64,000 nucleotides of DNA from an uncultured archaeon. GTDB taxonomy: Archaea > Thermoproteota > EX4484-205 > JAAOZP01. This document shows, in pieces, positions 1-64,000 of the stretch (the first letter of the stretch is position 1; each line of letters starts with the position of its first letter). The notes below the pieces were generated by a model. The model worked only from the letters and a program-made list of their open reading frames with translations. It did not search any database and was not told the DNA's origin. A program made the translations under genes and the position numbers. The stretch is from contig CALIBN010000007.1 of the NCBI GenBank assembly GCA_938045545.1, positions 88,421-152,420 of the forward strand, read 5' to 3'.

Positions 1-852
1 CCTTCTGAGAGCCTCGATTATCAGAGGAGCGGTTTCCTCCCCCGACTCCACCTTGATCCTGTAGGAACCATTCTCGTTTCTAACCTCCTTAACGTTTTCA
101 ACGCTGCGAATTATGCTACTGATGTCAACATCCTCCTTTATGCTTATCGTAATGATGTCGCCGCCTAAACTATGCTTCAATTCTTCGGGGTCTCCGGTTA
201 TGATGATTTTCCCATAGTCGATTATTGCTATACGGTCGCAAAGGGTGTCAGCCTCCTCCAAGTAGTGCGTCGTCATGAAAATAGTCATGTCATATTCCTC
301 TTTCAAACGCTTAATGTAGTTCCATGTTGCAGCCCTGGTTTGGACATCTAGACCTAGCGTCGGCTCGTCTAGGAAAAGAACCCTCGGCCGGTTTATCAGG
401 CCACTTGCGAGCTCGAGTCTTCGCCTCATCCCCCCGGAATAGGTTTCAACCTTCTTATCTTTGAAGCTGGTGAGTTCAACGAGCTCCAGCAGCTCAACAG
501 CCCTCTTCTTCGAGACTTCGCGTGGAATGCCGTAGAGGTCTGCACATAGAATGATGTTCTCGTAGCCTGTTAAATCCTCGTCTGCCGTGTACTCTTGTGG
601 AACAACGCCTATAACCTTCCTAACCTCGTTAGCCTGCTTCACAACGTCGTATCCTAGAATGGAGGCTGTACCTTCTGTCGGCCTTAAAACAGTTATCAGC
701 ATATTTATGGTGGTTGTCTTACCGGCGCCATTGGGACCGAGGAAACCGAAGATTTCACCGTGTTTAACGCTGAAGCTCACATGGTCGACTGCAACCAGAT
801 TCTTGTTGAAAACCTTAGTAAGGCCTGTAGCAACTATGACTTCCTTAGACAC
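1..852 (-). CDS. DrrA-type ABC exporter ATP-binding subunit (runs off the window start)
   Basis: Not in the ORF track; read manually from GTG at 852: [47 protein letters not shown] (Walker A), then YSGGMRRRLE signature and LFLDEPTLGLD Walker B. Directly downstream of padR. Confidence 0.9.
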   Translation of the reverse strand, partial: MSKEVIVATGLTKVFNKNLVAVDHVSFSVKHGEIFGFLGPNGAGKTTTINMLITVLRPTEGTASILGYDVVKQANEVRKVIGVVPQEYTADEDLTGYENIILCADLYGIPREVSKKRAVELLELVELTSFKDKKVETYSGGMRRRLELASGLINRPRVLFLDEPTLGLDVQTRAATWNYIKRLKEEYDMTIFMTTHYLEEADTLCDRIAIIDYGKIIITGDPEELKHSLGGDIITISIKEDVDISSIIRSVENVKEVRNENGSYRIKVESGEETAPLIIEALRR

Positions 853-859
853 TCTGAAT

Positions 860-1396
860 CTACCCCCTAATCCTCTTGTTTAACTCTTCTATTTTTCCTG
901 CAGCTTCCTCAAGCACCCTGACTACTTCTGCAAGATCCTCCTTAGTCGCCCTGCCTCTTGAAAGAATCATGAATTCCCTGAAGGCGGAGAAAAGACGTTT
1001 AATAGGATCGTGAAGCCCCCCAAGTCTATCCTCTGGAAACCTGCCGACGAAAGGAGGCGGTGGAAGTAGGAGAGGGAAGGAAACCATTCTTTCGACGAGC
1101 CTTTCCCTTATCTTACCCTTCTCCTCAAGGAGTTTTCTACCCTTGTCAGTCAACTCGTAGCGTTTAACCCCTGTCTCATCCCTTGGAAGAGCCTTTATGA
1201 ACCCTTTTTCATGCAGCCATGTGAGCAGGGGGTAGATTGAGCCTGGGCTCGGTCTCCAAGCCCCGTGGCTTTCCTCCTCAATCCTATCCATTATTTCAGA
1301 GCCGGACATGGGCTTCTCACTCAGCTTTTCTAGAACCAAGTATCTTAGAAGACCCTTTGGCGCGTAAGCCATATGCCTCATCCAGTGCCTAAACAT
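860..1396 (-). CDS. PadR-family transcriptional regulator
   Basis: WRPSPGSIYPLL...KRYELTDKG winged-helix motif; heads a drug-exporter ABC operon. Confidence 0.9.
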   Translation of the reverse strand: MFRHWMRHMAYAPKGLLRYLVLEKLSEKPMSGSEIMDRIEEESHGAWRPSPGSIYPLLTWLHEKGFIKALPRDETGVKRYELTDKGRKLLEEKGKIRERLVERMVSFPLLLPPPPFVGRFPEDRLGGLHDPIKRLFSAFREFMILSRGRATKEDLAEVVRVLEEAAGKIEELNKRIRG

Positions 1397-1403
1397 GTCG
1401 CTG

Positions 1404-1432
1404 TCGATATCGATAACGATATATAAACTTTA
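1404..1432 (-). promoter_or_regulatory. padR promoter (BRE/TATA) with palindromic candidate operator
   Basis: Minus strand AAAGTTTATATA about 25-30 nt before the padR ATG. Perfect palindrome TCGATATCGA at 1404-1413 inside three CGATAW units. Confidence 0.55.
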
Positions 1433-1503
1433 CTGTTCTCCAAATTTATTTCTTACGAGTAGGCTCACGCTAAAGATATAAACCCTTAAAACAAATAGTC
1501 GCC

Positions 1504-2766
1504 ATGCTAGTTAAGATACCTTTCGGAAAGGGCTTTGAAGAGTGTGAGATTGAGGATTCCAGGATCCATGCTCATCTCGAGCCATCTTGGCCCACGCCTG
1601 GTAACCCTGATTTTTTCATTGAAAACGCTTTATCGAATCCGATAGGGTCTAAAAGCCTTGATGAGCTTGCCGAGAGTGCGGGCAGGATACTAATTATTAC
1701 TAGTGATAACACTAGGCCCGTCCCGAGTAAAACTACTCTTCCAAGGCTTATCTCAAAAATGAAGAAGGCGTCGCCACAGGCTTCTATACGGCTGCTAGTG
1801 GCTACCGGGCTACACGAATGGTCTCCCAGTGGAAGCGAGTTGAAAGAGAAGTTCGGTCAGGCGCTGGACTATTTAGATGAGTTTGTTATTCACTCGGCTA
1901 AAAACGTTGGTTCGCTGGTTAACCTCGGCTCGTTGTCAACCGGCAACAGGCTTTACGTAAACACTCTTTTAAAAGAGGCCGACCTAGTGGTTTCTGAGGG
2001 ATATATTGAGGGCCACTTCTTCGCAGGCTTCACCGGGGGGCCGAAGAGTGTTCTCCCCGGCGTTTCAGGGGTTGAGACCATAATGAACAATCACTCTCCG
2101 AGAAACATTGATCATCCGAACGCCAGGTGCGGTGTTGCTGAGGGAAACCCTATATACGAGGAGATGCTGGAGGCAGCAAACATGGCAAGACTCCGCTTCA
2201 TTCTGAACGTCGTGTTAGACGGTAGGAAGCGGATGCTTTCAGCCTTCGCAGGAGACCCGATTGAAGCGCATAGAAGTGGCCGTGTCTTCACTTTAAAATA
2301 CTGCGGTGTGAAGCCAGTCCCAGGGGATATAGTAATAACTTCAAACGGCGGTTATCCTCTAGACCGAAACCTCTACCAGCTTGTTAAAGGTATTTCAAAC
2401 GGTGCCCTGACGGCTAGGGAGGACGGTGTAATCGTGGCGTGCGGCGAATGCGTAGACGGGGTTGGGCACCAAGGGTTCTACGAGATGCTTGCCTCCTCAA
2501 GCAGCCCAGGCGAGTTTCTAAGGAGACTTAGGTCTGGAGAAATATGGAGGGAGGCGCAATGGGAGGCCCAGGTTTTGGCGAGAGTCTTAGAGAAGTTTCG
2601 CGTGATAGTTGTCTCAAGAGGCGTGGATTCGAAAACAGTTGAATCCATGCATATGATGCATGCGAAAAGCCTGAAGGAGGGTTTGGAAATCGCTCTTAGC
2701 CTCAAGCCTCTGGGGAGGATAACTCTTCTCCCCGACGGCCCTTCCACAATACCTCTTCCACAATAA
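1504..2766 (+). CDS. larA: Nickel-pincer (NPN)-dependent lactate racemase / alpha-hydroxyacid epimerase, LarA family
   Basis: SDNTRP, ATGLH, HFFAGFTGGPKS, NNH, GGYPLDRNLYQLVKG: the LarA catalytic and cofactor-binding motifs are all present. Confidence 0.9.
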   Translation: MLVKIPFGKGFEECEIEDSRIHAHLEPSWPTPGNPDFFIENALSNPIGSKSLDELAESAGRILIITSDNTRPVPSKTTLPRLISKMKKASPQASIRLLVATGLHEWSPSGSELKEKFGQALDYLDEFVIHSAKNVGSLVNLGSLSTGNRLYVNTLLKEADLVVSEGYIEGHFFAGFTGGPKSVLPGVSGVETIMNNHSPRNIDHPNARCGVAEGNPIYEEMLEAANMARLRFILNVVLDGRKRMLSAFAGDPIEAHRSGRVFTLKYCGVKPVPGDIVITSNGGYPLDRNLYQLVKGISNGALTAREDGVIVACGECVDGVGHQGFYEMLASSSSPGEFLRRLRSGEIWREAQWEAQVLARVLEKFRVIVVSRGVDSKTVESMHMMHAKSLKEGLEIALSLKPLGRITLLPDGPSTIPLPQ

Positions 2767-2807
2767 GCGGTTAGCAGCATACTGTCTATGCGGATTATCT
2801 GCCTACA

Positions 2808-3431
2808 TTACCATCTGGTGAATTCAACCGTCTTATCTCTCTTAGGCGGGATGCCGGATGTGTGCACAAGATACCGGATCTGTGAGGAAGCCTCGATCAT
2901 ACAGGTGACGTGGTAAGCCTCTTCCAGGAGCTTAGCCGCGGCGAATGTTCCGTGACCCCTCACCACAACCCCCTTATAGTGTTTAAGCGCCTCCGAAACC
3001 TTTTCCTCAAGCTCCTTGGAGCCGCTCACTTCTTTAACAACAAGCACAGGTACTTTTCTAAGCACGTAGTCTCCCTCGGCATCCATCGGAATTATCTCGT
3101 CGAAAATCAGTGAGCAGACTATCGAGTAGGGTGGGTGAGCATGTACAACGGCCAGTGCTGAAGTATTAAGATATATGGCCCTGTGAACCATGGTTTCAGA
3201 AGAGCTTAATAGTATGGAACTATCCTCCTCGAAAAGGTCTACTTCAACAATGTCCTCAGGCCCTATCTCGTCGGCAGCCGCACCCCTCCTTTTAATATAC
3301 ATCTTATCGCCAACCCTAACGCTTATGTTTCCGCTATGGCTAACCATGTAGCCTTTGTCGAAAAGCTTCTTGCCATACTTGCTTATCTCCTTCCAAACCT
3401 CGCTTACACCACTAATGTTCAATTCTCTCAA
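2808..3431 (-). CDS. Class II aldolase/adducin family (L-fuculose-1-phosphate aldolase-like)
   Basis: SGNISVR, SSETMVHRAIY, VVHAHPPY, RGHGTFA Zn-binding motifs. Confidence 0.88.
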   Translation of the reverse strand: MRELNISGVSEVWKEISKYGKKLFDKGYMVSHSGNISVRVGDKMYIKRRGAAADEIGPEDIVEVDLFEEDSSILLSSSETMVHRAIYLNTSALAVVHAHPPYSIVCSLIFDEIIPMDAEGDYVLRKVPVLVVKEVSGSKELEEKVSEALKHYKGVVVRGHGTFAAAKLLEEAYHVTCMIEASSQIRYLVHTSGIPPKRDKTVEFTRW

Positions 3432-3529
3432 TTTTCCTTCTCATTAAAAGTAATATTTAAAGACTCTGGGCGTTATTACGCAACTCTTTCCCCATCTTGT
3501 TTGCAATAATCTGCCTGAGCTAGTCTTAC

Positions 3530-3780
3530 TCCTCCTCGATAAAGATGAGGAGTTCGCTATGCTGGGAGACTAGGGTTATCTGAAATCTTAAAGAGGCTTG
3601 ATAGGCTTGAAAAACTAGGTTAGGCCGTGGGAGGATCAGAATAAGCTTTGGGAAGAGGTTAGGAGCATAAGGAGCGAGATCCGATACATGAGAGCCGAGT
3701 TAAGAGCTTCGGAAGAGCTGTTGGAAGGACTTTACAACGGCATTCGTGGAAATCATCCTGGAAGAGAGGGTTACGCTAGG
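3530..3780 (+). pseudogene. Relic of an archaeal heptad-repeat coiled-coil / PD-(D/E)XK (DUF3782-type) gene
   Basis: Across frameshifts it reads LLDKDEEF / YAGRLGLSEILKRLDRLE / WEDQNKLWEEVRSIRSEIR, matching the typical N-terminus and heptads of this family as I recall it. Confidence 0.55.
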
Positions 3781-3998
3781 GCGCGCTCCAATAATCTTCA
3801 AACAGCACCAACTAAAGGTTTACACTCCCCAACTCCCATGGATTTAAGCATAGCTATTTTTTAATTTTTTAATTCACATAAAGAATCGTATACGTTGCAT
3901 TGGAAGCTCATTCATTTTTTTAAAAGAAGCTATCACCTCAGCTTCTGGAAGCAAGCTTGTTGCCCCTGTAAGCATGATTTCCAGTTTAACCCTTCTGT

Positions 3999-5777
3999 CT
4001 AACCATCCAAGTCCAATTTCTCAATTGTTCTCCTAGTTGGGCGCCCCTCATTATCCCATCCTCTTGCCCTATAATACTCGTTAAGCATTAGGTCGAGCTC
4101 AACAACCTGCCCCTTTGTTGGTCCATCAGCCAATGGCTCGCTTAGAAGCCTCTTAGGAAGAGTATCATCCCTCCTGCTAAACCCCTCTCTTATGTTGAAA
4201 AGCCTCTCGAGGTTCCATATTCTCTCGCCTACGAGCATGAGGTCTTCAGCCGTATACTTTACGCCGGTTGCAGCTGAAAGCATCCTTGAGTAGTATTCTT
4301 CGTCAAGCCCGTATCCTGTGAACCTGCATGCTACGAGCGTATCCATGGCTGCGTAAAGGTTCTGCTGGTATATCACTAGGCCGGCCTTGTTGACCGTCGA
4401 AAACCTGTCTATCCTCTTCGGAACCCCAAGTATTTCCAAGCCTATCATATACGACCTTAGGTGGCAGCCTCCCCTGTTGCTTGTGGCGTATGCTAGCCCC
4501 TGCCCCTTCGCTCCCCGGGGGTCGTAGGCGGGCAGCTCCAAGCCTTTAACATGCATGGCTGCATCTGGATCCCCGTATTTCTCAGCGAGCCTACGCGAGC
4601 CCTCTGCAAGATCGTTTCCGAAGCCCTTCCTGTAAGCGGTTTCCTCAATCAGCTCCATGATTTTATCCCCGTCGCCCCACTTTACTTCCTCAGGCGTCAA
4701 ACCCTTCTCGCTAAGCTCCATCGCGCAGGCTATCGTAACGCCTGTTGAAATAGTGTCCAGCCCAAGGTCGTTGCACAAATTGTTTGCCCTCCAAATCGTC
4801 TCAAGGTCCCAAAGCAGGCAGCAGGAGCCAAGTGAGAAGACTGTCTCATACTCCGGCCCCTCGCCCTCAGCACTGTCTAGACGAGTCCTCCTGCCGCACG
4901 AGATCCCGCATCCGAAGCATGCCTTAGGTTTAACAAGCAGCCTCCTGGTTATCTCCTCTCCAGCAATATTCCTTGCCTCAGGCACGAAAGTTGCCTGGAA
5001 GTTTTTAGCCGGCAGCACGCCAAGCTCGTTCATAAGATTTACTAAAACAGCCGTCCCAAACCTGGGTAGGGCTTTACTCGTAATAGGGTTCTGGCCGAAA
5101 ACCCTGTTGCATTCTCTGACTACGAAGAGAAAATTCTCCTTGTCGGCGATTTCAACTGTCTTGCTTCCTTTTGCGACGATTGCTTTCAGCTTCTTCGAAC
5201 CCATTACTGCGCCGACCCCGCCTCTCGCAGCAGCCCTGTAGTAGTCGTTCATTATTCCCGCTATTCTCACAAGGTTTTCCCCCGCAGGGCCTATGCACGC
5301 TACCCTGGCTTCCTTCCCGAACTTTTCAGTCAACATGCTCGTGGCTTCAAACACTCTCATACCCCAGTATTTTTCACCGTCTAGAACCTGAATATCCTTA
5401 TCATCCATGTATATTATCACCGGGTTTTGAGCTGCTCCCCGGATTACGAGCACATCGATGCCGCATGCTTTGAACCTGGTTGCGAAAAATCCTCCCGAGT
5501 TTGCGTCGAATATCGTGCCTGTCAACGGGGATTTGGTTGACACGGAGAACCTGCCTGAAGTCGGCGCAGCCGTTGCCGTAAGCGGGCCGACTGCGAAAAC
5601 CAGCACGTTATTCTTGCTTAAAGGGTCAACTTCAGGGCCAACGTTGTCGTAGACGATTTTAGCTCCTATTCCTCTTCCACCGATAAACCTGAGCTTCTCA
5701 TCCTCATTCCACGTGCGAAAAGTTATCTTTGAACTAGACAGGTCTACCTCGGCGATTGATCCCATCCAGCCTGCCAT
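3999..5777 (-). CDS. aor: Aldehyde:ferredoxin oxidoreductase (W/Mo-pterin AOR family)
   Basis: KSPLTG, IGPAGENLV, RGGVGAVMGSKKLKA, CFGCGISC, GPEYET, GLDTISTG, YATSNRGGCHL. Confidence 0.95.
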   Translation of the reverse strand: MAGWMGSIAEVDLSSSKITFRTWNEDEKLRFIGGRGIGAKIVYDNVGPEVDPLSKNNVLVFAVGPLTATAAPTSGRFSVSTKSPLTGTIFDANSGGFFATRFKACGIDVLVIRGAAQNPVIIYMDDKDIQVLDGEKYWGMRVFEATSMLTEKFGKEARVACIGPAGENLVRIAGIMNDYYRAAARGGVGAVMGSKKLKAIVAKGSKTVEIADKENFLFVVRECNRVFGQNPITSKALPRFGTAVLVNLMNELGVLPAKNFQATFVPEARNIAGEEITRRLLVKPKACFGCGISCGRRTRLDSAEGEGPEYETVFSLGSCCLLWDLETIWRANNLCNDLGLDTISTGVTIACAMELSEKGLTPEEVKWGDGDKIMELIEETAYRKGFGNDLAEGSRRLAEKYGDPDAAMHVKGLELPAYDPRGAKGQGLAYATSNRGGCHLRSYMIGLEILGVPKRIDRFSTVNKAGLVIYQQNLYAAMDTLVACRFTGYGLDEEYYSRMLSAATGVKYTAEDLMLVGERIWNLERLFNIREGFSRRDDTLPKRLLSEPLADGPTKGQVVELDLMLNEYYRARGWDNEGRPTRRTIEKLDLDG

Positions 5778-5874
5778 GTTAAGTGTCGGGAAAGATGTCT
5801 TGTAAGTATTTATAAGTGTATTGTAGGAATACTCGGTAAAAACATATAAGCATGAGGAGGCTGGAAGAAACGGA

Positions 5875-6117
5875 ATGAAGATTCTGGTTAAGTATTTCGC
5901 CTCCTACAGGGAGGCTGTGGGAAAATACGAGGAGGAACTGGAGCTTACACCCGGCTCAACCGTTAAGGAGGTTCTCGAAGAGATAGTTTCGAAGCATCCT
6001 GGAGTTGAGGTTGATAAGGAGGCAATAATTGTCTTAAACCAGAAGATAGTTAGGGATAATCCGGAAGTTAAAGATGGCGATGTTCTGGCAATTTTCCCGC
6101 AGCTGGGTGGCGGGTGA
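5875..6117 (+). CDS. moaD: MoaD/ThiS/SAMP-family sulfur carrier
   Basis: 80 aa beta-grasp protein, VKYFASYRE...DGDVLAIFPQLGGG with C-terminal diglycine; divergent from aor. Confidence 0.85.
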   Translation: MKILVKYFASYREAVGKYEEELELTPGSTVKEVLEEIVSKHPGVEVDKEAIIVLNQKIVRDNPEVKDGDVLAIFPQLGGG

Positions 6118-6210
6118 CAGTTAAGCCTGTTGACGGATGTTAGCCGGAATAAGCCTCGTGTTTCTATGGAAAGTAAAGTTAAAAAGTGACTGAAAAGAGT
6201 TAAGTGGGAA

Positions 6211-6996
6211 ATGAAGTTCTCAGTCCAAGAGAATCTTGTTCCCGGTGCTAATTTAGAGGAGAAGCTTAGGAAGCTTGAAAACTATGGTTATGACGGTATT
6301 GAGCTTTGGGGGAGACAGGAGCTCGGCGGGGTTCTAAAGAATGTTTTGGATGCGTTATCCACCACTAGCGTTAAGGTGAGCACTATTTGTTCAGGATACT
6401 CGGGAAGCCTGCTTTCTCCAAGAAGAGAAGACAGGGAGGCGGCATTAAAAGGGATAAAGGAGAGGCTCGAGTGGGCTAATAGGCTTGGTGCGGTAGGGGT
6501 TATAACGGTACCGGTCTTTGGGGAGGCAACTGTTCCAGACCTTTCTCCTCTTTTCAAAGACAAGTTTGAACTGGAGTGGAAGCTGGCTGTAGAAGAATAC
6601 AGGATTCTTGGGAGGCATGCGAGGGATGTTGGAAGCATAGTGATTGTGGAGCCGCTTAACAGGTATGAGACTCACTTCCTCAAGACGCTTTCTCAAGCCG
6701 CCTCGCTCTGTGAAGAAGTCGGCTTAGACGAGGTGAGAATAATGGCTGACTATTTCCACATGAGTATTGAGGAGGTTGACATCGGGTCAAGCCTGAGGAA
6801 ACATCTTGAAAAGATTGTTCACGTGCACCTTGCTGACAGCAACAGGTTGACGCCAGGAAGAGGACATACTGATTTCAGTTCTTTGAGGATTCTGAGAGAA
6901 GGAGGCTATAAGCATTATCTTACCTTGGAGTGCGGCGTACCCGGCGAGCCTGATGAGGAGTTGAGAAGAACGCTAAGCTTCCTTAAATCATTCTGA
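6211..6996 (+). CDS. Sugar phosphate isomerase/epimerase (xylose-isomerase-like TIM barrel)
   Basis: EPLNRYE, DYFHM, HVHLADSNRLTPGRGH, LTLEC metal ligands. Confidence 0.9.
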   Translation: MKFSVQENLVPGANLEEKLRKLENYGYDGIELWGRQELGGVLKNVLDALSTTSVKVSTICSGYSGSLLSPRREDREAALKGIKERLEWANRLGAVGVITVPVFGEATVPDLSPLFKDKFELEWKLAVEEYRILGRHARDVGSIVIVEPLNRYETHFLKTLSQAASLCEEVGLDEVRIMADYFHMSIEEVDIGSSLRKHLEKIVHVHLADSNRLTPGRGHTDFSSLRILREGGYKHYLTLECGVPGEPDEELRRTLSFLKSF

Positions 6997-7029
6997 TAAA
7001 GTAATCCGGGTTAAGAGGTAAGACAAGAG

Positions 7030-8061
7030 TTGAAGCCTGTTGATCGCGTGCTCACTACGCTTAATCATGAGGAGCCCGACATGGTTCCCTGCCTCTGGGC
7101 TGTTGCAGACGGCCTCAAACAGCTTCAAGAAGCTTTCAGGGCCAGAGAAATGCCCCAGGATCTTGTGGGCGTAGGAAGCATTCCGGAGACAAGGGTTTTA
7201 GAGCAGGGTTCTGAACACAGGCTTTTAGAATCCGTTTTCGGAGACGTGCATCGCGTCTCTTACAAAGTGTATTATGGTTACAGGGAGTTAGTTAAGCCAG
7301 CCGTCTCAAAGCCGGAGGATCTTAATAGGCTTGAAGAACTACGGTTCGAATTATCTAGAGAAAATGTTAAGAGGATCAGGGTGAATGTTGAGAAAAACAG
7401 TGATCGCTTCACCTTCATAAGTCACGAGAGCCCTTTCGGCTTAGCAGCATACTCCTTAAGGGGTTTCAAACAGTTTCTAACAGACATAGTTGTTAACCCG
7501 GGTTTCGCCAAAAAGATTCTCAGTTTCGGAGTTAAGGTGCTTATGGAAATGTCAAGGCAAATAATAGAGGAAACAGGTGTTAATGCTGTCTGGCTTTCAG
7601 GCGACCTGGGTGATCGCAACGGCCCATTCGTGTCGCCAAACCTCTACAGGGAAATTCTAGAGCCATTTGACCGTGAGCTTTGCAGGATCTACCATAAGCT
7701 GGGGACCTATGTTTTCATCCACAGTCATGGTAATCTGAACCTTATTCTTGACAGGCTGGTTGACGCGGGGTTTGACGGCTTAAACCCTTTGGATGAGGCT
7801 GAAAACATGGTTCTCGCTTCTGTGAAGGAGAAATACGGGAGCAAGGTGACCCTAATACCTCAGCCGTCTACCTATAAATTGGAGAAGATGCCTAGAAGCC
7901 TGATAGAGAAATATGTTGCAAACCAGCTTCACGCCGGGGCTCATGGCGGAGGTTTCATATACTACGGTGTAATAGTTAACATGCCTCTTGAAAACGCTGA
8001 GGAATACGTTAAGGCTTTTTTAAAATTGAGGAGTTACCCGTTGCGGTGCTGCAGGAGGTGA
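7030..8061 (+). CDS. URO-D/MtaA (CIMS-like) superfamily protein
   Basis: RVLTTLNHEEPDMVP N-terminus, GDLGDRNGPFVSP, HSHGN, GFDGLNPL, GGGFI. Confidence 0.8.
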   Translation: MKPVDRVLTTLNHEEPDMVPCLWAVADGLKQLQEAFRAREMPQDLVGVGSIPETRVLEQGSEHRLLESVFGDVHRVSYKVYYGYRELVKPAVSKPEDLNRLEELRFELSRENVKRIRVNVEKNSDRFTFISHESPFGLAAYSLRGFKQFLTDIVVNPGFAKKILSFGVKVLMEMSRQIIEETGVNAVWLSGDLGDRNGPFVSPNLYREILEPFDRELCRIYHKLGTYVFIHSHGNLNLILDRLVDAGFDGLNPLDEAENMVLASVKEKYGSKVTLIPQPSTYKLEKMPRSLIEKYVANQLHAGAHGGGFIYYGVIVNMPLENAEEYVKAFLKLRSYPLRCCRR

Positions 8062-8162
8062 GTTGCTGTATATTGTCGTCGGTTAACGGCTCAGCCTCTG
8101 CTTTACGCATTTCTAAGCAAAAGGCTTAAAAGATTATCGTGGATTTTTGAAACGATGTCTTC

Positions 8163-8741
8163 ATGAGCATGATTGAGAAAACCATAGTCTACTTTAGCAC
8201 GCCTGGGAGGATCAATACTGAGACTGTTCTAGTTTTAGCGAGAAAGAGGGCTGAGGAGCTCGGCATAAGAAGCATCGTCGTCGCGTCTACAACGGGCGAA
8301 ACTGGAGTTAAGGCCTCGCAGCTGTTTAAGGGCTTCAACCTGGTTGTCGTAACCCATCATACGGGCTTCAAAGAGCTTGGGCAACAGGAGTTGACTGAGG
8401 AGAACCGTAGAATAATAGAGGCAAACGGCGCTAAGGTTTACACCGGGACGCATGTCTTCATGAATGTTGAGAGGGCGATAAGAAGCAAGTTTAACACCGC
8501 TTACCCTGCTGAGATAATGGCTCAGACCCTTAGGCTTTTCTGCGAGGGCATGAAGGTGGCTGTCGAGATCGCAGCAATGGCTGCTGACGCTGGCCTAATA
8601 CCTGTGGACAGGGATGTGGTGAGCATAGCTGGAACCGGTAGGGGTGCTGACACCGCTATAGTTGTCCAGCCTGCTAACTCTTCTAGGATATTCGACATGA
8701 TTATTAAAGAGATCATAGCTAAGCCTCTGAGCAAGGCATGA
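8163..8741 (+). CDS. Pyruvate-kinase C-terminal-like protein (MTH1675/COG1751 type)
   Basis: PGRINTE, VVASTTGETG, VVTHHTGF, GMKVAVEIAAMAADAG, GTGRGADTA. Confidence 0.85.
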   Translation: MSMIEKTIVYFSTPGRINTETVLVLARKRAEELGIRSIVVASTTGETGVKASQLFKGFNLVVVTHHTGFKELGQQELTEENRRIIEANGAKVYTGTHVFMNVERAIRSKFNTAYPAEIMAQTLRLFCEGMKVAVEIAAMAADAGLIPVDRDVVSIAGTGRGADTAIVVQPANSSRIFDMIIKEIIAKPLSKA

Positions 8742-8756
8742 GGAGTAAAAAGGCGG

Positions 8757-9590
8757 ATGGTTGAACATGGCTTTGCTGAAGCCTGTGATAAAAAAGAATT
8801 TGGAGGGCGTAGCGCCTTGTTCAGCCAGGTAGGGAAAGGGCTTAGGTTAAGCAGGATTTTCTCTAAAGACGGGAAAACGCTGATCATCGGTCTTGACTCT
8901 ACTTTCGCAGGCGGACAGGTTGAAAACCTGTGGAGAACGCGAAGCATCCTGACAAGCGTTTTAAAGTCTAATCCGGATGCCGTCATCCTTAGCAAGGGAC
9001 AGGTCACCGGGCTGGAAAGCCTGATCGGAGGCAGAGGGCCCTCTGTTATAATAAGGTCTGATTTCACGAATGCTGCGGTGGGCTATTCGACACTGCCCCG
9101 TAAAAAACTCGAGCATGTTAAACTAGTTAACCCTAGAGAGGCTTTGACATTGGGTGTTGAAGGTGTTGCCGCTTATCTTCTCGTCGGGGATGAGGATGAG
9201 GAGGCTAGAAGTATTAGAATTGTTTCAACACTCGTCTCGGGCTGCCGAAAGCTGGGGCTTCCACTCCTCGTGGAGACAATAGCATTAGGTGAGCGTGTCA
9301 CTCAGGCTAACCGCCTAGACTGTTTAAAGCTTGCCGTCAGGATGGCTATTGAAGCGGGTGCCGACCTGGTTGCAGCACCATATGTTGGAGACGAGAAGTC
9401 TATGCGCTCCATAGTCGAGGTGTCTGGTCAAACCCCGGTTGTCGCAGTTGACGATGCTGGGACTCCTCTATCAGAGCTTAGGAACGCTCTCTCAGCAGGA
9501 TGCCTAGGCCTTCTTTTAAGGGAGAGACTGGCCTCGGGCGACGTTGAGGAGACTGTTGCGGAAGCCAGGCTTCTAGTCCACGGGTGTTAA
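8757..9590 (+). CDS. DhnA/class Ia aldolase homolog lacking the Schiff-base lysine (probable pseudo-enzyme); likely start TTG 8817
   Basis: GKGLRLSRIF N-terminus; colinear with the downstream paralog. GADLVAAPY replaces GADALKVPY, and the DHG, LGG and GRN motifs are lost. GGAGG precedes TTG 8817. Confidence 0.75.
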   Translation: MVEHGFAEACDKKEFGGRSALFSQVGKGLRLSRIFSKDGKTLIIGLDSTFAGGQVENLWRTRSILTSVLKSNPDAVILSKGQVTGLESLIGGRGPSVIIRSDFTNAAVGYSTLPRKKLEHVKLVNPREALTLGVEGVAAYLLVGDEDEEARSIRIVSTLVSGCRKLGLPLLVETIALGERVTQANRLDCLKLAVRMAIEAGADLVAAPYVGDEKSMRSIVEVSGQTPVVAVDDAGTPLSELRNALSAGCLGLLLRERLASGDVEETVAEARLLVHGC

Positions 9591-10828
9591 GAATGCAGAT
9601 CGGCAAGAGGCTTAGGCTGAAAAGAATATTTGGCGAAGACGGGAGAGCCGTGGTCGTCGCCGCTGACCATGGGCTTATGCTTGGACCAATAAGGGGCGTT
9701 GTCAACCTGAGGGAAACACTTACCAGGGTTATTCAAGGGGGTCCAGACGCCATTCTTCTAACCCCTGGGCAAGCATCCAGTCTAATAGACCTTTTCTACG
9801 GAAAGGATGCCCCTGCACTCTTGGTAAGAGCCGATTGGACGAACGCGTTCAGGGACAAGACCTACACTCTCCCGGCCAGAGTCATACGCGACGTAGACAC
9901 AGTGAGGGTGGAGGATGCTTTAGCCCTAGGAGCCACCGGAATAGTAGTATACCTTTTCATGGGTTTGGGCGACGAAGACGAGGAGGCTAGAAACATTGAA
10001 ATGGTATCGGTGTTTTCACGCGAATGCGAGAAACAAGGCATGCCCCTCATAGTTGAGCCCCTCCCAATGGGTGAACGGGTAACGAAGGCGAACTACGTCG
10101 ACCTCGTAGCTCTTTCAGTGAAGATCGCCGCTGAGCTTGGTGCGGATGCGCTTAAAGTCCCATACACAGGCGACCCGTACACTTTTGAAAAGGTTGTTAA
10201 AACTGCCGGTGGAATACCGGTGCTAGCCTTAGGTGGCTACAGTGGAGTCACCGTAAGAGACTCGCTGGAGGTTGTTGAAGAGGTCATGCAGGCGGGTGGT
10301 TCCGGAATCGTCTACGGAAGGAACATAGTGCAGGCCCAAGATCCCGGGGAGATGGTAAGGCTCGTAAGGAGCATAGTGCACGAGGGTAGGAGCGCCTTGG
10401 AGGTGGTTGGAGCCGCCAAGAAGGGGAGGATTTCCCTCAGGGTTGAGCCAGCCCTCTGCGTCGGCTGCAGCCTGTGTGCCGCTGTCTGCAGCCTCTACCA
10501 TGATGGGAGCATAGATATTGGGCGTGCTAGGCTCAGAGTTTTACAGGAGTGGCCAAGCGGAGCCAAGCCGGTTGTATGTGTTCAATGCGGGAAATGCATA
10601 TCCGTCTGTCCAACTGGAGCCTTAAAATGGGGCTCGAAAGGTAATGTTGAGCTTGAGGAGAAGCTTTGCACATCCTGCATGGCTTGCGTGGAAACATGCC
10701 CGCAGAAGGTCATCGTGTTCGACGAGAAGAGGAATATTCCTCTGTTTTGCGACCTTTGCGGCGGGGTTCCCCAGTGCTCGGAGTGGTGCGGCACAGCAGC
10801 CATAAGGATCGTAGAGGAGGATGCTTAA
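9584..10828 (+). CDS. Class Ia (DhnA-type) aldolase fused to a C-terminal 4x[4Fe-4S] ferredoxin; likely start ATG 9593
   Basis: AADHG, GADALKVPYTG (Schiff-base Lys), LGG, YGRNIVQ; then CVGCSLCAAVC, CVQCGKCISVCP, CTSCMACVETCP, CDLCGGVPQCSEWC. Confidence 0.88.
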   Translation: MLRMQIGKRLRLKRIFGEDGRAVVVAADHGLMLGPIRGVVNLRETLTRVIQGGPDAILLTPGQASSLIDLFYGKDAPALLVRADWTNAFRDKTYTLPARVIRDVDTVRVEDALALGATGIVVYLFMGLGDEDEEARNIEMVSVFSRECEKQGMPLIVEPLPMGERVTKANYVDLVALSVKIAAELGADALKVPYTGDPYTFEKVVKTAGGIPVLALGGYSGVTVRDSLEVVEEVMQAGGSGIVYGRNIVQAQDPGEMVRLVRSIVHEGRSALEVVGAAKKGRISLRVEPALCVGCSLCAAVCSLYHDGSIDIGRARLRVLQEWPSGAKPVVCVQCGKCISVCPTGALKWGSKGNVELEEKLCTSCMACVETCPQKVIVFDEKRNIPLFCDLCGGVPQCSEWCGTAAIRIVEEDA

Positions 10829-12641
10829 AATGAAGGGTGGCTACACGGGCAGGGTTCTAAGCTTCGACCTCTCCTTAGAAAAGGCTAAAGTTGGGGACTT
10901 GAACGAGAAGGAGGCTTTCCTACTGCTCGGTGGAAAGGGTCTTGGAGCCCTTCTCCTCTACAGGAGTCTGCGAGGTAAAGAGGATCCTCTCTCCCCTGAA
11001 AACCCTCTCATAGTTTCAACAGGGCCCTTGACAGGGACGATTGCTCCAACAGGCACTAAGTTCAGTGTTCTAACTAAAAGCCCACAGACAGGTGTTTTCC
11101 TCGATTCAAACTGCGGAGGAATGTTTGGAGTGCAGCTTAAGAGAGCCGGCTACGATATGCTTATTGTCAAAGGGGCTGCTGAAGAACCCTCCATGCTAAT
11201 AGTTGATGAAAACGGTGCTGAGCTTAGGCCCTGCAGGCTATGGGGCGTGACGACGTTTGAAACAATCGCGGAGCTTAAGAAGGAGTTTCCCAACCGCGGC
11301 ATCCTAGTAATCGGGCCCGCGGGTGAAAGGCTTGCTCCAATATCCGGATTGTTGACGGACGACGCGAGGTCTGCAGGCCGTGGCGGCTCTGGTGCAGTAA
11401 TGGGCTCTAAAAGGCTTAAAGCAATAGTAGCGGGAGGCAGGAGACCAATAGAGGTTTATGATGCTGAGGGGATGAAGAGGGCTGCCTGGGTGGTCAGGAG
11501 GATGCTCAGGCTGCATGAGGTTACTGCGAGAAGCCTTCCGAGACACGGGACGGTGAACATAATAGAGGCTGTCAACGAGATGGGGGCTCTCCCAACGAGA
11601 AACTTTCAAAAAGGCAGGTTCGACGGCGCGGGCGAGCTTTCAGGGGAGAAATGGAGGTCCGGTCTTTGGAGGAGGGATAAGGGTTGCTACGGCTGCACTA
11701 TAAGGTGCGGGAAAATCGCTGTTTTAAACGGCTCATGGGTCGACGGGCCGGACTACGAGACCATCTGGGCGTTCGGTCCAAACTGCGGTATCAAAGATAC
11801 TAAAACAATAGCTATGGCTAACTATCTTTGCGACGACTACGGCTTAGACACGATAAGCACCGGCGTCACGATAAGCTTCCTAATGGAGCTCTACGAGAAA
11901 GGCTTCATCCAAGACTTGGACGGGTTGAAGCCCATGTGGGGGGACGAGGATGTCTTTCTCAAGCTTGTGGAGAAAGCGTGTAAGGGCGAGGGGTGTGGAA
12001 GAATGATTGAGCAGGGTGTAGCCAGGGTGAGCGGAAAGTTCCCGGGCAGCGAGGCCTTCGCAATGCACGTGAAAGGATTGGAAATGCCTGCTTACGAGCC
12101 GAGGGCCGCTAAAGGAATGGGTCTTGGCTACGCGACCAGCGACCGGGGGGCGTGCCATCTTAGAGGATACACTGCTGGGCAGGAGCTGCTTGGGTACGGT
12201 GGGGGCGTAGACCCGTACACTATTGAGGGCAAGGCTAGGCTAGTGATAGATAGGCAGGACGAGAAGGCTGTGATAGACTCTTCAGGCCTATGCTTCTTCG
12301 CGTTTTACGCAATAACTCTTAAAGAGCTGCACCGCATGATTGTTGCCTGCACCGGGCTCCCCTATAAAGACTGGTATGAATTAATGAGGATAGGGGAGAG
12401 AATCTACAACTTGACGAGGCTTTTCAACATTAGGGAGGGGTTAACCAGGAAGGATGACACTCTGCCCAGCAGATTCTTAAAGGAACCCATGCCCGAGGGA
12501 CCTGGAAAAGGACAGGTGGTTGAGCTTGAACAGATGCTTTCCGAATACTATAGGCTCAGGGGTTGGAACGAGAAAGGTGAGCCTAAAAAGGAAACTCTTG
12601 ATAGTCTAGGGTTAAACGAGCTTCTTAAGACGAACGAATAG
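10821..12641 (+). CDS. aor: Aldehyde:ferredoxin oxidoreductase (second AOR-family paralog)
   Basis: KSPQTG, IGPAGE, RGGSGAVMGSKRLKA, CYGCTIRC, GPDYET, GLDTISTG, YATSDRGACHL; overlaps the stop of the aldolase-ferredoxin gene. Confidence 0.95.
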   Translation: MLKMKGGYTGRVLSFDLSLEKAKVGDLNEKEAFLLLGGKGLGALLLYRSLRGKEDPLSPENPLIVSTGPLTGTIAPTGTKFSVLTKSPQTGVFLDSNCGGMFGVQLKRAGYDMLIVKGAAEEPSMLIVDENGAELRPCRLWGVTTFETIAELKKEFPNRGILVIGPAGERLAPISGLLTDDARSAGRGGSGAVMGSKRLKAIVAGGRRPIEVYDAEGMKRAAWVVRRMLRLHEVTARSLPRHGTVNIIEAVNEMGALPTRNFQKGRFDGAGELSGEKWRSGLWRRDKGCYGCTIRCGKIAVLNGSWVDGPDYETIWAFGPNCGIKDTKTIAMANYLCDDYGLDTISTGVTISFLMELYEKGFIQDLDGLKPMWGDEDVFLKLVEKACKGEGCGRMIEQGVARVSGKFPGSEAFAMHVKGLEMPAYEPRAAKGMGLGYATSDRGACHLRGYTAGQELLGYGGGVDPYTIEGKARLVIDRQDEKAVIDSSGLCFFAFYAITLKELHRMIVACTGLPYKDWYELMRIGERIYNLTRLFNIREGLTRKDDTLPSRFLKEPMPEGPGKGQVVELEQMLSEYYRLRGWNEKGEPKKETLDSLGLNELLKTNE

Positions 12642-12949
12642 TGTACTGGAAACTTTTTCCATTATTTTTTAATCGCTTTTCAATGATGCTTTAATACACT
12701 TGTAGGATTATATTGAAAACGGTTGGGTCTCAGCTAGATTCACGTCATTCCCCAGATTAAGCCATATGTTTGGTGAATGCAATAGGCCTCTGCCGTCAAG
12801 CGTATACTCCTATGATATCCATCATCATAGACAAATCTGAAAGAGCCCGCAATGAATTCTAGTGTAATGATCCTTGAGAAGGTTATTGATGCAAAAACGA
12901 CAACTGAGATTGTTTATGAGCCATGGGGCATGAAATGTATAAGTACAAT

Positions 12950-13288
12950 CTATAAATCTAAGATCGAGCGGGTAATAAAAAGGAGAAGTTAATGTTGGCG
13001 AAGTCATAGAGTTAGCTCTTTCTGGATGCACAGTTAATGGAAAGCCAAGGATGGTTATAAAAGAAGACCCTCTGTCAAAAGTTGGGGAGCAACTCATATT
13101 ATTTTCTGAAGCGTGTCAAAGAACTTGAAGGAAGGTTTAGAATTCTGGGTCCATGGAGAAGGTTCATTGTAATTTCTAACAAGGTATATTCTTTGGGTGC
13201 CCTTTACCCGGATTCAAAAGAAAGCTCATTGAATGTAAACGGAGTAGACTTGGAAAAATTCTTAAAAGAAGTACAAGAAAACATGTAA
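12950..13288 (+). pseudogene. Frameshifted C-terminal fragment of an uncharacterized protein
   Basis: IERVIKGEVNVGEVIELALSGCTVNGKPRMVIKEDPLSKVGEQLILF continues after a shift near 13100 as LKRVKELEGRFRILGPWRRFIVISNKVYSLG; no intact 5' part; AT-rich. Confidence 0.45.
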
Positions 13289-13299
13289 AACAATTCTCT

Positions 13300-14325
13300 T
13301 TAGCACGAAAACAGTTGCCCTGCATTGTTTCGAAACGTATTCCCAATGATGCGTGGATTGTTTTTTACTGCTTTAATCATCGTCTTAACATTCTCTACTG
13401 GAGTTTTCGGATGCAGGGCACAGGCTGGAGCCACTATTCTGATTCCGAGGTTTAGGCATGAGAGCGAGGCTTCAACAATGCTCTTCTCATCACCTTCCAG
13501 CAGTAGAAATGTACTTACTCCTCCTGCTAACGTTACGCCTCGGATCAAGTCTTTCGCAACCCTGAGGTTGGTTTTAGGGTCTACGTGGAAGACTTTAACA
13601 CCTGTCTCAGGTATGTCTTTCAAAATCTTTAAAGTGTCTCCGCATATGTGTAGTATACAGGGGACATTTAACATTGAGGTCAACCGTTTAAGAGGCTCTA
13701 CTTCGACAGTTCTGAAGATCATGGGGTTAAGCACGTCCGGTGATGAAGCCATGTCCTCAATCACGATAGCATCCGCCCCGGCGGAAACAATTTCCATGGC
13801 GTAATTCGCTATGGATGCTGAAAGCTGGTAAGTGTAATCCTTAATGAGATCCGGATCCCTTCTACTTAGCAACATGGTTTTAGCAGGGCCAAGCAGATAG
13901 TTGAGAAGGGTGAAAGGACCCGTGACGCCGCCGAGTATAGGAAAACCCGGTCCAACCGCTTCCCTAAGGTCTCCGATTACGTCTAAAACCATACTCGTCC
14001 TACCTCTCCCCATAAAGTTGAACTCTTTTATCTTCTCCAAGAGTGTCCTTGGTTTAGGGTAATGACCCTCGAAGTCTAGCTCAACGCCGAGGGCTTCGGC
14101 TTCAACACACTGGTCGAAAGGGACCCGTATCGTTTCAAAACCAATTACTTGCTTAGCTGCTAAGGCGGCTTTAACCATGTGTTCACGGCTCCTGTGGACT
14201 GATGGCCATGTTGAGCCGCATATATTGAGTAACTCTTCAGTTAAAGGGCTAGTTATTGCAGTTGCCATCGGTCTCACCATGTTTTCACCGCGCACTAGTG
14301 AGAGGAAGAGGCTTCTCCGATCCAA
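13300..14325 (-). CDS. mtaA: MtaA/CmuA-family methylcobalamin:thiol methyltransferase
   Basis: GFETIRVPFDQCVEAEALG, GGVTGPFTL, intact Zn motif LHICG...APAC. Confidence 0.8.
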   Translation of the reverse strand: MDRRSLFLSLVRGENMVRPMATAITSPLTEELLNICGSTWPSVHRSREHMVKAALAAKQVIGFETIRVPFDQCVEAEALGVELDFEGHYPKPRTLLEKIKEFNFMGRGRTSMVLDVIGDLREAVGPGFPILGGVTGPFTLLNYLLGPAKTMLLSRRDPDLIKDYTYQLSASIANYAMEIVSAGADAIVIEDMASSPDVLNPMIFRTVEVEPLKRLTSMLNVPCILHICGDTLKILKDIPETGVKVFHVDPKTNLRVAKDLIRGVTLAGGVSTFLLLEGDEKSIVEASLSCLNLGIRIVAPACALHPKTPVENVKTMIKAVKNNPRIIGNTFRNNAGQLFSC

Positions 14326-14533
14326 ATCGCTAAATAAAATGTTGGCTTATTATTAGCTTTTATCGTGGTATCAGCTGGAAAGAGAATTAAACAAAAAGGT
14401 ATTCCGGATGAAGGTCTTAGGGCTGTTTTCGAGTTAGCTGGTCATAAACACGGGCATGGCTTCTTTCCAAGAGGATTCGTAGTTGAGTATAGTCCTTAAG
14501 ATACTGATGGTGTTCCACACGCATAGAATCAAG

Positions 14534-14556
14534 GGCTGTCAATATTCTTGACAGCC
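14534..14556. promoter_or_regulatory. Perfect 9-bp inverted repeat upstream of the ArsR-like/ABC operon
   Basis: GGCTGTCAA-tattc-TTGACAGCC, just upstream of a TTATAT box at about 14574. Confidence 0.45.
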
Positions 14557-14615
14557 AGTCAATGTCGATAGAATTATATTTGCCACTCTAGCATTTGTTT
14601 AACAGGTGATGTTGC

Positions 14616-15040
14616 ATGAGTCCGGATGAAGACCTTTTTGAGACTCTGTCGCATCCCCTGCGGATTGAAATACTTAAGCTACTGGCCAAAGGTTCTATGC
14701 GTTTCGCTGAGATAAAAAGGAGCTCAGGATTAATAGTAGCGGCCTCCTAGATTTTCATTTAAAGAAGCTTGACAATCTGATAGGCGTAGATGGTGAAGGC
14801 CATTACGTCTTGAATGAGAAGGGGGTTGCAGCATTACAAGCGGTTGAAATTATATCTAAATATGGTTGGCAGAAAAGGGTGTTCTTCATAAACCTTTTAA
14901 TATATATTCTAATGAATTCATATGTCTTTTTAACAGACATAAAGTTAGCTTCAATAGTACTGGCTACAAGTACATTATGGATAGTATTCTACAGTTATTG
15001 GACATTCTTCAAAAGGCGTGTACATCTTAAAAACATATAA
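14616..15040 (+). pseudogene. ArsR-like winged-helix regulator with C-terminal TM segments; one base missing near 14714-14721
   Basis: MSPDEDLFETLSHPLRIEILKLLAKGSMRFAEIKR continues in another frame as LRINSSGLLDFHLKKLDNLI...YVLNEKGVAALQAV, followed by two hydrophobic helices. Confidence 0.75.
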
Positions 15041-15096
15041 GAAGGCAGCCTTATTCATGATCATGAAAAGAATGATAAAAATAGGGTGCTTGAAAC

Positions 15097-15871
15097 ATGA
15101 CGTATTCACCCCCAGTTTTCGTTAAAGAGCTCGTGGTTAAATATGGTTCTTTCGTTGCTGTCGACGGTATTTCATTCACCGTTGAACCCGGGGAAATATA
15201 CGGACTTCTCGGTCCCAACGGGGCTGGTAAAACCAGCACTTTGAAAAGTGTTAACCGGGCTTTTAAAGCCTGCTTCCGGGAGAGTTGAAATATTCGGCAG
15301 GCCTCTTTCAGACGAGGTTGCTGTGAAAAGCATGATGGGCTATGTTCCGGAGGAGGTCATTCTGATGGATTCACTAACCCCAAGGGAATTCCTAGAATTC
15401 GTCGCCTCCATTAGGCGTCTAAACGCAGACACGGTTAACACGCGGCTTGAGAAACTGGTTTCAGCGTTTCAACTCAGAGAGTATTTCGACACACCTATCG
15501 CAGCCCTTTCCAAGGGGAATAAGCAGAAGGTCGCGGTAGTAGCGGCTCTGATGCACGAGCCAAAGCTCCTAATTCTAGACGAGCCCCTGATAGGGCTTGA
15601 CGCGTTCTCATCTAAAATACTCAAGGAACTGTTGACTTTCCACGCGAGCAAGGGTGGTGCAGTGATTTTTTCAACACACATCATGGAGGTTGCTGAAAGA
15701 CTCTGCACGAGAGTGGGTATAATAAACAGGGGGAGGATGGTTGGTGAGGGCACAGTCGATGGTCTTCGAAAACTGGTTAAGAGCGCGGAAGGCTCCTTAG
15801 AGGAAATATTCTTGAAGGTGACTGAGCAGGAGGCTGGAGTCCAGGAGATAGTTAAAGCATTGGAGGCGTAG
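15097..15871 (+). pseudogene. ABC transporter ATP-binding subunit split by one extra A at about 15244-15247
   Basis: Walker [10 protein letters not shown] in ORF 15097-15288; LSKGNKQK, LILDEP and STH in ORF 15248-15871. Confidence 0.85.
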
Positions 15872-15876
15872 GGTTA

Positions 15877-17535
15877 ATGAATACTTCTGAACTCTGACAG
15901 CTGTCGAAAAAGGTTTACAGGGAGATAGTTTTCCAATCGTTCTTCTCACTCCGCGTAGGCGGGACCCTGCCTCAAACGGGTGACGTTGAGAAAAACATTG
16001 CGAAACTAGTCAGTAGTGCCGAGGTTAACGCTACCTTCAGTAAGCTCATGATGGCTTTTTTCATAGGTGTAATAGGTGTTTTCACTTTCTTCTCAGGCGT
16101 TCTGCTTGAAATGGACAGGGAGCTTGCTGCCGCATGCGGTGTTTCATCAATGCTCAGCATAGTCCTCTTCATGATAGTTTTCATGGGGTTACAGGTTGCG
16201 ACATCCTTTGTCTCCTCCAGGGTTGCAGAGTTCCTCATCCCCCTACCAGTTTCAAGCGGGGATGTTTCAAAAATCCTCCTAATGTGCTTCATAAGGATCT
16301 TCGACATTCCATTAATAGCGGCGGTCTTTATACTCCCAATAGCATACGGGGTCTCATACGGCTCTATCTCGGGTGCTTTAACCGTCCTTCTTAGCGTCGT
16401 AACTACGGAGATATTCGCATTGACTATAGCTGTTTTCCTAGCCCTATCCTTCTACTCTAAAGTGGTTAAGGGAGGAGGAGGCTCAGCGTTGAGAACCCTC
16501 ATGAGGCTCTTCTACATGCTGGTCTGGATTATTCCGATGTTTCTCATGTACGCGGTCACGAGTTTCGCGATGCAGATGGTTAACCTGATGAAAACCCTTA
16601 CTCGGAGCCTCTCTCACCTGCTTACATTGCTATACCCTTTTTCACTCGGCTTCTTAGCTTCATTAGCTACCTTCTTTAAAATCGATGACCCTAGTATTGC
16701 TGCCCTATCAGTAGGCTCCTCGCTTCTCTACCTCGCCCTGGCAACATACTCTTTCAAATGGCTTGTCAAGAGGGTGGTTGGGATAGGCTTTGGAAGTGTT
16801 GCCGCAGGCAGTAGGGTGGAGGTTAAAGAAGTCTCCATAAATCCTGGGCCACCTTGGCTCGGGGTTCTTAAGAAGGATCTTAGGATCGCTTCAAGGTCTC
16901 CCTCCTACTTCAGCATACTTATAATGCCGGTTATACAGGTCATAATTTTCAGCTTCTCCTTCAGCTCCCTATATTCAGATGTGAGCGGCGCTCCAGCGGA
17001 GCTCCTATCTTCCATGCTTCTGCCCCTATTCATGTTCATGGTTTCTTTACTTATAATACTATTACTTCCTCCCATGCTTCTAAACACTGAGAGCATTGCT
17101 TATTCCTACGTTGGAAGCCTGCCTTTAAGAAGCAGGACGCTGATTCTTGCTAAGACAATCCTAACGTCAATCGTATACCTGCTTTCGCTCCTCGTATCGT
17201 TGACGATAACTATGTTAAGAGCACCAGGACTCATACGCATATTCGCGCTTTTCGGAGGTGTTTCCACCTTCTCCGCCGCTGCTTCAATAATGTTTGAAAC
17301 CCTTCTGATCTCAAGAATACTTGGGCAAACCGTCTCATCGGGAAACCTTTATTCAAAATTCCACTATTATATTCTCCCATTGATACTGGGCTTCATGGTT
17401 GCAATGGTTCCAACCCTAGTATACTTCATGACACTGCTTCTAACAGCTTCCTTTGTTCTAGGCATAATCTGTTTAACAGCTACCTCGATCCTGGAGTTTT
17501 TAATCGCAGTTCTGCTTCTAGTTAGAAAGGGATAG
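15877..17535 (+). pseudogene. ABC-2-type permease with in-frame TGA at codon 7 (the 16048-17535 ORF is its remainder)
   Basis: ATG 15877: MNTSEL*QLSKKVYREIVFQSFFSLR... is in frame with the multi-TM ORF; contains KKDLRIASRSP. Confidence 0.7.
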
Positions 17536-17537
17536 TC

Positions 17538-17551
17538 GAAAAACTTAAATA
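17538..17551 (+). promoter_or_regulatory. BRE/TATA promoter of the membrane triad operon
   Basis: GAAAAACTTAAATA; a GGTGA RBS precedes ATG 17586. Confidence 0.55.
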
Positions 17552-17573
17552 GATGACTTTTACATAGATAAAG

Positions 17574-19670
17574 ATGGTGAAAGGCATGAGTGAGGAAAAA
17601 GAATTCCTCCTCGGCAAATTTTTGAAGTCTCGAGGATTCATAGTTGGCCTAGTAATCTCCATAGTGATGATGCTAATACAGCTTTCAATAGACTGGACCA
17701 ACGTTAATCTGACGCTGTGGGGTATGAATGCTGGCGCATTTCTAGTCCTATTTGTGCTGGCAATACTTGGCTACTTTCTCAGTTCCCTGAGGCTCAGGGC
17801 AGACGAATACGCTATCGTTTTCGCCATGGTGACGGTGAGCCTTGGCTTCGCCTGGTCTGTAGCCGTACCATTTTCAATATCGATTTTCAACACAGCTTGG
17901 GAAAAACAATGGTGGTACATGGGATACTGGGTGTCCACAATACCGGGAGCCCTGGAGATGAGCCCCCTTTTCGGAGTAAAGGACGCAGAGGCGGCTTTAG
18001 CTGCTTTCACCGGGGGAACCTCTGTTCCTTGGGCGGCTTGGGCGCCTGCGTTAGGCTACTGGATCGTCTTCACGATAGTCTTGGTAGTATTCATGATTTC
18101 AATGGGGATGATACTTCGGAAACTATGGATAGACATTGAGAAACTTCCGTTCCCATATTTGAACATTACTAATGAGCTTATCAATTTGGGTCTTGGCGTA
18201 ACCGAGAAGCCCCGCGTGAAAAAGATACTGATAGGCATACTCATAGGCTTTCTACTAATGCTCGGGAACCTAATAGATGCCTTGGCACCCGGGAGAGGAT
18301 GGAACCTGTGGCAGACCTACCACATTGAAGCCTTGGAGGTCGCATTGCCCAATTCAAGCTGGTTCTTCAGCGTTTCACCATCTCAGCTAAGCTTATGGTA
18401 TCTCGCACCGCTGGATGTTCTCTTCACCGCCGTAATCGCCTGGTTTATATTCGCAGACATTATTCCAGCCATATCAGCTTGGGCAGGATACGCGGCGCTG
18501 CAGGCACCTTGGGGAAGCTCCGGGGGAGCATGGCACAACATGGCTTCAGGCGCTATCGCACCTGTTTCCGGCGGTATGATCGGATGGGGCGCGATGATCG
18601 GCTTAGGCCTCTGGCTTCTCGTCTACGCAAGGAAATACATTGTTTCCACGCTTAAAAACGCGTTTGGCAAGAAGGTGCTGGACGAGTCTAACGAGCCGTT
18701 CTCGTACAGAACTCTCTGGCTGGCCTTCATAGTTTCAATCGTGCTGCTCATAGTGCTCATGGTCGCCGTCTACATTCCAGTCTGGGCAGCAGGTATAATC
18801 GTAGTATATACTTGTCTCCAGTATGTTGCGACATCCAGGATCCGTGGTGAAAGCATAGCGAAGGGTGACATTCCCTGGGAATCACAGGAGGTTTTGGCCA
18901 CGCTATTGTCTCAAGCAGGCCTCTACTCGCTCGTCGGACCCCAAGCATCGGCAGCGTCTCAAGCTGCATACGGGCCAGGTGCCTACACGGCTTGGAACAT
19001 GGGTTACGTGGTGACTGGGCACTACACGTGGTACTGGGGCGGCGCGGGCACGCCTCAGAGCGCTCAGCTTGAAGCCTTCAAATTGGCGACTTTAACCAAA
19101 ACACATAACAGGGCTATGGCTATTTCAACCATTGTGGCCATGGTCCTCGCTGTCCTCATATGTCTCCCGCTGTGGCTGGTCTTCACGTACATGATTGGGA
19201 TTGACAAGGGCTTCGGGCATGGCGGCACCCTCTACAGCCAGTGGGTCAGCCCAGCATGGTGGAGTCAAGAAGCCATTTTTAACGCTGCTTTTAACCAAGC
19301 TCAAGGCTGTTCCTGGTTTAACTGGAACAAGGACCTGCTGGGACTTGAGCTGGCGAACTGGGCTGCAGGCTTCTTCCTCGCCGGAGTTCTTCTCTGGGCT
19401 AGGGTTGCATTCGCCCGGTTTCCATTGAATCCGGTGGGTCTCATCATAGGCTTGTGCCAGCCTGCACACTGGCTTTGGGGCTACCTTCTTGTCGCATGGG
19501 TTTTGAAGTTTATAACGTTTAGAATAGGCGGCTCAAAGCTCTATGAAGAAAAAGGCGTGCCGCTGGCGATAGGGATATTCCTAGGCTCATTCATAGTATC
19601 CATAATTACCGACATATTCCTGCCGGTTGCACAAGCAGGAATAGAATGGGCTCCTGCTGTTCCAGGTTGA
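17574..19670 (+). CDS. DUF6785/DUF6784-type (OPT-like) polytopic membrane protein; likely start 17586
   Basis: Many TM helices; SVPWAAWAP, LRKLWIDIEKLPFP, SRIRGE, FPLNPVG, RIGGSKLYEEKGVPLAIGIFLG. Confidence 0.75.
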   Translation: MVKGMSEEKEFLLGKFLKSRGFIVGLVISIVMMLIQLSIDWTNVNLTLWGMNAGAFLVLFVLAILGYFLSSLRLRADEYAIVFAMVTVSLGFAWSVAVPFSISIFNTAWEKQWWYMGYWVSTIPGALEMSPLFGVKDAEAALAAFTGGTSVPWAAWAPALGYWIVFTIVLVVFMISMGMILRKLWIDIEKLPFPYLNITNELINLGLGVTEKPRVKKILIGILIGFLLMLGNLIDALAPGRGWNLWQTYHIEALEVALPNSSWFFSVSPSQLSLWYLAPLDVLFTAVIAWFIFADIIPAISAWAGYAALQAPWGSSGGAWHNMASGAIAPVSGGMIGWGAMIGLGLWLLVYARKYIVSTLKNAFGKKVLDESNEPFSYRTLWLAFIVSIVLLIVLMVAVYIPVWAAGIIVVYTCLQYVATSRIRGESIAKGDIPWESQEVLATLLSQAGLYSLVGPQASAASQAAYGPGAYTAWNMGYVVTGHYTWYWGGAGTPQSAQLEAFKLATLTKTHNRAMAISTIVAMVLAVLICLPLWLVFTYMIGIDKGFGHGGTLYSQWVSPAWWSQEAIFNAAFNQAQGCSWFNWNKDLLGLELANWAAGFFLAGVLLWARVAFARFPLNPVGLIIGLCQPAHWLWGYLLVAWVLKFITFRIGGSKLYEEKGVPLAIGIFLGSFIVSIITDIFLPVAQAGIEWAPAVPG

Positions 19671-19700
19671 TATTTCCCCCTTTTTTCTATACTTTTTTAA
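19671..19700 (+). terminator. Archaeal oligo-T terminator-like tract
   Basis: TATTTCCCCCTTTTTTCTATACTTTTTT immediately after the stop codon. Confidence 0.5.
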
Positions 19701-19729
19701 ACAGGATTAGGCATGAAGGTGAGTAGGGA

Positions 19730-22700
19730 ATGCCTCTGCAGAGAAAAATCCTGCTTCGAAGAATATTGAGAGTAAAGCTTAATCAGCTGCCGATTATCTT
19801 CTTCTTATGCTCAACGATCGTTTTTAACGCTGTTTATAAAGTGGAGGCAGACGGCCTGCAGGCCTTTAAAAATGGCGATATTTTAAACACCATTAACGTA
19901 GACGCTATTCGCGGGCACGTAAAGTATCTATCCGGCCTAGGATGCAGGACTCCCGGTCACCCGGGCTATGAAGCCGCTGCGAAGTACATCTATGAAAACT
20001 TCGTGAAAACTGGTCTTAAACCGGGTCCTTACGGTTACTTTGAAAACTTCACGGTTCTAGTCCCCGTGGTTCACGAGGCAAGGGTTCAAGTATTATCCCC
20101 GTTCCAGTTTACTCTTGACAATGTTTTAACAATGTACCCGATGGGTCTAAACCCGGGTGTGACTCCCCCGGAGGGTATTGAGGGGAGGCTGGTCTACGTT
20201 GGGAAAGCATCCCTGTCGGAGCTTGATGGAAAAAACCTTAATGACACGATAGTGCTTGTGGACTATGAAAACAGCGGGAATTGGATTCGCACGGTGATGT
20301 TTGGTGCTAAAGCAGTGCTGTTCGTTGAACCCGAAGCCTATAATAACGTTCAAAGTTCTTTAAACGCTAGGCTTCCGGATGCACCTCGATTAGCTTTCAG
20401 GGGAGGAGTCAACTACCTAGGCATCCCGCTAAATATTCCTAGGCTTGTGGTTTCAAGAAGGGATGCGGAGAATCTGATCGATCTTCAGGCAAGCGGTGAG
20501 GTTAAAGTAAGAATTAGGCTGAATGCTTCCTGGGAGGAAAAGCCAGCTTGGAATATTTTAGGCGTAATACCTGGAAGGAGAGAAGAGGTTGTGATTTTAA
20601 GCGCATACTATGATTCACAATCATACGTAGTTGGGATGGCTCCTGGAGCAGATGAGGCCATAGGCATTGCGACGATCATGGAGCTGGCTTCCTGCTTTAA
20701 GGATAATCCCCCGGAGAGAACCGTATGGTTTCTTGCTATAGGCTCTCACTACGGAGGGTTAAAGGGCTCTAGAGATTTTGTGGAACGGCACTTCGAGGAA
20801 ACGGGCAAGAAGATCAGCATGTGGATAAACTTCGATCTGGCTTCCGACGTGAGCGATCTAGGAGTGTTCTTCTGCGGGTACAACTATTATTTCGAAGCCT
20901 CCCTCTTAAGGTATACTTGGCTCCGTGATAGATTATTCGGGTCGCGGTCCGAGGTGAAGAATATCCTGCAGAACCTGGGCCTCGACATAAATGTTGAAGA
21001 CGGTTTACGCGTGAGGGAATGGAGAACATACTTGCCAACTAACCTTGCTTTCGACCATGAACCGTATGTTGTGGCGGGAGGAGTCGGCATAACAGTAGCT
21101 ACCGCAAATTCTTTCAGAACCTTCCGCTCCACGCCTTCTGACACCTATGAGAATAGTCTCGGCTCTCAGAGAAGGTTTGAAAACACTAGGAAACAGGTTA
21201 GGTTTATTGCAGCCTTAGCATCAAGCCTGATAAACGGTCCTGACTTCGGAAGCAAGGGCATTGGGCCAACGAGGTACGCTTTACAGCCAAATGCAGGCGG
21301 GTTCGTTACTTTAACTGGGAAAGTTGTTACATATGATTATGCGAAGGGATGGTTTAAGGAGGTGCCTCACGCACTGGTTTCAGTCCGCCTGTCTTATATG
21401 GAAGGAGGGTATTCTCCACATTTCTACTCTTTATGTAAAACGGATGAGAACGGCGTTTTTGTGGTTCACGGACTGCCTTCAGAGACAACCTATACGGGTG
21501 CGCAACAGCTGGGCGTGGGAGTTGCTGAGGTCGCGGTTCCAAAAGTTATTGTTGAGGCATTCGTCTTCAACGATAATGGAAGCATTATGTATGCCCCAGA
21601 GCTGTGGCAGCAAAGATCCGACGTATACCCTATTTCTTTCCAGGTTGACAGTGGGCGTATCGGGACCCCGGATGCACCCCGCTATTTTCCAGTCTTCCCA
21701 TGCGGCTCAATAGTCTTATTCAACCTTGTTCCGCCGGTAAACCTGCTCGGGAGCATCTCTATTCTAGATTCGCGTGGTCACACTCCACCTACTTCCTACG
21801 GCTATGTTCGCGACAGCTTCATTGAGGGCGAAGACATAACTATGATATTTGTCCCCGAAGACGTGCCTATTGAGGTTATAGCCTACAGCCCGGGAATACC
21901 TTTTCCCCAGGGAGTTTTGAAAAGTATTACTGAAGAGAATCGCGAGGGGCGAGGCTTCTCGGTTAAACAGGGTGAGACGTTAATCATCCTAGCCACTCCT
22001 TTAAGGCTTGTTAAGGATTTTCATCTTTTGAACAAGTATAGGCTTGACTTGGCGTCAAGCTACTTGGCTGCGAGCGCTCCCGCCTTAGAGTTCTCCAAAA
22101 ATACGGGTAGTCTGTTAAACGAGGCTTCAAGATGTTTCTCGGCTGAAGCCAGGTTTAATTATTCTCGCCTCGTTTACGCTACTTATGCTGCTTGGCAGAG
22201 CGAGATAAACGCTTACATGTTTACTAGGGGCCTAATTTTTGAAATAATTTCGTCAACCCTGTTCTTTTTCATACTTTTAGTTCCGTTTTCAATACTCTTT
22301 GTCGAACTCGTGTTCTCGCCGAGAAGCGGCCTGCAGAGAATATCATATGCGTGCGGGGCCTTCGCGCTTTTTACATTTCTGCTCTACTGGTTTCACCCTG
22401 GTTTCCACTTGGCGACAAACATCTATATAATGCTGGTTGGCATAGCGATCCTGGTTTTCGTCACCCCCGTCATAGGAATACTGTGGGGCAGAATATCAGG
22501 CTTTATCAAAGCGTTTAGAGAAGAGATAATCGGCAAACATTTCGCCGAGATAAGCCGGTTCGGTGCAGTTCTCATAGCTTTCTCAATGGGCATATCTAAC
22601 ATGAGGAAGAGAAGGCTGCGGACTACTCTTACGCTTGTAACAATCACGTTGATAGTGTTCTCCCTTATTTCGCTAACATCCATATACTTGATATCAATAG

Positions 22701-24292
22701 TCAGAACCATTCCGAAACCCGGGAAAACCTACTATGACGGAATACTAATAAGTGAATTCAGGTACCTGCCATCATATCTGGAGGGCCTTCTCAAAACGGA
22801 GATAGGAGACGAAGCAGTGATATGTCCAAGAAGCTGGATCTATACTTCCAGCGGCTACGTGTCAGTCTTGGGAGGGCAGGTTCCGGGGGCGAAGATAAAG
22901 GTTACTAAGATCACGGGTAACCTGTCTGAAACGCAATACGTCTTCTCCGCTTTGCTTGCAGTCGTGCCGGAGGACCCTATCTTCGAGCAGGGCATTACTC
23001 TTCCTGGTTCCTATGGGCTACTCGGTTCTTACACGACCATAATACCGAGGGAGGCTGCAGATGCCTGCGGCTGGAGAATAGGCGATATAATTTATGTTGG
23101 CGAAGCCAATCTGACTATCGTCGGAATATTCGACTCTTCCATTCTCAACAGCCTAGTGGATTTAAACCTGCACAAGGTGACGCCCATCAACTGGGGTGTC
23201 CAATGGGCAGGCGGCATTCAGCATATTCCCGCCCAATCCGTGCTTATAGTTCCGTACTCGCTTGCAGAAAGGTTAGGCTATCCTCCGATGCAGATAGTCG
23301 CTAAATTCCGTAATCAAAGCAGGGTTTTCGAATTTGCCCAAAGCCTGTCTAACAGGCTGCCGTTTGTCGTTTACGCTAGCGCCGGGGGCCAGAGGGCCAA
23401 TTTCCAGCAGCAAGCATGGTTCTCGCTCAGAGGAATAGAGCACCTTGTTTTCCCGATTGTCATTGCAGCTCTGGCAATCTTGGATGCGATGCTGGCCAAC
23501 GTGTATGAACGTGTTAGAGAGATCGGTATTTTTAGCTCACTGGGGCTCTCGCCCCTGCATGTTGCCGGTCTCTTTCTGTCGGAAGCGTTAGTATATTCTG
23601 TTGTTGCTGCAGTCCTAGGGTATGTTGTAGGACTTGTGGGAACTAATATCCTCTATATGTTTCAATTAATGCCGAAGGACTTTTACCCTAACTTCTCCTC
23701 AACGATCGTAATTTTAACAGTTTCAATATCGATATTAACAACGATAGCGTCCTCCGTCTATCCTGTTATGAAGGCTTCAAGGCTGGTCACGCCCTCGGTG
23801 GAAAGGGTTTGGAGGCTTAAAACCAAGCCTCAGGGCGACGTCTGGGACATACCGTTACCCTTCACCTCCTCGCCTGAGGAAACCGACGGAATCATAATGT
23901 TTTTAGTCGAGTTTTTCAAGGCTTTCACAACGGCTGAGGTGGGCGCCTTTAGAACGGACAATCTCACATTGTCTGAAAAGGTTGAAGAAGGGGCTGTTGA
24001 GAAGATCATAATCGTTGACACCACTCTGCCTCCTTTCGACATGGGGATCTCGCAGAGGGCTGAAATACTGATTCGTAAAGATGCTGGCGAAACCAATTTC
24101 AAATACGCTCTTCGTCTAAATAGAAAATCCGGTACGCTTTACATGTGGCAGAAAGCAGGATACAGGTTTGTAGACAGTCTCCGCAAACAACTACTCATTT
24201 GGAGGACCCTTCCCGCGGCAGACAAGCTGGAAGTGATTAAGAAAGCCTGCGAAATACGAGAGACATTTAAGGAGGCGAGGAACCATGAGTAG
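19730..24292 (+). CDS. Signal peptide + PA/M28-like ectodomain + beta-sandwich + MacB/FtsX-type permease fusion (1520 aa)
   Basis: RTPGHPGYEAAAKYI, GIEGRLVYVG (PA), NILGVIPG...SAYYDS...PGADE (M28 fold), KTDENGVFVVHGLP, TM block, RRLRTTLTLVTI, NVYERVREIGIFSSLGLSP (FtsX). Confidence 0.85.
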   Translation: MPLQRKILLRRILRVKLNQLPIIFFLCSTIVFNAVYKVEADGLQAFKNGDILNTINVDAIRGHVKYLSGLGCRTPGHPGYEAAAKYIYENFVKTGLKPGPYGYFENFTVLVPVVHEARVQVLSPFQFTLDNVLTMYPMGLNPGVTPPEGIEGRLVYVGKASLSELDGKNLNDTIVLVDYENSGNWIRTVMFGAKAVLFVEPEAYNNVQSSLNARLPDAPRLAFRGGVNYLGIPLNIPRLVVSRRDAENLIDLQASGEVKVRIRLNASWEEKPAWNILGVIPGRREEVVILSAYYDSQSYVVGMAPGADEAIGIATIMELASCFKDNPPERTVWFLAIGSHYGGLKGSRDFVERHFEETGKKISMWINFDLASDVSDLGVFFCGYNYYFEASLLRYTWLRDRLFGSRSEVKNILQNLGLDINVEDGLRVREWRTYLPTNLAFDHEPYVVAGGVGITVATANSFRTFRSTPSDTYENSLGSQRRFENTRKQVRFIAALASSLINGPDFGSKGIGPTRYALQPNAGGFVTLTGKVVTYDYAKGWFKEVPHALVSVRLSYMEGGYSPHFYSLCKTDENGVFVVHGLPSETTYTGAQQLGVGVAEVAVPKVIVEAFVFNDNGSIMYAPELWQQRSDVYPISFQVDSGRIGTPDAPRYFPVFPCGSIVLFNLVPPVNLLGSISILDSRGHTPPTSYGYVRDSFIEGEDITMIFVPEDVPIEVIAYSPGIPFPQGVLKSITEENREGRGFSVKQGETLIILATPLRLVKDFHLLNKYRLDLASSYLAASAPALEFSKNTGSLLNEASRCFSAEARFNYSRLVYATYAAWQSEINAYMFTRGLIFEIISSTLFFFILLVPFSILFVELVFSPRSGLQRISYACGAFALFTFLLYWFHPGFHLATNIYIMLVGIAILVFVTPVIGILWGRISGFIKAFREEIIGKHFAEISRFGAVLIAFSMGISNMRKRRLRTTLTLVTITLIVFSLISLTSIYLISIVRTIPKPGKTYYDGILISEFRYLPSYLEGLLKTEIGDEAVICPRSWIYTSSGYVSVLGGQVPGAKIKVTKITGNLSETQYVFSALLAVVPEDPIFEQGITLPGSYGLLGSYTTIIPREAADACGWRIGDIIYVGEANLTIVGIFDSSILNSLVDLNLHKVTPINWGVQWAGGIQHIPAQSVLIVPYSLAERLGYPPMQIVAKFRNQSRVFEFAQSLSNRLPFVVYASAGGQRANFQQQAWFSLRGIEHLVFPIVIAALAILDAMLANVYERVREIGIFSSLGLSPLHVAGLFLSEALVYSVVAAVLGYVVGLVGTNILYMFQLMPKDFYPNFSSTIVILTVSISILTTIASSVYPVMKASRLVTPSVERVWRLKTKPQGDVWDIPLPFTSSPEETDGIIMFLVEFFKAFTTAEVGAFRTDNLTLSEKVEEGAVEKIIIVDTTLPPFDMGISQRAEILIRKDAGETNFKYALRLNRKSGTLYMWQKAGYRFVDSLRKQLLIWRTLPAADKLEVIKKACEIRETFKEARNHE

Positions 24293-26162
24293 CGTTAAAG
24301 GCGTCTCAGGGTTAACCTGGAGGTCCTTCCTAGTGATACTCTATGGCATAGTGGTTCTTTTGCCGGCGGCAATATGGTACCAACTTTACAGCGGCGGTAA
24401 CCTTAGCTCTGGGATCCAGTATACGCTACTATTGTTTGCCGTTGAACTCGGGTTTCTGGCTGGACACCCGTTAAGCAGGCAAGAGGCATTCCTAATATGG
24501 ATGATGGGGCATCAAATCTGCTTTGAGGTTGTAAGCATCCAGTGGATATATGCAACCTGGTTTAGAACCAGCCCCTATGCCTATGGGTTGAACATACCGG
24601 ATTGGTGGGCTCCTGCTCCAGAGACAAACCTGTTTATCTACAGAACATTTTTCTCACCCAGCTTCATCACACCTATTTTCATATCTCTAGTAGGAGGGCT
24701 ACTTTGGAAACTTGCAGACATGTCTATGGCGTTCATTGCGAAAAGCATGTTCATCGAGGTCGAAGATTTGCCGTTTCCAACCGCTCAGGTCGGGGCTGAT
24801 GCAATTCTGACGCTTTCGGAGAGGACGGATCCTAGGAGAACCCGGATTTTTACACTGTCGGCGGCACTGGGCTTTGTCTACGGTCTTCTAGTCTATTTGC
24901 CGGCACTAGTGCTGGGTTATACGACGATTCCAATCCCATGGATAGACCTGACTAGCAGAATAGAGCCGTTTCTACCTGGAGCCTCGTTCGGCGTAGCGAC
25001 TGATATCATAAGCATCGTGACAGGGTTCATACTTCCGGTGAGAGTAGTCCTAACCCTGTTTGCAAGCGGAATGGCTTTCTACTTCTTCGGATGTTTCCTC
25101 ACCAGTTCCGAATCACCGTTGCCAGCCCTTAGGGGGCTGTTCAGCTATTGGTCTCCAGGCTCCTCTCTTTCAACAATATACCAGCATTCGCTTTTCGAGC
25201 TCTGGGTAAGCCCAATAATAGGCTTAGCCATAGCTGCGGGGGTCCTCCCAATATTAAGGAACCCTCAAATTTTCATTAACTCTCTGAAAAGTCTCTTGAG
25301 AATAAGGGTCGGCAAGGGTGTTGACAATTACCCATTATGGTTCCTTCTAGCACTGTTCTTCGGCTCAACCGTTGGGTCGGTTGCTCTTTTCACCTACCTG
25401 ATACCTGGTCTCCCAGTAACTTTTATACTGCTGCTTCTTGCTCTTTCCTCAGGATGGTCATTCATATACACTTTAGTGGGCACAAGATCCTATGGTATAG
25501 TTGGTTTTAAGCAGGATGTTCCATATCTTAAGGAGGGAGTATTCCTCGCATACATGGGTGCAACAGGCTTTAACGATACCAGAATATGGTTCGGCCCACT
25601 TATTATCACTACTTTCGGGGCTGATTTTTGCTACTTCATGAAGATCGGTCAACTTTGCAACACGCCTTCAAAGACCATGTATAAGACATACTTCCTGGTT
25701 TTCCCAATCGTCTGGCTGGTTGGCTTCATCTACGTGTCTGCCTTCTGGAACATCGCGCCAATGCCATCCAACGTTTACCCTGGTACGAATATTTACTGGC
25801 CTATTCAGGCTCGATGGCTCCGCCTGTTCGCTTCAGGGGGTGCGGCTGGCCTGCTCAACCCGCTTCTCGTAGCCGGCTTCTTCACGATTGGCCTAATTGT
25901 TTTCGCCGTCTCCGAGGCGACGCGCCTAGGCATTCCTGTCATAGCTTTGTCTGCAGGCACGGCGCAACCATTACCTTACTCTGTCTCCCTACTGATAGGG
26001 ATGATTATTGGAAAACTGGTTGAAAAAAGAATAGGACGAGACTTCTGGTCGCGCTACAGGAATGCGATAGTCGCCGGGATTTCCCTGGGGGTTGGCTTAA
26101 TTATAACGATTAGCGTGGCTATAGGGCTGATTTTGAAAAACATGTGGATACTTCCATACTAG
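24285..26162 (+). CDS. OPT-superfamily-like polytopic membrane protein
   Basis: GLTWRS, LSRQE, IPDWWAP, FIEVEDLPFPTAQVGA, PMPSNVYP, AIVAGISLG; overlaps the stop of the FtsX fusion. Confidence 0.75.
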   Translation: MSSVKGVSGLTWRSFLVILYGIVVLLPAAIWYQLYSGGNLSSGIQYTLLLFAVELGFLAGHPLSRQEAFLIWMMGHQICFEVVSIQWIYATWFRTSPYAYGLNIPDWWAPAPETNLFIYRTFFSPSFITPIFISLVGGLLWKLADMSMAFIAKSMFIEVEDLPFPTAQVGADAILTLSERTDPRRTRIFTLSAALGFVYGLLVYLPALVLGYTTIPIPWIDLTSRIEPFLPGASFGVATDIISIVTGFILPVRVVLTLFASGMAFYFFGCFLTSSESPLPALRGLFSYWSPGSSLSTIYQHSLFELWVSPIIGLAIAAGVLPILRNPQIFINSLKSLLRIRVGKGVDNYPLWFLLALFFGSTVGSVALFTYLIPGLPVTFILLLLALSSGWSFIYTLVGTRSYGIVGFKQDVPYLKEGVFLAYMGATGFNDTRIWFGPLIITTFGADFCYFMKIGQLCNTPSKTMYKTYFLVFPIVWLVGFIYVSAFWNIAPMPSNVYPGTNIYWPIQARWLRLFASGGAAGLLNPLLVAGFFTIGLIVFAVSEATRLGIPVIALSAGTAQPLPYSVSLLIGMIIGKLVEKRIGRDFWSRYRNAIVAGISLGVGLIITISVAIGLILKNMWILPY

Positions 26163-26248
26163 TTTTCAAGCTATCTTTTTTCTAGCCAAAACTTTCAGAA
26201 AATACTTTTAAGCCAGTTTATCGAATACATCTGCTCGTGGTGTAGACC

Positions 26249-27307
26249 ATGATTATCGGTGCATGGTTTCACCCTTCCGGTGTCAGAAGGGTTGAGAACT
26301 CGGGTTTTAGCGAGGCTGCGAAGACTGGTATTAACGCCGTCAGAACCTATAACTACGAACATTCTGAAAAAATTGCAGGAATCATTAAGAAGCTGAATAT
26401 GAGCCTGTACGCAGGGATATATGTAGATTCTGAAAATCTTCTGAAAGATTGGCATAATGAAATAAAGCAGGAACATATTCTGGGAACACATAAATTGAGC
26501 ATTCCTTTAACTGCAATATGTTTGGGAAATGAACTTAGAGAATACATGAAGGGTGAACCGCCCAACTGGAAGTTTACGGGAAGATTAGCGTTCGCGCTTT
26601 CGAACTTAATCACTGCGACTAGGAAACTTATTCAGGAATATGGATTCAATACGCCAGTTACCTACGCTATGGAAGGATTTGGTTTAGATTTTGATGGGAA
26701 GATAAAAGAATGGGTTGTGCCGATTGTCGAAGCTGTCGACATATATTCTGTTAACTGCTATCCTATGGAGGCAAAGGACTGGTTCACGCTGGATGCTTTT
26801 GAACACAATAAGAGGTTTCTTACGGATGCTAGGGAAGCTAATTTAAGACTAGCCAGGTTTGAATTTATGCTTCGCAGTCTTTTGAACGAGCTTGAAAAGT
26901 ACGATAAGCCCCTTATAATAAGCGAAACAGGTCTTCACGCTGGAGTTGGCTTTAGAGTGGTAAAGACGAAGGTAAAGGCGAAAACTAATAGCATTGAGAC
27001 GCTGGATGGAAAGAAGATAATTCCTATTCAGGATACGAATAACTTTATGAGAGTCTATTTACAATTATCTGAAGTAATAAGTCGGGTCAACAGGGATTAC
27101 TCGGGTAGAATACATGGCATATTCATATATGAGTGGAGGGACAACCCGTTTCACAGGAAAATAAAAAGTGAGAACAGCCCTGTACACGCATGTTTCGGTC
27201 TCTGTTATGTCGATGGAACTCCAAAATTCGAGATTTCTCGGGTGATGTCAATCCTGAGAGGAGAGAAAAAGAATCAAACTCTACAAATCAATGGCTTAAG
27301 CCATTAA
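26249..27307 (+). CDS. Clan GH-A (GH17-like) TIM-barrel glycoside hydrolase
   Basis: AVRTY, CLGNE (acid/base), SVNCYP, IISETG (nucleophile), IYEWRD, FGL..VDGTPK; no signal peptide. Confidence 0.7.
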   Translation: MIIGAWFHPSGVRRVENSGFSEAAKTGINAVRTYNYEHSEKIAGIIKKLNMSLYAGIYVDSENLLKDWHNEIKQEHILGTHKLSIPLTAICLGNELREYMKGEPPNWKFTGRLAFALSNLITATRKLIQEYGFNTPVTYAMEGFGLDFDGKIKEWVVPIVEAVDIYSVNCYPMEAKDWFTLDAFEHNKRFLTDAREANLRLARFEFMLRSLLNELEKYDKPLIISETGLHAGVGFRVVKTKVKAKTNSIETLDGKKIIPIQDTNNFMRVYLQLSEVISRVNRDYSGRIHGIFIYEWRDNPFHRKIKSENSPVHACFGLCYVDGTPKFEISRVMSILRGEKKNQTLQINGLSH

Positions 27308-27438
27308 TATTTAGTCCAGCTCCTCTGTAAATGCCATAAGAATAGCATGTTGATGTAAAAAGTTTTAGACTCTGAAGACTCTAGATTTTTCAAAAGTTTA
27401 TATCCACTAGTTTAGCGAGGAGTCTGAAGCCAGTCATT

Positions 27439-28633
27439 ATGAACCTCCAAAGTGGAAATATTGCGGGAAAAACTCGCATTAAACCATTACTCGTCATATT
27501 CGCCTACAACATACTGTTCATGGCTGCATCCGGGCTTTTAGTACCGGGTACTCCACTATATCTTTCTACGAACGGTTTTGACGGGGGCTCCGTCAACCTG
27601 CTACTGTCCTCCATAGCAGTATCAAGCCTCATAGGGCAGGTGGCATGGGGATACTTGTCTGACAAGGCTATGGACAGGTTGTTTTTCCTGAAGCTTGGAA
27701 CCGCGGGCTACGCGCTCGGATACTTGGCTATAGTTTTGCTAAAGAATAGGCTTGCCCTCGCAATTCTACTCGTTGCAACGAGCTTTGTAGGTTCAGCGTC
27801 ATACCCGGCTGCAATGGCGCTCCTGTCAGAAACCTCTTCTACCAAGAACCGTGGCAGGTCGATGGGCGTTTTTTTGGTCAGCCGCCTCCCTGGGTTGGGC
27901 CATTTCAGTCGCGTTCACAGGATTCGTAATAAACGAGTTGGGTGGAGGATACTTTTTCGGCCTCTGTTCACTCCTCTATTCTGCTTCACTCGCCCTCGTC
28001 CACCTGTTTTTAAGGATTGAAGACAGGCATGCTTCAGACGATAAGAGGAGTAGAGGGGTTTCTTTGAGCTCCCTCTTCAGACTGGGAACACCTTTTCTAG
28101 CGTTTCTCTCCGGAAGCATTATCTTCTTCATGGCTGATTTCGCGAAAAATGTGTACGTGCTGATGTTCTACGCTTTTGAGCTGGGGCTTGGCATGGTAAC
28201 AGCCACGCTGCTTCTGAGCCTCACCAGCTGGCTTGAGATACCGGTCAACGTGATCTTCGGATACCTCTCGGATATGCTTGGTCGAAAAACCGTAGTGCTG
28301 GTTGCATACGTGCTGTGCAGCGCCTACATGTTCATCAATTCCATGGTCAGCGGTTTTGAGGGGGCTCTGCTTACCATGGCTTTCTACGGCTTTGTCTGGG
28401 GTGCTTTTTCAGGAGCGAGTTCAGCATTTGCCTCTGAACTTGTCAATGAAGATAAAAAGGGTGTTGCTCTAGGCCTTTTCAACTCTTCTTGGAACATAGC
28501 GAGTATGCTCGCCCTAGTGTCGATCGGAATGCTTAGCCAAGCCTACGGGTATCGGTTAATGTTCAACACCATGGGCGTCTTAATGCTCCTAGCGTGCCTC
28601 ATCATCATCTTCGGGATACGGGGCAGAGCTTAA
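27439..28633 (+). pseudogene. MFS transporter split by one extra T in the T7 run at 27869-27875
   Basis: GYLSDK and RGRSMGVF in the first ORF; WSAASLG, GYLSDMLGRK and KGVALGLFN in the second. Removing one T restores a roughly 12-TM MFS protein. Could be a sequencing error. Confidence 0.8.
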
Positions 28634-28637
28634 CATT

Positions 28638-29366
28638 CTAAGTATATTTCAACTCTTCTAGCTTCCGTTCAACCAGTTTAACCAGATGGTCTACAATTAT
28701 GTCTACAGCCTTTCTTCCAAGCTCCCTTGAGGAAACCGCCTTAATGTCCTCTTTCCACTCCCAAACCGGGTTTTCACGATAGTAGTTGTACGGTGCATCA
28801 GGGTAAGTGTGCACCTTAATCTTTCCAGGCTTGAACTCCTCGAGTGCTGTAAGCTGAGGATACATGTACCAGAACATGGATGTCTCCCACTTGCCAGCGT
28901 GGTCCGCGGGCACTTCTCCATCAATCTCGACACCCTCATACTCGGGTTGGACGATAACACAGGCATCCGGATAGCACCTGTTGAAATCCTCCGCCACCCC
29001 TTTAAGACAGTCGACCTGGCAGGGACCATAGTGGCCCGTAACAACAAGTATTAGCTTTGCACCAACCTTCCTCAATTGTTCAAAGAGCTCCCAGAAGAGT
29101 GTTCGAATCAACCCGTCGCTGAAGGTTAGGGTTCCAACATACGTTGAAAAGCCGGGTCTCCCCCAATAGTTGGGTGGAAGAACTATTCCTCCCCCAAGCT
29201 TTTCAGCAACCCGTAGACATATGCCGTAGGCCTTCAACGCATCCTGCCCAAGGGGAAGATGGTCACCGTGCCATTCGAGAAGACCTGTTGGAACTATGAA
29301 AACAGGCATCTTTCCAATTGCTTCCAGAAACTCTTTCGGAGTCATTTCCTCATACTTTATTTTCAT
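28638..29366 (-). CDS. Creatininase / MftE-family amidohydrolase
   Basis: PTGLLEWHGDHLPLGQD, TGHYG, DHAGKWETS. Confidence 0.88.
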   Translation of the reverse strand: MKIKYEEMTPKEFLEAIGKMPVFIVPTGLLEWHGDHLPLGQDALKAYGICLRVAEKLGGGIVLPPNYWGRPGFSTYVGTLTFSDGLIRTLFWELFEQLRKVGAKLILVVTGHYGPCQVDCLKGVAEDFNRCYPDACVIVQPEYEGVEIDGEVPADHAGKWETSMFWYMYPQLTALEEFKPGKIKVHTYPDAPYNYYRENPVWEWKEDIKAVSSRELGRKAVDIIVDHLVKLVERKLEELKYT

Positions 29367-29484
29367 GGGGTTTTAATTTCAGGGTTCGACTTAAATTTTT
29401 AATACTGTTCTAAAGCGGTGTAAAGGGTTCCAAACCATTGTCGCTAATAACTATATAGCTTTAAATAAATCCTCATGCTAGCGT

Positions 29485-30642
29485 GTGAAAGGTGAGAAAA
29501 TGGGGGATAAGAAGGTGAAGTGTGGTGTTGTAGGATGTGGAGTTATCGCCAACGAAGCCTATTTTCCAGCGATAATTGAGAAGGGCGAGCTGGTTGCGAC
29601 ATGCGACAGGATTGAGAAGAGGGCTAGGAGAAGCATGGAGCTGTGGGGTGCTAAAGAATATTATACGGATGTTGACGAGATGCTTAGGAAATCAGACATA
29701 GACGCTGTTTTCATACTTTCAGGCATGGGGATGCATGCGGATCATGCGGCAAGGGCGGCGAAAGCTGGAAAACACGTTTTGGTTCAGAAACCGTTAGCGA
29801 CTAACATGAGGGATTTGAGGAAAGTTTTCAACGCGGTTAAGAAAGCACGTGTCAAGGCGCTTGTCGAGCCAAATGTTCAGATGAATCCGCTGTACTTAAG
29901 GGTTAAAAGCGTACTGGAGGAGGGAAGTATAGGCGAGGTCTACTGGTTTAGAGCTGGACTGGGAAGAGGTGCACCAATTTGGGGGGAGGAGACTTTTTTC
30001 ACCAAGCAAGCCGGAGGCCCTCTTTTCGACCTCGGTGTATACCAGATAGCTGCACTAACCTTTCTCCTGGGCCCCGCCTCGTCGGTAGCAGGCATGGCAA
30101 AGCTATCTATACCGGATAGGTTCATTGTTCCCGATGAGTTTTTCACCGAGCATCTCTCCCATAAGCCTTACGAGTCATTTTGGCCGAAGCTTGCAACCGT
30201 TAAGCCGGCTAGACGGATAAGGATGGAGGCTGAGGATAACACGTTCACACTGCTCAACATGAAAAGCGGAAGCCTGGGGTGTGTTATCGCGAACTTCGTA
30301 ACTCCCGACGGTCTCAGGACAGGTATTGGGAACATGCCTGACATAGAGATATACGGCAGCGAGGGTGCCATACTCGTAGGCGGGCCGGCGGCAATATCCA
30401 TCATAACGAAACGCAAGGAAAGCAAGTACTACTCGCCAGATGGCTGGTACTGTATACCTAAGCAGGATTTTCCGCCTTGGAACTATTATAAGGCTTCCAC
30501 TGAACACTTTTTCGACTGCATATTGAACGATAAAGAGCCCCTGCCGAGTTTAAAATGGGGCATGCACGTCAGCGAAATAATGATAAAGTCGATACAGTCT
30601 TCGAGAACAGGCAGTCGCCTAAGTGTTTCCTCAACCTTCTGA
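29485..30642 (+). CDS. Gfo/Idh/MocA NAD(P)-dependent oxidoreductase
   Basis: GVVGCGVIA, AGKHVLVQKP, GGPLFDLGVY. Confidence 0.9.
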   Translation: MKGEKMGDKKVKCGVVGCGVIANEAYFPAIIEKGELVATCDRIEKRARRSMELWGAKEYYTDVDEMLRKSDIDAVFILSGMGMHADHAARAAKAGKHVLVQKPLATNMRDLRKVFNAVKKARVKALVEPNVQMNPLYLRVKSVLEEGSIGEVYWFRAGLGRGAPIWGEETFFTKQAGGPLFDLGVYQIAALTFLLGPASSVAGMAKLSIPDRFIVPDEFFTEHLSHKPYESFWPKLATVKPARRIRMEAEDNTFTLLNMKSGSLGCVIANFVTPDGLRTGIGNMPDIEIYGSEGAILVGGPAAISIITKRKESKYYSPDGWYCIPKQDFPPWNYYKASTEHFFDCILNDKEPLPSLKWGMHVSEIMIKSIQSSRTGSRLSVSSTF

Positions 30643-30681
30643 AAAACGTGAGACCAGAATGCGGCGTGAAAAGCGTATGCG

Positions 30682-31495
30682 TCAAAGGATGTAACATTTG
30701 GCTTTCAGTATTTTTCTAAGAATGCTTTACCCCGTTTAATAGACTCTACAACATCTATGCCTGTTTCATCCTGATCGCAAACCATCCTGAGTAGTTTACT
30801 GATTTAAGCGTGCTTATATAGTCATCCCAGGGCACAAGGCCTTCGCCGACTGTTGCACGCTTCGTAACTGGGTTATAGTCCTTGGCATGAGTATGCACGA
30901 TCCATGGGGCAAGGGTTCTCACACCCTCAACCACGCCATACTTAAGCATGTTGGCCGGATCATAGTTTACCTTTAGCCCTTCCCTTCCAACATCCTCCAG
31001 AAGACTTGTGAGGACTTCAGCCGTCTCCTCACCGTCTCTATGCAAAACACAGCTCCAACCTGCTTAGTGTGTCTCGATTGTGTCTTGCATGAGTCAAGCA
31101 TAACTGCATACTTTTCGCTTGAAATTTGCAGAGCCCGTGTCTGAGGCAAGCTCAACCCTCATGGTTTTTTCAATCCTCTTCTCAAGGCTCCTTGGATCGC
31201 TGAGAGCGGAACCAGGCCACGGCATGCCGGGTTCCATAGGTCCAGTGAGTTGAGCACAGAACCCGGTTATCTTAAGCCCATAGGATTCCACGATCTCCTT
31301 AACCCTTCTTCTATCACTGCCTACGCGCCTATCTGGATCCAAGAAGCAGGGTTCCGAGGGAGAGTAGTCTACGCACCAGAGTTGAACACCCCGAACCCCG
31401 ATTTCTCTCGCTGTTTCAAGAACATTCTTAAACTCGGTCTCGTTCCTAGTTGGCCCTAACGACCATAATGCTAAACCTATCTTCAAGCCCCCCAT
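30682..31495 (-). pseudogene. Sugar phosphate isomerase/epimerase with multiple frameshifts
   Basis: Pieces in different frames: MGGLKIGLALWSL..GVQLW / VGAVFCIET / KVNYDPANM..HTHAKD..VGEGLVPW / DETGIDVVESIKRGKAFL. Confidence 0.8.
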
Positions 31496-31658
31496 AGTTC
31501 ATCTCGTCTTAGCTTTTAAAGGATATTAATCTTTCCCAAGTTTCTAACCGCTAATTTTTTCAACGGAAATTACAAGGGGGTGATACAGCTCTTCCAAGCT
31601 TAGATAAACATTTAAGGATAATGCTCTTACTTAAAATTGAAGGGCGGAGGAAGCGGGG

Positions 31659-33089
31659 ATGAGTGAAAAGGAGTATCTTTACCAGGAGCGGTTAAAACGC
31701 TACTTGACTGCTATGCGTAACGAGAAACCTGATTGCATTCCAATTCGACCTTTTGTAGCTGAGTTTACTGCAAAGTACGCTGGCTACACTTGTCAAGAGG
31801 TGACGCATGACTACAGGAAGGCTTTTGACGCTGTTTTGAAGTGTGCTAGGGATTTCGACTGGGATGCGATGGTCCCCAACATGGTATATGTTTGGACAGG
31901 CCTTACTCAGGCCCTTGGCCTGAAATACTACGCTATACCAGGTATCCACATCCCTCCTGACACGGCATTCCAGTATCTTGAGCCGCCTGAGCAGAAAGCG
32001 TTCATGAAGCCTGAAGAATATAACATGCTGATAGATGATCCGACAGCGTTTCTTTACACCGTCTGGTTGCCCCGCGTCTCCAGCGAGATTTCTAGAGACG
32101 GGTTTCAATCCCCGTATCGAACCATGCTTGCTCTCGTGAAAGGGGCTATGGCGATGAGCGATTATTTTAACGCTTTTGGGCCTCAGGTTGAGAGAATGAG
32201 GAGGGAGGCTGGGACTGTTTCCGCCATAGCGGGCATTCTCAAGGCCCCGCTTGACATTATCGCCGACAAGCTCCGCGGATATGTTGGTTTAGCTAAGGAT
32301 CTTCATAGGCAGCCTGAGAAAGTGCTTGAAGCATGTGAAGCCCTCGCCCCGCATTTGACTCAGGTTGCTCGGATGACTGCCGACCCGGAGAAAAAGGTTC
32401 CAATAGGCTTCTGGATGCATCGCAGCGCGGTGCCGTTCATCAGTATGAACCATTTTTCGAATATTCACTGGCGCACGCTGAAACCAATTATTGAGGAGCT
32501 CTGGTCCCATAGGCTGAGAGTGCTTTTCTACGCGGAGGGGGACTGGACCCCGCATCTAGACAGTTTCGCCGAATTGCCTGAGGGCAGCATAGTCTTCCAT
32601 ATTGACAGGAGCGATGTTTTCGAGGCCCATAGGAAGCTGGGTCGCAAGTTCTGTCTAAGCGGGGGGCTGCCTAACTGGCTGCTGAACCTTGGAACACCAG
32701 ACGAGGTGCGCCGCTACTGTAAGAAAATCATCGACAGTATTGCCTCGGACGGAGGGTATATCATGGATGCGTCAGCCATAATTCAGAACGATGCTAAGGT
32801 CGAAAATGTGAAGGCGATGACTGATTTCACCCGCAGCTACGGGAAGTATGGGGAGAGAGGTTTTGAAGGTTTAAAGAATCGCCGTCAGGATTTGGGGGAA
32901 GCTGGCGAGTGCAAGCCGGCAACAGGCCTTAAGAATCTAAAAGTTAAACCGGGATCCTGCGTTCCGTGGGATGAGAAGCGCAAGGAGATCGAAAGGGTTT
33001 CTGGAGACGAGGACCTATTAAAAAGAGTCTGGGAGGAAATCGACTCACTCGGATACCTGTTCATCTGGCAAGTGTTGTTGTCCTTCTAA
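31659..33089 (+). CDS. URO-D superfamily protein with C-terminal extension
   Basis: AMRNEKPDCIP, APLDIIADKLRG, FYAEGDW, CLSGGLP, GTPDEVRRYCKKII, DGGYIMD. Confidence 0.82.
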   Translation: MSEKEYLYQERLKRYLTAMRNEKPDCIPIRPFVAEFTAKYAGYTCQEVTHDYRKAFDAVLKCARDFDWDAMVPNMVYVWTGLTQALGLKYYAIPGIHIPPDTAFQYLEPPEQKAFMKPEEYNMLIDDPTAFLYTVWLPRVSSEISRDGFQSPYRTMLALVKGAMAMSDYFNAFGPQVERMRREAGTVSAIAGILKAPLDIIADKLRGYVGLAKDLHRQPEKVLEACEALAPHLTQVARMTADPEKKVPIGFWMHRSAVPFISMNHFSNIHWRTLKPIIEELWSHRLRVLFYAEGDWTPHLDSFAELPEGSIVFHIDRSDVFEAHRKLGRKFCLSGGLPNWLLNLGTPDEVRRYCKKIIDSIASDGGYIMDASAIIQNDAKVENVKAMTDFTRSYGKYGERGFEGLKNRRQDLGEAGECKPATGLKNLKVKPGSCVPWDEKRKEIERVSGDEDLLKRVWEEIDSLGYLFIWQVLLSF

Positions 33090-33100
33090 GCATCGGATTC

Positions 33101-35848
33101 CTATTGGTTAACCGCTGCGTAAAGTTTTTCTGAAAACATCATGTCAACCAGCGAGCAGAAAAGCGCGGTTGAAACAGGGTCTTTAACCAGGTTTTTCATG
33201 AGCCTGAAGGTACATAGGACTGCAATCCCTGCTCCAATCTTCACTGGAAGTATTGTGGCCGCGGGCTCCCGAATCCAGCCGACGAAAACTCCTCCGAAAG
33301 CGCTCCTAGAATTTCTAGGGTTCAACCCCTCTAAAACCATGCTGGGGATGCACTCTATAAACGGCATTCCTAAGTGACCCTCGTAGAAAAGCCTGTTTGC
33401 AACATCCTTCTTAAGCCAGAGGAATGCTGTACACCAGTCTCCCCAGCGACCCTTTTCTCCTCTCTCAACTAAGCGTAAACCACCGAATATTATGGAGCCT
33501 GCTTCAGACTCTTCAAGGAGAAAGAGCACCCTACCCCCTTTCTCAGCAAATTTTAAAGCATTCTCATTAACTCCCAGAGACACGGCTACACTGGATTCAC
33601 CGGGCTCAACAATGGTTAAACCTATTTCCCCAATCTTCTCCAACATGCTTGCGTCAGCCCCGAACACGATAATCCTCCTACTAGTCTTGACGGACCAAGC
33701 TGGAAGTACAAGAACTTCCTGATAGTTTCGACAGACCTCTCTCCCATCATTGTCGAGCAGCCTAGCCCATACTGTCAGCTTTCCCGGCTCGCCTATTTCT
33801 GGAATCCTGAAACACGCCTCACCCGCCTCAACGCAGCAGGCCCTCTCAACACCCGTCAGCTTCAAAACTCCGCCAACCGGAATGTTTTCGACCCACCATT
33901 CGACAGCTTTCGGCTCAATGGCTGAAAATCTAGAAACGTGGATTTTTACCTTCGCTTCCTCGCCCTCAATATAGCTCCATTTTCCGGGCCTTATTACGAC
34001 GACATCCTGCGCTTGAAAGAATCTCAGGAAACGGTGTAGAATCTTCTCCCCCCTACACATATCCATGAGTCCATTGCTCTCACTGTTCAAGTCTGTAAAC
34101 TGCGTTATGACGTAGCCAACTATCTCTGGGTGAAGCCTCATTGTTTCAACCTCGAACTTTAGGGAGTCAAGCTGATGTTTTTGAGCGGCTTCTGCAAGCT
34201 TCTTCAACGAGCCGTAAGCCTCATCCAGCCCCAGCCTGAAGAACTCGTTAATACCCGTGCGAACCGGCCCCCCGTAGCTCGCCTGATTAAACCAGTACGG
34301 GTCCCTCCAATCATAGTAGCGGAGAACCTCCTCAACATCAGGAAGCCCCCAGTTGCCGAACTCTGAAACCATCAAGGGTTCTAAACCCCTTCTCTCAGAC
34401 TCTGGGAACCTAAAAGTCCAAGCGGGGTGTTTAGAAAAATCCTCCACCCAGTCTTCGAACTCTCGAGCATGATCGGGTATCGCCTTATAGACATGCTGGT
34501 CCTCAATATCGCTCACAACATGCCCCGCGTTCGCAGGAGAATTGTCAACCACAAGCCTGGTGGGGTCGAGCCTTTTAACCAAGTGCCACATCTCCTTAAG
34601 CCACCTTCTCGCCTCCTCCTCTTCGGCAAGCGGAACACCCCACTCCTCATTCACCAGACACCAGCAGAAGACTGACGGATGGTTAAAATCCCTCCAAACC
34701 CATTCTTCAAGCTCCCTCCTCATCCTTTCCCTCGCCTCAAAGGTGAACCTGTAGAAGCTCGGAAAATCTATCCAAAGCATGATTCCAATCCTGTCGGCCC
34801 ATTCAAGATAATTCTGACAAGGGATCTTGATATGGGTCCTCAGAAAATTAAGCCCCAGTTCCTTGGCTTTGAGAAACTGGTTGCGAAGCATCTCTTCTGA
34901 AGGCGTGCCATATATTACGTCCGGGTAGAAATCTTGGTCGAGCGCCCCCATAAGGTATAGGGGCTCGCCGTTAAGGAGAATCCTGTTCTCACACACCTCA
35001 ACCTTTCTCATGCCGAAATCTACGAAACAGGCGTCTTCAACCCCTTCCCCGGAGAGAACGATTTCAAGCCTGTATAGGAAGGGAGAATCTGGAGACCATA
35101 GTCTCATCCCCCGAATAGGTATTTCAACGTCGTAAACAGACTCGCCTTTAACCACTTTGAAGACTTTTTCTTCCCCGCTTGGAGAAACCTTAAGAGTTAA
35201 TCTAAGACCATCCTCAGGAGCCTCGTCAACGTGGGAAAGAATTATGCGAACCCTAATTCTTGAATTATCAACCTCCGGCACTATGAACGCTGAATGCACG
35301 TAAATCCTTCCCCTGACGAGGAGGCTGACTCCCTGCCATAGGCCGCCAATATTGCAGTAGTGAGACTGCTTACCGTTAGGGATTTCAGAGCAATCCTGAG
35401 GGTCGTAAACCCTAACCATAAGCTCGTTCTCCTCGTCGAATTTCACGATGCCTGTTACGTCGAATTCAAATGGAGTATAGCCTCCCTCATGGGAGCCAAG
35501 CTCAACGCTGTTCAACCATACTTTAGCCTCGTAATCAGCAGCGTCAAATCGGAGGATGATCCTCTTACCCGCCAGCATGCGTGGAATTCTAAATCTACGC
35601 CAATACCATGCAACCCCGTCATAATTTATAAGGTCTGGGAACTGTGCCTCCCAAGGTAAGCCTGCCCTTGCTTTTCTCACATCCCTGACGGAGCGAACAC
35701 TCTCCGGAGTAAGCTTTCCCTCAGGGTCAACAGCGAACATCCAGTCTTCATTAAGAATAATAGTATGTTTAACGGAAAGCTTAACGTTTGACGCAAAGCC
35801 TTCGACTCGACTCCCCATTTCCCAGCTTCCCGTAAGCAAGCCGGTCAT
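33101..35848 (-). CDS. GH2 glycoside hydrolase (beta-galactosidase/glucuronidase-like)
   Basis: HEGGYTPFEFD, LNGEPLYLMGALDQ, NFLRTHIK, NHPSVFCWCLVNEEWG, MVSEFG. Confidence 0.92.
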   Translation of the reverse strand: MTGLLTGSWEMGSRVEGFASNVKLSVKHTIILNEDWMFAVDPEGKLTPESVRSVRDVRKARAGLPWEAQFPDLINYDGVAWYWRRFRIPRMLAGKRIILRFDAADYEAKVWLNSVELGSHEGGYTPFEFDVTGIVKFDEENELMVRVYDPQDCSEIPNGKQSHYCNIGGLWQGVSLLVRGRIYVHSAFIVPEVDNSRIRVRIILSHVDEAPEDGLRLTLKVSPSGEEKVFKVVKGESVYDVEIPIRGMRLWSPDSPFLYRLEIVLSGEGVEDACFVDFGMRKVEVCENRILLNGEPLYLMGALDQDFYPDVIYGTPSEEMLRNQFLKAKELGLNFLRTHIKIPCQNYLEWADRIGIMLWIDFPSFYRFTFEARERMRRELEEWVWRDFNHPSVFCWCLVNEEWGVPLAEEEEARRWLKEMWHLVKRLDPTRLVVDNSPANAGHVVSDIEDQHVYKAIPDHAREFEDWVEDFSKHPAWTFRFPESERRGLEPLMVSEFGNWGLPDVEEVLRYYDWRDPYWFNQASYGGPVRTGINEFFRLGLDEAYGSLKKLAEAAQKHQLDSLKFEVETMRLHPEIVGYVITQFTDLNSESNGLMDMCRGEKILHRFLRFFQAQDVVVIRPGKWSYIEGEEAKVKIHVSRFSAIEPKAVEWWVENIPVGGVLKLTGVERACCVEAGEACFRIPEIGEPGKLTVWARLLDNDGREVCRNYQEVLVLPAWSVKTSRRIIVFGADASMLEKIGEIGLTIVEPGESSVAVSLGVNENALKFAEKGGRVLFLLEESEAGSIIFGGLRLVERGEKGRWGDWCTAFLWLKKDVANRLFYEGHLGMPFIECIPSMVLEGLNPRNSRSAFGGVFVGWIREPAATILPVKIGAGIAVLCTFRLMKNLVKDPVSTALFCSLVDMMFSEKLYAAVNQ

Positions 35849-36053
35849 GCTTAACTGAAAGGTTAAACAGACATTTAAAAATTACTTTCCTCCATGTAAA
35901 TCTTTAACATAAACTGGGGAAGATTTTAAGCCAAGCCTGCATATCCTTACGATTTGGCGTTCTCAACACATCGTGCTTTAATGCAGCCTGTTTTCCATTT
36001 CAACTTAAAACAGTCATGCTTAAATATTGTTTAACGAATCAGAATCTGGTGTA

Positions 36054-37165
36054 ATGGAGCTTGAGGCTCTGGATGTTTGGAATTCCAAGGCTCGAATACG
36101 CTGACTTCCTTCTTGAAAAAGGTTTTAAAGATATTGTTGTTAGTTATGATCCGGGGCTGGTCAAAGGATTACGGGATAAGGGCTTTTCGGATTGACAACG
36201 AGTTTCGAGATCCGAAGTTTCTAGCGGAGGACCCGTATGGTAGGAAGAACATATGGTTTGGATCTGGATGCCCTAATAATCCTGACATAAGGCGTAAGAC
36301 ACTCCAGCAGGTTTCCGAGATCCTTGAGAAACATGATGTCAGCAGCATTTTGCTTGACGGAATCCGATTTGCATCTGTGGGCAGTGGGATTGAGGCTTTC
36401 GCGACGTGTTTCTGTGAAAATTGTAGGAATAAGGCTGAGGAATACGGCTATCGTTTTGAAGAGATGAAGCAGTCGGTTGAAAAAATGCTCAATGCTTTCC
36501 ACGATTTTAAACAGGCTTGGGAGGTTTGCAAGCATACCGTTCTTCCCCAGTAGGTTTCATGGATCTTGTCACAGAGGGGCGTGGCCTGTTTGATTGGCTT
36601 GAGTTTCGAGAACGCAGTGTTGTGGAGTTCATAATAAGTTAGAAACATGATCAAGTCGTACAGTAGGAAGACTGGCCTTGGTGCCTACGTTTTCACTCCT
36701 TCACTAGCCTTTCTGGTCGGCCAGAACTACCGGAAGTTTTGGCGCTACCTGGATATCGTTAAACCCATGGTTTACAGGAAGGGGCGTGGTGTCGCCTGCC
36801 TAAACTTTGAACTGGCTAAACTCGCTGAAGACTTGCTCCGTTGGAATCCATGGCTGGCTGAGGCTGAGCTTATAGACATGCTCTACCGGATTTTCGGCTT
36901 CCGAGGAGAGGAGTATCCTCTAAGCGTCAATAGGCTGTTTGAAGATTGCCTACCCGTATCTGTGCTTAAAGTCGAGTTTCAAGCCGCTAAAAAGCTAATA
37001 GCGGGCAGGAGCGAGCTTCACCCCATTACAATGCTGGACGACCCGCAAATCGAACAGGCTGTTAAACTCGCTACAGAAACAGGATTGGATGGGATCGACT
37101 TCTTTTCCTTCCGAGAGGAGGAGAAAAACAGGATTAGCAGGATTTCGGAGGCAATTGGGAAATGA
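36054..37165 (+). pseudogene. GHL10/GH-like TIM-barrel protein with several frameshifts; paralog of the next gene
   Basis: Pieces in different frames: LWMFGIPRLEYADFLLEKGF / CPNNPDIR..LLDGIRF..CFCENC / GLFDWLEFRERSV / LVGQNYRKF..DIVKPMVY. Confidence 0.75.
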
Positions 37166-38442
37166 AACCCATAGGTGCTTTCATCAGCCTTAAAACTCTG
37201 AAAGAGTGTGGAAACAGGCTTCTGGAGGATTACGGGATAGAGTATGCGCATACGCACCTGCCTGTTTTCCCAGACGAGGTTAAAGAGCTCTACAACGGTG
37301 TGAGGTGTCTCCCGGAAAACTTTGAGAAAGAATCCTACAGTGATCTTAAGAGGCTTCTCGAAGAGTTACGCGGAGTAGGCTTGAAATTCTTCGCCAGCTA
37401 TCCTGTTTTCAGCAGGCCCGAGATAGCTAGAAGAGGACCCGAGTATTCCGCATGGACCATGCTTGGAAAGCCTCATTATGCTAGAGCCTGTCCGACAAAC
37501 CCTGATGTTTTAAGAAGAATAGTCGCGGATCTTCGAAGCCTCGTGAGACTATACGGGGTGGATGGGGTTGTGCTCGACTTCATCAGGTTTGAAAGCCCAA
37601 TGGCTGGCTTAGACTATTTTCTAACATGCTTCTGCCCTAGTTGCTGTGAAGAAATGAAGAGCCTAGGTTACGACCCGGTTTCCATCAAGAGAGACTGGCT
37701 AGGCATGATAGACTTCCTTGGCAAGGGAGAGTTTCCTAAGGAGATAGTTAGGCAGGGAACCTTAAGCACGCCGGATGTTCTGGACCTTTACAATGAGTTT
37801 CCAGGGGTGTTTGAATGGTTCAAGTATAGGAGCGAATATATTGAGAACGTTGTTAAGATTTTCTCTTCAGCAGTCAAGGAGGAAGGTGGTTGTGGAACAG
37901 TCATCGGCGCCAATCTTTTATCACCGTGGTGGAGCCTGCTGGCCGGCCAAAACTATAGGGCTCTCAGCCGAATTCTCGACATTGTTGAGCCGATGCTCTA
38001 TTTTGACTGGATGCAGTGGGAGGGGTTGACAGCGGTCAAGGAGCTCAGCCATACTTACGGCGTCGACAAGGATCTTCTCAGCAAGTTTTACTACGTGGCT
38101 ACAGGGTTGAGCACCATAGTTCAGCCACGTAACTACGATGAAACAAGGCTCTCAGGACTACCTTCAAGTTCAATAGAGGCAGGCCTTATGAAAATCTCCT
38201 GCTGGAATGTTGGGGGAGCTAGAATATGGCCGGTCGTGTTGATCCTCCGCACTGACTTCGTGCATCATCTGCTTGGTGAACGTATTTCAAACATCTCTAT
38301 GGCCACTAGAGAGTTCTTTGCGGAGAGTGTTAAGTCGGCGGTACGCGGCCATGCCGACGGGCTAGTATACTGGAACTTTGACGGTGCTGAGAAAGATGTT
38401 GTACGGGAGCTTTACACTGTTTGGAGGACTGAAAGCCTGTAA
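37162..38442 (+). CDS. Putative glycoside-hydrolase-like TIM barrel (GHL10/GH42-like, Cys cluster)
   Basis: ACPTNP, VDGVVLDFIRF, CFCPSCC, AGQNY, DIVEPMLY. Confidence 0.65.
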   Translation: MKPIGAFISLKTLKECGNRLLEDYGIEYAHTHLPVFPDEVKELYNGVRCLPENFEKESYSDLKRLLEELRGVGLKFFASYPVFSRPEIARRGPEYSAWTMLGKPHYARACPTNPDVLRRIVADLRSLVRLYGVDGVVLDFIRFESPMAGLDYFLTCFCPSCCEEMKSLGYDPVSIKRDWLGMIDFLGKGEFPKEIVRQGTLSTPDVLDLYNEFPGVFEWFKYRSEYIENVVKIFSSAVKEEGGCGTVIGANLLSPWWSLLAGQNYRALSRILDIVEPMLYFDWMQWEGLTAVKELSHTYGVDKDLLSKFYYVATGLSTIVQPRNYDETRLSGLPSSSIEAGLMKISCWNVGGARIWPVVLILRTDFVHHLLGERISNISMATREFFAESVKSAVRGHADGLVYWNFDGAEKDVVRELYTVWRTESL

Positions 38443-38451
38443 GCATAGCTG

Positions 38452-41379
38452 CTAAAGTATTTTTAAAGTGATTATTTCCCTGTTGCAATAAGTAAACTCT
38501 AAGCAATTTCTATATGCCTTAACATCCCTGTCAACCTCGTTTAATTCAAGCAGATCTAGGGATTCTACGCTCCGCACCTTGGTGGAAAGGTCGATACGCG
38601 TCCTACCCCTCGCATTATAGAACTCGTAAAGCCTTAAAACAATACCGTCCCCATCCTCTGCTGCTTTCACAGCCTCCAGCATCAGGTTGTCAGAGCCTAT
38701 TTTCAAGAAGCTTTTACTGTTTTTCTTCCCCGTAACCACCCTCAATGGAACATTGAGCTCGTATGCCCTCCTTAATACTCCTGCATCCTTCCAGTCTCCA
38801 ACATGAGGGTATATGGAGTAGGTGAAGACTGTTTCCTCAAGGTCTGTCGAGGGGTCTGGAAAAACAGGTGTTCTTGTGAGCGAAAGCCCTATTGAAGAGC
38901 CTTCTATAGAGACCCCGTATTTCCCATCGTTCAACAACGCTACACCATAGCTGTGCTCAGAAAGATCAACCATTTTCTGCATCGCCACCTCGTATTTCGC
39001 CTTCTCCCACGAAGTATTCCTAGTTGTAGGTCTTTCAGTAACTCCGAATGGAACGTCTGAAACAGCCTTCTCCGTGTTCACGTCGAAGTCAAACCAGGTT
39101 TTAACCAGCAGCTCCCTATCCCTCATGTTAATAGTGGTTTTGAAATCAATCCTTCTAGAGTCCGAGAAGATTCTAACCTCCTGTTTGATCTCAGACCTTC
39201 TGAACGGATAAATAAAGCATATGGACACCATTAACGGGCCTTTGCAGGCAATCCAACTCCTCGAGGCAGTTATTTCGAAAGAGGTTTCCTTATAACCCTT
39301 TTCGATATTCCAAGCATCAGCCCACCCCGGGATATTCTCGTAAGCAACAAGCTTGTTCCCAGGGTTTTTCAAAACTTCTCTACAGGCTTCCTTATCCAAT
39401 ATGGAAATAAGCCTTCCATTTTTCGAAACCCTTATCGTGAAAAACTTGTTCTCAACCAAGTAGGAATCATCTTCCTCCGTAATCCCCACGTGAGACGCTG
39501 GAGCCATGTTGAGCGGGGCATAACCGAGTGAGGGTGCTCTCACCCTCAGCAAGAAGCCTTCGGGAATCTTCTGAGAGCCCTCAACTTCCTCTTCTAGAAT
39601 AACGTAGTCCTCCCTGTCCCAGGGCAGAGAGTTGAAAACCAGTTTCGAGCGTCCTTCTCCCGCTATTTTGCTCAAGGCTTCTCCAGCAATCCTCTCCGCC
39701 TCAGAGACCACTTTTTCAAGCTCAGGATAAGCCTCGCTATAAACCTCCCTTATAGAGGAGCCCGGCAGGACATCGTGAAACTGGTTTTTAAGCAGGGTTT
39801 TCCAAAGCCTTGAAAACTTTTCCCTATCATAGGTTCCGGCAAAAGTTGCCCATGTTTCCGCCTCCCTTAAAGACAGCTCCGCCCTCCTGTTTAAAAGCTT
39901 CATCTTAGAATGAGAAGTGAAAACACCCCTGTGATCCTCAAGATAGAGCTCCCCTCTCCATTCTTCAGAAACAGGTTCGTGCACTATTGCTTCCAATGAT
40001 CCTTTAAGCTCCACCCTAGGTAAGATCGGGAGCGAGCCTACCGCCTCCGCTCTCAAAAGCATTTCTTCAGTAGGGCCGCCTCCACCGTCTCCATAGCCGT
40101 AAGAGTAAAGCATAGGGTGATCCTTGTTAACCCAGTTTTGCCACTGCTCGTAAACACTGTCTGCTGTGAAATCAGAATTGTAGCCACCCTTCCCGTGGCC
40201 GAATGCAACTGCCTTAAGCCTGCTGTTGTCTGGGCCGATCCAGAGGAACACGTTGTAGGGGAAAGTATTCGTATCATTCCAGAATACCTTATGGGTTGCG
40301 AAAACCTTAACGCCTCCAAGCCTGGCTGCCTGGGGAAGTGTAGGTGAAAATCCGAAAGTGTCTGGAAGCCAGAGCACCTCGGCGGTCCTTCCGAAATTCT
40401 CAATGTAAAACCTTTGAGAATATAAGAGTTGTCTAGCAAGCGATTCGCCGGATATCATTTGAGTGTCGAACTCCACCCAGCCTGCTCCAAGTATCCACTT
40501 CCCCTCTGTGATTTTCTCCCTGACTCTCTCGAAGATCGAAGGCTCATCGCTCTTGATCCAGTCGTAATATATGGCAGCGCTCTGAATATACTTAAAATCA
40601 TAATGCTCCATCAGAGTTAACAATGTGGAAAATGTTCTGAAAACCTTTCTCTTAGTCTCCTCGAAGGGCCAGAGCCACGCGGTGTCGATGTGTGCGTGAG
40701 CAAGCGCAACCATGTCTCCCCTCTTACCGTATTTTTCAACAAGATTTTTCAGACTATTCTTAAGCAGGCTGAGAGCCCTCCCGTATTTTTCCAGACCCTG
40801 CTCCTCGAAGAAAATCGGGGCAATATCGTCGGACAATAATCTTGGAACACTATCGAGCCCTCCTATCATCGCCTTGAAAGCAGTGGCTAAGGAAACCTGC
40901 TCTTTAGAAACAGTTTCAAAAGGTGCTTCTCTGAGAGCGTTGCTCAACACCCTTAGAAGATCCTGCTTAAGCTCCTCATCCTTAGTTGCGCGAATCAGCT
41001 CTAAAATGGATCTTCCATAAGCCCAGAGCCTTAAAGCCTCCATGTTTCTGTTTACGCCAACAGGCTTGCCCGGGTGAACATCCACTTTTTCACCGAAAGC
41101 GAGGAAAGGTGAGAACTCGGCTTCCACCAGGTGATTGCCCTCCGGTATCGGTATGGCGTAATGATACCCGTCGAGGGAGAAATATGGTTTCGAATCCAGT
41201 TTTACCAATGCAGAACCCTTGTACTCCAGCACTACGAGCTGAAAGTTTTCCCCCGCGGCGTTTAAAGCTATTTTCGCCCTGTTATTATCGAAAGAATCCC
41301 ATTCGAGCATTATGATGTTCCTAAAGGAGGCGGCGTGCAAGAGGGCGAGTCTTGCTTCAAGTTCTTGAATAGTCCGCAT
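38452..41379 (-). CDS. GH38 alpha-mannosidase
   Basis: HAHIDTAWLWP, WLPDTFG (nucleophile Asp), YGYGDGGGGP, NQFHDVLPGSSI, LLNDGKYG. Confidence 0.95.
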   Translation of the reverse strand: MRTIQELEARLALLHAASFRNIIMLEWDSFDNNRAKIALNAAGENFQLVVLEYKGSALVKLDSKPYFSLDGYHYAIPIPEGNHLVEAEFSPFLAFGEKVDVHPGKPVGVNRNMEALRLWAYGRSILELIRATKDEELKQDLLRVLSNALREAPFETVSKEQVSLATAFKAMIGGLDSVPRLLSDDIAPIFFEEQGLEKYGRALSLLKNSLKNLVEKYGKRGDMVALAHAHIDTAWLWPFEETKRKVFRTFSTLLTLMEHYDFKYIQSAAIYYDWIKSDEPSIFERVREKITEGKWILGAGWVEFDTQMISGESLARQLLYSQRFYIENFGRTAEVLWLPDTFGFSPTLPQAARLGGVKVFATHKVFWNDTNTFPYNVFLWIGPDNSRLKAVAFGHGKGGYNSDFTADSVYEQWQNWVNKDHPMLYSYGYGDGGGGPTEEMLLRAEAVGSLPILPRVELKGSLEAIVHEPVSEEWRGELYLEDHRGVFTSHSKMKLLNRRAELSLREAETWATFAGTYDREKFSRLWKTLLKNQFHDVLPGSSIREVYSEAYPELEKVVSEAERIAGEALSKIAGEGRSKLVFNSLPWDREDYVILEEEVEGSQKIPEGFLLRVRAPSLGYAPLNMAPASHVGITEEDDSYLVENKFFTIRVSKNGRLISILDKEACREVLKNPGNKLVAYENIPGWADAWNIEKGYKETSFEITASRSWIACKGPLMVSICFIYPFRRSEIKQEVRIFSDSRRIDFKTTINMRDRELLVKTWFDFDVNTEKAVSDVPFGVTERPTTRNTSWEKAKYEVAMQKMVDLSEHSYGVALLNDGKYGVSIEGSSIGLSLTRTPVFPDPSTDLEETVFTYSIYPHVGDWKDAGVLRRAYELNVPLRVVTGKKNSKSFLKIGSDNLMLEAVKAAEDGDGIVLRLYEFYNARGRTRIDLSTKVRSVESLDLLELNEVDRDVKAYRNCLEFTYCNREIITLKIL

Positions 41380-41441
41380 GAGGCCCCTCAGTTGCAGGAT
41401 TTATATAAATCTTTTGAGAGTAGCCCATGCTAGCTGCTTTA

Positions 41442-42215
41442 TTATTCTCTTATGAAATGGCCTGCCCCCACTCTAAACATTCTCATGGGTTCTACGCATC
41501 TTCCTTTTTTCCTATTCTTTCTCCTCAAGTTTCTAACCAACTCCTTTTTCACTTCCTCTAAACCCTTCTTCGTAAGATCCACCGGAAACGATAAGGACAG
41601 TTGGCTCTCATGTCTCATGATTGCCTCAGCTTTCTTATCTACATGTTTGGCGATGTCGATGAAAAGATTTGGGCTATCCGTAGCGAACAAGAGTATGAAA
41701 TCAGGCTTATGAGCTTCAATTCCTGAAAGAATTTGCTCCTTGTAGAAGTTCGGCATGCCAGCGAAAACCGTCGCCTCCGAAGCCATAAGTCCAGTAACCC
41801 TGTGGTCAGGATGTATTTCGTAAGGAAGCCAAGCGTCCAGCGTCATGACAATTTTCGGCTTAACCGTTCTTATTATTTCAATAAGCCTCCCTCTTAATTC
41901 GAGAGAAGGATATAGGTCGCCATCAGGATATCCTAGGAAGAACAGGTCCTTTACGCCAAGCACATCTGCCGCGGCCCTCTGCTCCCTCCTCCTAGTCTCG
42001 CTTAAAACCTTAGGATCTACGTTCACGTCGAAAGTTCCCTTGCTTCCATCAGTCACAGTAGCGTAATTTACAACGCATCCTTCTTCAACCATCCTCGCTA
42101 TGGTTCCGCCAACATAGTACTCCGCATCGTCAGGATGAGCTTGAATAACTAAGACTATGTCTCCTTTCCCCCATATCTTTTTTGATCCGGCTCTCGCCAT
42201 GACTGTGGCGGGCAT
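41442..42215 (-). CDS. PIG-L/LmbE-family N-acetylhexosamine deacetylase
   Basis: AHPDDAE, TDGSKG, RRREQRAA, HPDH, HESQ. Confidence 0.92.
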   Translation of the reverse strand: MPATVMARAGSKKIWGKGDIVLVIQAHPDDAEYYVGGTIARMVEEGCVVNYATVTDGSKGTFDVNVDPKVLSETRRREQRAAADVLGVKDLFFLGYPDGDLYPSLELRGRLIEIIRTVKPKIVMTLDAWLPYEIHPDHRVTGLMASEATVFAGMPNFYKEQILSGIEAHKPDFILLFATDSPNLFIDIAKHVDKKAEAIMRHESQLSLSFPVDLTKKGLEEVKKELVRNLRRKNRKKGRCVEPMRMFRVGAGHFIRE

Positions 42216-42284
42216 AAGGCAAGTAAAAAATCTTCCGCCGATGGCTGAAAATATGCTTAAATAAGACTGTAAAAGCGAAAAACC

Positions 42285-44228
42285 ATGGGAAGGCTAATAC
42301 TGTGTTGTTCGCCTGAAAACGACCTGCACATGATACTCGGCGAAACCGGAAAACCCTTGTCACGTCATGACTGCTTAAACAAGGCGGTTGACAATGCTTC
42401 TCACGGTGACGGGGTACTTGCCCTATCCGACTCGTATCCTGTTTCAAGGCTTAGGTTGGAGCCAACTCTGCTGGAAAAGATTGAAGAAAAGGATTTAAAG
42501 CTCTACGTAGAGTATCCATTAGCTCTTCCTGGTATTGTGTTCGGTGAGCCGAGGACTGTGGAGTGGGAAAGACTGGTTGTCACATCCAGGTTTTTCGAAC
42601 CGGAGCTCCCTCGCATGAGCATATTGAACATGCATGACTGCTGGTTCCTGCCTGTTGAAGAAATGGACTCTCACCTAATGCTGGCGAAGGTTGCAGGATA
42701 CGATAAAGCGGTTTTCGGCCTTCCTGAGGACTCGCATCCCGTTCTCTTCGAGCATTCTAAAAACATAATGGTTTCAACAAGTAAGCTGAGCCAGTTTAGA
42801 ACAGGAAGATACGCCCCCAGCGTGGCTTGGAAGCAGGTGTGGATCAAGCTGTTGAAATGGTTAACTGGAGAAACATATGATTTATCCTGGGTCCCGACGG
42901 TTAGAACAGCATTTGGAAAAAGCGAACCGTTGCCCGCGCATGTTGAGAAAGAGGCTTACAGGAGGTCTGTAGAATGGTTCCGTAAACATGTTCTCTTCAG
43001 CGTTGAGAGAAACAGGGGGGTGATTGAGGGATACCAATCCAATATAGATTACGAGGGGCATCAGCTTAAGAGGGTGCTGATACGTTCAGACTGCTTGGCT
43101 GAGGCAGCCATGGTGTTCGCCTACGACTGGAGGCTAACAGGAAACCCGAGGAGCAGGCTGATTGCCACCAGGATCCTCGACTACGTATGGTCCTTTCAAC
43201 AGTCTGAAAAGAACAGTCCCGCATACGGATTGGTAAACTGGATGGAGGGGCTCCCCGTCTTCTACGGGGATGACAATGCGAGAGTAATTCTTTCAACGCT
43301 TTCAGCCAGCAACAGTCTAGGGGAGGACAGGTGGGATAGACCCCTAGCCCTCTGTCTTCTCGCAAACCTTAGGACGACTGGCCCACTGGGGTTCAGAAGG
43401 AACAGGATCGACCTCCCGGACCTGGTTGGAAACGGTTGGGAATACTACTGGAAAAACCCTATCACCTCTTATTCTCCGCACTACCAGGCCTATCTCTGGG
43501 CTTGTTTCCTATGGGGTTTCCTACTAACCGGGTGCCAGGGTTTCCTTGAGAAAACTGTCAACGCGATCCGGATGACTGTTGAGAAATACCCGGATTGGAG
43601 GTGGACGAATGGGCTTACCCAAGAACTCGCCAGGATGACTCTGCCTTTAGCATTCCTGATTCGGGTTGAAGATAATCCTGAACACCGGGAGTGGGTTGAT
43701 AAAATAGGCGGGGAACTCGTCTCCCAGCAGCAGTCTTGTGGCGCTATTAGAGAACTGCTGGGCCCCGAGGGGAAGGGGCAGTACCCGCCGCCCAGCTCAA
43801 ACGAGCAGTATGGCACGACGGAGGCTCCGGTAATCCAGGAGAACGGGGATCCGGCGTGCGACCTGCTTTACACCTCCAACTTTGCTTTTCTCGGCTTACA
43901 CGAGCTGGCTTCCGCATGCGAAAGCCTAAGGTTTAAACAGGCGGAAGACCGGTTGGCAGAATTCCTATGCAGGATACAGCTTCGTTCAGAAGACCACCCT
44001 TATTTAGAGGGCTGCTGGATGCGGAGTTTCGACTACGAGAAATGGGAGTACTGGGGAAGCTCGTCGGACACAGGCTGGGGCGCGTGGAGCGTTGAATCAG
44101 GCTGGACGAGCAGCTGGATTACTGCCGTCTTTGCAATGCGTCTGCTTAATGAGTCCCTCTTTAACCTTAAAAGGAGGAGCGAGTTTAAACAAGAGTTTGA
44201 AGAGGTCTTCAACACCATGTTACCGTGA
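42285..44228 (+). CDS. Uncharacterized protein with probable C-terminal (alpha/alpha)6 toroid
   Basis: 647 aa, soluble; Trp/Tyr-rich helical repeats with acidic motifs RSDC, YGDDNAR, WTNGLTQE, DLLYTSNFA, ESGWT. The fold is an inference. Confidence 0.5.
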   Translation: MGRLILCCSPENDLHMILGETGKPLSRHDCLNKAVDNASHGDGVLALSDSYPVSRLRLEPTLLEKIEEKDLKLYVEYPLALPGIVFGEPRTVEWERLVVTSRFFEPELPRMSILNMHDCWFLPVEEMDSHLMLAKVAGYDKAVFGLPEDSHPVLFEHSKNIMVSTSKLSQFRTGRYAPSVAWKQVWIKLLKWLTGETYDLSWVPTVRTAFGKSEPLPAHVEKEAYRRSVEWFRKHVLFSVERNRGVIEGYQSNIDYEGHQLKRVLIRSDCLAEAAMVFAYDWRLTGNPRSRLIATRILDYVWSFQQSEKNSPAYGLVNWMEGLPVFYGDDNARVILSTLSASNSLGEDRWDRPLALCLLANLRTTGPLGFRRNRIDLPDLVGNGWEYYWKNPITSYSPHYQAYLWACFLWGFLLTGCQGFLEKTVNAIRMTVEKYPDWRWTNGLTQELARMTLPLAFLIRVEDNPEHREWVDKIGGELVSQQQSCGAIRELLGPEGKGQYPPPSSNEQYGTTEAPVIQENGDPACDLLYTSNFAFLGLHELASACESLRFKQAEDRLAEFLCRIQLRSEDHPYLEGCWMRSFDYEKWEYWGSSSDTGWGAWSVESGWTSSWITAVFAMRLLNESLFNLKRRSEFKQEFEEVFNTMLP

Positions 44229-44250
44229 GAAGAATAGTGTTCAACGGAGT

Positions 44251-45579
44251 CTATTTCAACGATACTCTTGCAGCAACTATTAAAGGATCCCAAACAGGGT
44301 TGAAAGGCGGAGCATAGGGTAAGTCTGAGAAGACGAGTTGTTTCGGAGTAAACCTGTTCATGATTGCCAGCGTTAATGCCGCGATCCTTCCCCAAACACC
44401 CTCGTAACCAACTACCTGCCCGCCTATGATTACATTGCTAGACTTCTCAAGGATCAGCTTAACCCATAGATCCCTGCCACCCGGATAGTAGCCGGCTCTT
44501 GACCTCGCCTTAATTAAGACACTCTTTGTTTCAACACCATACTTCTTAGCCTCCTCCTCTCCCAAGCCTGTTCTGCCTATTTCAAGGTCGAAAACTTTGG
44601 TGATGGCGCTCCCAACCACGCCTGGGAACTCCTCGCTTCCACCCGCCGCGTTAGCACCCGCAACATACCCCATTTTGTTAGCGGTTTGAGCCAGAGGAAT
44701 ATAGACAGGCTGGTTTAACACTATATGGTTCGCCTCACTATTGTCGCCCGCAGCGAAAACTCCCTTCACGCTGGTCTCCATCCTGCTGTTAGTCTTTATC
44801 GCCCCGCTTTCACCGAGCTCGACACCGATTCTCTTGGCTAAGGCAACATTCGGCTTCACGCCGACAGCAATGACTGCAAGATCCGTTTCGTATTCAACAT
44901 CCTCGGTAACAACCTTTTCAACCCTCCCGTCCCCCTTTAAGCCGACAACCCTCTTATTCAACTCAAGCCTGACACCATTCTTTTTAAGCTCCCGGCTTAC
45001 TATCTCGGCCAACTCAGGGTCGATATTGGGCATTGGACGCGGCAGAAGCTCGAGGACAGTAACCTCTCTGCCCGCTCTTTTAAAGTTCTCGGCCAGCTCA
45101 AGCCCTATGTAGCCAGCACCAATTATCGTCACTCTCTTTGAGCGAGCAAGGTCTTCCTTCAGCTTAACTGCGCCATCCAGGAAGCGAACAGTGTAAACGC
45201 CGTTAAGACCCAACCCCTCAATTTTAGGAACAACAGGCCTAGCCCCGGTGGCTAGAACAAGAGTATCAAACCCAACCTCCCTTTCCTCGCCTTTTTCAGA
45301 AACGTAAACCACCCTTTTCGAAGAAACGTTAATGTCCTTAACGTAAGAGTTTGTAAGGACTTCCACCTTTCTGCTTCTCCTAAACTCCTCGGGAGTATAT
45401 GTTACTAGTCTCGAAACATCTTCGACGAGACCTCCTAGATAATAGGGTATTCCGCAGGAACCATAGGAAACATGTCTCGAAGCCTCTAACAGGGTTATGT
45501 CTGCAGTAGGATTAACTCTCCTAGCGCTTGCCGCCGCAGCCATGCCGGCAGCCCCGCCTCCAATCACTACTATTTTCAA
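44251..45579 (-). CDS. cdr: CoA-disulfide reductase / NADH oxidase family flavoprotein
   Basis: GGGAAG, SYGSCGIPY redox Cys, GAGYIG, AAGD, YAPPF. Confidence 0.9.
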   Translation of the reverse strand: MKIVVIGGGAAGMAAAASARRVNPTADITLLEASRHVSYGSCGIPYYLGGLVEDVSRLVTYTPEEFRRSRKVEVLTNSYVKDINVSSKRVVYVSEKGEEREVGFDTLVLATGARPVVPKIEGLGLNGVYTVRFLDGAVKLKEDLARSKRVTIIGAGYIGLELAENFKRAGREVTVLELLPRPMPNIDPELAEIVSRELKKNGVRLELNKRVVGLKGDGRVEKVVTEDVEYETDLAVIAVGVKPNVALAKRIGVELGESGAIKTNSRMETSVKGVFAAGDNSEANHIVLNQPVYIPLAQTANKMGYVAGANAAGGSEEFPGVVGSAITKVFDLEIGRTGLGEEEAKKYGVETKSVLIKARSRAGYYPGGRDLWVKLILEKSSNVIIGGQVVGYEGVWGRIAALTLAIMNRFTPKQLVFSDLPYAPPFNPVWDPLIVAARVSLK

Positions 45580-45836
45580 ACTATTGCTTCCGGCAATTGT
45601 TTATCCGGTTACTATTAAGTTTTAATCGAATTTCAAACTTAAATATCTTGATGCTTAAACAAGATTCGCCTTTTTTCATAAAGCTTTTAGACGCCTCTAC
45701 AAATGCTACTATGCTTTCCTCTCGAGTTGCTACCATATGTCGCGTCCCTGCTTGAAAGCCAGCGGTTATTTAGAATTAATATTATGCTGGTTCTTAGAAT
45801 AAACTTAATAAATAAGTATTGGCGAAAAAAACGTAA

Positions 45837-46955
45837 ATGGCTCCTATTATAAGATGTTTGAAGCTTGAGGAATGGGATGTCTTCATGAGGTTTCTCGAAA
45901 GATGCTATGGACATTCAAGAAACTATTTCCCCCACTATTATCCGCAGCTCTACAGGCGGGAAGAGGAGGCCTTATCCTCATTCATTGTTGCTGAAGAGGA
46001 TGGGAAAATAGTTTCCCACGTTGGGCTGTTTCCTCTGGAGCTGGTTAGCCTTGGTACCCGTGTAACTGCTGGAGGGATTGGGGGCGTTGCCACCTTACCG
46101 GAGGAGAGGAATAAGGGATACATGTCCATGCTGTTAAAGCATGCGGGCAGTGTTATGAAGCGGAAGGGCTTGCCATTATCAGTCCTCTGGGGGGATAGGC
46201 AGAGATACTATCCTTTCGGATGGGATATCGCTGGAGTAAAATACTTGTTGACAATAACCACCCGCTCTCTTGAACGGGCTGGGGTGAAGCCTGTTGCGGT
46301 CGAGGAGGTTTCTCCCGAGGATGCTATTTCCAAGGTGGAGAGCATTCACAGTTCTCTTAAAATGAGGGTTGAACGGAAAAACCACATTCTAACCTTGAAG
46401 AAACAGGGGGTAAGAATATGGTTGGCAAACGAGGGATACGTTATTTCCTCCGGAGAAATCGGCCCGCCCAAGATACTTGAAGTCGTTTCGAAAGAAGGAA
46501 GAGAGCCGGAACTAGTTATGGGTGTTATGGAACGCTGTTTCGGAGATTCTGCCTCCGTGGAGGTTAACGCGTTTGATGTGGAGCGGCTTGAACGCTTGCT
46601 TAACGCAGCCTCATACTGGGAAATAGTTCCCGAAGGACTGTTTAGGATTATTGATGTAACAAGCTTGCTTAAAGCTTTCGAAAAAGTTCTGTCAAGCAGG
46701 GCAGAGATGCTGAAGGACTGCGAACTCTCCCTCGGGTTAAAGCTTGGCGATAATGTTGACACTACAACGATCTTCGTGAATAATGGTAGAGTTAATGTTG
46801 AAAAAGGCAGGCTTTCGAAAAACTATGTTGAGCTTGATGAGCGCGAGGCTGTACGCATATTTCTAGGAGGCACCCCGCCAAACATCAAGAAATTAGGAGA
46901 ATTGAGTATGCTGCTTCCATTACCGGTACACGTCCCGTCTCTAGATCACGTGTGA
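45837..46955 (+). CDS. Eis-like GNAT acetyltransferase with C-terminal SCP2-like domain
   Basis: GIGGVATLPEERNKGYM acetyl-CoA motif, YYPFGW, FRIIDV. Confidence 0.82.
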   Translation: MAPIIRCLKLEEWDVFMRFLERCYGHSRNYFPHYYPQLYRREEEALSSFIVAEEDGKIVSHVGLFPLELVSLGTRVTAGGIGGVATLPEERNKGYMSMLLKHAGSVMKRKGLPLSVLWGDRQRYYPFGWDIAGVKYLLTITTRSLERAGVKPVAVEEVSPEDAISKVESIHSSLKMRVERKNHILTLKKQGVRIWLANEGYVISSGEIGPPKILEVVSKEGREPELVMGVMERCFGDSASVEVNAFDVERLERLLNAASYWEIVPEGLFRIIDVTSLLKAFEKVLSSRAEMLKDCELSLGLKLGDNVDTTTIFVNNGRVNVEKGRLSKNYVELDEREAVRIFLGGTPPNIKKLGELSMLLPLPVHVPSLDHV

Positions 46956-47352
46956 AAACCAGCCTAGGCTGTTGATTTAAAAGCTGCACAGCCAGGTCTG
47001 GCGAGAAGGAAGCCAGATCTCAATAGCTCCTGCAAGCCTAATGTTTACTAAAAACCTTCTTGAAACATATCGAGAAGAGGATGGCGGTGCGTATCGGAAA
47101 GCTGATCGAACAATAGAGTTTTGTAGAAACACATGGTTTAGCTCGACTTTCAACTATCCTCTTAATTTAAAACTGAAACAAGCTTGCTACCATTAAGTTA
47201 ATAAATAAGCGAGGGCTGTTTTTCGAAGTAAGCACCATGAATGAGAACATAATGAAAAGATGCTTTGAGGAAATTCCTACCACGATAAGTGCGGCTAGGA
47301 GAAGGTTAGCAGGCCCAATAAGATCAACAATACAGGACGAGCCTGCTAGTAG

Positions 47353-48414
47353 GTGGCGACTTTGAATAGGGTTGAAAGAGTCTATCGCGCTTTAAAGATT
47401 GAGGAGGCTGATAAAGTACCTAAAGGAGAACTGGGAATACATGACGAGCTTGTCTCCGCGCTTTTAGGCGAACCTGTTGGGAGCTCGTTTGAGGCTCACG
47501 TAAGGGTTCGGGAATTGCTTAACATGGATCTGGTGAACCTAGGGTTGGAAGGTGGGCCTAGGACTGAGTGCATAGGCGTGACGAAGGAGGGTTATCCGAT
47601 ATACAGGAACTGGCTTGGAGCGGAATGGGTTGAAAGTGGAAAAACGCAACGCTACTTGAAATACGCTCTTTCCACCGTAGAGGAGATGGAACAATTTCAC
47701 ATGCCCGACATAAGCCTATTCAACGCTTCAAGAATAAGGAAGTGGGTTGAGCAGACCGATTTCTGCGTGTTTGCTCAAGTAGGCGGGGTATTCGACTCGA
47801 TTTACCCTTACATGGGTTTGACGAACTATGTTAAAGCACTCTACCTATATCCCAATGCTTTGAAGCATGTGATTGAAGAAGTCTATAGGTTTAACTTGGA
47901 GGTTATAAAAATGTTTGCTGAAACAGGGGCACACGTAATACTGGTCGGCGACGATATAGCATATGATAACGGCCCCTTTCTACCTCCGAGTCTTCTCAGG
48001 AAATACGTTTTTCCATATTTGGCCGGCGAGGCTGAGGCTGCACATCGGCTTAATCTTCCAGTTATACTACATTCGGACGGTAATATCACGCCATTAATGG
48101 AGGACATTGTTAAGGCTGGCTTCGATGGTCTACAGAGTCTTCAACCAAACGCTGGCGTTAACATAGTTGAGATTAAGAAGCGTTGGGGAAGCAGGCTGTG
48201 TTTAATGGGAAACGTTGACTTGGACTATCTGCTGCCGCTCGGTAAGCCTGAGGATGTAGAGGCAGAGGTTAAAAGGCTAATGCGTGAGGTGGCTCCTGGT
48301 GGAGGCTATATTTTAAGCACGACTAATGTGTTGACAAGATATGTGCCGCCTGAAAACGCTTTAGCGATGTACGGGGCTGCTGAGAAGTACGGCAAGTATC
48401 CAATTAATATTTAA
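47353..48414 (+). CDS. URO-D superfamily protein
   Basis: ERVYRALKIEEADKVP, GDDIAYDNGPFLPP, HSDGN, LCLMGNVD, PGGGYIL. Confidence 0.88.
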   Translation: MATLNRVERVYRALKIEEADKVPKGELGIHDELVSALLGEPVGSSFEAHVRVRELLNMDLVNLGLEGGPRTECIGVTKEGYPIYRNWLGAEWVESGKTQRYLKYALSTVEEMEQFHMPDISLFNASRIRKWVEQTDFCVFAQVGGVFDSIYPYMGLTNYVKALYLYPNALKHVIEEVYRFNLEVIKMFAETGAHVILVGDDIAYDNGPFLPPSLLRKYVFPYLAGEAEAAHRLNLPVILHSDGNITPLMEDIVKAGFDGLQSLQPNAGVNIVEIKKRWGSRLCLMGNVDLDYLLPLGKPEDVEAEVKRLMREVAPGGGYILSTTNVLTRYVPPENALAMYGAAEKYGKYPINI

Positions 48415-48479
48415 CATAAAAATCGGGTCAAAACCCTCTTACTCAAACTTTATATATGTAAGCACGTTTTTGCAGGCCG

Positions 48480-51400
48480 ATGGACAGGCAAAGCAAGGTT
48501 GAGGATCTAAAGTTAAAGCTGGAGAACACTTATCGAAGACTGACTGACTATCGGTCTAAACTATCTTGGAAGTTCTTCCAAGGAGATGTAAAAGAAGCCC
48601 ATAGGATAGATTTTGACGATTCCTCGTGGGGGACTGTTTCACTGCCTTTTCAATGGGATCCTTCTCAAGGCGACGTGTGGCTGAGGTGTAAAATCAGGAT
48701 CCCGAATGAGATAGAGGGGATTAAAGTATCTGGCTCTAAGGTTGAGATGTATTCTTCAGCGATGATAACCGGCGGCGAGGTATATGTAGACTCTAAACTC
48801 GTCTTGAAGGAGGATTATTGGACTGACTTCCGGGGACCTAGGATAACTGTTGCGGAGGAAGCGAGACCCGGCAATGTCCACGTGGTGGCGATACACGCGT
48901 ATGAGAAAAGACCGTTTTCCAAGGGGGAGAAAAAAGGAGTGCCCCTGTTCCACATCGGGTATGACGTTGTTGACAATTTTGCATTTGAAATAGAGTCTTT
49001 TATTCAAGAGTTGAATTTTGCGCAAATCCTGCCCGGTGGGCTTGAAACATTAAACAGGGTTGTTGAAGAATTCAACTCCAGCGTTTTTTCACGTGATGCT
49101 GAAAGCATCCTGATGGAAATAGAGAAGGCACGGCAGAAACTAAAGGCCCTGTCTAAGCATGCTAAGGAGTTTAAGGTTCATCTTGTGGCGCATGCCCATA
49201 TAGACATGAATTGGCTCTGGCCTTGGGAGGACACCGTGAAAGTTATAGAGAGAGACTTCTCCACGATGGTGTCTCTAATGAATCAATATACGGATTTCCA
49301 TTTTTCTCAGAGTCAGGCAGCAACCTACAGAACTATGGAGGAGAAAAACCCTGCTCTATTCGAGAAAATGAGGGAGAAAATCCGTTCTGGAAACTGGGAT
49401 GTTACTGCTTCGATGTGGGTTGAGGCGGACCTGAACATGATAGGGGAGGAGACACTAGTAAGACAAATACTATATTCAAAGAGATACGTGATGGAGAAAT
49501 TCGGCTTCGAAACGAGAGTAGGATGGGAACCCGATACCTTCGGCCACGTCTGGACACTGCCGCAGGTGCTAAAGAAAGCTGGAGTGGATTACTATTATTT
49601 CATGAGGTGTGGAAGAGGGTATCCGATGTTCTACTGGGAGGGGCCGGATGGCTCAAGGTTGCTCGCTTTCAACAGTGTTTACAACAACATGGTTACTTCA
49701 AAGAACATAGTTGAAACAGCGAAACTCTTCCATGAGAAATACGGGTTAAAGACGAGTATGTTCGTCTACGGGGTTGGTGATCATGGTGGTGGCGCAACTA
49801 TTGAGGACATTAAGGCCGCGATGAAAATAAGGGAGAAACCTGCTCTTCCCGATTTAGTCTTCAGTTCAACGCACCAGTTTTTCGATAGGATTTCGAAAGA
49901 AAAACCGGAATTACCCGTAGTCAGGGATGAGCTTAACTTTACTTTCGACGGCTGCTATACGACTCACGCTGACATTAAGCGTTACAACAGGCTGTGCGAA
50001 AGATATTTGGTTGACGCTGAAAAGCTTTCAGCAATATCCGGAGACTATCCTCGAGAAAAACTCGAAGAGGCATGGAAGAAAACATTATTCAACCAGTTCC
50101 ACGACATTCTGGATGGGAGTGCGTTCCACGAGGCATACTCCTACTCCGGCCGCTTAGCTGAGGAGGTGCTTGCAACGGCAAGAGAAGCTTTAGACAAATC
50201 CATGATGAAGATAGTTGAAAGAATAGAGTTTTCTCGAGAAGGGTTAGCAATAGTCGTGTTCAATACTCTCGCTTGGGATAGAAAGGATGTTGCAAGAGTT
50301 AAAATACCTAGAGAAATGGTTCCGAGAAACCCGGTTGTTATGGATGTACGTGGAAATCGACACCCAGCTCAGATCGATGGCGACGAGCTTGTTTTCATCG
50401 CTGAAGTACCAAGTTTAGGCTACTCAACCTACTATCTTATCGAAGGAGAAGAAGAGCCTCATCAACAAGGATCACAGCAGGCAGTGCTTGAAAACGAGTT
50501 TTTCAAGATTGAATTAGACCAGAGTTCTGGAGCAATAAGGTCGGTTTACGATAAGAAAGCAGGCAGGTTTGTGGCAAAGGCTTTCAGACATGAGGCTACA
50601 CGGCCAGAGTTCAGCAACCTGTTTCAAGTTCTCCACGAGGCTCCTCACGAGATGTCAGCTTGGATAATAGGCCCCATAACTAGGGTTGAGAACCTGCTTA
50701 CCGGAGCAGAGGTAAAGCCGGTTGAGAAAGGCCCGGTGGTGTCGAAGATTAGGACCGTAAGAAGATATAGGAATTCAACGATAATCCAAGAAATAATGTT
50801 GTACACCGGAATTTCCAGGATTGATTTTAACACGATTATCGACTGGAGGGAAGTGTCTGACGCGTTCACTGATGCTCCCATGTTGAAAGTATCCTTTACA
50901 CCGATCCTAGGCCCGTCGACCGCAACTTTTGAAATACCGTTTGGAAGCATTTCGAGAACCCCTGACGGGAGGGAGTTCCCCGCTTTAAGATGGATTGACC
51001 TCTCAGACAAAGAGTATGGAGTAAGCCTGTTGAACGATTGCAAATACGGGTTTGACGTGTGCGGTAACACTATGAGGATGACGATAATTAGGACAAGCTA
51101 TAGTCCAGACCCAAACCCGGATCAGGGCCGACACGAACTTAAATACTCGTTGTATCCTCACACAGGTGATTGGAGAAAAGCCCTTTCCTTCAGAAAAGGA
51201 TACGAGCTTAATCATCCGCTTGAAGCACTTGTTACCACCGCCAAAGTATCGCAAGGAGATCTTCCGGAGGAAGCATCGTTCTTGAGAATAAAGCCTGAAA
51301 ACATAGTGTTGTCCTGTCTTAAACTGGCCGAAGACTCGAGTGACATTATAATTAGAATATATGATGCAACTGGAGATGGTGGCGAGGCGGATATCACTTT

Positions 51401-51545
51401 TGGTTTCCTGGTTACAGAGGCTGTTGAAAGCGATTTGCTTGAAAGAAGCTTGAGGAAGCTTAATGTTCAAGACAAAACGTTCAAAGTCCAACTTGGCCCG
51501 TGGGAAATAAAAACGTTCAGGTTAAAGAAGACAGGCCAGTGTTGA
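48480..51545 (+). CDS. GH38 alpha-mannosidase with N-terminal sugar-binding-like domain
   Basis: FDDSSWGTV, HAHIDMNWLWP, WEPDTFGH, GVGDHGGG, NQFHDILDGS, LLNDCKYG. Confidence 0.93.
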   Translation: MDRQSKVEDLKLKLENTYRRLTDYRSKLSWKFFQGDVKEAHRIDFDDSSWGTVSLPFQWDPSQGDVWLRCKIRIPNEIEGIKVSGSKVEMYSSAMITGGEVYVDSKLVLKEDYWTDFRGPRITVAEEARPGNVHVVAIHAYEKRPFSKGEKKGVPLFHIGYDVVDNFAFEIESFIQELNFAQILPGGLETLNRVVEEFNSSVFSRDAESILMEIEKARQKLKALSKHAKEFKVHLVAHAHIDMNWLWPWEDTVKVIERDFSTMVSLMNQYTDFHFSQSQAATYRTMEEKNPALFEKMREKIRSGNWDVTASMWVEADLNMIGEETLVRQILYSKRYVMEKFGFETRVGWEPDTFGHVWTLPQVLKKAGVDYYYFMRCGRGYPMFYWEGPDGSRLLAFNSVYNNMVTSKNIVETAKLFHEKYGLKTSMFVYGVGDHGGGATIEDIKAAMKIREKPALPDLVFSSTHQFFDRISKEKPELPVVRDELNFTFDGCYTTHADIKRYNRLCERYLVDAEKLSAISGDYPREKLEEAWKKTLFNQFHDILDGSAFHEAYSYSGRLAEEVLATAREALDKSMMKIVERIEFSREGLAIVVFNTLAWDRKDVARVKIPREMVPRNPVVMDVRGNRHPAQIDGDELVFIAEVPSLGYSTYYLIEGEEEPHQQGSQQAVLENEFFKIELDQSSGAIRSVYDKKAGRFVAKAFRHEATRPEFSNLFQVLHEAPHEMSAWIIGPITRVENLLTGAEVKPVEKGPVVSKIRTVRRYRNSTIIQEIMLYTGISRIDFNTIIDWREVSDAFTDAPMLKVSFTPILGPSTATFEIPFGSISRTPDGREFPALRWIDLSDKEYGVSLLNDCKYGFDVCGNTMRMTIIRTSYSPDPNPDQGRHELKYSLYPHTGDWRKALSFRKGYELNHPLEALVTTAKVSQGDLPEEASFLRIKPENIVLSCLKLAEDSSDIIIRIYDATGDGGEADITFGFLVTEAVESDLLERSLRKLNVQDKTFKVQLGPWEIKTFRLKKTGQC

Positions 51546-51603
51546 AGCTCATCGGAGAGAATAGAAGATTTATATTCATTCTCTTTTTATTTAATGGTTT
51601 ACG

Positions 51604-52710
51604 TTGAACGACAGTAAAAGAATACTAGCAGTCTTTGAAGGCAAGCAGATTGACAGAGTTCCTTGGAATATAAGGCATGAATTTTGGTATTATGTGGCAA
51701 GGGCAAGTGGAAGGCTGCCGCCGAAGTATAAGGATAAGAGCCTTGCAGAAGTTTGTAAAGATCTAGGAGCAAGCTGGAGGTGCTACTCGGGGTATTTTGT
51801 GAAAAACGCTGTCGAGGTTACGTATGAGAATGATGTTAAATTCAATGTGGAGAGAAGTGGAAACCTCATTAGGACAACAATTAATACTCCGGTGGGCTCG
51901 CTTCGGCAGGTGGCTAAAACCGATGAATGGGGCCTTTCTTCAAGGATAGAAGAATATTTTTTGAAAAGTATTGAAGATTTCAAAGCTCTCTCCTACATGC
52001 TGGATAGTGCAAGAGTCAGGTTCAACCAGCAAGTTTACGATGAACTGGAGAGAGAATTGAAGGGACAGGGAATAGTTATGTTTTTCTTTCCTCGCTCATC
52101 CCTCCAAGCTCTAATCCTGGACTATATGGGTTTCACCAGAACTATGAGATTCCTCTATATTGAGAGACAGCATAGGCTTGAGGAAATCATGAATGCAATA
52201 GAAAGGTATAACGATAAGTTTTTCGAGATTATGAGCAGTTCTCCAATTAAAATATTCAATCTGGGCGAAAATATTGACGTGAGGATGACATCGCCAAAAT
52301 TATTCGAGAAATTCTGCTTGCCGGTTTACCAGAGGAGATGCGAATACTTACATAAAAGAGGAAAGTACGTTCACATACATGTGGATGGTTATGCGAAACC
52401 CCTGCTTCCACTCTTACGTATTTCCGGGGTGGACGGGATTGAAGCCTTAACACCAGAACCTGTTGGAGATATGAGCATTGAAGACATTGTGATGCAGCTT
52501 AAAGATGAAATCGTTGTTCTGGATGGCATACCTTTCCTATTTTTCTTACCGAGTATACCATATGAAACATTGGAGAAATTCGTAAAGAAAATTGTTAACA
52601 TTATTCCAAGACTGGTATTAGGCATATCTGATGAGCTTCCTCCTCCGGCAGATGTTGAGAGAGTAAGAAGGGTTTCAAAACTGCTTGATGAACTCAGTTC
52701 ACGAAAGTAG
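51604..52710 (+). CDS. URO-D superfamily protein
   Basis: RILAVFEGKQIDRVP, TPVGSL, GENID..TSP, HVDG, EALTPEPVGD, LGISDELPP. Confidence 0.82.
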   Translation: MNDSKRILAVFEGKQIDRVPWNIRHEFWYYVARASGRLPPKYKDKSLAEVCKDLGASWRCYSGYFVKNAVEVTYENDVKFNVERSGNLIRTTINTPVGSLRQVAKTDEWGLSSRIEEYFLKSIEDFKALSYMLDSARVRFNQQVYDELERELKGQGIVMFFFPRSSLQALILDYMGFTRTMRFLYIERQHRLEEIMNAIERYNDKFFEIMSSSPIKIFNLGENIDVRMTSPKLFEKFCLPVYQRRCEYLHKRGKYVHIHVDGYAKPLLPLLRISGVDGIEALTPEPVGDMSIEDIVMQLKDEIVVLDGIPFLFFLPSIPYETLEKFVKKIVNIIPRLVLGISDELPPPADVERVRRVSKLLDELSSRK

Positions 52711-52787
52711 GTACATGCTACTTTAACGTCAGTTTCTTACCGACAAACCTTTTAAACTTAAATGTCGTAAACCAAACCTGACAGAAA

Positions 52788-54257
52788 ATGAAACAGTACC
52801 AGATAATAATTTCAAGATCTGAGTATTGGGATAAGGTCTATGCTTGCTGGCTCGGAAAGAATATTGGAGGAACCCTGGGCGCACCATTCGAAGGAAAGAA
52901 GTTTGTTAATGACCTTGATTTCTACGCAACGCTTGTGAGCGAGGCCGCTCCGAACGACGATCTTGACTTTCAACTGGTCTGGCTGAAGATGCTTGAGGAC
53001 TGGGGGATTAATATTAAGCTTGAAAAGCTTGCAGAGTATTGGCTTAAGCATCTCTCGGCATACCCTTGGAACGAGTACGGGTTCTGCCAGAGGAACCTTA
53101 GAAGGGGTCTTCTACCCCCAGTTTCAGGATGTTTTGAAAACTATTATGTCGACGAGATGGGTTCGCCTATAAGAAGCGAGATATGGGCCTGCATTGCCCC
53201 AGGTAACCCGCAGCTCGCAGCCTCGTATGCTTGGAAGGACTCCTGCTTGGACCACTCTGGCGGTGAAGGTATGTATGGCGAGATGTTTTGGGCAGCTGTA
53301 GAGAGCGCAGCCTTCGTTATAAGTGATGTCGAGACACTTATAAGGATAGGTTTAAACATGATTCCATTGCATTCTCAGATCTCGAGAGTTATTAGGGAGG
53401 CTTTATGGTGTTATAAGAATAACGTGAGGTGGGCTGAAGCCAGGGAAAGGATAGTACAGTGGTATGGGCATAATAGTGCTTGCCACGCCGTCCAAAACCA
53501 TGGGTTCACTATACTGGGCCTGCTATACGGTAGGGATTTCGGCGACAAGCTTTGCAAGGCTGTGAACTGCGGTTACGATACTGATTGCACTGGAGCAACC
53601 CTCGGCTCACTTCTAGGAATGCTTCTTGGGACGAAAGGTATTCCAGACGAGTGGAAAAAGGGGGTTGGCGAGAAGATAGTTCTTCACAAGTACACTAGGC
53701 TGGATGATGCACCTAAAACAATAGCTGAGCTAACGGATAGGGTGATGACTGTTGCAGAAAAAGTCCTGGAGGAAAACCCAGGAGTCAAATTTGGAGAGCA
53801 TACAGTGATTCCTGAAAACTGCGTGACGTTGCTGATGAGAAACGAGCTGGCAGTGAGCCTCTTGAAAAACGATGTTCAATCCTCTGTGAGAAGTGTTGGC
53901 GACTATGAGGTTTGGCTGCATTATAATGGTGAGCCAGTCATATACCCAGGTGTTGGGAAAACCTTGGGCGTGAGAGTTTTAAAGGACAATAGGGAAGTCG
54001 ATTTGGAAGTCAGTCTGAGGGTTCCGCCAGATTGGAGAGTATTAGAGTTAGAAAGCATATTTGGCCATAAGCGTTTTCTGGTTGAAGCGTCTAGAGTCGA
54101 AGAAACTAACAAGCTTAGCGTCGAGTTTGAAAACAGTGCGGCGCAATTTATAATCCTAGGACCCGGGGAGGCTAGGGGGTATCCGAGTGGGCAAAACGTA
54201 CCCGCATGTCCCACCTGCCACGGTTACAAAGGTCACTGCCTATGTGTGAAAGAATAG
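52788..54257 (+). CDS. ADP-ribosylglycohydrolase (ARH/DraG) family protein with C-terminal beta domain and Cys-rich tail
   Basis: GKNIGGTLGAPFEG, NDDLD, MGSPIRSE, GYDTDCTGAT; tail CPTCHGYKGHCLC. Confidence 0.85.
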   Translation: MKQYQIIISRSEYWDKVYACWLGKNIGGTLGAPFEGKKFVNDLDFYATLVSEAAPNDDLDFQLVWLKMLEDWGINIKLEKLAEYWLKHLSAYPWNEYGFCQRNLRRGLLPPVSGCFENYYVDEMGSPIRSEIWACIAPGNPQLAASYAWKDSCLDHSGGEGMYGEMFWAAVESAAFVISDVETLIRIGLNMIPLHSQISRVIREALWCYKNNVRWAEARERIVQWYGHNSACHAVQNHGFTILGLLYGRDFGDKLCKAVNCGYDTDCTGATLGSLLGMLLGTKGIPDEWKKGVGEKIVLHKYTRLDDAPKTIAELTDRVMTVAEKVLEENPGVKFGEHTVIPENCVTLLMRNELAVSLLKNDVQSSVRSVGDYEVWLHYNGEPVIYPGVGKTLGVRVLKDNREVDLEVSLRVPPDWRVLELESIFGHKRFLVEASRVEETNKLSVEFENSAAQFIILGPGEARGYPSGQNVPACPTCHGYKGHCLCVKE

Positions 54258-54283
54258 AATCATCGGATTTGAAACGGCAAGTA

Positions 54284-55018
54284 TTACTTACATGTTTTTA
54301 TCAAGTATTCTAATAGTTTCGCGGTTTCATTAGCGAAAACTGTTCTTAACAGACCCTCGGCATCCCCAAGGGCTTCCTCAACAGTCGGATCATACAATAT
54401 TTCCCCCAGAAACTGGACGTTAAGCTTCAGAGATTCCTGTTGAATAACGCTTGGCCCTGTTTTCATATTTTCGACAATACCCACTATCGGTACGTTAAGT
54501 TCCTTCAGCATACCTACTAGTTTCTTAACTGTTTCAAAAGCTAGTGGAGAGGAGGTCGTAACCAATAGAAAACTCGGCCTCTTCATTAAACGTATGACGT
54601 CTAGCGTAGCATCCCCGATTCCAGGCGGCATGTCTAACAATAGGAAATCCAAGTCACCCCAGTTTGTAATGGAGAGCAGCTCGATGAACGCGTTTGAAAA
54701 ATCCGTTCCCCTAAGAGGTGTTGCACGGCTGCTTGAATAGTAGATTATGGACATGTATCTTAAGCCGTTGACGATAGGCGGGATAATTCCCTTGTCTTCC
54801 ACGGGGTGGGCTTCCTTAAGACCTAGAATAATGTGCGTAGAAGGGCTTGTAAAATCCAGGTCGAATAATCCAACCCTGTAACCCTTTCTAACCAGGATTA
54901 ACGCGAGTGTCGAAGCTAACAGGCTCTTACCGACACCGCCTTTGCCGCTTGAAACAGCAATAATCCGTCTCACCCCTCTCATTCTTTCCTCAATAATGCT
55001 TATCCTCGGGTCAACCAT
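54284..55018 (-). CDS. hypB: Mrp/MinD-type ATPase HypB (Thermococcales-type nickel-insertion ATPase)
   Basis: DPR N-terminus, SGKGGVGKS, DMPPG; VENMK lacks the CxxC of Mrp/Nbp35; overlaps hypA. Confidence 0.75.
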   Translation of the reverse strand: MVDPRISIIEERMRGVRRIIAVSSGKGGVGKSLLASTLALILVRKGYRVGLFDLDFTSPSTHIILGLKEAHPVEDKGIIPPIVNGLRYMSIIYYSSSRATPLRGTDFSNAFIELLSITNWGDLDFLLLDMPPGIGDATLDVIRLMKRPSFLLVTTSSPLAFETVKKLVGMLKELNVPIVGIVENMKTGPSVIQQESLKLNVQFLGEILYDPTVEEALGDAEGLLRTVFANETAKLLEYLIKTCK

Positions 55019-55418
55019 TCTTCTCCAACCCCTTTATGCTCTCAATCCAAACGCCCCTGCCCCCAACTATCTCGAAATCCGGGCTTCCACATTCAGGACA
55101 CTTAACATAAGCGTGAGAAACCTCTGGAAGAAAGTGTATCGCTTCCAGCACGTCCTCCGCAAGCTCATCCCTTTGGAAAAACCATTTGAAACCGCAAACC
55201 CTACATTTCAACTCTGTTTTACCAACCTCTATTATAAACTTCGTATCCTTTAATTCAATCGGTTTCAACTGTTCTAAGGCTGTTCTAAATATGTCATGCT
55301 CCACCTGCTGCATTTCGCCAACTTTAATTTTAACTTCAATAATCTTCTCAATCCCTTTTTCCTCAACTATTCTTAGGATCGTTTTCACCACCGATTCGGC
55401 TAATGCCCATTCATGCAT
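55011..55418 (-). CDS. hypA: Hydrogenase nickel metallochaperone HypA
   Basis: MHE Ni motif; CRVC and CPEC Zn finger; G.GVWIESI. Confidence 0.95.
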   Translation of the reverse strand: MHEWALAESVVKTILRIVEEKGIEKIIEVKIKVGEMQQVEHDIFRTALEQLKPIELKDTKFIIEVGKTELKCRVCGFKWFFQRDELAEDVLEAIHFLPEVSHAYVKCPECGSPDFEIVGGRGVWIESIKGLEKNG

Positions 55419-55759
55419 TAACGCTTATAGCGGTGACGCAGCTTAAAAACGTTTCAAAAATCAAGGGATAAAAATAATAAGTATTGCTAAAACTTTCTCT
55501 ATGACAAATATTTTGCAACATCCTGAATCAGCTTACTGTATTCACTATAATCATGTTTGCACGATGAATGAACCACTCTCTCTGAATCACTTCATAAAGC
55601 TTCTTTAAACAGCTAGCACCATCATACAGACCCTTGCCTAGGTTCAGATCCTTTGAATATTCATCCGTGAGAGGTGACATAACCAAGTTCTATAGACACG
55701 TTTCACAGAACAGCTTTTTCTTACTTTTTCCATATGTAGAGGTTTTATTACGGGCATTT

Positions 55760-56902
55760 TCAGAAGCCTTGCTGATTGCTAAGCTTTTTTCTCTTAGCAT
55801 AATTTATCATGTGAATAAAATTCTCTACGTTACTGTTGAGAGCGACGCTTGCTGAAGCTGAAAGAATGTAGCCCTCCCTGCCTCCTTCTCTTAAGCATCT
55901 TTCAACCTCTTTCTCCACATCCTGTTTAGCCCCATGCTCTATTATTCTAGGGTCAACATTTCCAACTAGACAGATTTTGTCTCCGAATTTTTCCTTAACC
56001 TCCCTCATCCTCATACCGGCTATCACGTCGATACATTGGTAAGCGTCTATCCCGGTGTCAACTATTTCCTGTAAGATGGGCATGATGTAACCGTCTGAGT
56101 GAAGAACTACAAACGCACCCTTCTTCTTGAAAGCATAAACCTCCCTTTTCAACGCAGGTTTAACAAATTTCCTGAACATTGCTGGGGACATCCATGGGCC
56201 ATTCTGATTCCCGTAGTCGACACAGAGCTGAATCGCATCAGCACCTTCATCTATTGCCCACCTCCCATATTCGATCGCTATGTCAGTATTATGGTTGATT
56301 AAGGCCTCGACGGCGTCTGGCCTCTTGTAAATCCATATCAAGACGTGTTTAAGCAGATTAGGGTTCGACACTATTGGCTCCCATGTTCCATCGGCGTCGA
56401 AAGACAAGAATATGTCTCCCTTAACCTTGGCAACGAGTTTCCTAAGAACTTCAAACACTAGTGGATCTACTTCAATACTGCTGTTTCTGCACGTCCTAAT
56501 CACTTCATCGGGGTCATATGTTTCCGGTTCGCTTAGATTCCAAAGGGTTTCGCCAGACCACAAGTATGTTTTTCCATCTACTTGCCACTTGTGCTCCCCG
56601 ATCCTCTTAACCTCCCTAGGTATACTGCTGTAGGCTTTTACCACCCGGATCCAGTCTATTCCGATTTTCATATACAGGCTTAGAAGCTCTTCTGCGATTT
56701 GCCCATTAACCTTGTCTAAATCAACCCCTTTCTTGGAAGCAACCAGGTTAAAAAAGGCTTCAGGATTATGAACCATAATCTCACTAGGGTTTTTACACAG
56801 TACTGTTGAAAATATTTTCAATGAAGGATGTAGCTCATACGTCGGAATCCTATCCGGGGTTGAAATCTGCATAGCGGTCACTACTCTTTCCCAGGAGTTC
56901 AT
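55760..56902 (-). CDS. URO-D superfamily protein
   Basis: ERVVTAMQISTPDRIP, DYGNQNGPWMSP, HSDG, ICLVGNVD. Confidence 0.88.
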   Translation of the reverse strand: MNSWERVVTAMQISTPDRIPTYELHPSLKIFSTVLCKNPSEIMVHNPEAFFNLVASKKGVDLDKVNGQIAEELLSLYMKIGIDWIRVVKAYSSIPREVKRIGEHKWQVDGKTYLWSGETLWNLSEPETYDPDEVIRTCRNSSIEVDPLVFEVLRKLVAKVKGDIFLSFDADGTWEPIVSNPNLLKHVLIWIYKRPDAVEALINHNTDIAIEYGRWAIDEGADAIQLCVDYGNQNGPWMSPAMFRKFVKPALKREVYAFKKKGAFVVLHSDGYIMPILQEIVDTGIDAYQCIDVIAGMRMREVKEKFGDKICLVGNVDPRIIEHGAKQDVEKEVERCLREGGREGYILSASASVALNSNVENFIHMINYAKRKKLSNQQGF

Positions 56903-56974
56903 CGAGTAAGGCTGAACACAAGCCTATAAAAAACTAGTGTTCTTATAGTAAGGAGTAAGGCTTAAATATGATGC

Positions 56975-58144
56975 TTGGTTCTGGCAAACATGCTTCATGG
57001 CTGCAACGATTTCGAGCAGCATAACAAGACGGTTTTAAGCCTTTGGAAGGATTTCAAAGCTAACAAGCATAAGAGGATCCCTGTCAGCTGGGGGGTGAAC
57101 AATAGAATGATTGTCCTGAATAAGGAGCGAAATGTGAAGAACTATACCTATGAAAAGATTTTTAACGACCCGGAAACCATGCTGCAGGTTGAGCTTGAAT
57201 TTGAATACTGGAGGAGACATAATGTTTACGCCGATTGGGAGATGGGTTTGCCTGAAGATTGGCCCCTCTCAGTGCATTTTCAAAACGTTTATGAATCAGC
57301 ATGGTTCGGAGCGCCCCTCTACTTCTCCGCTAATAGTGTTCCAGACATAGCCCCTTTTCTTAAAAACGAGGATGATATAAGAGCGTTCATGAAAAAGGGC
57401 AAGCCAGAACCTTTCTCCGGCTTCATGGCTAGGGTAAAAAACTTCTACGAGTACTTCTTGAAGAGAAAAGAAGAAGGCTATAGCTACTTTGGAAGGCCCA
57501 TTGGAAAAATTTCTGCCCCAATCGGGACAGATGGGCCCTTCACCATAGCTACTAACATAACAGGCGGTTACGTGGTTAAACTTCTCTATCTAAACAGGGA
57601 TTTGGCAGAAGAATTTCTCTGGTTTATAACCGAATCTATAATCGATAGGATGAAGGCCTGGCATAGGCTACTTAAAGTCTCCTTTCCCTATGAGGGTTTC
57701 GGGTTTGCAGACGACTCTATTCAGCTTCTCTCTCCTAAAGCCTATAAGGAGTTTGTCCTCCCCCTGCACAAAAAGATAGTCAACACCTTTTGTTCTGGTA
57801 GACCAAGCGTACACTTATGCGGAGCAATCATACAACATCTGAAAACTCTGAAGGAGGAGCTAAATATTTCCTCGATCGATACCGGTTTTCCACTTGACCT
57901 CGGCAGGGCTAGAGAGATACTCGGGGAAGACGTGATAATACAGGGAGGCGTGAAGGTTACAACCCTCGAATATGGTCCCTTAAGCAAGATTGAAGAAGAG
58001 GTTAGAAGCATACTGAGTTCCGGGGTTACAAAAGGAAAAAGGTTTATCTTTAGGGATGCGAATAACGTTTCTCCAAACACTTCCGTAGAACATCTCAACT
58101 TCACCTACTGGTTGGTGAGAAGAATCGGCCTTTATGAGGAATGA
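56975..58144 (+). CDS. URO-D superfamily protein
   Basis: GTDGPFTIA, FADDSIQLLSP, HLCG, IQGGV, DANNVSPNT. Confidence 0.82.
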   Translation: MVLANMLHGCNDFEQHNKTVLSLWKDFKANKHKRIPVSWGVNNRMIVLNKERNVKNYTYEKIFNDPETMLQVELEFEYWRRHNVYADWEMGLPEDWPLSVHFQNVYESAWFGAPLYFSANSVPDIAPFLKNEDDIRAFMKKGKPEPFSGFMARVKNFYEYFLKRKEEGYSYFGRPIGKISAPIGTDGPFTIATNITGGYVVKLLYLNRDLAEEFLWFITESIIDRMKAWHRLLKVSFPYEGFGFADDSIQLLSPKAYKEFVLPLHKKIVNTFCSGRPSVHLCGAIIQHLKTLKEELNISSIDTGFPLDLGRAREILGEDVIIQGGVKVTTLEYGPLSKIEEEVRSILSSGVTKGKRFIFRDANNVSPNTSVEHLNFTYWLVRRIGLYEE

Positions 58145-58150
58145 AGCTGA

Positions 58151-59281
58151 TTAAGTCGAGATCTTCACGTTGGGCGGATAGAGGAAATCTATGTACTTGT
58201 TTTTTATGTAGGTGGAATCCTTTCCCTCGTGCACGAGAACCCTATACTTGAACCTTAACTCTTCCCCCTTTGGCAGGACGTAATCCCCCCTGTTCTTCGG
58301 GGAGTTAGTGAAGATCGAGATGCCGAACATGTTCGCTGTCATCAAACCATAATTCCTCACGTGCCAGTAAGTCGGATACCTAAAGTTATCTATGTGGTCG
58401 AAAGCCGTTATTCCCACCTTCTTCCCATCCACAATCCCGCTGTAGTCGCACCACGCCGCCCTTTTTCCCCAGGACTCAGCCTCATTGATTCCACCGAACG
58501 AGTTCTCGATCTTGCCGCCGTTATCGACGGTGATCTTCTCGTTAACCCTTATTGAGAGTATCCCGCCTTCTTTAGTATCCCCAAATTTAGTGTCCTTCTC
58601 ATGATTGAAAAGGGTTATCGCAACATCTATGAGAACATCCTTTTTAAGCTTCCAGATGCATATCGTCCTCTTTTCATACAGCTCGATGTTCCCAGATTTA
58701 GTGATCCAAACATTGCTGCTGTCCAGCTCGAAGAAAACTTTCCCACAGCTATTTACTTTAACATCTCTCGCCTCGATCCTTCCGCTCTCCTCGGTCTCAG
58801 CCCAGAAATCCTGTCCATTCACATCTCCATGGGCAACCCATAACGATCTATGATGCACGTGATCCCCCGGCCCATCTTCAGTAACCCTGACGCCGTTCGT
58901 GCTGAAGATCGGGTAGAGATATGGTTTGCTCAACAGTTTCCCGTAATTATAACTTGTTACGTGGTCTTTACCATAATTGATGATCAGAACCCCTTCCTTC
59001 AAATCGTAGGAAAAGCCTGTTTCGCTTTCTTCTTCATCGCTTAGGACGATGTCCCCTCTCAACGTCTCGCCCGCTTTTGCGTATGGGAGGATGAAATAAC
59101 CTTGAAGCGAACCCTCCCACTCCATCACCTGCAGGGGGATTCTCTCGCCACCCATCTCTAGGCATATGTTCTCCTGATCTTTCAGTGATGAAGCTGATTT
59201 TGGCAACGAAAAACTGACAGGAGTTTCAACCCTTTCATGAGCGCCAGCCTCTATCTCCACCTCCACGATCCTTTTCCTCAT
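58151..59281 (-). CDS. DUF6807 (mis-named PmoA, PF14100-type) beta-sandwich protein
   Basis: KPYLYP, DHVHHRSLW, DFWAE, KEGG, WCDYSG, WHVRNYGLM; soluble. Confidence 0.75.
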   Translation of the reverse strand: MRKRIVEVEIEAGAHERVETPVSFSLPKSASSLKDQENICLEMGGERIPLQVMEWEGSLQGYFILPYAKAGETLRGDIVLSDEEESETGFSYDLKEGVLIINYGKDHVTSYNYGKLLSKPYLYPIFSTNGVRVTEDGPGDHVHHRSLWVAHGDVNGQDFWAETEESGRIEARDVKVNSCGKVFFELDSSNVWITKSGNIELYEKRTICIWKLKKDVLIDVAITLFNHEKDTKFGDTKEGGILSIRVNEKITVDNGGKIENSFGGINEAESWGKRAAWCDYSGIVDGKKVGITAFDHIDNFRYPTYWHVRNYGLMTANMFGISIFTNSPKNRGDYVLPKGEELRFKYRVLVHEGKDSTYIKNKYIDFLYPPNVKIST

Positions 59282-59441
59282 TTTTACCCGGTAAGTTAGA
59301 ATAAGGATTTTTAACCATTACTGATTTCCTACATGTTGGAACTTAGTAGCTTTTTTGGGGGTCTTTGGCAAACACTCGTTCAATGATGAAAACATAATGC
59401 ATGCTAAAAGCCTTAAATTGCTTTACGGACTTATTCTGGCC

Positions 59442-60569
59442 GTGAAGAAAATATCGACCCTGACAATATTCCTCCTGATGATTTTGACATTTCCAATAAT
59501 TGTACCGGAAATAAAGGCCGTGTCCCAAAGGACAATCGTTTTCTCGGGTTATGAGTGGATTGTAAAGTCCTCGGAGACTGCTAAAGCTGGGCCTGGTCCG
59601 AATTATTGGTTGGATGAGAATGTCTGGGTTGATGAAAACGGGTGGTTACACCTTAAAATAACGTATAAAGCTGGGAGGTAGTATTGCGCTGAGGTCTATA
59701 CAAAAGAACAGTTAGGTTACGGGACCTATGTCTTTTACATTGCCAGTAGAATCGACGTCCTCGACAAGAATGTCGTGCTTGGCTTATTTGCCTATAAGGA
59801 TGACGAGCATGAAGTTGATATAGAGTTTTCAAAATGGGGTAATAAGGATGCCAAGAACGCGTGGTTCACGGTTCAACCAGGACCATATATAGAAGGTTAT
59901 AATCAAAAATCCTTCGATATCAGGTTAATGGATACGTACTCTACACATTGGTTTACGTGGAGTAGAAACTACGTATTCTTTGAAAGTTTTCATGGGCATT
60001 ACTCATATGAAACGCCACCTAGACATAACATTATCTCATCATGGGTATGTCCACTTAAACTTCAAGCGGATGAGGCAAGAGCACATATCAACTTATGGTT
60101 ACTTAAGGGTTTTCCTCCATCTGATGGAAAAGGGGTCGAGGTGATAATTAAAGAATTTAGATTTTATCAGAACACGAGGTCACCACGCCTTCCAGAACTT
60201 AACGTTTACGGCTATGTTAAAGATGACCTCGGCAACCTCCTGAGCAACGCTTCAGTTACCGTTGAGTCTCCTATCGATCAGGCTTCCACAACGACGGATT
60301 TTCAAGGCAGATATGCTGTAATCCTTTCGGTGAACGGTCCGGGAGACCAGATTCAGGTTGCTGCAACCTTCAACTCTAGGTCTGGCTCTGCCTCCGGCAC
60401 TGTGCCCAGCGGATCTTCAAGTATGCGGGTAGACGTCACGGTCTCGAGGATTTCAGCTGGCATATTTTACCCTTTACTCTTGTCAGCCGGATTGATGTTA
60501 GTTATAGCGATTGGAACCATAATAATTCGAAAGAGGAAAAAGCGCAGCAAAAACTTGGTGGCGTGTTAA
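59442..60569 (+). pseudogene. Membrane-anchored GH16-like glucanase interrupted by in-frame TAG at 59679-59681
   Basis: Signal peptide MKKISTLTIFLLMILTFPIIVPEIKA, GPGPNYW, GR*YCAEV, LGYGTY, EVDIEF (ExDxE), beta-sandwich, C-terminal TM and RKRKKR; both ORFs are in the same frame. Confidence 0.8.
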
Positions 60570-60606
60570 ACAAAACTTATTAACTCGGCCCTACGAAATT
60601 CTGCAT

Positions 60607-61461
60607 ATGAAGCTCTCCGTATGCAACGAAGTATTTTCTGGTAGGGACGTTATTGAGGTATTTCCCCAGCTCAAGCGATTTGGATACGACGGTATCGAGA
60701 TCGCCCCTTTTACTATAGCAAGCAATGTTGAGAAGATCTCAATTGAGAGAAGGAGGGAAATAAGGGAAAAGGCCCTTGAGAATGGCATTGAAGTCGTTGG
60801 TACGCATTGGATCTTGGTATGTGATAAGAACATAAACCTCTTCGATAACTCTGGAAGGGTGTACAGGGAAACCGTGAAATACCTGATTAAGGTGATAGAG
60901 TTCACGAGCGACATAGGCGGAGGGATAGTGGTTTTCGGCTCCCCGAGACAAAGGAACATACCGTCCAAGGAGGTCTTCGAACAGGCCTGGGATTCCGCCA
61001 TCTCGGCCTTCAGGGAAATAGGAGATCATGCGAGCGAGAAAATGGTGACCTTCTGCATCGAGCCATTATCCATGGATCAGACGAACTTCATTAACAACGT
61101 CGGCGAGGCGGTAAAATTGATAACGGAGGTAGGCCACAAAAGCGTTGGGCTCATCCTCGACGTGAGGAGCATGTGCGACGAAAGAAGGTCCTTTAAAGAC
61201 ATAATAAAGGAGGGAGGGGCTTATTTGAGGCATTTCCATGCAAACGATTGCAACGGGTACATCCCGGGTTCCGGCTCCGCTAACTATAAGGAGATAGTCC
61301 AAGGCCTGCTCGAGATCAACTATTCCGGATACTTATCGGTCGAGGTCTTCGACTTTAAGCCGGATCCTGAGACCATAGCCATTAAGAGCTTAGAGAATTT
61401 GAAGAGGTTTTTAAGCGAATACGGAAACATTGCATCTAGAATTATCTCCGGCATTTTCTAG
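60607..61461 (+). CDS. Sugar phosphate isomerase/epimerase (D-psicose/D-tagatose 3-epimerase-like)
   Basis: GYDGIEIAPF, FGSPRQR, IEPL, LDV, HFHAND, SVEVF. Confidence 0.88.
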   Translation: MKLSVCNEVFSGRDVIEVFPQLKRFGYDGIEIAPFTIASNVEKISIERRREIREKALENGIEVVGTHWILVCDKNINLFDNSGRVYRETVKYLIKVIEFTSDIGGGIVVFGSPRQRNIPSKEVFEQAWDSAISAFREIGDHASEKMVTFCIEPLSMDQTNFINNVGEAVKLITEVGHKSVGLILDVRSMCDERRSFKDIIKEGGAYLRHFHANDCNGYIPGSGSANYKEIVQGLLEINYSGYLSVEVFDFKPDPETIAIKSLENLKRFLSEYGNIASRIISGIF

Positions 61462-61489
61462 ACGCTGTTAGAAGCACACCATAGTCCAT

Positions 61490-61856
61490 ATGGGCCGAAA
61501 AGCTAGAAGTTAAGCTTCTTTCCGTTGAGCACAGCCTTCAATTTGTTTAAAACATCCCGGCATCCTGCTGGTTTAACACTATGGTTTCAACTAAGGGAAA
61601 ATTGAAATCTTGTACTCGAGTCCCACGTAATATGTTATACTTCCTTCAGCCTCCGTCATACCCTCGTGTCCAAACGGTGCCCGCCAGTATTAACGAAAGC
61701 CTCTTAACCCATTTATTAGGAATCACGATCATGTCGGCACCCGTATCGATTTTTCCAGCACCTGTTACAAACTCTCTTGAAAAAGGCTTGTACACCCTTA
61801 GTTTTACAGATAGTGCAGGAGGTTTATAGTGGGCATCGTATTCATTTTCTAACCAA
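61490..61856 (-). pseudogene. Degraded retropepsin-like (clan AA) aspartic protease
   Basis: Minus strand YDAHYKPPALSVKLRV...GKIDTGADMIVIP...GYDGG* then shifted RDVLNKLKAVLNG; DTG and (G)RD motifs. Confidence 0.7.
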
Positions 61857-61859
61857 TTC

Positions 61860-62178
61860 AGGAGAGGGTCTTCGAAGATCTGTATTTCTTATAAGTCCGT
61901 TCTACCAGCTTATCATAGTCGGAGTCAATTACTTTACCATTTAAAACAGCCACGTACTCCTCTCAAAGAATTGTCTCTATACAGTTTTTCAGACGCTAAC
62001 TTCTTCCTCTCAAAAGCTTATATCTCTTCGCCAACATCATAGGAGCCTTCAGTCTCTAGGTATTCCTTTACCAATTGTTCTATAATCTCGTTCCCTTTTT
62101 ATATCCTATTCTCCTAATAACCGCTGCGCTGAATTTCTTCCATATATCGTCGTCTATGTTAATCGTAGTTTTGACAAT
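61860..62178 (-). pseudogene. Degraded ribbon-helix-helix + DUF5678-like protein
   Basis: VKTTINIDDDIWKKFSAAV / NEIIEQLVKEYLE / EYVAVLNGKVIDSDYDKLVERTYKKY across stops and frameshifts. Confidence 0.55.
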
Positions 62179-62313
62179 GAAGGTTTGTTGCCTTCTTGAT
62201 TTATAAGCATTTTCCCGCTTGGAAGGGATGGTTTGCTTTCTAAAATTACGTGCTTTAGGATCAGGCATATGGCCCCCGCTGAGAAATATGAGAGTTTTAA
62301 AAAATTGCTACAA

Positions 62314-62715
62314 TTACTCGCTCGAGTCTTCCCGCACCTTAAAGAGTTTTTCACTCTTTTTACCCTCTGCTATCTCTACAACCCCTAACTCCATTAGCTC
62401 CCTAAGCTTTTTCGCAACCGTTTTCCTAGACGCCTTTCCTCTAATCTCTATCAACAAATTAGTCAGTTGCGATATATTTAACGGTCCCTCGGTCATCAGT
62501 ATCTCAGTTATCTCTCTGGCCAATGGGCCTGCTCTTAGGCTTTCTGAGAGGAGGCTTATTTTCTTAGAAGTCTTATAGACATCTGAACCTAGGGATAGAA
62601 TGCTTCTGACAACAGCCAACTCTCGCAATATATCCCTGTTCAACTCCCTTTCTTTCCTAAGTTCCTCTTCAAGAAGATTGATCTTCCTGACAAGCTCGTC
62701 TATTCTGCTTTCCAA
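62314..62715 (-). CDS. Coiled-coil + winged-helix DNA-binding protein
   Basis: EGPLNISQLT...RGKASRKTVAKKLRELMELGVVE. Confidence 0.75.
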   Translation of the reverse strand: MESRIDELVRKINLLEEELRKERELNRDILRELAVVRSILSLGSDVYKTSKKISLLSESLRAGPLAREITEILMTEGPLNISQLTNLLIEIRGKASRKTVAKKLRELMELGVVEIAEGKKSEKLFKVREDSSE

Positions 62716-63002
62716 TTGGTTCTTCCCTCTTTTCTCTCACCCGGTTTGCCTCCACTCATCATGGACATAAGCGTCGAAAGTGAAAACTCCATTTTAGGAA
62801 ACATGTGTTCAGCTATTCTGATCGAAGCATGCTCTGGTAAGCCTTCCCTTCTCAACATCTCCACCATCTTCTTTCTATTTTTCCCTATTTTGTAGTTGAC
62901 AAGGTAAACATTCAACAAAAGCCATAAAAAAACAGGAGTTAACACAATGAGAGTTATTAAAGCTTCCACTACGATCAGGACTATTTGCAACGCCTTTCCC
63001 AT
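62700..63002 (-). CDS. Small single-pass membrane protein
   Basis: Long N-terminal hydrophobic helix, then LRREGLPE; overlaps the next gene. Confidence 0.65.
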   Translation of the reverse strand: MGKALQIVLIVVEALITLIVLTPVFLWLLLNVYLVNYKIGKNRKKMVEMLRREGLPEHASIRIAEHMFPKMEFSLSTLMSMMSGGKPGERKEGRTNWKAE

Positions 63003-63012
63003 TTCGAATCTT

Positions 63013-63384
63013 TTACTTCTCTAAAATCTTCTCTTCTTCTCTTCTTATCTTGCCGGCTTGCCCAAGGGCGTTTCTGATTAATTCTGCTGGGCTGATAAAC
63101 TGGTTTTTAACCAGCTCAATAGCAACATCCTCCTTCATTCCTGCTGCCACCAATTCTTTGTAGAAAGTCGCTATTGCCCTAGCTCTTTCTCTTGCTTGCT
63201 CCTCAGTTAATGACGTGCCGATCAGCTCCTTAAGAGGACCAACGATATCCCTCAAAAGCCCAGGCACTTCTTCTCTAACAGTCTTCAAAACTTCTCGCAA
63301 TTCTTCAACATCCTCATTGTAATGCTCCATCTTTCTTTTCTTCTCTGTTTCAGGTAGCTCGACTTCTTTTCTTTCCCCCTCCAT
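63013..63384 (-). CDS. Hypothetical protein
   Basis: ATG 63384 after a GGTGGTG RBS; DVEELREVL..VPGLL..AIATFYKELVAAGM; first of a three-gene operon. Confidence 0.7.
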   Translation of the reverse strand: MEGERKEVELPETEKKRKMEHYNEDVEELREVLKTVREEVPGLLRDIVGPLKELIGTSLTEEQARERARAIATFYKELVAAGMKEDVAIELVKNQFISPAELIRNALGQAGKIRREEEKILEK

Positions 63385-63688
63385 TTCACACCACCATCGA
63401 TTAAGATAACGCCATGGTTTATAAGACTTATGCGATTTTTTACCCATGTTTTTGCTCAGCACGCTTAAAGATTGCGGATTGATTTAAAATATTCGCTTTT
63501 AACAGACCATATCTCAACTCATCAAGCCGCTTGTTCTTGGCAAATCTGTCCTTTACGTGATGCACAAACCGGTTTCGAACCTCGTTACCAGGTTAATGTA
63601 AAACAATAGTATTTCCTTAACGTGCTCATTTGCACTCCTGAAGTTTTTTATTAAAAGCTTTGGGAGATTGGAAAAACAGGTGAAGTGA

Positions 63689-64000
63689 CTAAGCATATGA
63701 TATTTTCTTAGCGTACTCCACCATATATATGAAGTTCTCAGCATTCGTGTTAATAGAAATGTTGGCAGATGCTGAAAGTACATATCCTTCTTTTCCGCCC
63801 TCCCTAAGACACCTTTCAACCTCTCTCTCCACATCAGCCTTTGTACCGTACTCTATCACCCTTGGGTCGACATTCCCAACTAGGCAAATTCTATCCCCAT
63901 ATTTTTCCTTAACTTCCTTAAGGTTCATGCCTGCTATCACATCTATGCCCTGATAGGCATTAATCCCTGCATCCACCATGTCGGCCAGCAGTGGCATGAT
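63689..64000 (-). CDS. URO-D superfamily protein, C-terminal part (runs off the window end)
   Basis: AYQGIDVIAGM..ICLVGNVDPR..VERCLREGG.EGY.LSASA; clearly similar to the C-terminus of 55760-56902. Confidence 0.88.
   Translation of the reverse strand: MMPLLADMVDAGINAYQGIDVIAGMNLKEVKEKYGDRICLVGNVDPRVIEYGTKADVEREVERCLREGGKEGYVLSASANISINTNAENFIYMVEYAKKISYA

Follow-up and report, generated by a model that had tools for sequence, protein, structure and literature searches.

The window analyzed here is a 64,000-nucleotide stretch from an uncultured archaeon (GCA_938045545.1 CALIBN010000007.1:88421-152420). It carries the following row of genes and domains:

5875..6117, + strand: ThiS/MoaD-like small protein ending in GG, 'WorX'-like, first gene of the plus-strand row (Pfam ThiS, E 5.8e-18)
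6211..6996, + strand: xylose-isomerase-like TIM-barrel protein of the ketose/keto-acid epimerase/isomerase type (Pfam AP_endonuc_2, E 2.2e-35)
7030..8061, + strand: divergent URO-D-fold protein (Pfam URO-D, E 1.4e-17)
8163..8741, + strand: stand-alone pyruvate kinase C-terminal-domain-like protein (Pfam PK_C, E 1.2e-11)
8757..9590, + strand: DhnA-type aldolase paralog, predicted to be catalytically dead (Pfam DeoC, E 3.1e-10)
GTG 9584 or ATG 9593 to 10828, + strand: aldolase::polyferredoxin fusion ORF, 414 or 411 aa
9593..10414, + strand: aldolase domain of the fusion, residues 1-274 (Pfam, alignments, fold match)
10415..10828, + strand: short junction of fixed length, then WorS/AorA-type polyferredoxin domain (PDB matches, Cys motifs)
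10821..12641, + strand: AOR sensu stricto-type catalytic subunit, WorL (Pfam, 1aor match)

The paralog, the fusion and the AOR (8757-9590, 9593-10828 and 10821-12641) form a fixed and tightly packed three-gene unit, which sits inside a longer sugar operon. The paralog stops 2 nt before the fusion ATG, the start used in the database copy of the fusion (411 aa). The fusion ends with a TAA at 10826-10828, and the AOR gene has two possible starts: the ATG at 10821 gives an 8-nt overlap with the fusion (ATGCTTAA), while the ATG at 10830 lies one base past the stop. The overlap of fusion stop and AOR start described in the sequence-only reading holds for the former start and is lost with the latter; the two genes are tightly coupled under either.

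The fusion and its genomic surroundings

The ORF, its Pfam domains and its Cys motifs agree on a single frame joining a DhnA-type aldolase to a 16-Cys ferredoxin, as had been proposed from the sequence. Pfam placed a DeoC/LacD aldolase (PF01791) at residues 23-250 (E 2.1e-35) and several 4Fe-4S dicluster families at residues ~290-410, and the C-terminal 135 residues contain four Cys motifs with 16 Cys in total, the first Cys codon lying at 10457-10459. Among 13 diverse fusions, 15 of the 16 Cys were invariant. Of 143 fusions, 139 have 25-27 residues between the His and the first Cys, so the length of the junction is fixed; the tail past the last Cys measured 8-26 residues, with no long C-terminal extension.

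That two genes were merged by an assembly or frameshift error is a negligible prospect and was rejected, as more than 100 independent clusters share this single frame and contigs of three studies cross 10380-10450, where a join had been considered, without indels. The spanning contigs came from runs X1 (8700-11428), X3 (8700-11963, 112 substitutions) and X5 (10270-10737), each belonging to a different study; the indels listed against the contigs, at 8746, 8790 and 12651, all fall outside the fusion. Of the 120 best-matching database clusters at 90% identity, 119 combine PF01791 with Fer4 families at 403-443 aa. The join of aldolase and WorS is real and conserved and does not stem from an assembly error.

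The suggested synteny with AOR was borne out in archaea and bacteria alike, the AOR lying directly downstream of the fusion in all 28 loci that had room for it. These were 17 of 17 genome loci (22 examined; four of the others are cut off by the contig edge and the fifth, L034, has decayed) and 11 of 11 metagenome loci (19 examined). Hosts include Bathyarchaeia, Hadarchaeota, Sigynarchaeum, Bacteroidota, Ignavibacteriales, Zhuqueibacterota, Chloroflexota and Phycisphaerae. Within the genus, the unit was found in 6 of 16 other genomes, and this patchiness indicated that it is accessory. No published description of an aldolase::WorS-AOR unit was found in the literature.

The genes upstream are shared to different extents. 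A ThiS-like WorX adjoins WOR genes according to PMC13328260. Homologues of the TIM-barrel protein at 6211..6996 lie near the unit in seven sources (the window and six loci; cluster 3), and its best NCBIfam matches, IolO 5-keto-L-gluconate epimerase (138.9 bits, cutoff 300) and psicose 3-epimerase, were both below cutoff. A URO-D homologue overlaps the AOR stop in the Chloroflexia locus L024, and the PK_C protein was confined to the close relatives L055 and L093. Locus L102 has a GH38 mannosidase and a PfkB kinase upstream and lyxose-isomerase-like and DUF4432 genes downstream, with homologues in L098 and L034; an FGGY kinase is present in L015, L107, L033 and L027, and other sugar-type genes at related loci encode IolO-like TIM barrels, an alpha-galactosidase and a sulfatase. 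Pfam revealed no kinase in the window's own gene row. Since the flanking genes vary among lineages, no single substrate emerges; the sugar kinases, isomerases and glycosidases nearby suggest that a ketose 1-phosphate is split into DHAP and a non-phosphorylated aldehyde. A TauE-family gene follows the AOR in five Anaerolineales-type loci, a faint and lineage-limited hint of a sulfosugar substrate.

The fused aldolase domain and its upstream paralog

By HMM, fold, Lys and Asp, the fused domain belongs to the DhnA/FbaB-type class I Schiff-base aldolase superfamily (PF01791). Foldseek matched it to the M. jannaschii ADH synthase MJ0400 (2qjg) and the T. tenax FBP aldolase (FBPA; 1ojx), with a target-normalised TM of 0.89, and the bit scores were 141 for MJ0400, 119 for FBPA and 69 for LsrF. 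Like 1ojx and MJ0400, it has the TIM barrel, the Schiff-base Lys (Lys188, codon 10154-10156), an Asp (Asp25), LGG and GRN. Lys188 and Asp25 align to T. tenax Lys177 and Asp24 (PDB sequences), which are listed in PMC4881948 with Tyr146 as the catalytic residues of that enzyme. Both were invariant in 13 of 13 fusions and in every full-length fusion of related loci, and AADHG, Lys, LGG and GR[NQ] are kept by all full-length fusions, archaeal and bacterial. The equivalent of Tyr146 is Leu here, and Leu, Val, Ile or Met in all fusions examined. The sequence-only reading had called the aldolase active: the retained Asp24 and Lys177 equivalents speak for this, and the Leu at the Tyr146 position speaks against it. 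Because the Tyr is missing in every fusion, ordinary retro-aldol activity is not assured; we infer that the domain acts as an aldolase without it, with Glu155 as a possible base.

Alignment to wild-type Thermoproteus tenax FBP aldolase (1ojx) confirmed that VEPLPMG (10052-10072) stands in place of W-x-Y-P-R-G, opposite VWSYPRG in that enzyme and AMMYPRG in MJ0400. Unlike these two proteins, the fusions have E-P-[LVIM]-[PA]-x-G at this position and an extra DWTNAFR loop. The best NCBIfam match was PRK07226, the ADH synthase (transaldol) subfamily, at 204.7 bits and below its cutoff of 241; ADH_synth (167.3 bits, cutoff 299.45) and Fbpase1_Arch (165.5 bits, curated cutoff 430) fell short as well. 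With such scores and without the Tyr of W-x-Y-P-R-G, assignment to the FBP aldolase or ADH synthase equivalog was rejected, and the earlier suggestion of a non-FBP aldolase stands as a candidate. The fused aldolase is thus neither the housekeeping FBP aldolase nor ADH synthase. A different contig carries the genome's true ADH synthase, with YPRG, next to asd and DHQ synthase II.

In the paralog, Ala206 replaces the Schiff-base Lys (GADLVA versus GADALK, alignment A1) and the motifs Asp-His, GG and GRN have disappeared as well; identical losses were seen in every upstream paralog of related loci. Its predicted structure is nevertheless a confident TIM barrel (pLDDT 84, pTM 0.84), and dead and active-looking copies alike retain RxDWTNAxR, a loop specific to the family. 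Motifs strictly kept in the fused copy and lost in the paralog are the pattern expected of a working active site, and selection for catalysis appears to act on the fused copy only. The paralog may be a structural partner of the fused domain.

The polyferredoxin domain and the AOR

The earlier claim that the polyferredoxin is the small subunit of a tungsten oxidoreductase was upheld by its best full-length PDB matches, namely WOR5-S (6x6u_B, E 1.1e-21, residues 3-126 of 135), 9mqx_E (E 4e-18) and AorA (8c0z_C, E 9.1e-18). This half of the fusion is accordingly classed, from its sequence, as a WorS/AorA-type small subunit of heteromeric tungsten oxidoreductases. Free WorS-like neighbors adjoin two other AOR genes of the same genome; the domain here departs from a free-standing small protein of about 17-19 kDa, being fused behind a 274-residue aldolase.

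The AOR contains AFOR_N (E 8.5e-64) and AFOR_C (E 3.7e-137) in Pfam, and its bit scores were 515 for 1aor, 486 for 9mqx_D, 448 for AorB and 239 for WOR5-L. C289, C292, C296, C491, T244, E313, Y425 and H446 were invariant in 15 of 15 fusion-linked AORs, the last four corresponding to PfAOR Thr243, Glu313, Tyr427 and His448. These are second-shell residues of AOR, of which only Thr and Glu are conserved in GAPOR, according to PMC12096430. With the [4Fe-4S] ligands and the second shell present, the protein is predicted to be a tungsten enzyme of the AOR sensu stricto type; GAPOR/GOR was rejected, as GAPOR_Arch scored 47.1 bits against a cutoff of 1300 and the second-shell Tyr and His are present. 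Among 72 AORs, the 16 fusion-linked ones formed one clade (SH-aLRT 100), which is dedicated to the fusion.

Multimer modeling, as had been suggested, placed the ferredoxin domain on the AOR next to its [4Fe-4S] motif, with a docking score of 0.89 versus 0.00 for the best of three controls; 58 of 80 solved complexes attained the mark applied to this score, against 2 of 110 mismatched pairs. At least 96% of contacts were common to the runs, the partner pLDDT was at least 87, and in the modeled interface AOR residues 285-299 (the cluster Cys motif) lie against Fd residues 290-311. The models support binding of the ferredoxin domain to the AOR with the clusters facing each other, though the pass may reflect memory, since WorS-WorL complexes of this kind have already been solved.

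The proposed complex and competing readings

We consider it fairly probable that the paralog, the aldolase::WorS fusion and the AOR/WorL form one heteromeric enzyme, in which an aldehyde is made and then oxidized. The fused aldolase domain would bind a ketose 1-phosphate other than FBP, form a Schiff base at Lys188 and release DHAP together with an aldehyde lacking phosphate, such as glyceraldehyde, lactaldehyde or glycolaldehyde. The AOR, tethered via the fused WorS domain, would convert this aldehyde to the acid at its tungstopterin site, and two electrons would pass from the AOR [4Fe-4S] cluster through the four WorS-domain clusters to soluble ferredoxin, as in class II WORs, with the dead paralog serving a structural role beside the aldolase domain in a hetero-oligomer. 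Both the identity of the substrate and direct passage of the aldehyde to the AOR are what we infer. Stand-alone aldolases of the same subfamily (P0126, P0127 and P0130) count against this complex, as do the missing Tyr, the variable flanking genes, the lack of a kinase in the window's own gene row and the patchy occurrence within the genus. An extended version, which we regard as unlikely, is a ring-shaped, DhnA-type decameric hetero-oligomer of paralog and aldolase that carries several AORs on the short fixed junctions, so that the aldehyde never leaves the particle and neighboring WorS domains provide a shared Fe-S path; a ring of dead subunits could, for example, be stacked on a ring of active ones.

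Part of the same evidence fits other arrangements. The barrel and its dead paralog may mainly be an oligomerization platform gathering several WorS-WorL units, with an aldolase chemistry that is lost or unrelated to the AOR substrate. The absent catalytic Tyr, the retention of a clearly dead copy as a confident barrel and the loop common to both copies agree with this, as do the decamers of archaeal class I aldolases (PMC4881948) and the filaments into which AorA stacks via a C-terminal helix (PMC12096430), a helix absent here, where the tails are 8-26 residues. It is nonetheless quite unlikely, given that in archaea and bacteria the fused copy strictly retains Lys, Asp-His, LGG and GRN, which the paralog has lost, and that sugar kinases and isomerases flank the unit.

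The same parts would also fit operation in reverse, in which the AOR draws on reduced ferredoxin to reduce a carboxylic acid and the aldolase condenses the unstable, uphill aldehyde with DHAP to a ketose 1-phosphate. AORs reduce non-activated acids with low-potential donors (PMC9295118), and a tethered trapping enzyme would pull the unfavorable step; the catabolic neighbors (glycoside hydrolases, sugar kinases and a sulfatase) and the lack of biosynthetic genes recurring beside the unit make this direction very unlikely. We assign an equally low likelihood to another Schiff-base chemistry, LsrF-like (thiolase) or transaldolase-like, on a diketo- or keto-phosphate, for which the Tyr is not needed and whose product for the AOR is other than a simple aldol aldehyde. 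LsrF, of the same fold (TM 0.80-0.81), also lacks the Tyr at the aligned position and the top NCBIfam match is the transaldol subfamily, but MJ0400 and FBPA are much closer than LsrF, no CoA-handling gene recurs in the loci, and the AOR partner implies an aldehyde or acid intermediate.

The proposed aldehyde-making and -oxidizing complex resembles class II WORs (P. furiosus WOR5/ASOR, 6x1o and 6x6u; C. bescii GOR), defined in PMC13328260 as WorL plus WorS, in combining an AOR-family subunit with an adjoining small four-[4Fe-4S] polyferredoxin and ferredoxin as presumed acceptor. In those enzymes WorS is free and of about 18 kDa, whereas here it forms the C-terminal part of a 411-aa aldolase, a gene for the dead paralog is the constant third member, and WorL is of the AOR sensu stricto type (515 bits to 1aor versus 239 to WOR5-L). 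Nowhere in its main text does that WOR classification use the word 'aldolase'. AorABC of Aromatoleum aromaticum (8c0z) and the WorSL module of bifurcating WOR1 (9mqx) are related in both halves, AorB and 9mqx_D being among the closest solved relatives of the AOR, and AorA and 9mqx_E close relatives of the ferredoxin domain; unlike them, the unit has no filament-type C-terminal helix, and no FAD subunit (AorC/WorN) or WorABC genes were found near it. DmpFG and HsaFG are similar in function, with an aldolase bound to an aldehyde-oxidizing enzyme that consumes the reactive aldehyde at once through a tunnel documented in PMC12041015. Their proteins are unrelated (a metal-dependent class II aldolase and a CoA-acylating NAD-dependent dehydrogenase), unfused and without Fe-S clusters or tungsten, so membership in that type of complex was rejected in favor of a functional analogy; the tunnel is theirs, and channeling here would be a parallel. 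In the non-phosphorylative Entner-Doudoroff branch, glyceraldehyde made by KD(P)G aldolase cleavage is likewise oxidized, non-phosphorylated, by a ferredoxin-dependent oxidoreductase (PMC2063504), with separate, unlinked enzymes and an aldolase of another family.

According to PMC13328260 (2026), a role is defined for only 5 of 92 tungsten oxidoreductase clades, and most have no known physiological substrate. The covalent joining of a presumed aldehyde-making enzyme to the electron subunit would narrow the physiological substrate of one whole AOR clade to the product of one aldolase, which makes it directly testable with a ketose phosphate panel. The unit is also a naturally occurring case of a pseudo-enzyme that has been kept as a constant partner, and may correspond, in ferredoxin-linked form, to the NAD-linked aldolase-dehydrogenase channeling complexes. 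If the ring arrangement were true, it would represent a new architecture class of tungsten enzymes and the first tungsten enzyme whose electron-transfer subunit itself delivers the substrate. The architecture points to an undescribed enzyme complex that makes and oxidizes an aldehyde on the spot, and its spread over uncultured anaerobic sugar-degrading archaea and bacteria bears on how low-potential electrons are gained from carbohydrates.

Gene arrangement and integrity of the fusion junction

The fusion gene occupies one frame on the + strand, starting at 9584 (GTG) or 9593 (ATG) and ending at 10828, and the database copy has the ATG start and encodes 411 residues. Pfam assigned residues 23-250 to a DeoC/LacD-type aldolase (E 2.1e-35) and about residues 290-410 to several 4Fe-4S dicluster families, while the C-terminal 135 residues carry four Cys motifs with 16 Cys in total. 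The stop codon (TAA, 10826-10828) is followed or overlapped by the start of the AOR gene, which is either ATG 10821 (8-nt overlap) or ATG 10830, and both AOR-family domains were found by Pfam in the AOR product. The sequence-only reading, which had described an aldolase and a 16-Cys ferredoxin in one frame with a stop overlapping the AOR start, was therefore correct.

Genes around the aldolase::WorS fusion in the window
1504-2766, + strand, LarA-type racemase, upstream (455.8 bits against a lactate racemase cutoff of 460)
2808-3431, - strand, class II aldolase (230.9 bits to NCBIfam PRK08660, whose cutoff of 203 is exceeded)
3999-5777, - strand, second AOR, without WorS
no coordinates given, - strand, PadR regulator
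5875-6117, + strand, ThiS/MoaD-like protein of 80 aa ending in GG, head of the gene row
6211-6996, + strand, IolO/psicose-epimerase-like TIM barrel
7030-8061, + strand, URO-D-like protein
8163-8741, + strand, PK_C-like protein
8757-9590, + strand, aldolase paralog, predicted to be dead
9593-10828, + strand, aldolase::WorS fusion
10821-12641, + strand, AOR

To exclude an assembly join at 10380-10450, as had been advised, contigs from the sequencing runs of three studies were aligned with the window, and all of them spanned this junction without an indel (X1, 8700-11428; X3, 8700-11963; X5, 10270-10737). The X3 contig differed from the window by 112 substitutions over 8700-11963, and the indels listed in the run contigs were located only at 8746, 8790, and 12651. 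A domain-architecture search in a large protein collection revealed the aldolase family together with Fer4 families in 119 of the 120 best clusters (90% identity), with lengths of 403-443 residues, the sole exception being a 275-aa protein. Together, the recurring architecture and the indel-free contigs rule out an assembly join or frameshift, and the observation of the fusion is confirmed. The length of the interdomain junction is also fixed: of the 152 fusions examined, 9 lacked the pattern, and 139 of the remaining 143 had 25-27 residues between a conserved His and the first Cys.

Several homologues deserve separate mention. In some Bathyarchaeia fusions (P0029 and P0081), the second Cys motif is missing ("CLLL..." with an insertion), and judging from this, they would hold three clusters rather than four. 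Another (P0110) bears the source label "MAG: ... [Mycobacterium leprae]", which looks like a mislabelled metagenome bin. Stand-alone aldolases of the fusion's subfamily were present at 50% clustering (P0126, 281 aa; P0127, 282 aa; P0130, 280 aa).

The neighborhood also contains an unfused aldolase-AOR pairing (2808-5777, - strand), in which the class II aldolase lies downstream of the AOR without WorS and adjoins the LarA-type 2-hydroxyacid racemase. This arrangement would fit a route from a deoxysugar via lactaldehyde to lactate and its racemization. The divergent URO-D-fold protein (7030-8061) has "HSHGN" in place of the "HICGD" of an MtaA-like neighbor (13300-14325, - strand), which we take to be the zinc-binding H-x-C motif, and a methyltransferase function is therefore improbable; a homologue overlaps the AOR stop in a distant Chloroflexia locus (L024, 10111-11118). 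ThiS/MoaD-like genes such as that heading the row are termed WorX in the 2026 WOR classification, according to which clusters of the bifurcating class in archaea seem to lack WorX (PMC13328260).

The fused aldolase and its upstream paralog

The nearest relatives of the aldolase domain were Methanocaldococcus jannaschii MJ0400, an ADH synthase (E 5.8e-40), and the Thermoproteus tenax FBP aldolase (E 3e-33), and its predicted fold gave a TM score of 0.89 to both. Catalysis by the T. tenax enzyme involves Tyr146, Asp24, and Lys177, as cited in a paper on Escherichia coli FbaB (PMC4881948). The catalytic Asp (Asp25) and Lys (Lys188) are retained in the fusion, and "VEPLPMG" aligns with "VWSYPRG" of the wild-type T. 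tenax enzyme and "AMMYPRG" of MJ0400. Every fusion examined has Leu, Val, Ile, or Met at the Tyr position and an invariant Glu at the Trp position. The LGG and GRN loops, presumably those that bind the phosphate of the DHAP half, are retained, and absence of the YPRG Arg suggests, on our assumption about its role, loss of the second phosphate site. The domain reached the NCBIfam cutoff of neither FBP aldolase nor ADH synthase, and the true ADH synthase of this genome, with YPRG, is encoded on another contig (C10) between asd and DHQ synthase II. These data rule out a housekeeping FBP aldolase or ADH synthase, and the alignment bears out the earlier observation that VEPLPMG replaces the W-x-Y-P-R-G of archaeal FBP aldolase. 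In our reading of the residues, the fused aldolase would form a Schiff base and still accept a DHAP-like half, the aldehyde half being changed.

The paralog gene lies directly upstream, with its stop 2 nt before the ATG of the fusion. Its product has Ala instead of the Schiff-base Lys ("GADLVA" versus "GADALK" of the aldolase domain) and is devoid of the Asp-His, GG, and GRN motifs, and it is predicted with confidence to form a TIM barrel (pLDDT 84, pTM 0.84) and retains a family-specific "RxDWTNAxR" loop. Across the related loci, the catalytic set is lost in every upstream paralog and retained in every full-length fusion. By these residues, the paralog is predicted to be a catalytically dead aldolase copy.

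The polyferredoxin domain, its AOR partner, and conservation of the trio

The best full-length solved-structure matches of the polyferredoxin (Fd) domain were three partners of AOR-family enzymes, namely, the small Fe-S subunit of Pyrococcus furiosus WOR5 (6x6u_B; E 1.1e-21), the chain paired with an AOR in 9mqx (E 4e-18), and Aromatoleum aromaticum AorA (8c0z_C; E 9.1e-18), in agreement with the earlier assignment of this ferredoxin to the small-subunit type of heteromeric W-oxidoreductases. A complex model of AOR with fusion residues 272-411 scored 0.89 (best of three controls, 0.00). Solved complexes attained this mark in 58 of 80 cases and mismatched pairs in 2 of 110, and since like complexes have already been solved (WOR5 and AorAB), this high score may reflect likeness to known complexes rather than binding. 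Contact agreement between runs was at least 96%, with a partner pLDDT of at least 87, and the modelled interface placed Fd residues 290-311 (first Cys motif) against AOR residues 285-299 (the Cys motif of the cluster). Independent support for Fd-AOR binding is provided by free WorS-like genes that adjoin two other AOR genes of the same genome.

The genome has five AOR-family genes in total. The two with a free WorS-like neighbor lie on contigs C17 (64709-66953) and C29 (67123-69244), and the gene order is AOR-WorS in one pair and WorS-AOR in the other.

The closest solved relative of the AOR was P. furiosus AOR (515 bits), followed by 9mqx_D, 9g7j, and AorB, and the large subunit of WOR5 was distant (239 bits). 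In all 15 fusion-linked AORs compared, the four cluster Cys and the second-shell residues T244, E313, Y425, and H446 were invariant. The second shell of AOR sensu stricto comprises Thr243, Glu313, Tyr427, and His448 (PfAOR numbering), of which GAPOR keeps only the Thr and Glu (PMC12096430). Because the full second shell is kept here, whereas GAPOR keeps two of its residues, the active site is predicted to be of the general-aldehyde type rather than GAP specific; the family score and the presence of the Tyr and His rule out a GAPOR-like AOR. In a tree of 72 AORs, 16 fusion-linked AORs formed one clade (SH-aLRT 100) with an archaeal and a bacterial half; the remaining rows were taken from WorS-similarity loci and the window's genome, and three partial or fused rows were removed.

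The synteny check gave a constant picture, as AOR directly followed the fusion in 17/17 species-genome loci and 11/11 metagenome loci with room. The species-genome set comprised 22 loci, four of which were cut by a contig edge and one (L034) was decayed. The paralog was directly upstream in 18 of these 22 loci and in 19/19 metagenome loci, and in L017 it follows AOR. According to the records, the hosts are Bathyarchaeia, Hadarchaeota, Sigynarchaeum, Bacteroidota, Ignavibacteriales, Zhuqueibacterota, Chloroflexota, and Phycisphaerae, and occurrence is patchy (10/26 genomes of the window's class and 6/16 other genomes of the genus). The modelled docking of Fd onto AOR and this synteny support the earlier proposal that the fusion tethers the aldolase to AOR; its other part, direct passage of the aldehyde from aldolase to AOR, is an inference.

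At L034 (7001-8546, a Chloroflexia genome), the module is fragmented, with the aldolase split over three frames, and neither an Fd domain nor an AOR was detected there; this may reflect decay or sequencing errors in that assembly. In a small, selected sample, distant stand-alone DhnA aldolases (L035, L036, and L044; 30-32% identity) each had a WorS-AOR pair within about 5 kb, which may be a looser form of the association.

Likely substrate and relation to known tungsten enzymes

At L102 (homologues in L098 and L034), a GH38 mannosidase and a PfkB kinase precede the trio; after it, L102 and L098 have a lyxose-isomerase-like gene and DUF4432. An FGGY kinase was found at L015, L107, L033, and L027, and Anaerolineales-type loci contain LarA, IolO-like barrels, UPF0261, a creatininase/IolN-like gene, and a TauE-family gene; the flanks also include alpha-galactosidase, sulfatase, GHL10, and 3-keto-disaccharide hydrolase. 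Their common theme is sugar breakdown via a ketose and a kinase, which is consistent with the splitting of a ketose 1-phosphate into DHAP and a non-phosphorylated aldehyde. We infer the substrate from this theme, and its exact identity may differ between lineages. The evidence for a sulfosugar substrate, limited to one sulfatase and to a TauE-family gene at 5 Anaerolineales-type loci, was too weak for its adoption. The non-phosphorylative ED branch offers a precedent at the pathway level: there, a ferredoxin-dependent oxidoreductase oxidizes the glyceraldehyde made by an aldolase (PMC2063504).

The sequence-only reading knew of no characterized fusion like this, and we likewise found neither an aldolase-WorS fusion nor a trio with a dead paralog described in the main texts of the literature searched. 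The 2026 WOR classification (PMC13328260) does not use the word "aldolase" in its main text, its supplementary tables may list such architectures, and the main text of the 2025 tungsten-enzyme review (PMC12096430) contains neither "aldolase" nor "fused" or "fusion."

In aldolase-dehydrogenase complexes such as DmpFG and HsaFG, the aldehyde is sequestered in a tunnel (PMC12041015); the trio resembles these in logic alone, and the proteins are unrelated. Filament stacking of AorA has been tied to its C-terminal helix (PMC12096430), whereas the fusion has no such helix, only 8-26 residues following the last Cys in the 143 fusions; with these short tails and no FAD subunit gene, an AorABC-like filament is unsupported. 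The working mode resembles that of class II WOR, which consists of WorL and WorS with ferredoxin as the acceptor (PMC13328260), but here an enzyme is grafted onto WorS and a pseudo-enzyme is added. We file the trio as a class II WOR in which the small subunit carries a fused aldolase and the dead paralog is the third member.

What the first reader, a model, noticed from the sequence alone, without database searches (positions are those of the whole stretch)
17574..26162. Candidate undescribed transport machine: OPT-like + pseudo-peptidase/FtsX fusion + OPT-like
Seen: a three-gene unit (698, 1520 and 625 aa) after one promoter, the last two overlapping. It has no ATPase and no classical solute-binding protein, and sits among glycosidases that lack signal peptides. 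Known: MacB/FtsX (type VII ABC) permeases transmit force to extracytoplasmic domains rather than forming pores, and OPT/YSL proteins are secondary importers. Inference: a hybrid importer in which a large receptor ectodomain on an FtsX mechanotransducer captures oligosaccharides or glycopeptides and passes them to an OPT-like heterodimer, functionally reminiscent of SusC/D but at an archaeal cytoplasmic membrane. I know of no characterised system with this architecture.
Basis: partly seen in the sequence, partly recalled or inferred. Interest (0 to 1): 0.88.

Follow-up and report, generated by a model that had tools for sequence, protein, structure and literature searches.

The report
Modular FtsX–OPT membrane machine with shared motor
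Three neighbouring membrane-protein genes form a conserved, many-times-copied module found in several archaeal and bacterial phyla, which most likely plugs into a shared ATP-driven motor encoded elsewhere in the genome and has never been studied.

Summary
There are three ORFs of 698, 1520 and 625 aa. A has DUF6785 + DUF6784. B has an inactive PA/M28 peptidase-like ectodomain fused to one MacB/FtsX permease module and a cytoplasmic tail. C is OPT-like. A and C are distant homologues (hhalign 99.5%).

The genome holds three diverged copies of the triad. Of 53 public loci around B relatives with enough flank, 51 carry an A- or C-type gene, and all archaeal ones with flank carry both.

"No ATPase" is true only locally. 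In Armatimonadota-like bacteria, B–C is followed in 28 of 34 loci by a small FtsX without an ectodomain and a LolD-type ATPase, with a PsbP-fold protein (27) and often a PqqD-like protein (21). This archaeon has single-copy homologues of all four on other contigs. In 251 genomes of its phylum, the small FtsX occurs once per genome and in 46 of 51 B-positive genomes.

Best reading: a type VII ABC system with one shared motor and many receptor-permease heads, each tied to OPT-like membrane proteins, probably for substrate-specific uptake of oligomers. Direction, substrate and physical contacts are inferred, not shown. I found no paper describing it.

The parts
17544..17551 (+). TATA-box-like element (CTTAAATA), 26 nt upstream of A's ATG. 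Candidate archaeal promoter for a leaderless transcript.
   Evidence: Read directly from the sequence. Assignment as a promoter is inference from general knowledge of archaeal promoters. No transcript data.
17574..19670 (+). Gene A: polytopic membrane protein, DUF6785 + DUF6784, a distant member of the OPT superfamily.
   Evidence: Pfam. At least 11 hydrophobic segments. hhalign of the A family (30 seqs) against the C family (51 seqs) gave prob 99.5%, E 2.9e-23, 566 columns. The Atlas look-alike cluster is DUF6784/DUF6785, with 11% of its members also carrying OPT.
19730..24292 (+). Gene B: 1520-aa receptor-permease. It has an N-terminal membrane anchor, a large ectodomain, three extra TM helices, one MacB/FtsX module and a cytoplasmic C-terminal domain.
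20162..21154 (+). B residues ~145-475: PA-like insert plus M28 peptidase-like domain that has lost the canonical catalytic and metal residues.
   Evidence: The alignment to aminopeptidase 2ek8 shows HHDS->YYDS and FGAEENG->IGSHYGG. The Asp of the GAxDD motif is not conserved in the family consensus.
22241..22489 (+). B residues ~838-920: three TM helices preceding the FtsX module. They are not detectably FtsX-like.
   Evidence: Helices H2-36, H42-63 and H73-109 in the model. hhalign against B's own FtsX TMs gave prob 0.2%, and against the small FtsX family 0.9%.
22616..23782 (+). B residues ~963-1351: MacB/LolC-type module (TM1, extracytoplasmic core domain, TM2-4) with a conserved ERxREIG motif after TM2.
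   Evidence: Pfam FtsX. MacB_PCD in paralogue T3. Foldseek matches to LolC/LolE/MacB/HrtB/BceB at E 1e-9 to 7e-7, prob 1.0. Invariant E1260, R1261, E1264, G1272, L1273, P1275.
23786..24268 (+). B residues ~1353-1513: conserved cytoplasmic alpha/beta domain specific to the B family. Fold only weakly assigned.
   Evidence: Profile hits only the three B paralogues (1e-46 to 1e-55) and weakly C38 (6e-4) in the own genome. Foldseek gave weak START/Bet v 1 and PsbP-like hits, E 0.03-0.1. There are 15 invariant residues among 8 diverse relatives.
24285..26162 (+). Gene C: OPT-like polytopic membrane protein. Its start overlaps B's end by 8 nt.
   Evidence: Pfam OPT over the full length, E 6e-6, 0.2 bit under the cut-off. 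In a mixed set of 33 C-type and 28 A-type proteins, 20 matched OPT at E<=1e-3, best 1.1e-15. It lies directly downstream of B in 40 of 64 public loci with flank.

Best explanation
The triad is one of three paralogous 'head' modules of a widespread, undescribed type VII ABC (MacB/LolCDE-like) system.

Each module encodes a receptor-permease, B. B has a large ectodomain built on an inactive PA/M28 scaffold, one FtsX module and a cytoplasmic tail. Each module also encodes one or two OPT-superfamily membrane proteins (A, C).

B carries only one FtsX module and no nucleotide-binding domain. I infer that it pairs with a single-copy, ectodomain-less small FtsX and a LolD-type ATPase encoded elsewhere (contig C11). 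A PsbP-fold protein and a PqqD-like protein (contig C12) would act as cytoplasmic accessories.

In this model, ATP-driven movement of the FtsX pair is passed to B's ectodomains. These bind a module-specific oligomer (oligosaccharide, glycopeptide or peptide) and deliver it to the adjacent OPT-like protein(s) for passage across the membrane, to be degraded by cytoplasmic hydrolases.

Shown: domain content, module conservation, and the genomic and phyletic linkage to the motor genes.

Inferred: the B-small FtsX-ATPase assembly, contact between B and A/C, import as the direction, and the substrate class.
For: 1. Module reality.
- The genome has three triads at 22-30% identity, colinear over their full length, and exactly 3 A, 3 B and 3 C.
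- Of 80 public loci around B relatives, 53 have >=2.5 kb on both sides. Of these, 51 hold an A- or C-type gene and 14 hold both. All 7 archaeal loci with flank on both sides hold both.
- In 20 further archaeal loci that I picked from 11 genomes, all three genes are present in 18, in several different gene orders.
- The modules are inherited as units. The nearest-module choice agrees for B/C in 12 of 20, B/A in 14 of 20 and A/C in 10 of 20, against a chance value of about 1.

2. Transporter-type partners.
- The C family matches Pfam OPT.
- A is homologous to C.

3. Type VII permease.
- Shown by Pfam, NCBIfam and Foldseek.
- B has only one FtsX-like module.
- The motif after TM2 is invariant and is shared with the small FtsX.

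4. Motor.
- In 34 Armatimonadota-like loci with >=7 kb downstream flank, the small FtsX is present in 28, the ATPase in 28, the PsbP-fold protein in 27, the PqqD-like protein in 21 and all four in 21. They lie on the same strand after B-C.
- The own genome has homologues of all four, unlinked to the triads. The ATPase is 62-66% identical to the bacterial operon ATPases and is of LolD/MacB type.
- In 251 genomes of the phylum, the small FtsX is present in 57, always as one copy. The PsbP-fold protein is present in 44, always as one copy. B is multi-copy, with up to the tool's display limit of 9.
- By my reading of those tables, 46 of 51 B-positive genomes (E<1e-30) have the small FtsX, against 11 of 200 others.
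- In 5 of 5 complete bacterial genomes with B, there is exactly one strong small FtsX and one PsbP-fold gene away from the B locus.

5. Carbohydrate link.
- Each own triad lies within 10 kb of GH or CBM genes.
- All 3 PF00703 (GH2) matches of the genome lie in or near B-family genes. One is inside a distant B-like FtsX protein.
Against: - No experiment, transcript or confident interface supports any contact.
- All characterised type VII ABC systems export, extract or transmit force; none imports (established knowledge; abstracts listed).
- In 97 genes flanking 20 archaeal modules, no family dominated. The GH families seen were GH57 x2, GH42, GH10 and GH130, and only the top 25 of 124 families were shown. 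No genome-wide baseline was computed, and the GH2 observation is post hoc.
- Latescibacterota neighbours are heterogeneous: epimerase, amidohydrolase, FGE-sulfatase, HlyD-like.
- 11 genomes have the small FtsX without a strict B. Five B-positive genomes lack it at the threshold used, and two of these are only 70% complete.
- Related genomes are not independent, so the phyletic match is overstated by raw counts.
- The M28, OPT and PqqD themes would fit peptides as well as glycans.
- B could also homodimerise.
Confidence: 0.45

Rival explanations
1. Same assembly (B + small FtsX + LolD-type ATPase, with A/C), but it works outward or within the envelope, as every characterised type VII system does. 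It would extract, expel or present envelope or membrane-embedded molecules, or use mechanotransmission to control extracytoplasmic partners. The OPT-like proteins would act as scaffolds or substrate feeders.
For: The closest folds are LolC/LolE, MacB, HrtB and BceB, all extractors or exporters. YbbAP-TesA is a further extractor (abstract listed). A HlyD-like adaptor gene lies upstream in a Latescibacterota locus. The PqqD-like partner recalls peptide-maturation and export clusters (the association is recalled).
Against: Many diverged paralogous heads per genome with one motor fit substrate-specific acquisition better than a housekeeping envelope task. The OPT superfamily is known for uptake (passages of PMC3061005). 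Cytoplasmic glycosidases lie nearby.
Confidence: 0.25
2. One reading: an ATPase-independent hybrid importer. B's FtsX module is not driven by an ABC ATPase. The conserved cytoplasmic tail replaces the nucleotide-binding domain, and the OPT-like pair works by ion-coupled transport.
For: No LolD-type ATPase lies within 10 kb of any of the three own triads. B has a family-specific conserved cytoplasmic domain where a partner could dock.
Against: There is operon linkage of B-C with a LolD-type ATPase and small FtsX in 28 of 34 Armatimonadota-like loci. There are single-copy homologues in this genome. The phyletic patterns match. The motif after TM2 is invariant; in solved relatives it lies at the ATPase-coupling helix (position recalled from the MacB/LolCDE literature).
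Confidence: 0.1
3. The three genes are merely neighbours, and each works alone: an orphan FtsX-domain surface protein and two independent secondary transporters.
For: No interface was tested between B and A/C. Gene order varies between loci.
Against: Linkage persists through rearrangement, across two domains of life and at 22-30% identity. The ratio in the genome is 3:3:3. The genes co-diversify.
Confidence: 0.05

Closest known systems
LolCDE / MacB / FtsEX / YbbAP-TesA (type VII ABC, mechanotransmission systems)
   Same: B's C-terminal half has the FtsX 4-TM module with an extracytoplasmic core domain. Its best structural matches are LolC/LolE and MacB. The associated ATPase is LolD/MacB/FtsE-type. 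A heterodimer of two different FtsX proteins would parallel LolC/LolE.
   Different: B carries about 800 extra ectodomain residues (PA/M28-like), three extra TM helices and a cytoplasmic tail. Its putative partner FtsX has almost no ectodomain. The motor genes are single-copy while the heads are multi-copy and usually unlinked. No known type VII system is tied to OPT-like proteins; searches found none.
OPT/YSL oligopeptide transporter family (Pfam PF03169, TC 2.A.67)
   Same: C aligns to the OPT model end to end, and 20 of 61 A/C-type proteins match it. A is homologous to C. Both are polytopic proteins of 620-700 aa.
   Different: The window's C scores 0.2 bit under Pfam's cut-off. A is filed by Pfam under DUF6785/DUF6784. 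Prokaryotic OPT homologues had not been characterised biochemically as of 2011 (passage in PMC3061005). Known OPTs work alone as ion-coupled importers and are not encoded with an FtsX protein.
SusC/SusD pairs in Bacteroidota polysaccharide utilisation loci
   Same: Only the logic is shared: many diverged paralogous receptor and transporter modules per genome, some next to glycoside hydrolases.
   Different: There is no TonB-dependent barrel and no SusD fold, and the machine sits in the cytoplasmic membrane. The energy source is shared and encoded in trans. This is an analogy only.
Non-catalytic PA + M28-fold receptors (transferrin receptor, nicastrin); recalled, not tested
   Same: A PA/M28 scaffold whose catalytic residues are replaced. 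One B relative carries a precomputed Nicastrin Pfam hit (P0053).
   Different: No sequence or structural comparison with these proteins was made here. The fusion to an FtsX permease is not known for them.

Membership tests
Type VII ABC permease (MacB/FtsX/LolC type) | FtsX C-terminal three-helix domain | tested here: met
   Pfam FtsX 1.6e-13, 51.2 bits against a cut-off of 25.5. phmmer hits to MacB, YtrF and LolF chains.
Type VII ABC permease (MacB/FtsX/LolC type) | Four-TM topology with a large extracytoplasmic domain between TM1 and TM2 | tested here: met
   AlphaFold model, pLDDT 77.7. Foldseek to LolC/LolE/MacB, prob 1.0, E 1e-9. MacB_PCD Pfam hit in paralogue T3.
Type VII ABC permease (MacB/FtsX/LolC type) | Cognate LolD/MacB-type nucleotide-binding subunit | tested here: inconclusive
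   None lies next to the three own triads. Such ATPases are present on C11 (next to the small FtsX) and C18. One is in the operon with B-C in 28 of 34 Armatimonadota-like loci. No binding was shown.
Type VII ABC permease (MacB/FtsX/LolC type) | Permease acts as a dimer of two FtsX modules | tested here: inconclusive
   B has one module only. Pairing with the small FtsX rests on gene linkage and matching phyletic distribution.
Peptidase family M28 (active aminopeptidase) | Pfam M28 domain | tested here: met
   7.4e-15, 55.6 bits against a cut-off of 21.3.
Peptidase family M28 (active aminopeptidase) | Canonical metal ligands and catalytic Glu (H-x-D, bridging D, E-E; identity of the residues recalled) | tested here: not met
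   The alignment to 2ek8 shows HHDS->YYDS and AEEN->SHYG. The bridging Asp position is not conserved in the family. The last two ligands were outside the aligned stretch.
OPT oligopeptide transporter family | Match to the Pfam OPT model above the gathering score | tested here: inconclusive
   Window C scores 25.6 against 25.8 bits, full length. Twenty of 61 A/C-type proteins match at E<=1e-3, best 1.1e-15. The tally does not say which members matched.
OPT oligopeptide transporter family | Transport of peptides or metal chelates | not testable with these tools
   No functional data exist.
DUF6785/DUF6784 (Pfam) | Both models above the cut-off in one protein | tested here: met
   A scores 127.9 and 53.8 bits. 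Twenty-six and 20 of 61 A/C-type proteins match the two models.
Polysaccharide utilisation locus (functional class) | Consistent co-localisation with carbohydrate-active enzymes | tested here: inconclusive
   It holds for the own triads and for the three GH2 matches. It is weak and unquantified in 20 other archaeal loci and in Latescibacterota.

The most novel reading that the evidence does not exclude
A new class of hybrid uptake machine. A single ATP-driven type VII ABC motor (small FtsX + LolD-type ATPase, with PsbP-fold and PqqD-like accessories) is shared by up to nine or more interchangeable receptor-permease heads per genome. Each head mechanically loads its own OPT-type channel with a specific glycan, glycopeptide or peptide. 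This would be a cytoplasmic-membrane counterpart of SusC/D loci, present in archaea and in several bacterial phyla.
Probability: 0.3. Interest if true: 0.9.

Novelty: new variant of a known kind. Interest (0 to 1): 0.78.

Why it matters
If the reading is right, four things follow:
1. Type VII ABC systems could be modular: one motor serving many heads.
2. They could work with secondary-transporter-like proteins. Neither is known today.
3. The first functional handle would exist for DUF6785/DUF6784, for prokaryotic OPT-like proteins and for an unnamed PsbP-fold family with 1,226 representatives at E<=1e-10.
4. It would suggest how little-studied degraders such as Brockarchaeota-like archaea, Bathyarchaeia, Armatimonadota and Latescibacterota take up oligomers.

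One cultured carrier, Chthonomonas calidirosea, makes the idea testable.

Tried and rejected
- **Upstream ABC ATPase + 12TM_1 pair (15097-17535) as the missing motor: rejected.** It is absent from triads T2 and T3. Its closest relatives are of a different ATPase type. ABC ATPases within 20 kb of 8 of 20 archaeal modules are about what their genome density predicts (38 ORFs in 2 Mb).
- **B as an internally duplicated FtsX: rejected.** The N-terminal three TMs against the FtsX TMs gave prob 0.2%.
- **B's cytoplasmic tail as a relative of the PsbP-fold protein: no support.** hhalign gave prob 0.5%, although both give weak PsbP-like Foldseek hits.
- **PDB sequence searches with A and C:** no hit at E<=10.
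- **Atlas search with B residues 476-830:** best score 0.82, uninformative.
- **Complex prediction of B residues 940-1520 with the small FtsX: weak support only.**
  - Score 0.41 against a best control of 0.00.
  - The mark was reached by 58 of 80 solved complexes and 2 of 110 mismatched pairs. At scores of 0.60 or under, only 7 of the 80 solved ones and both mismatches reached it.
  - Runs agreed in at least 77% of contacts, and the partner's pLDDT was at least 66.
  - Solved FtsX dimers exist, so the pass may reflect likeness to them.
- **First genome-contig query with a 17-row alignment:** It was repeated with 8 rows.
- **Literature:** DUF6785/DUF6784/PF20581/PF20580 gave 0 papers. FtsX+M28+OPT gave 0. 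'FtsX-like permease'+'M28 family peptidase' gave 0. Listings for Brockarchaeota+transporter, type VII ABC, OPT family/Bathyarchaeota and Armatimonadota/Latescibacterota/FtsX showed nothing on this system. Only titles and abstract starts were seen, plus passages of PMC3061005. Supplements were not available.

Full report
**1. The observation**

B and C overlap by 8 nt.

Pfam gives the following:
- A: DUF6785 (5e-37) and DUF6784 (2e-14).
- B: Peptidase_M28 (res 275-475) and FtsX (res 1241-1351).
- C: an end-to-end OPT match at E 6e-6, 0.2 bit under the curated cut-off.

NCBIfam adds only partial MacB and ADOP permease matches for B.

A TATA-like CTTAAATA lies 26 nt before A's ATG. T-rich tracts follow A and C. 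This fits a unit with its own archaeal promoter, but I had no transcript data.

**2. What the proteins are**

*A and C.* They are distant homologues. Profiles of 30 A-type and 51 C-type proteins align over 566 columns with 99.5% probability, E 2.9e-23. In a mixed set of 33 C-type and 28 A-type proteins, 20 matched OPT (best 1.1e-15), 26 matched DUF6785 and 20 matched DUF6784. The tally does not name the members, so I presume the OPT hits are the C-type ones. The Atlas look-alike cluster of A is DUF6784/DUF6785, with OPT on 11% of its members. Both proteins are therefore OPT-superfamily membrane proteins. Neither has a relative in the PDB by sequence.

*B's M28-like domain.* It aligns to a PA-domain aminopeptidase (2ek8), but HHDS has become YYDS and the Glu-Glu pair has become Ser-His. 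The bridging Asp is not conserved in the family. 'Pseudo-peptidase' is therefore justified. The identity of the canonical residues is recalled knowledge.

*B's C-terminal half.* An AlphaFold model of residues 826-1520 (pLDDT 77.7, pTM 0.55) shows, in order:
- three TM helices;
- a cytoplasmic helix;
- a MacB-type module, whose best PDB matches are LolC, LolE, MacB, HrtB and BceB (prob 1.0, E 1e-9 to 7e-7);
- a C-terminal alpha/beta domain with only weak START/Bet v 1- or PsbP-like matches.

The three extra helices are not FtsX-like. B therefore holds a single FtsX module, whereas solved type VII permeases use two (established knowledge).

**3. Is the triad a unit?**

*Within the genome.* The genome (2.03 Mb, 51 contigs, 92% complete) has exactly three A, three B and three C genes, arranged as three triads. 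These are the window's triad, C7:63504-72073 in the same order, and a rearranged one on C29. The paralogues are 22-30% identical over their full length.

*Relatives of B.* Sixty-two clusters at E<=3e-72 carry the same M28+FtsX architecture. Where a source names the organism, it is Thermoproteota, Bathyarchaeia, Armatimonadota or Desulfobacterales.

*Public genomes.* A scan of one genome per species gave 584 confirmed stretches, and the best 80 loci were kept. They include:
- a Brockarchaeota MAG at 91% identity, which suggests the window's lineage;
- Bathyarchaeia;
- many Armatimonadota, including Chthonomonas calidirosea;
- Latescibacterota, Gemmatimonadota, Zixibacteria and Omnitrophota.

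*Counts among those 80 loci.*
- C lies directly downstream of B in 40 of 64 loci with >=2.5 kb downstream flank, and somewhere in the flank in 48.
- A lies directly upstream in 17 of 60 loci with >=2.5 kb upstream flank, and somewhere in the flank in 27.
- Of 53 loci with both flanks, 51 hold A or C and 14 hold both.
- Archaea have both in 7 of 7. Armatimonadota-like loci have C only (1 of 27 has both). Latescibacterota mostly have A (14 of 15) and often C (7 of 15).

*Further archaeal loci.* I chose 20 more from the strong hits, so they are not a random sample. They come from 11 genomes. All three genes are present in 18, with orders ABC, BAC, ACB and divergent forms.

*Co-inheritance.* I compared 20 complete modules. 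Three loci were dropped: L099, because A lay more than 3 kb from B, and L113 and L118, which were incomplete. The best-matching module is the same for B and C in 12 of 20, for B and A in 14, and for A and C in 10. Chance is about 1. Kinship inflates this, but it also holds between paralogues within one genome.

**4. The ATPase question**

*Local context.* The window does hold an ABC ATPase 1.7 kb upstream. It is frameshifted here and intact in the close relative L018. It is followed by a 12TM_1 permease. This pair is missing from the other two triads and belongs to another ATPase type. I do not count it as part of the system.

*The operon in Armatimonadota-like bacteria.* Clustering the neighbours of the 80 loci showed a conserved operon:
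- B;
- C;
- a protein of about 320 aa with no Pfam or NCBIfam match;
- a PqqD-like protein;
- a 211-aa FtsX with almost no ectodomain;
- a LolD-type ATPase.

Among 34 such loci with >=7 kb downstream flank, the small FtsX and the ATPase are each present in 28, the 320-aa protein in 27, the PqqD-like protein in 21 and all four in 21. The PqqD count is an undercount, because ORFs under 150 aa were not called.

*Homologues in the window's genome.* All four are present, unlinked to the triads:
- small FtsX C11:21808-22443 (E 3.7e-58);
- next to it, ATPase C11:22459-23184, 62-66% identical to the bacterial operon ATPases and of LolD/MacB/FtsE type;
- the 320-aa protein C12:99969-100877 (2e-30);
- next to it, a PqqD-like gene (1e-21);
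- a second, orphan LolD-type ATPase on C18.

*Phyletic pattern in 251 genomes of the phylum.*
- The small FtsX occurs in 57 genomes, always once.
- The 320-aa protein occurs in 44, always once.
- B's C-terminal 290 aa find up to the display limit of 9 copies per genome.

The family-level tallies coincide. For example, f12 is 8/8 for both the small FtsX and the 320-aa protein, and f26 is 3/3 for both. Neither was found in f5 (35 genomes), f11 (22), f14 (19) or f18 (12).

By my reading of the tables:
- 51 genomes have B at E<1e-30.
- 46 of them have the small FtsX and 39 have the 320-aa protein.
- Of the 12 B-positive genomes without the 320-aa protein, 9 are in families f30 and f31. In f31, a profile did find it next to B in locus L113.
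- Of the 200 other genomes, 11 have the small FtsX.

*Complete bacterial genomes.* In 5 of 5 complete bacterial genomes with B, there is exactly one strong small FtsX (1e-72 to 1e-81; the next hit is 1e-24) and one 320-aa gene. Both lie away from the examined B locus, and they are adjacent to each other in two of the genomes.

*The 320-aa protein.* It folds with pLDDT 88.8 into two PsbP/Mog1-like domains. It has 1,928 representatives at E<=1e-3, 1,226 at 1e-10 and 361 at 1e-30 among 1.84 billion cluster representatives.

**5. Mechanism**

The pattern of one motor gene set per genome, many head modules and a single FtsX module in B leads me to the following model.
- B pairs with the small FtsX, as LolC pairs with LolE.
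- The pair is driven by the LolD-type ATPase.
- The motif after TM2 is invariant in B and in the small FtsX. In solved relatives this motif lies at the ATPase-coupling helix (recalled).

What the machine does is less certain.

*Evidence pointing to uptake of oligomers:*
- the number of diverged heads per genome;
- the OPT-type partners;
- the neighbouring cytoplasmic glycosidases: GH38 x2, GH2 and PIG-L near this triad; a GH2 mannosidase-like gene and a weak GH43 match near T2; CBM4_9, GH42-like and GH3 near T3.

All three PF00703 matches of the genome lie in or near B-family genes, one of them inside a distant B-like 1654-aa FtsX protein. This is suggestive, but it is a post hoc observation.

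*Evidence against a firm conclusion:*
- 97 genes flanking 20 other archaeal modules showed no dominant family.
- Bacterial contexts are mixed.
- Every characterised type VII system moves things outward or only transmits force.
- Peptides fit the M28, OPT and PqqD themes as well as glycans do.

*My odds:*
- about 0.7 that the trans-encoded ABC motor belongs to the system;
- about 0.45 for the full statement, including uptake;
- 0.25 for an outward or envelope role;
- 0.1 for the ATPase-free version;
- 0.05 for mere neighbours.

**6. Comparison and novelty**

B is a member of the MacB/FtsX permease superfamily by sequence and fold. It is not an active M28 peptidase. C is a borderline and A a remote member of the OPT superfamily. 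The resemblance to SusC/D loci is one of logic only.

I found no paper on DUF6785/DUF6784, on M28-FtsX fusions, or on FtsX-OPT linkage. The listings showed nothing relevant.

The parts are known folds. What is new is the combination, its modular genetics and its breadth. I therefore file it as a new variant of a known kind, with a 0.3 chance that it is a truly new class of hybrid importer.

Noticed in passing
window 15097-15871: An ABC ATPase gene is split by a frameshift near 15245-15290 (Walker A in one frame, the rest in another). The orthologue in the close relative L018 is intact at 262 aa. This is either an assembly error or a pseudogene.
   Followed up: partly
window 14610-15040 and 27439-28633: Two more genes look split by frameshifts: an HTH regulator with a membrane tail (14610-14750 / 14711-15040) and an MFS transporter (27439-28020 / 27851-28633). 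Three such breaks in 14 kb hint at indel errors in the assembly.
   Followed up: no
own genome C38:38213-43177 (locus L119:1213-6177, - strand): A 1654-aa distant B-like protein carries a GH2 sandwich domain (res 94-195), MacB_PCD and FtsX. All three PF00703 matches of the genome lie in or within 10 kb of B-family genes.
   Followed up: partly
own genome C7:4398-7493, C29:41492-44707, C42:26067-29039: Three more large proteins (990-1071 aa) have one FtsX module and a tail of about 150 aa. They have no LolD-type ATPase beside them and no A/C gene nearby. They may be further heads for the same motor.
   Followed up: partly
own genome C18:13154-13879 (- strand): An orphan LolD-type ATPase, a paralogue of the C11 motor ATPase, sits next to the RLI/ABCE1 gene with no permease beside it.
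   Followed up: no
window 33101-51545: A cluster of cytoplasmic GH2, two GH38 alpha-mannosidases, a PIG-L-family deacetylase and a GNAT protein resembles a mannose/GlcNAc-glycan breakdown set. That reading is recalled from archaeal chitobiose pathways and was not tested.
   Followed up: no
loci L074, L075, L077, L079 (about 2-9 kb upstream of B): Some Latescibacterota loci carry two or three tandem genes of about 800 aa from one unassigned family between A and B, and they lack C. I did not identify what these genes are.
   Followed up: no
locus L113 (G098), 7034-13700: In one archaeal family, B sits next to the PsbP-fold gene and near an ABC ATPase, with no A or C within 20 kb. This is a different wiring of the same parts.
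   Followed up: no
window 13300-14325 (-) and 31659-33089 (+): Two URO-D-family genes flank the region. Their role here was not examined.
   Followed up: no
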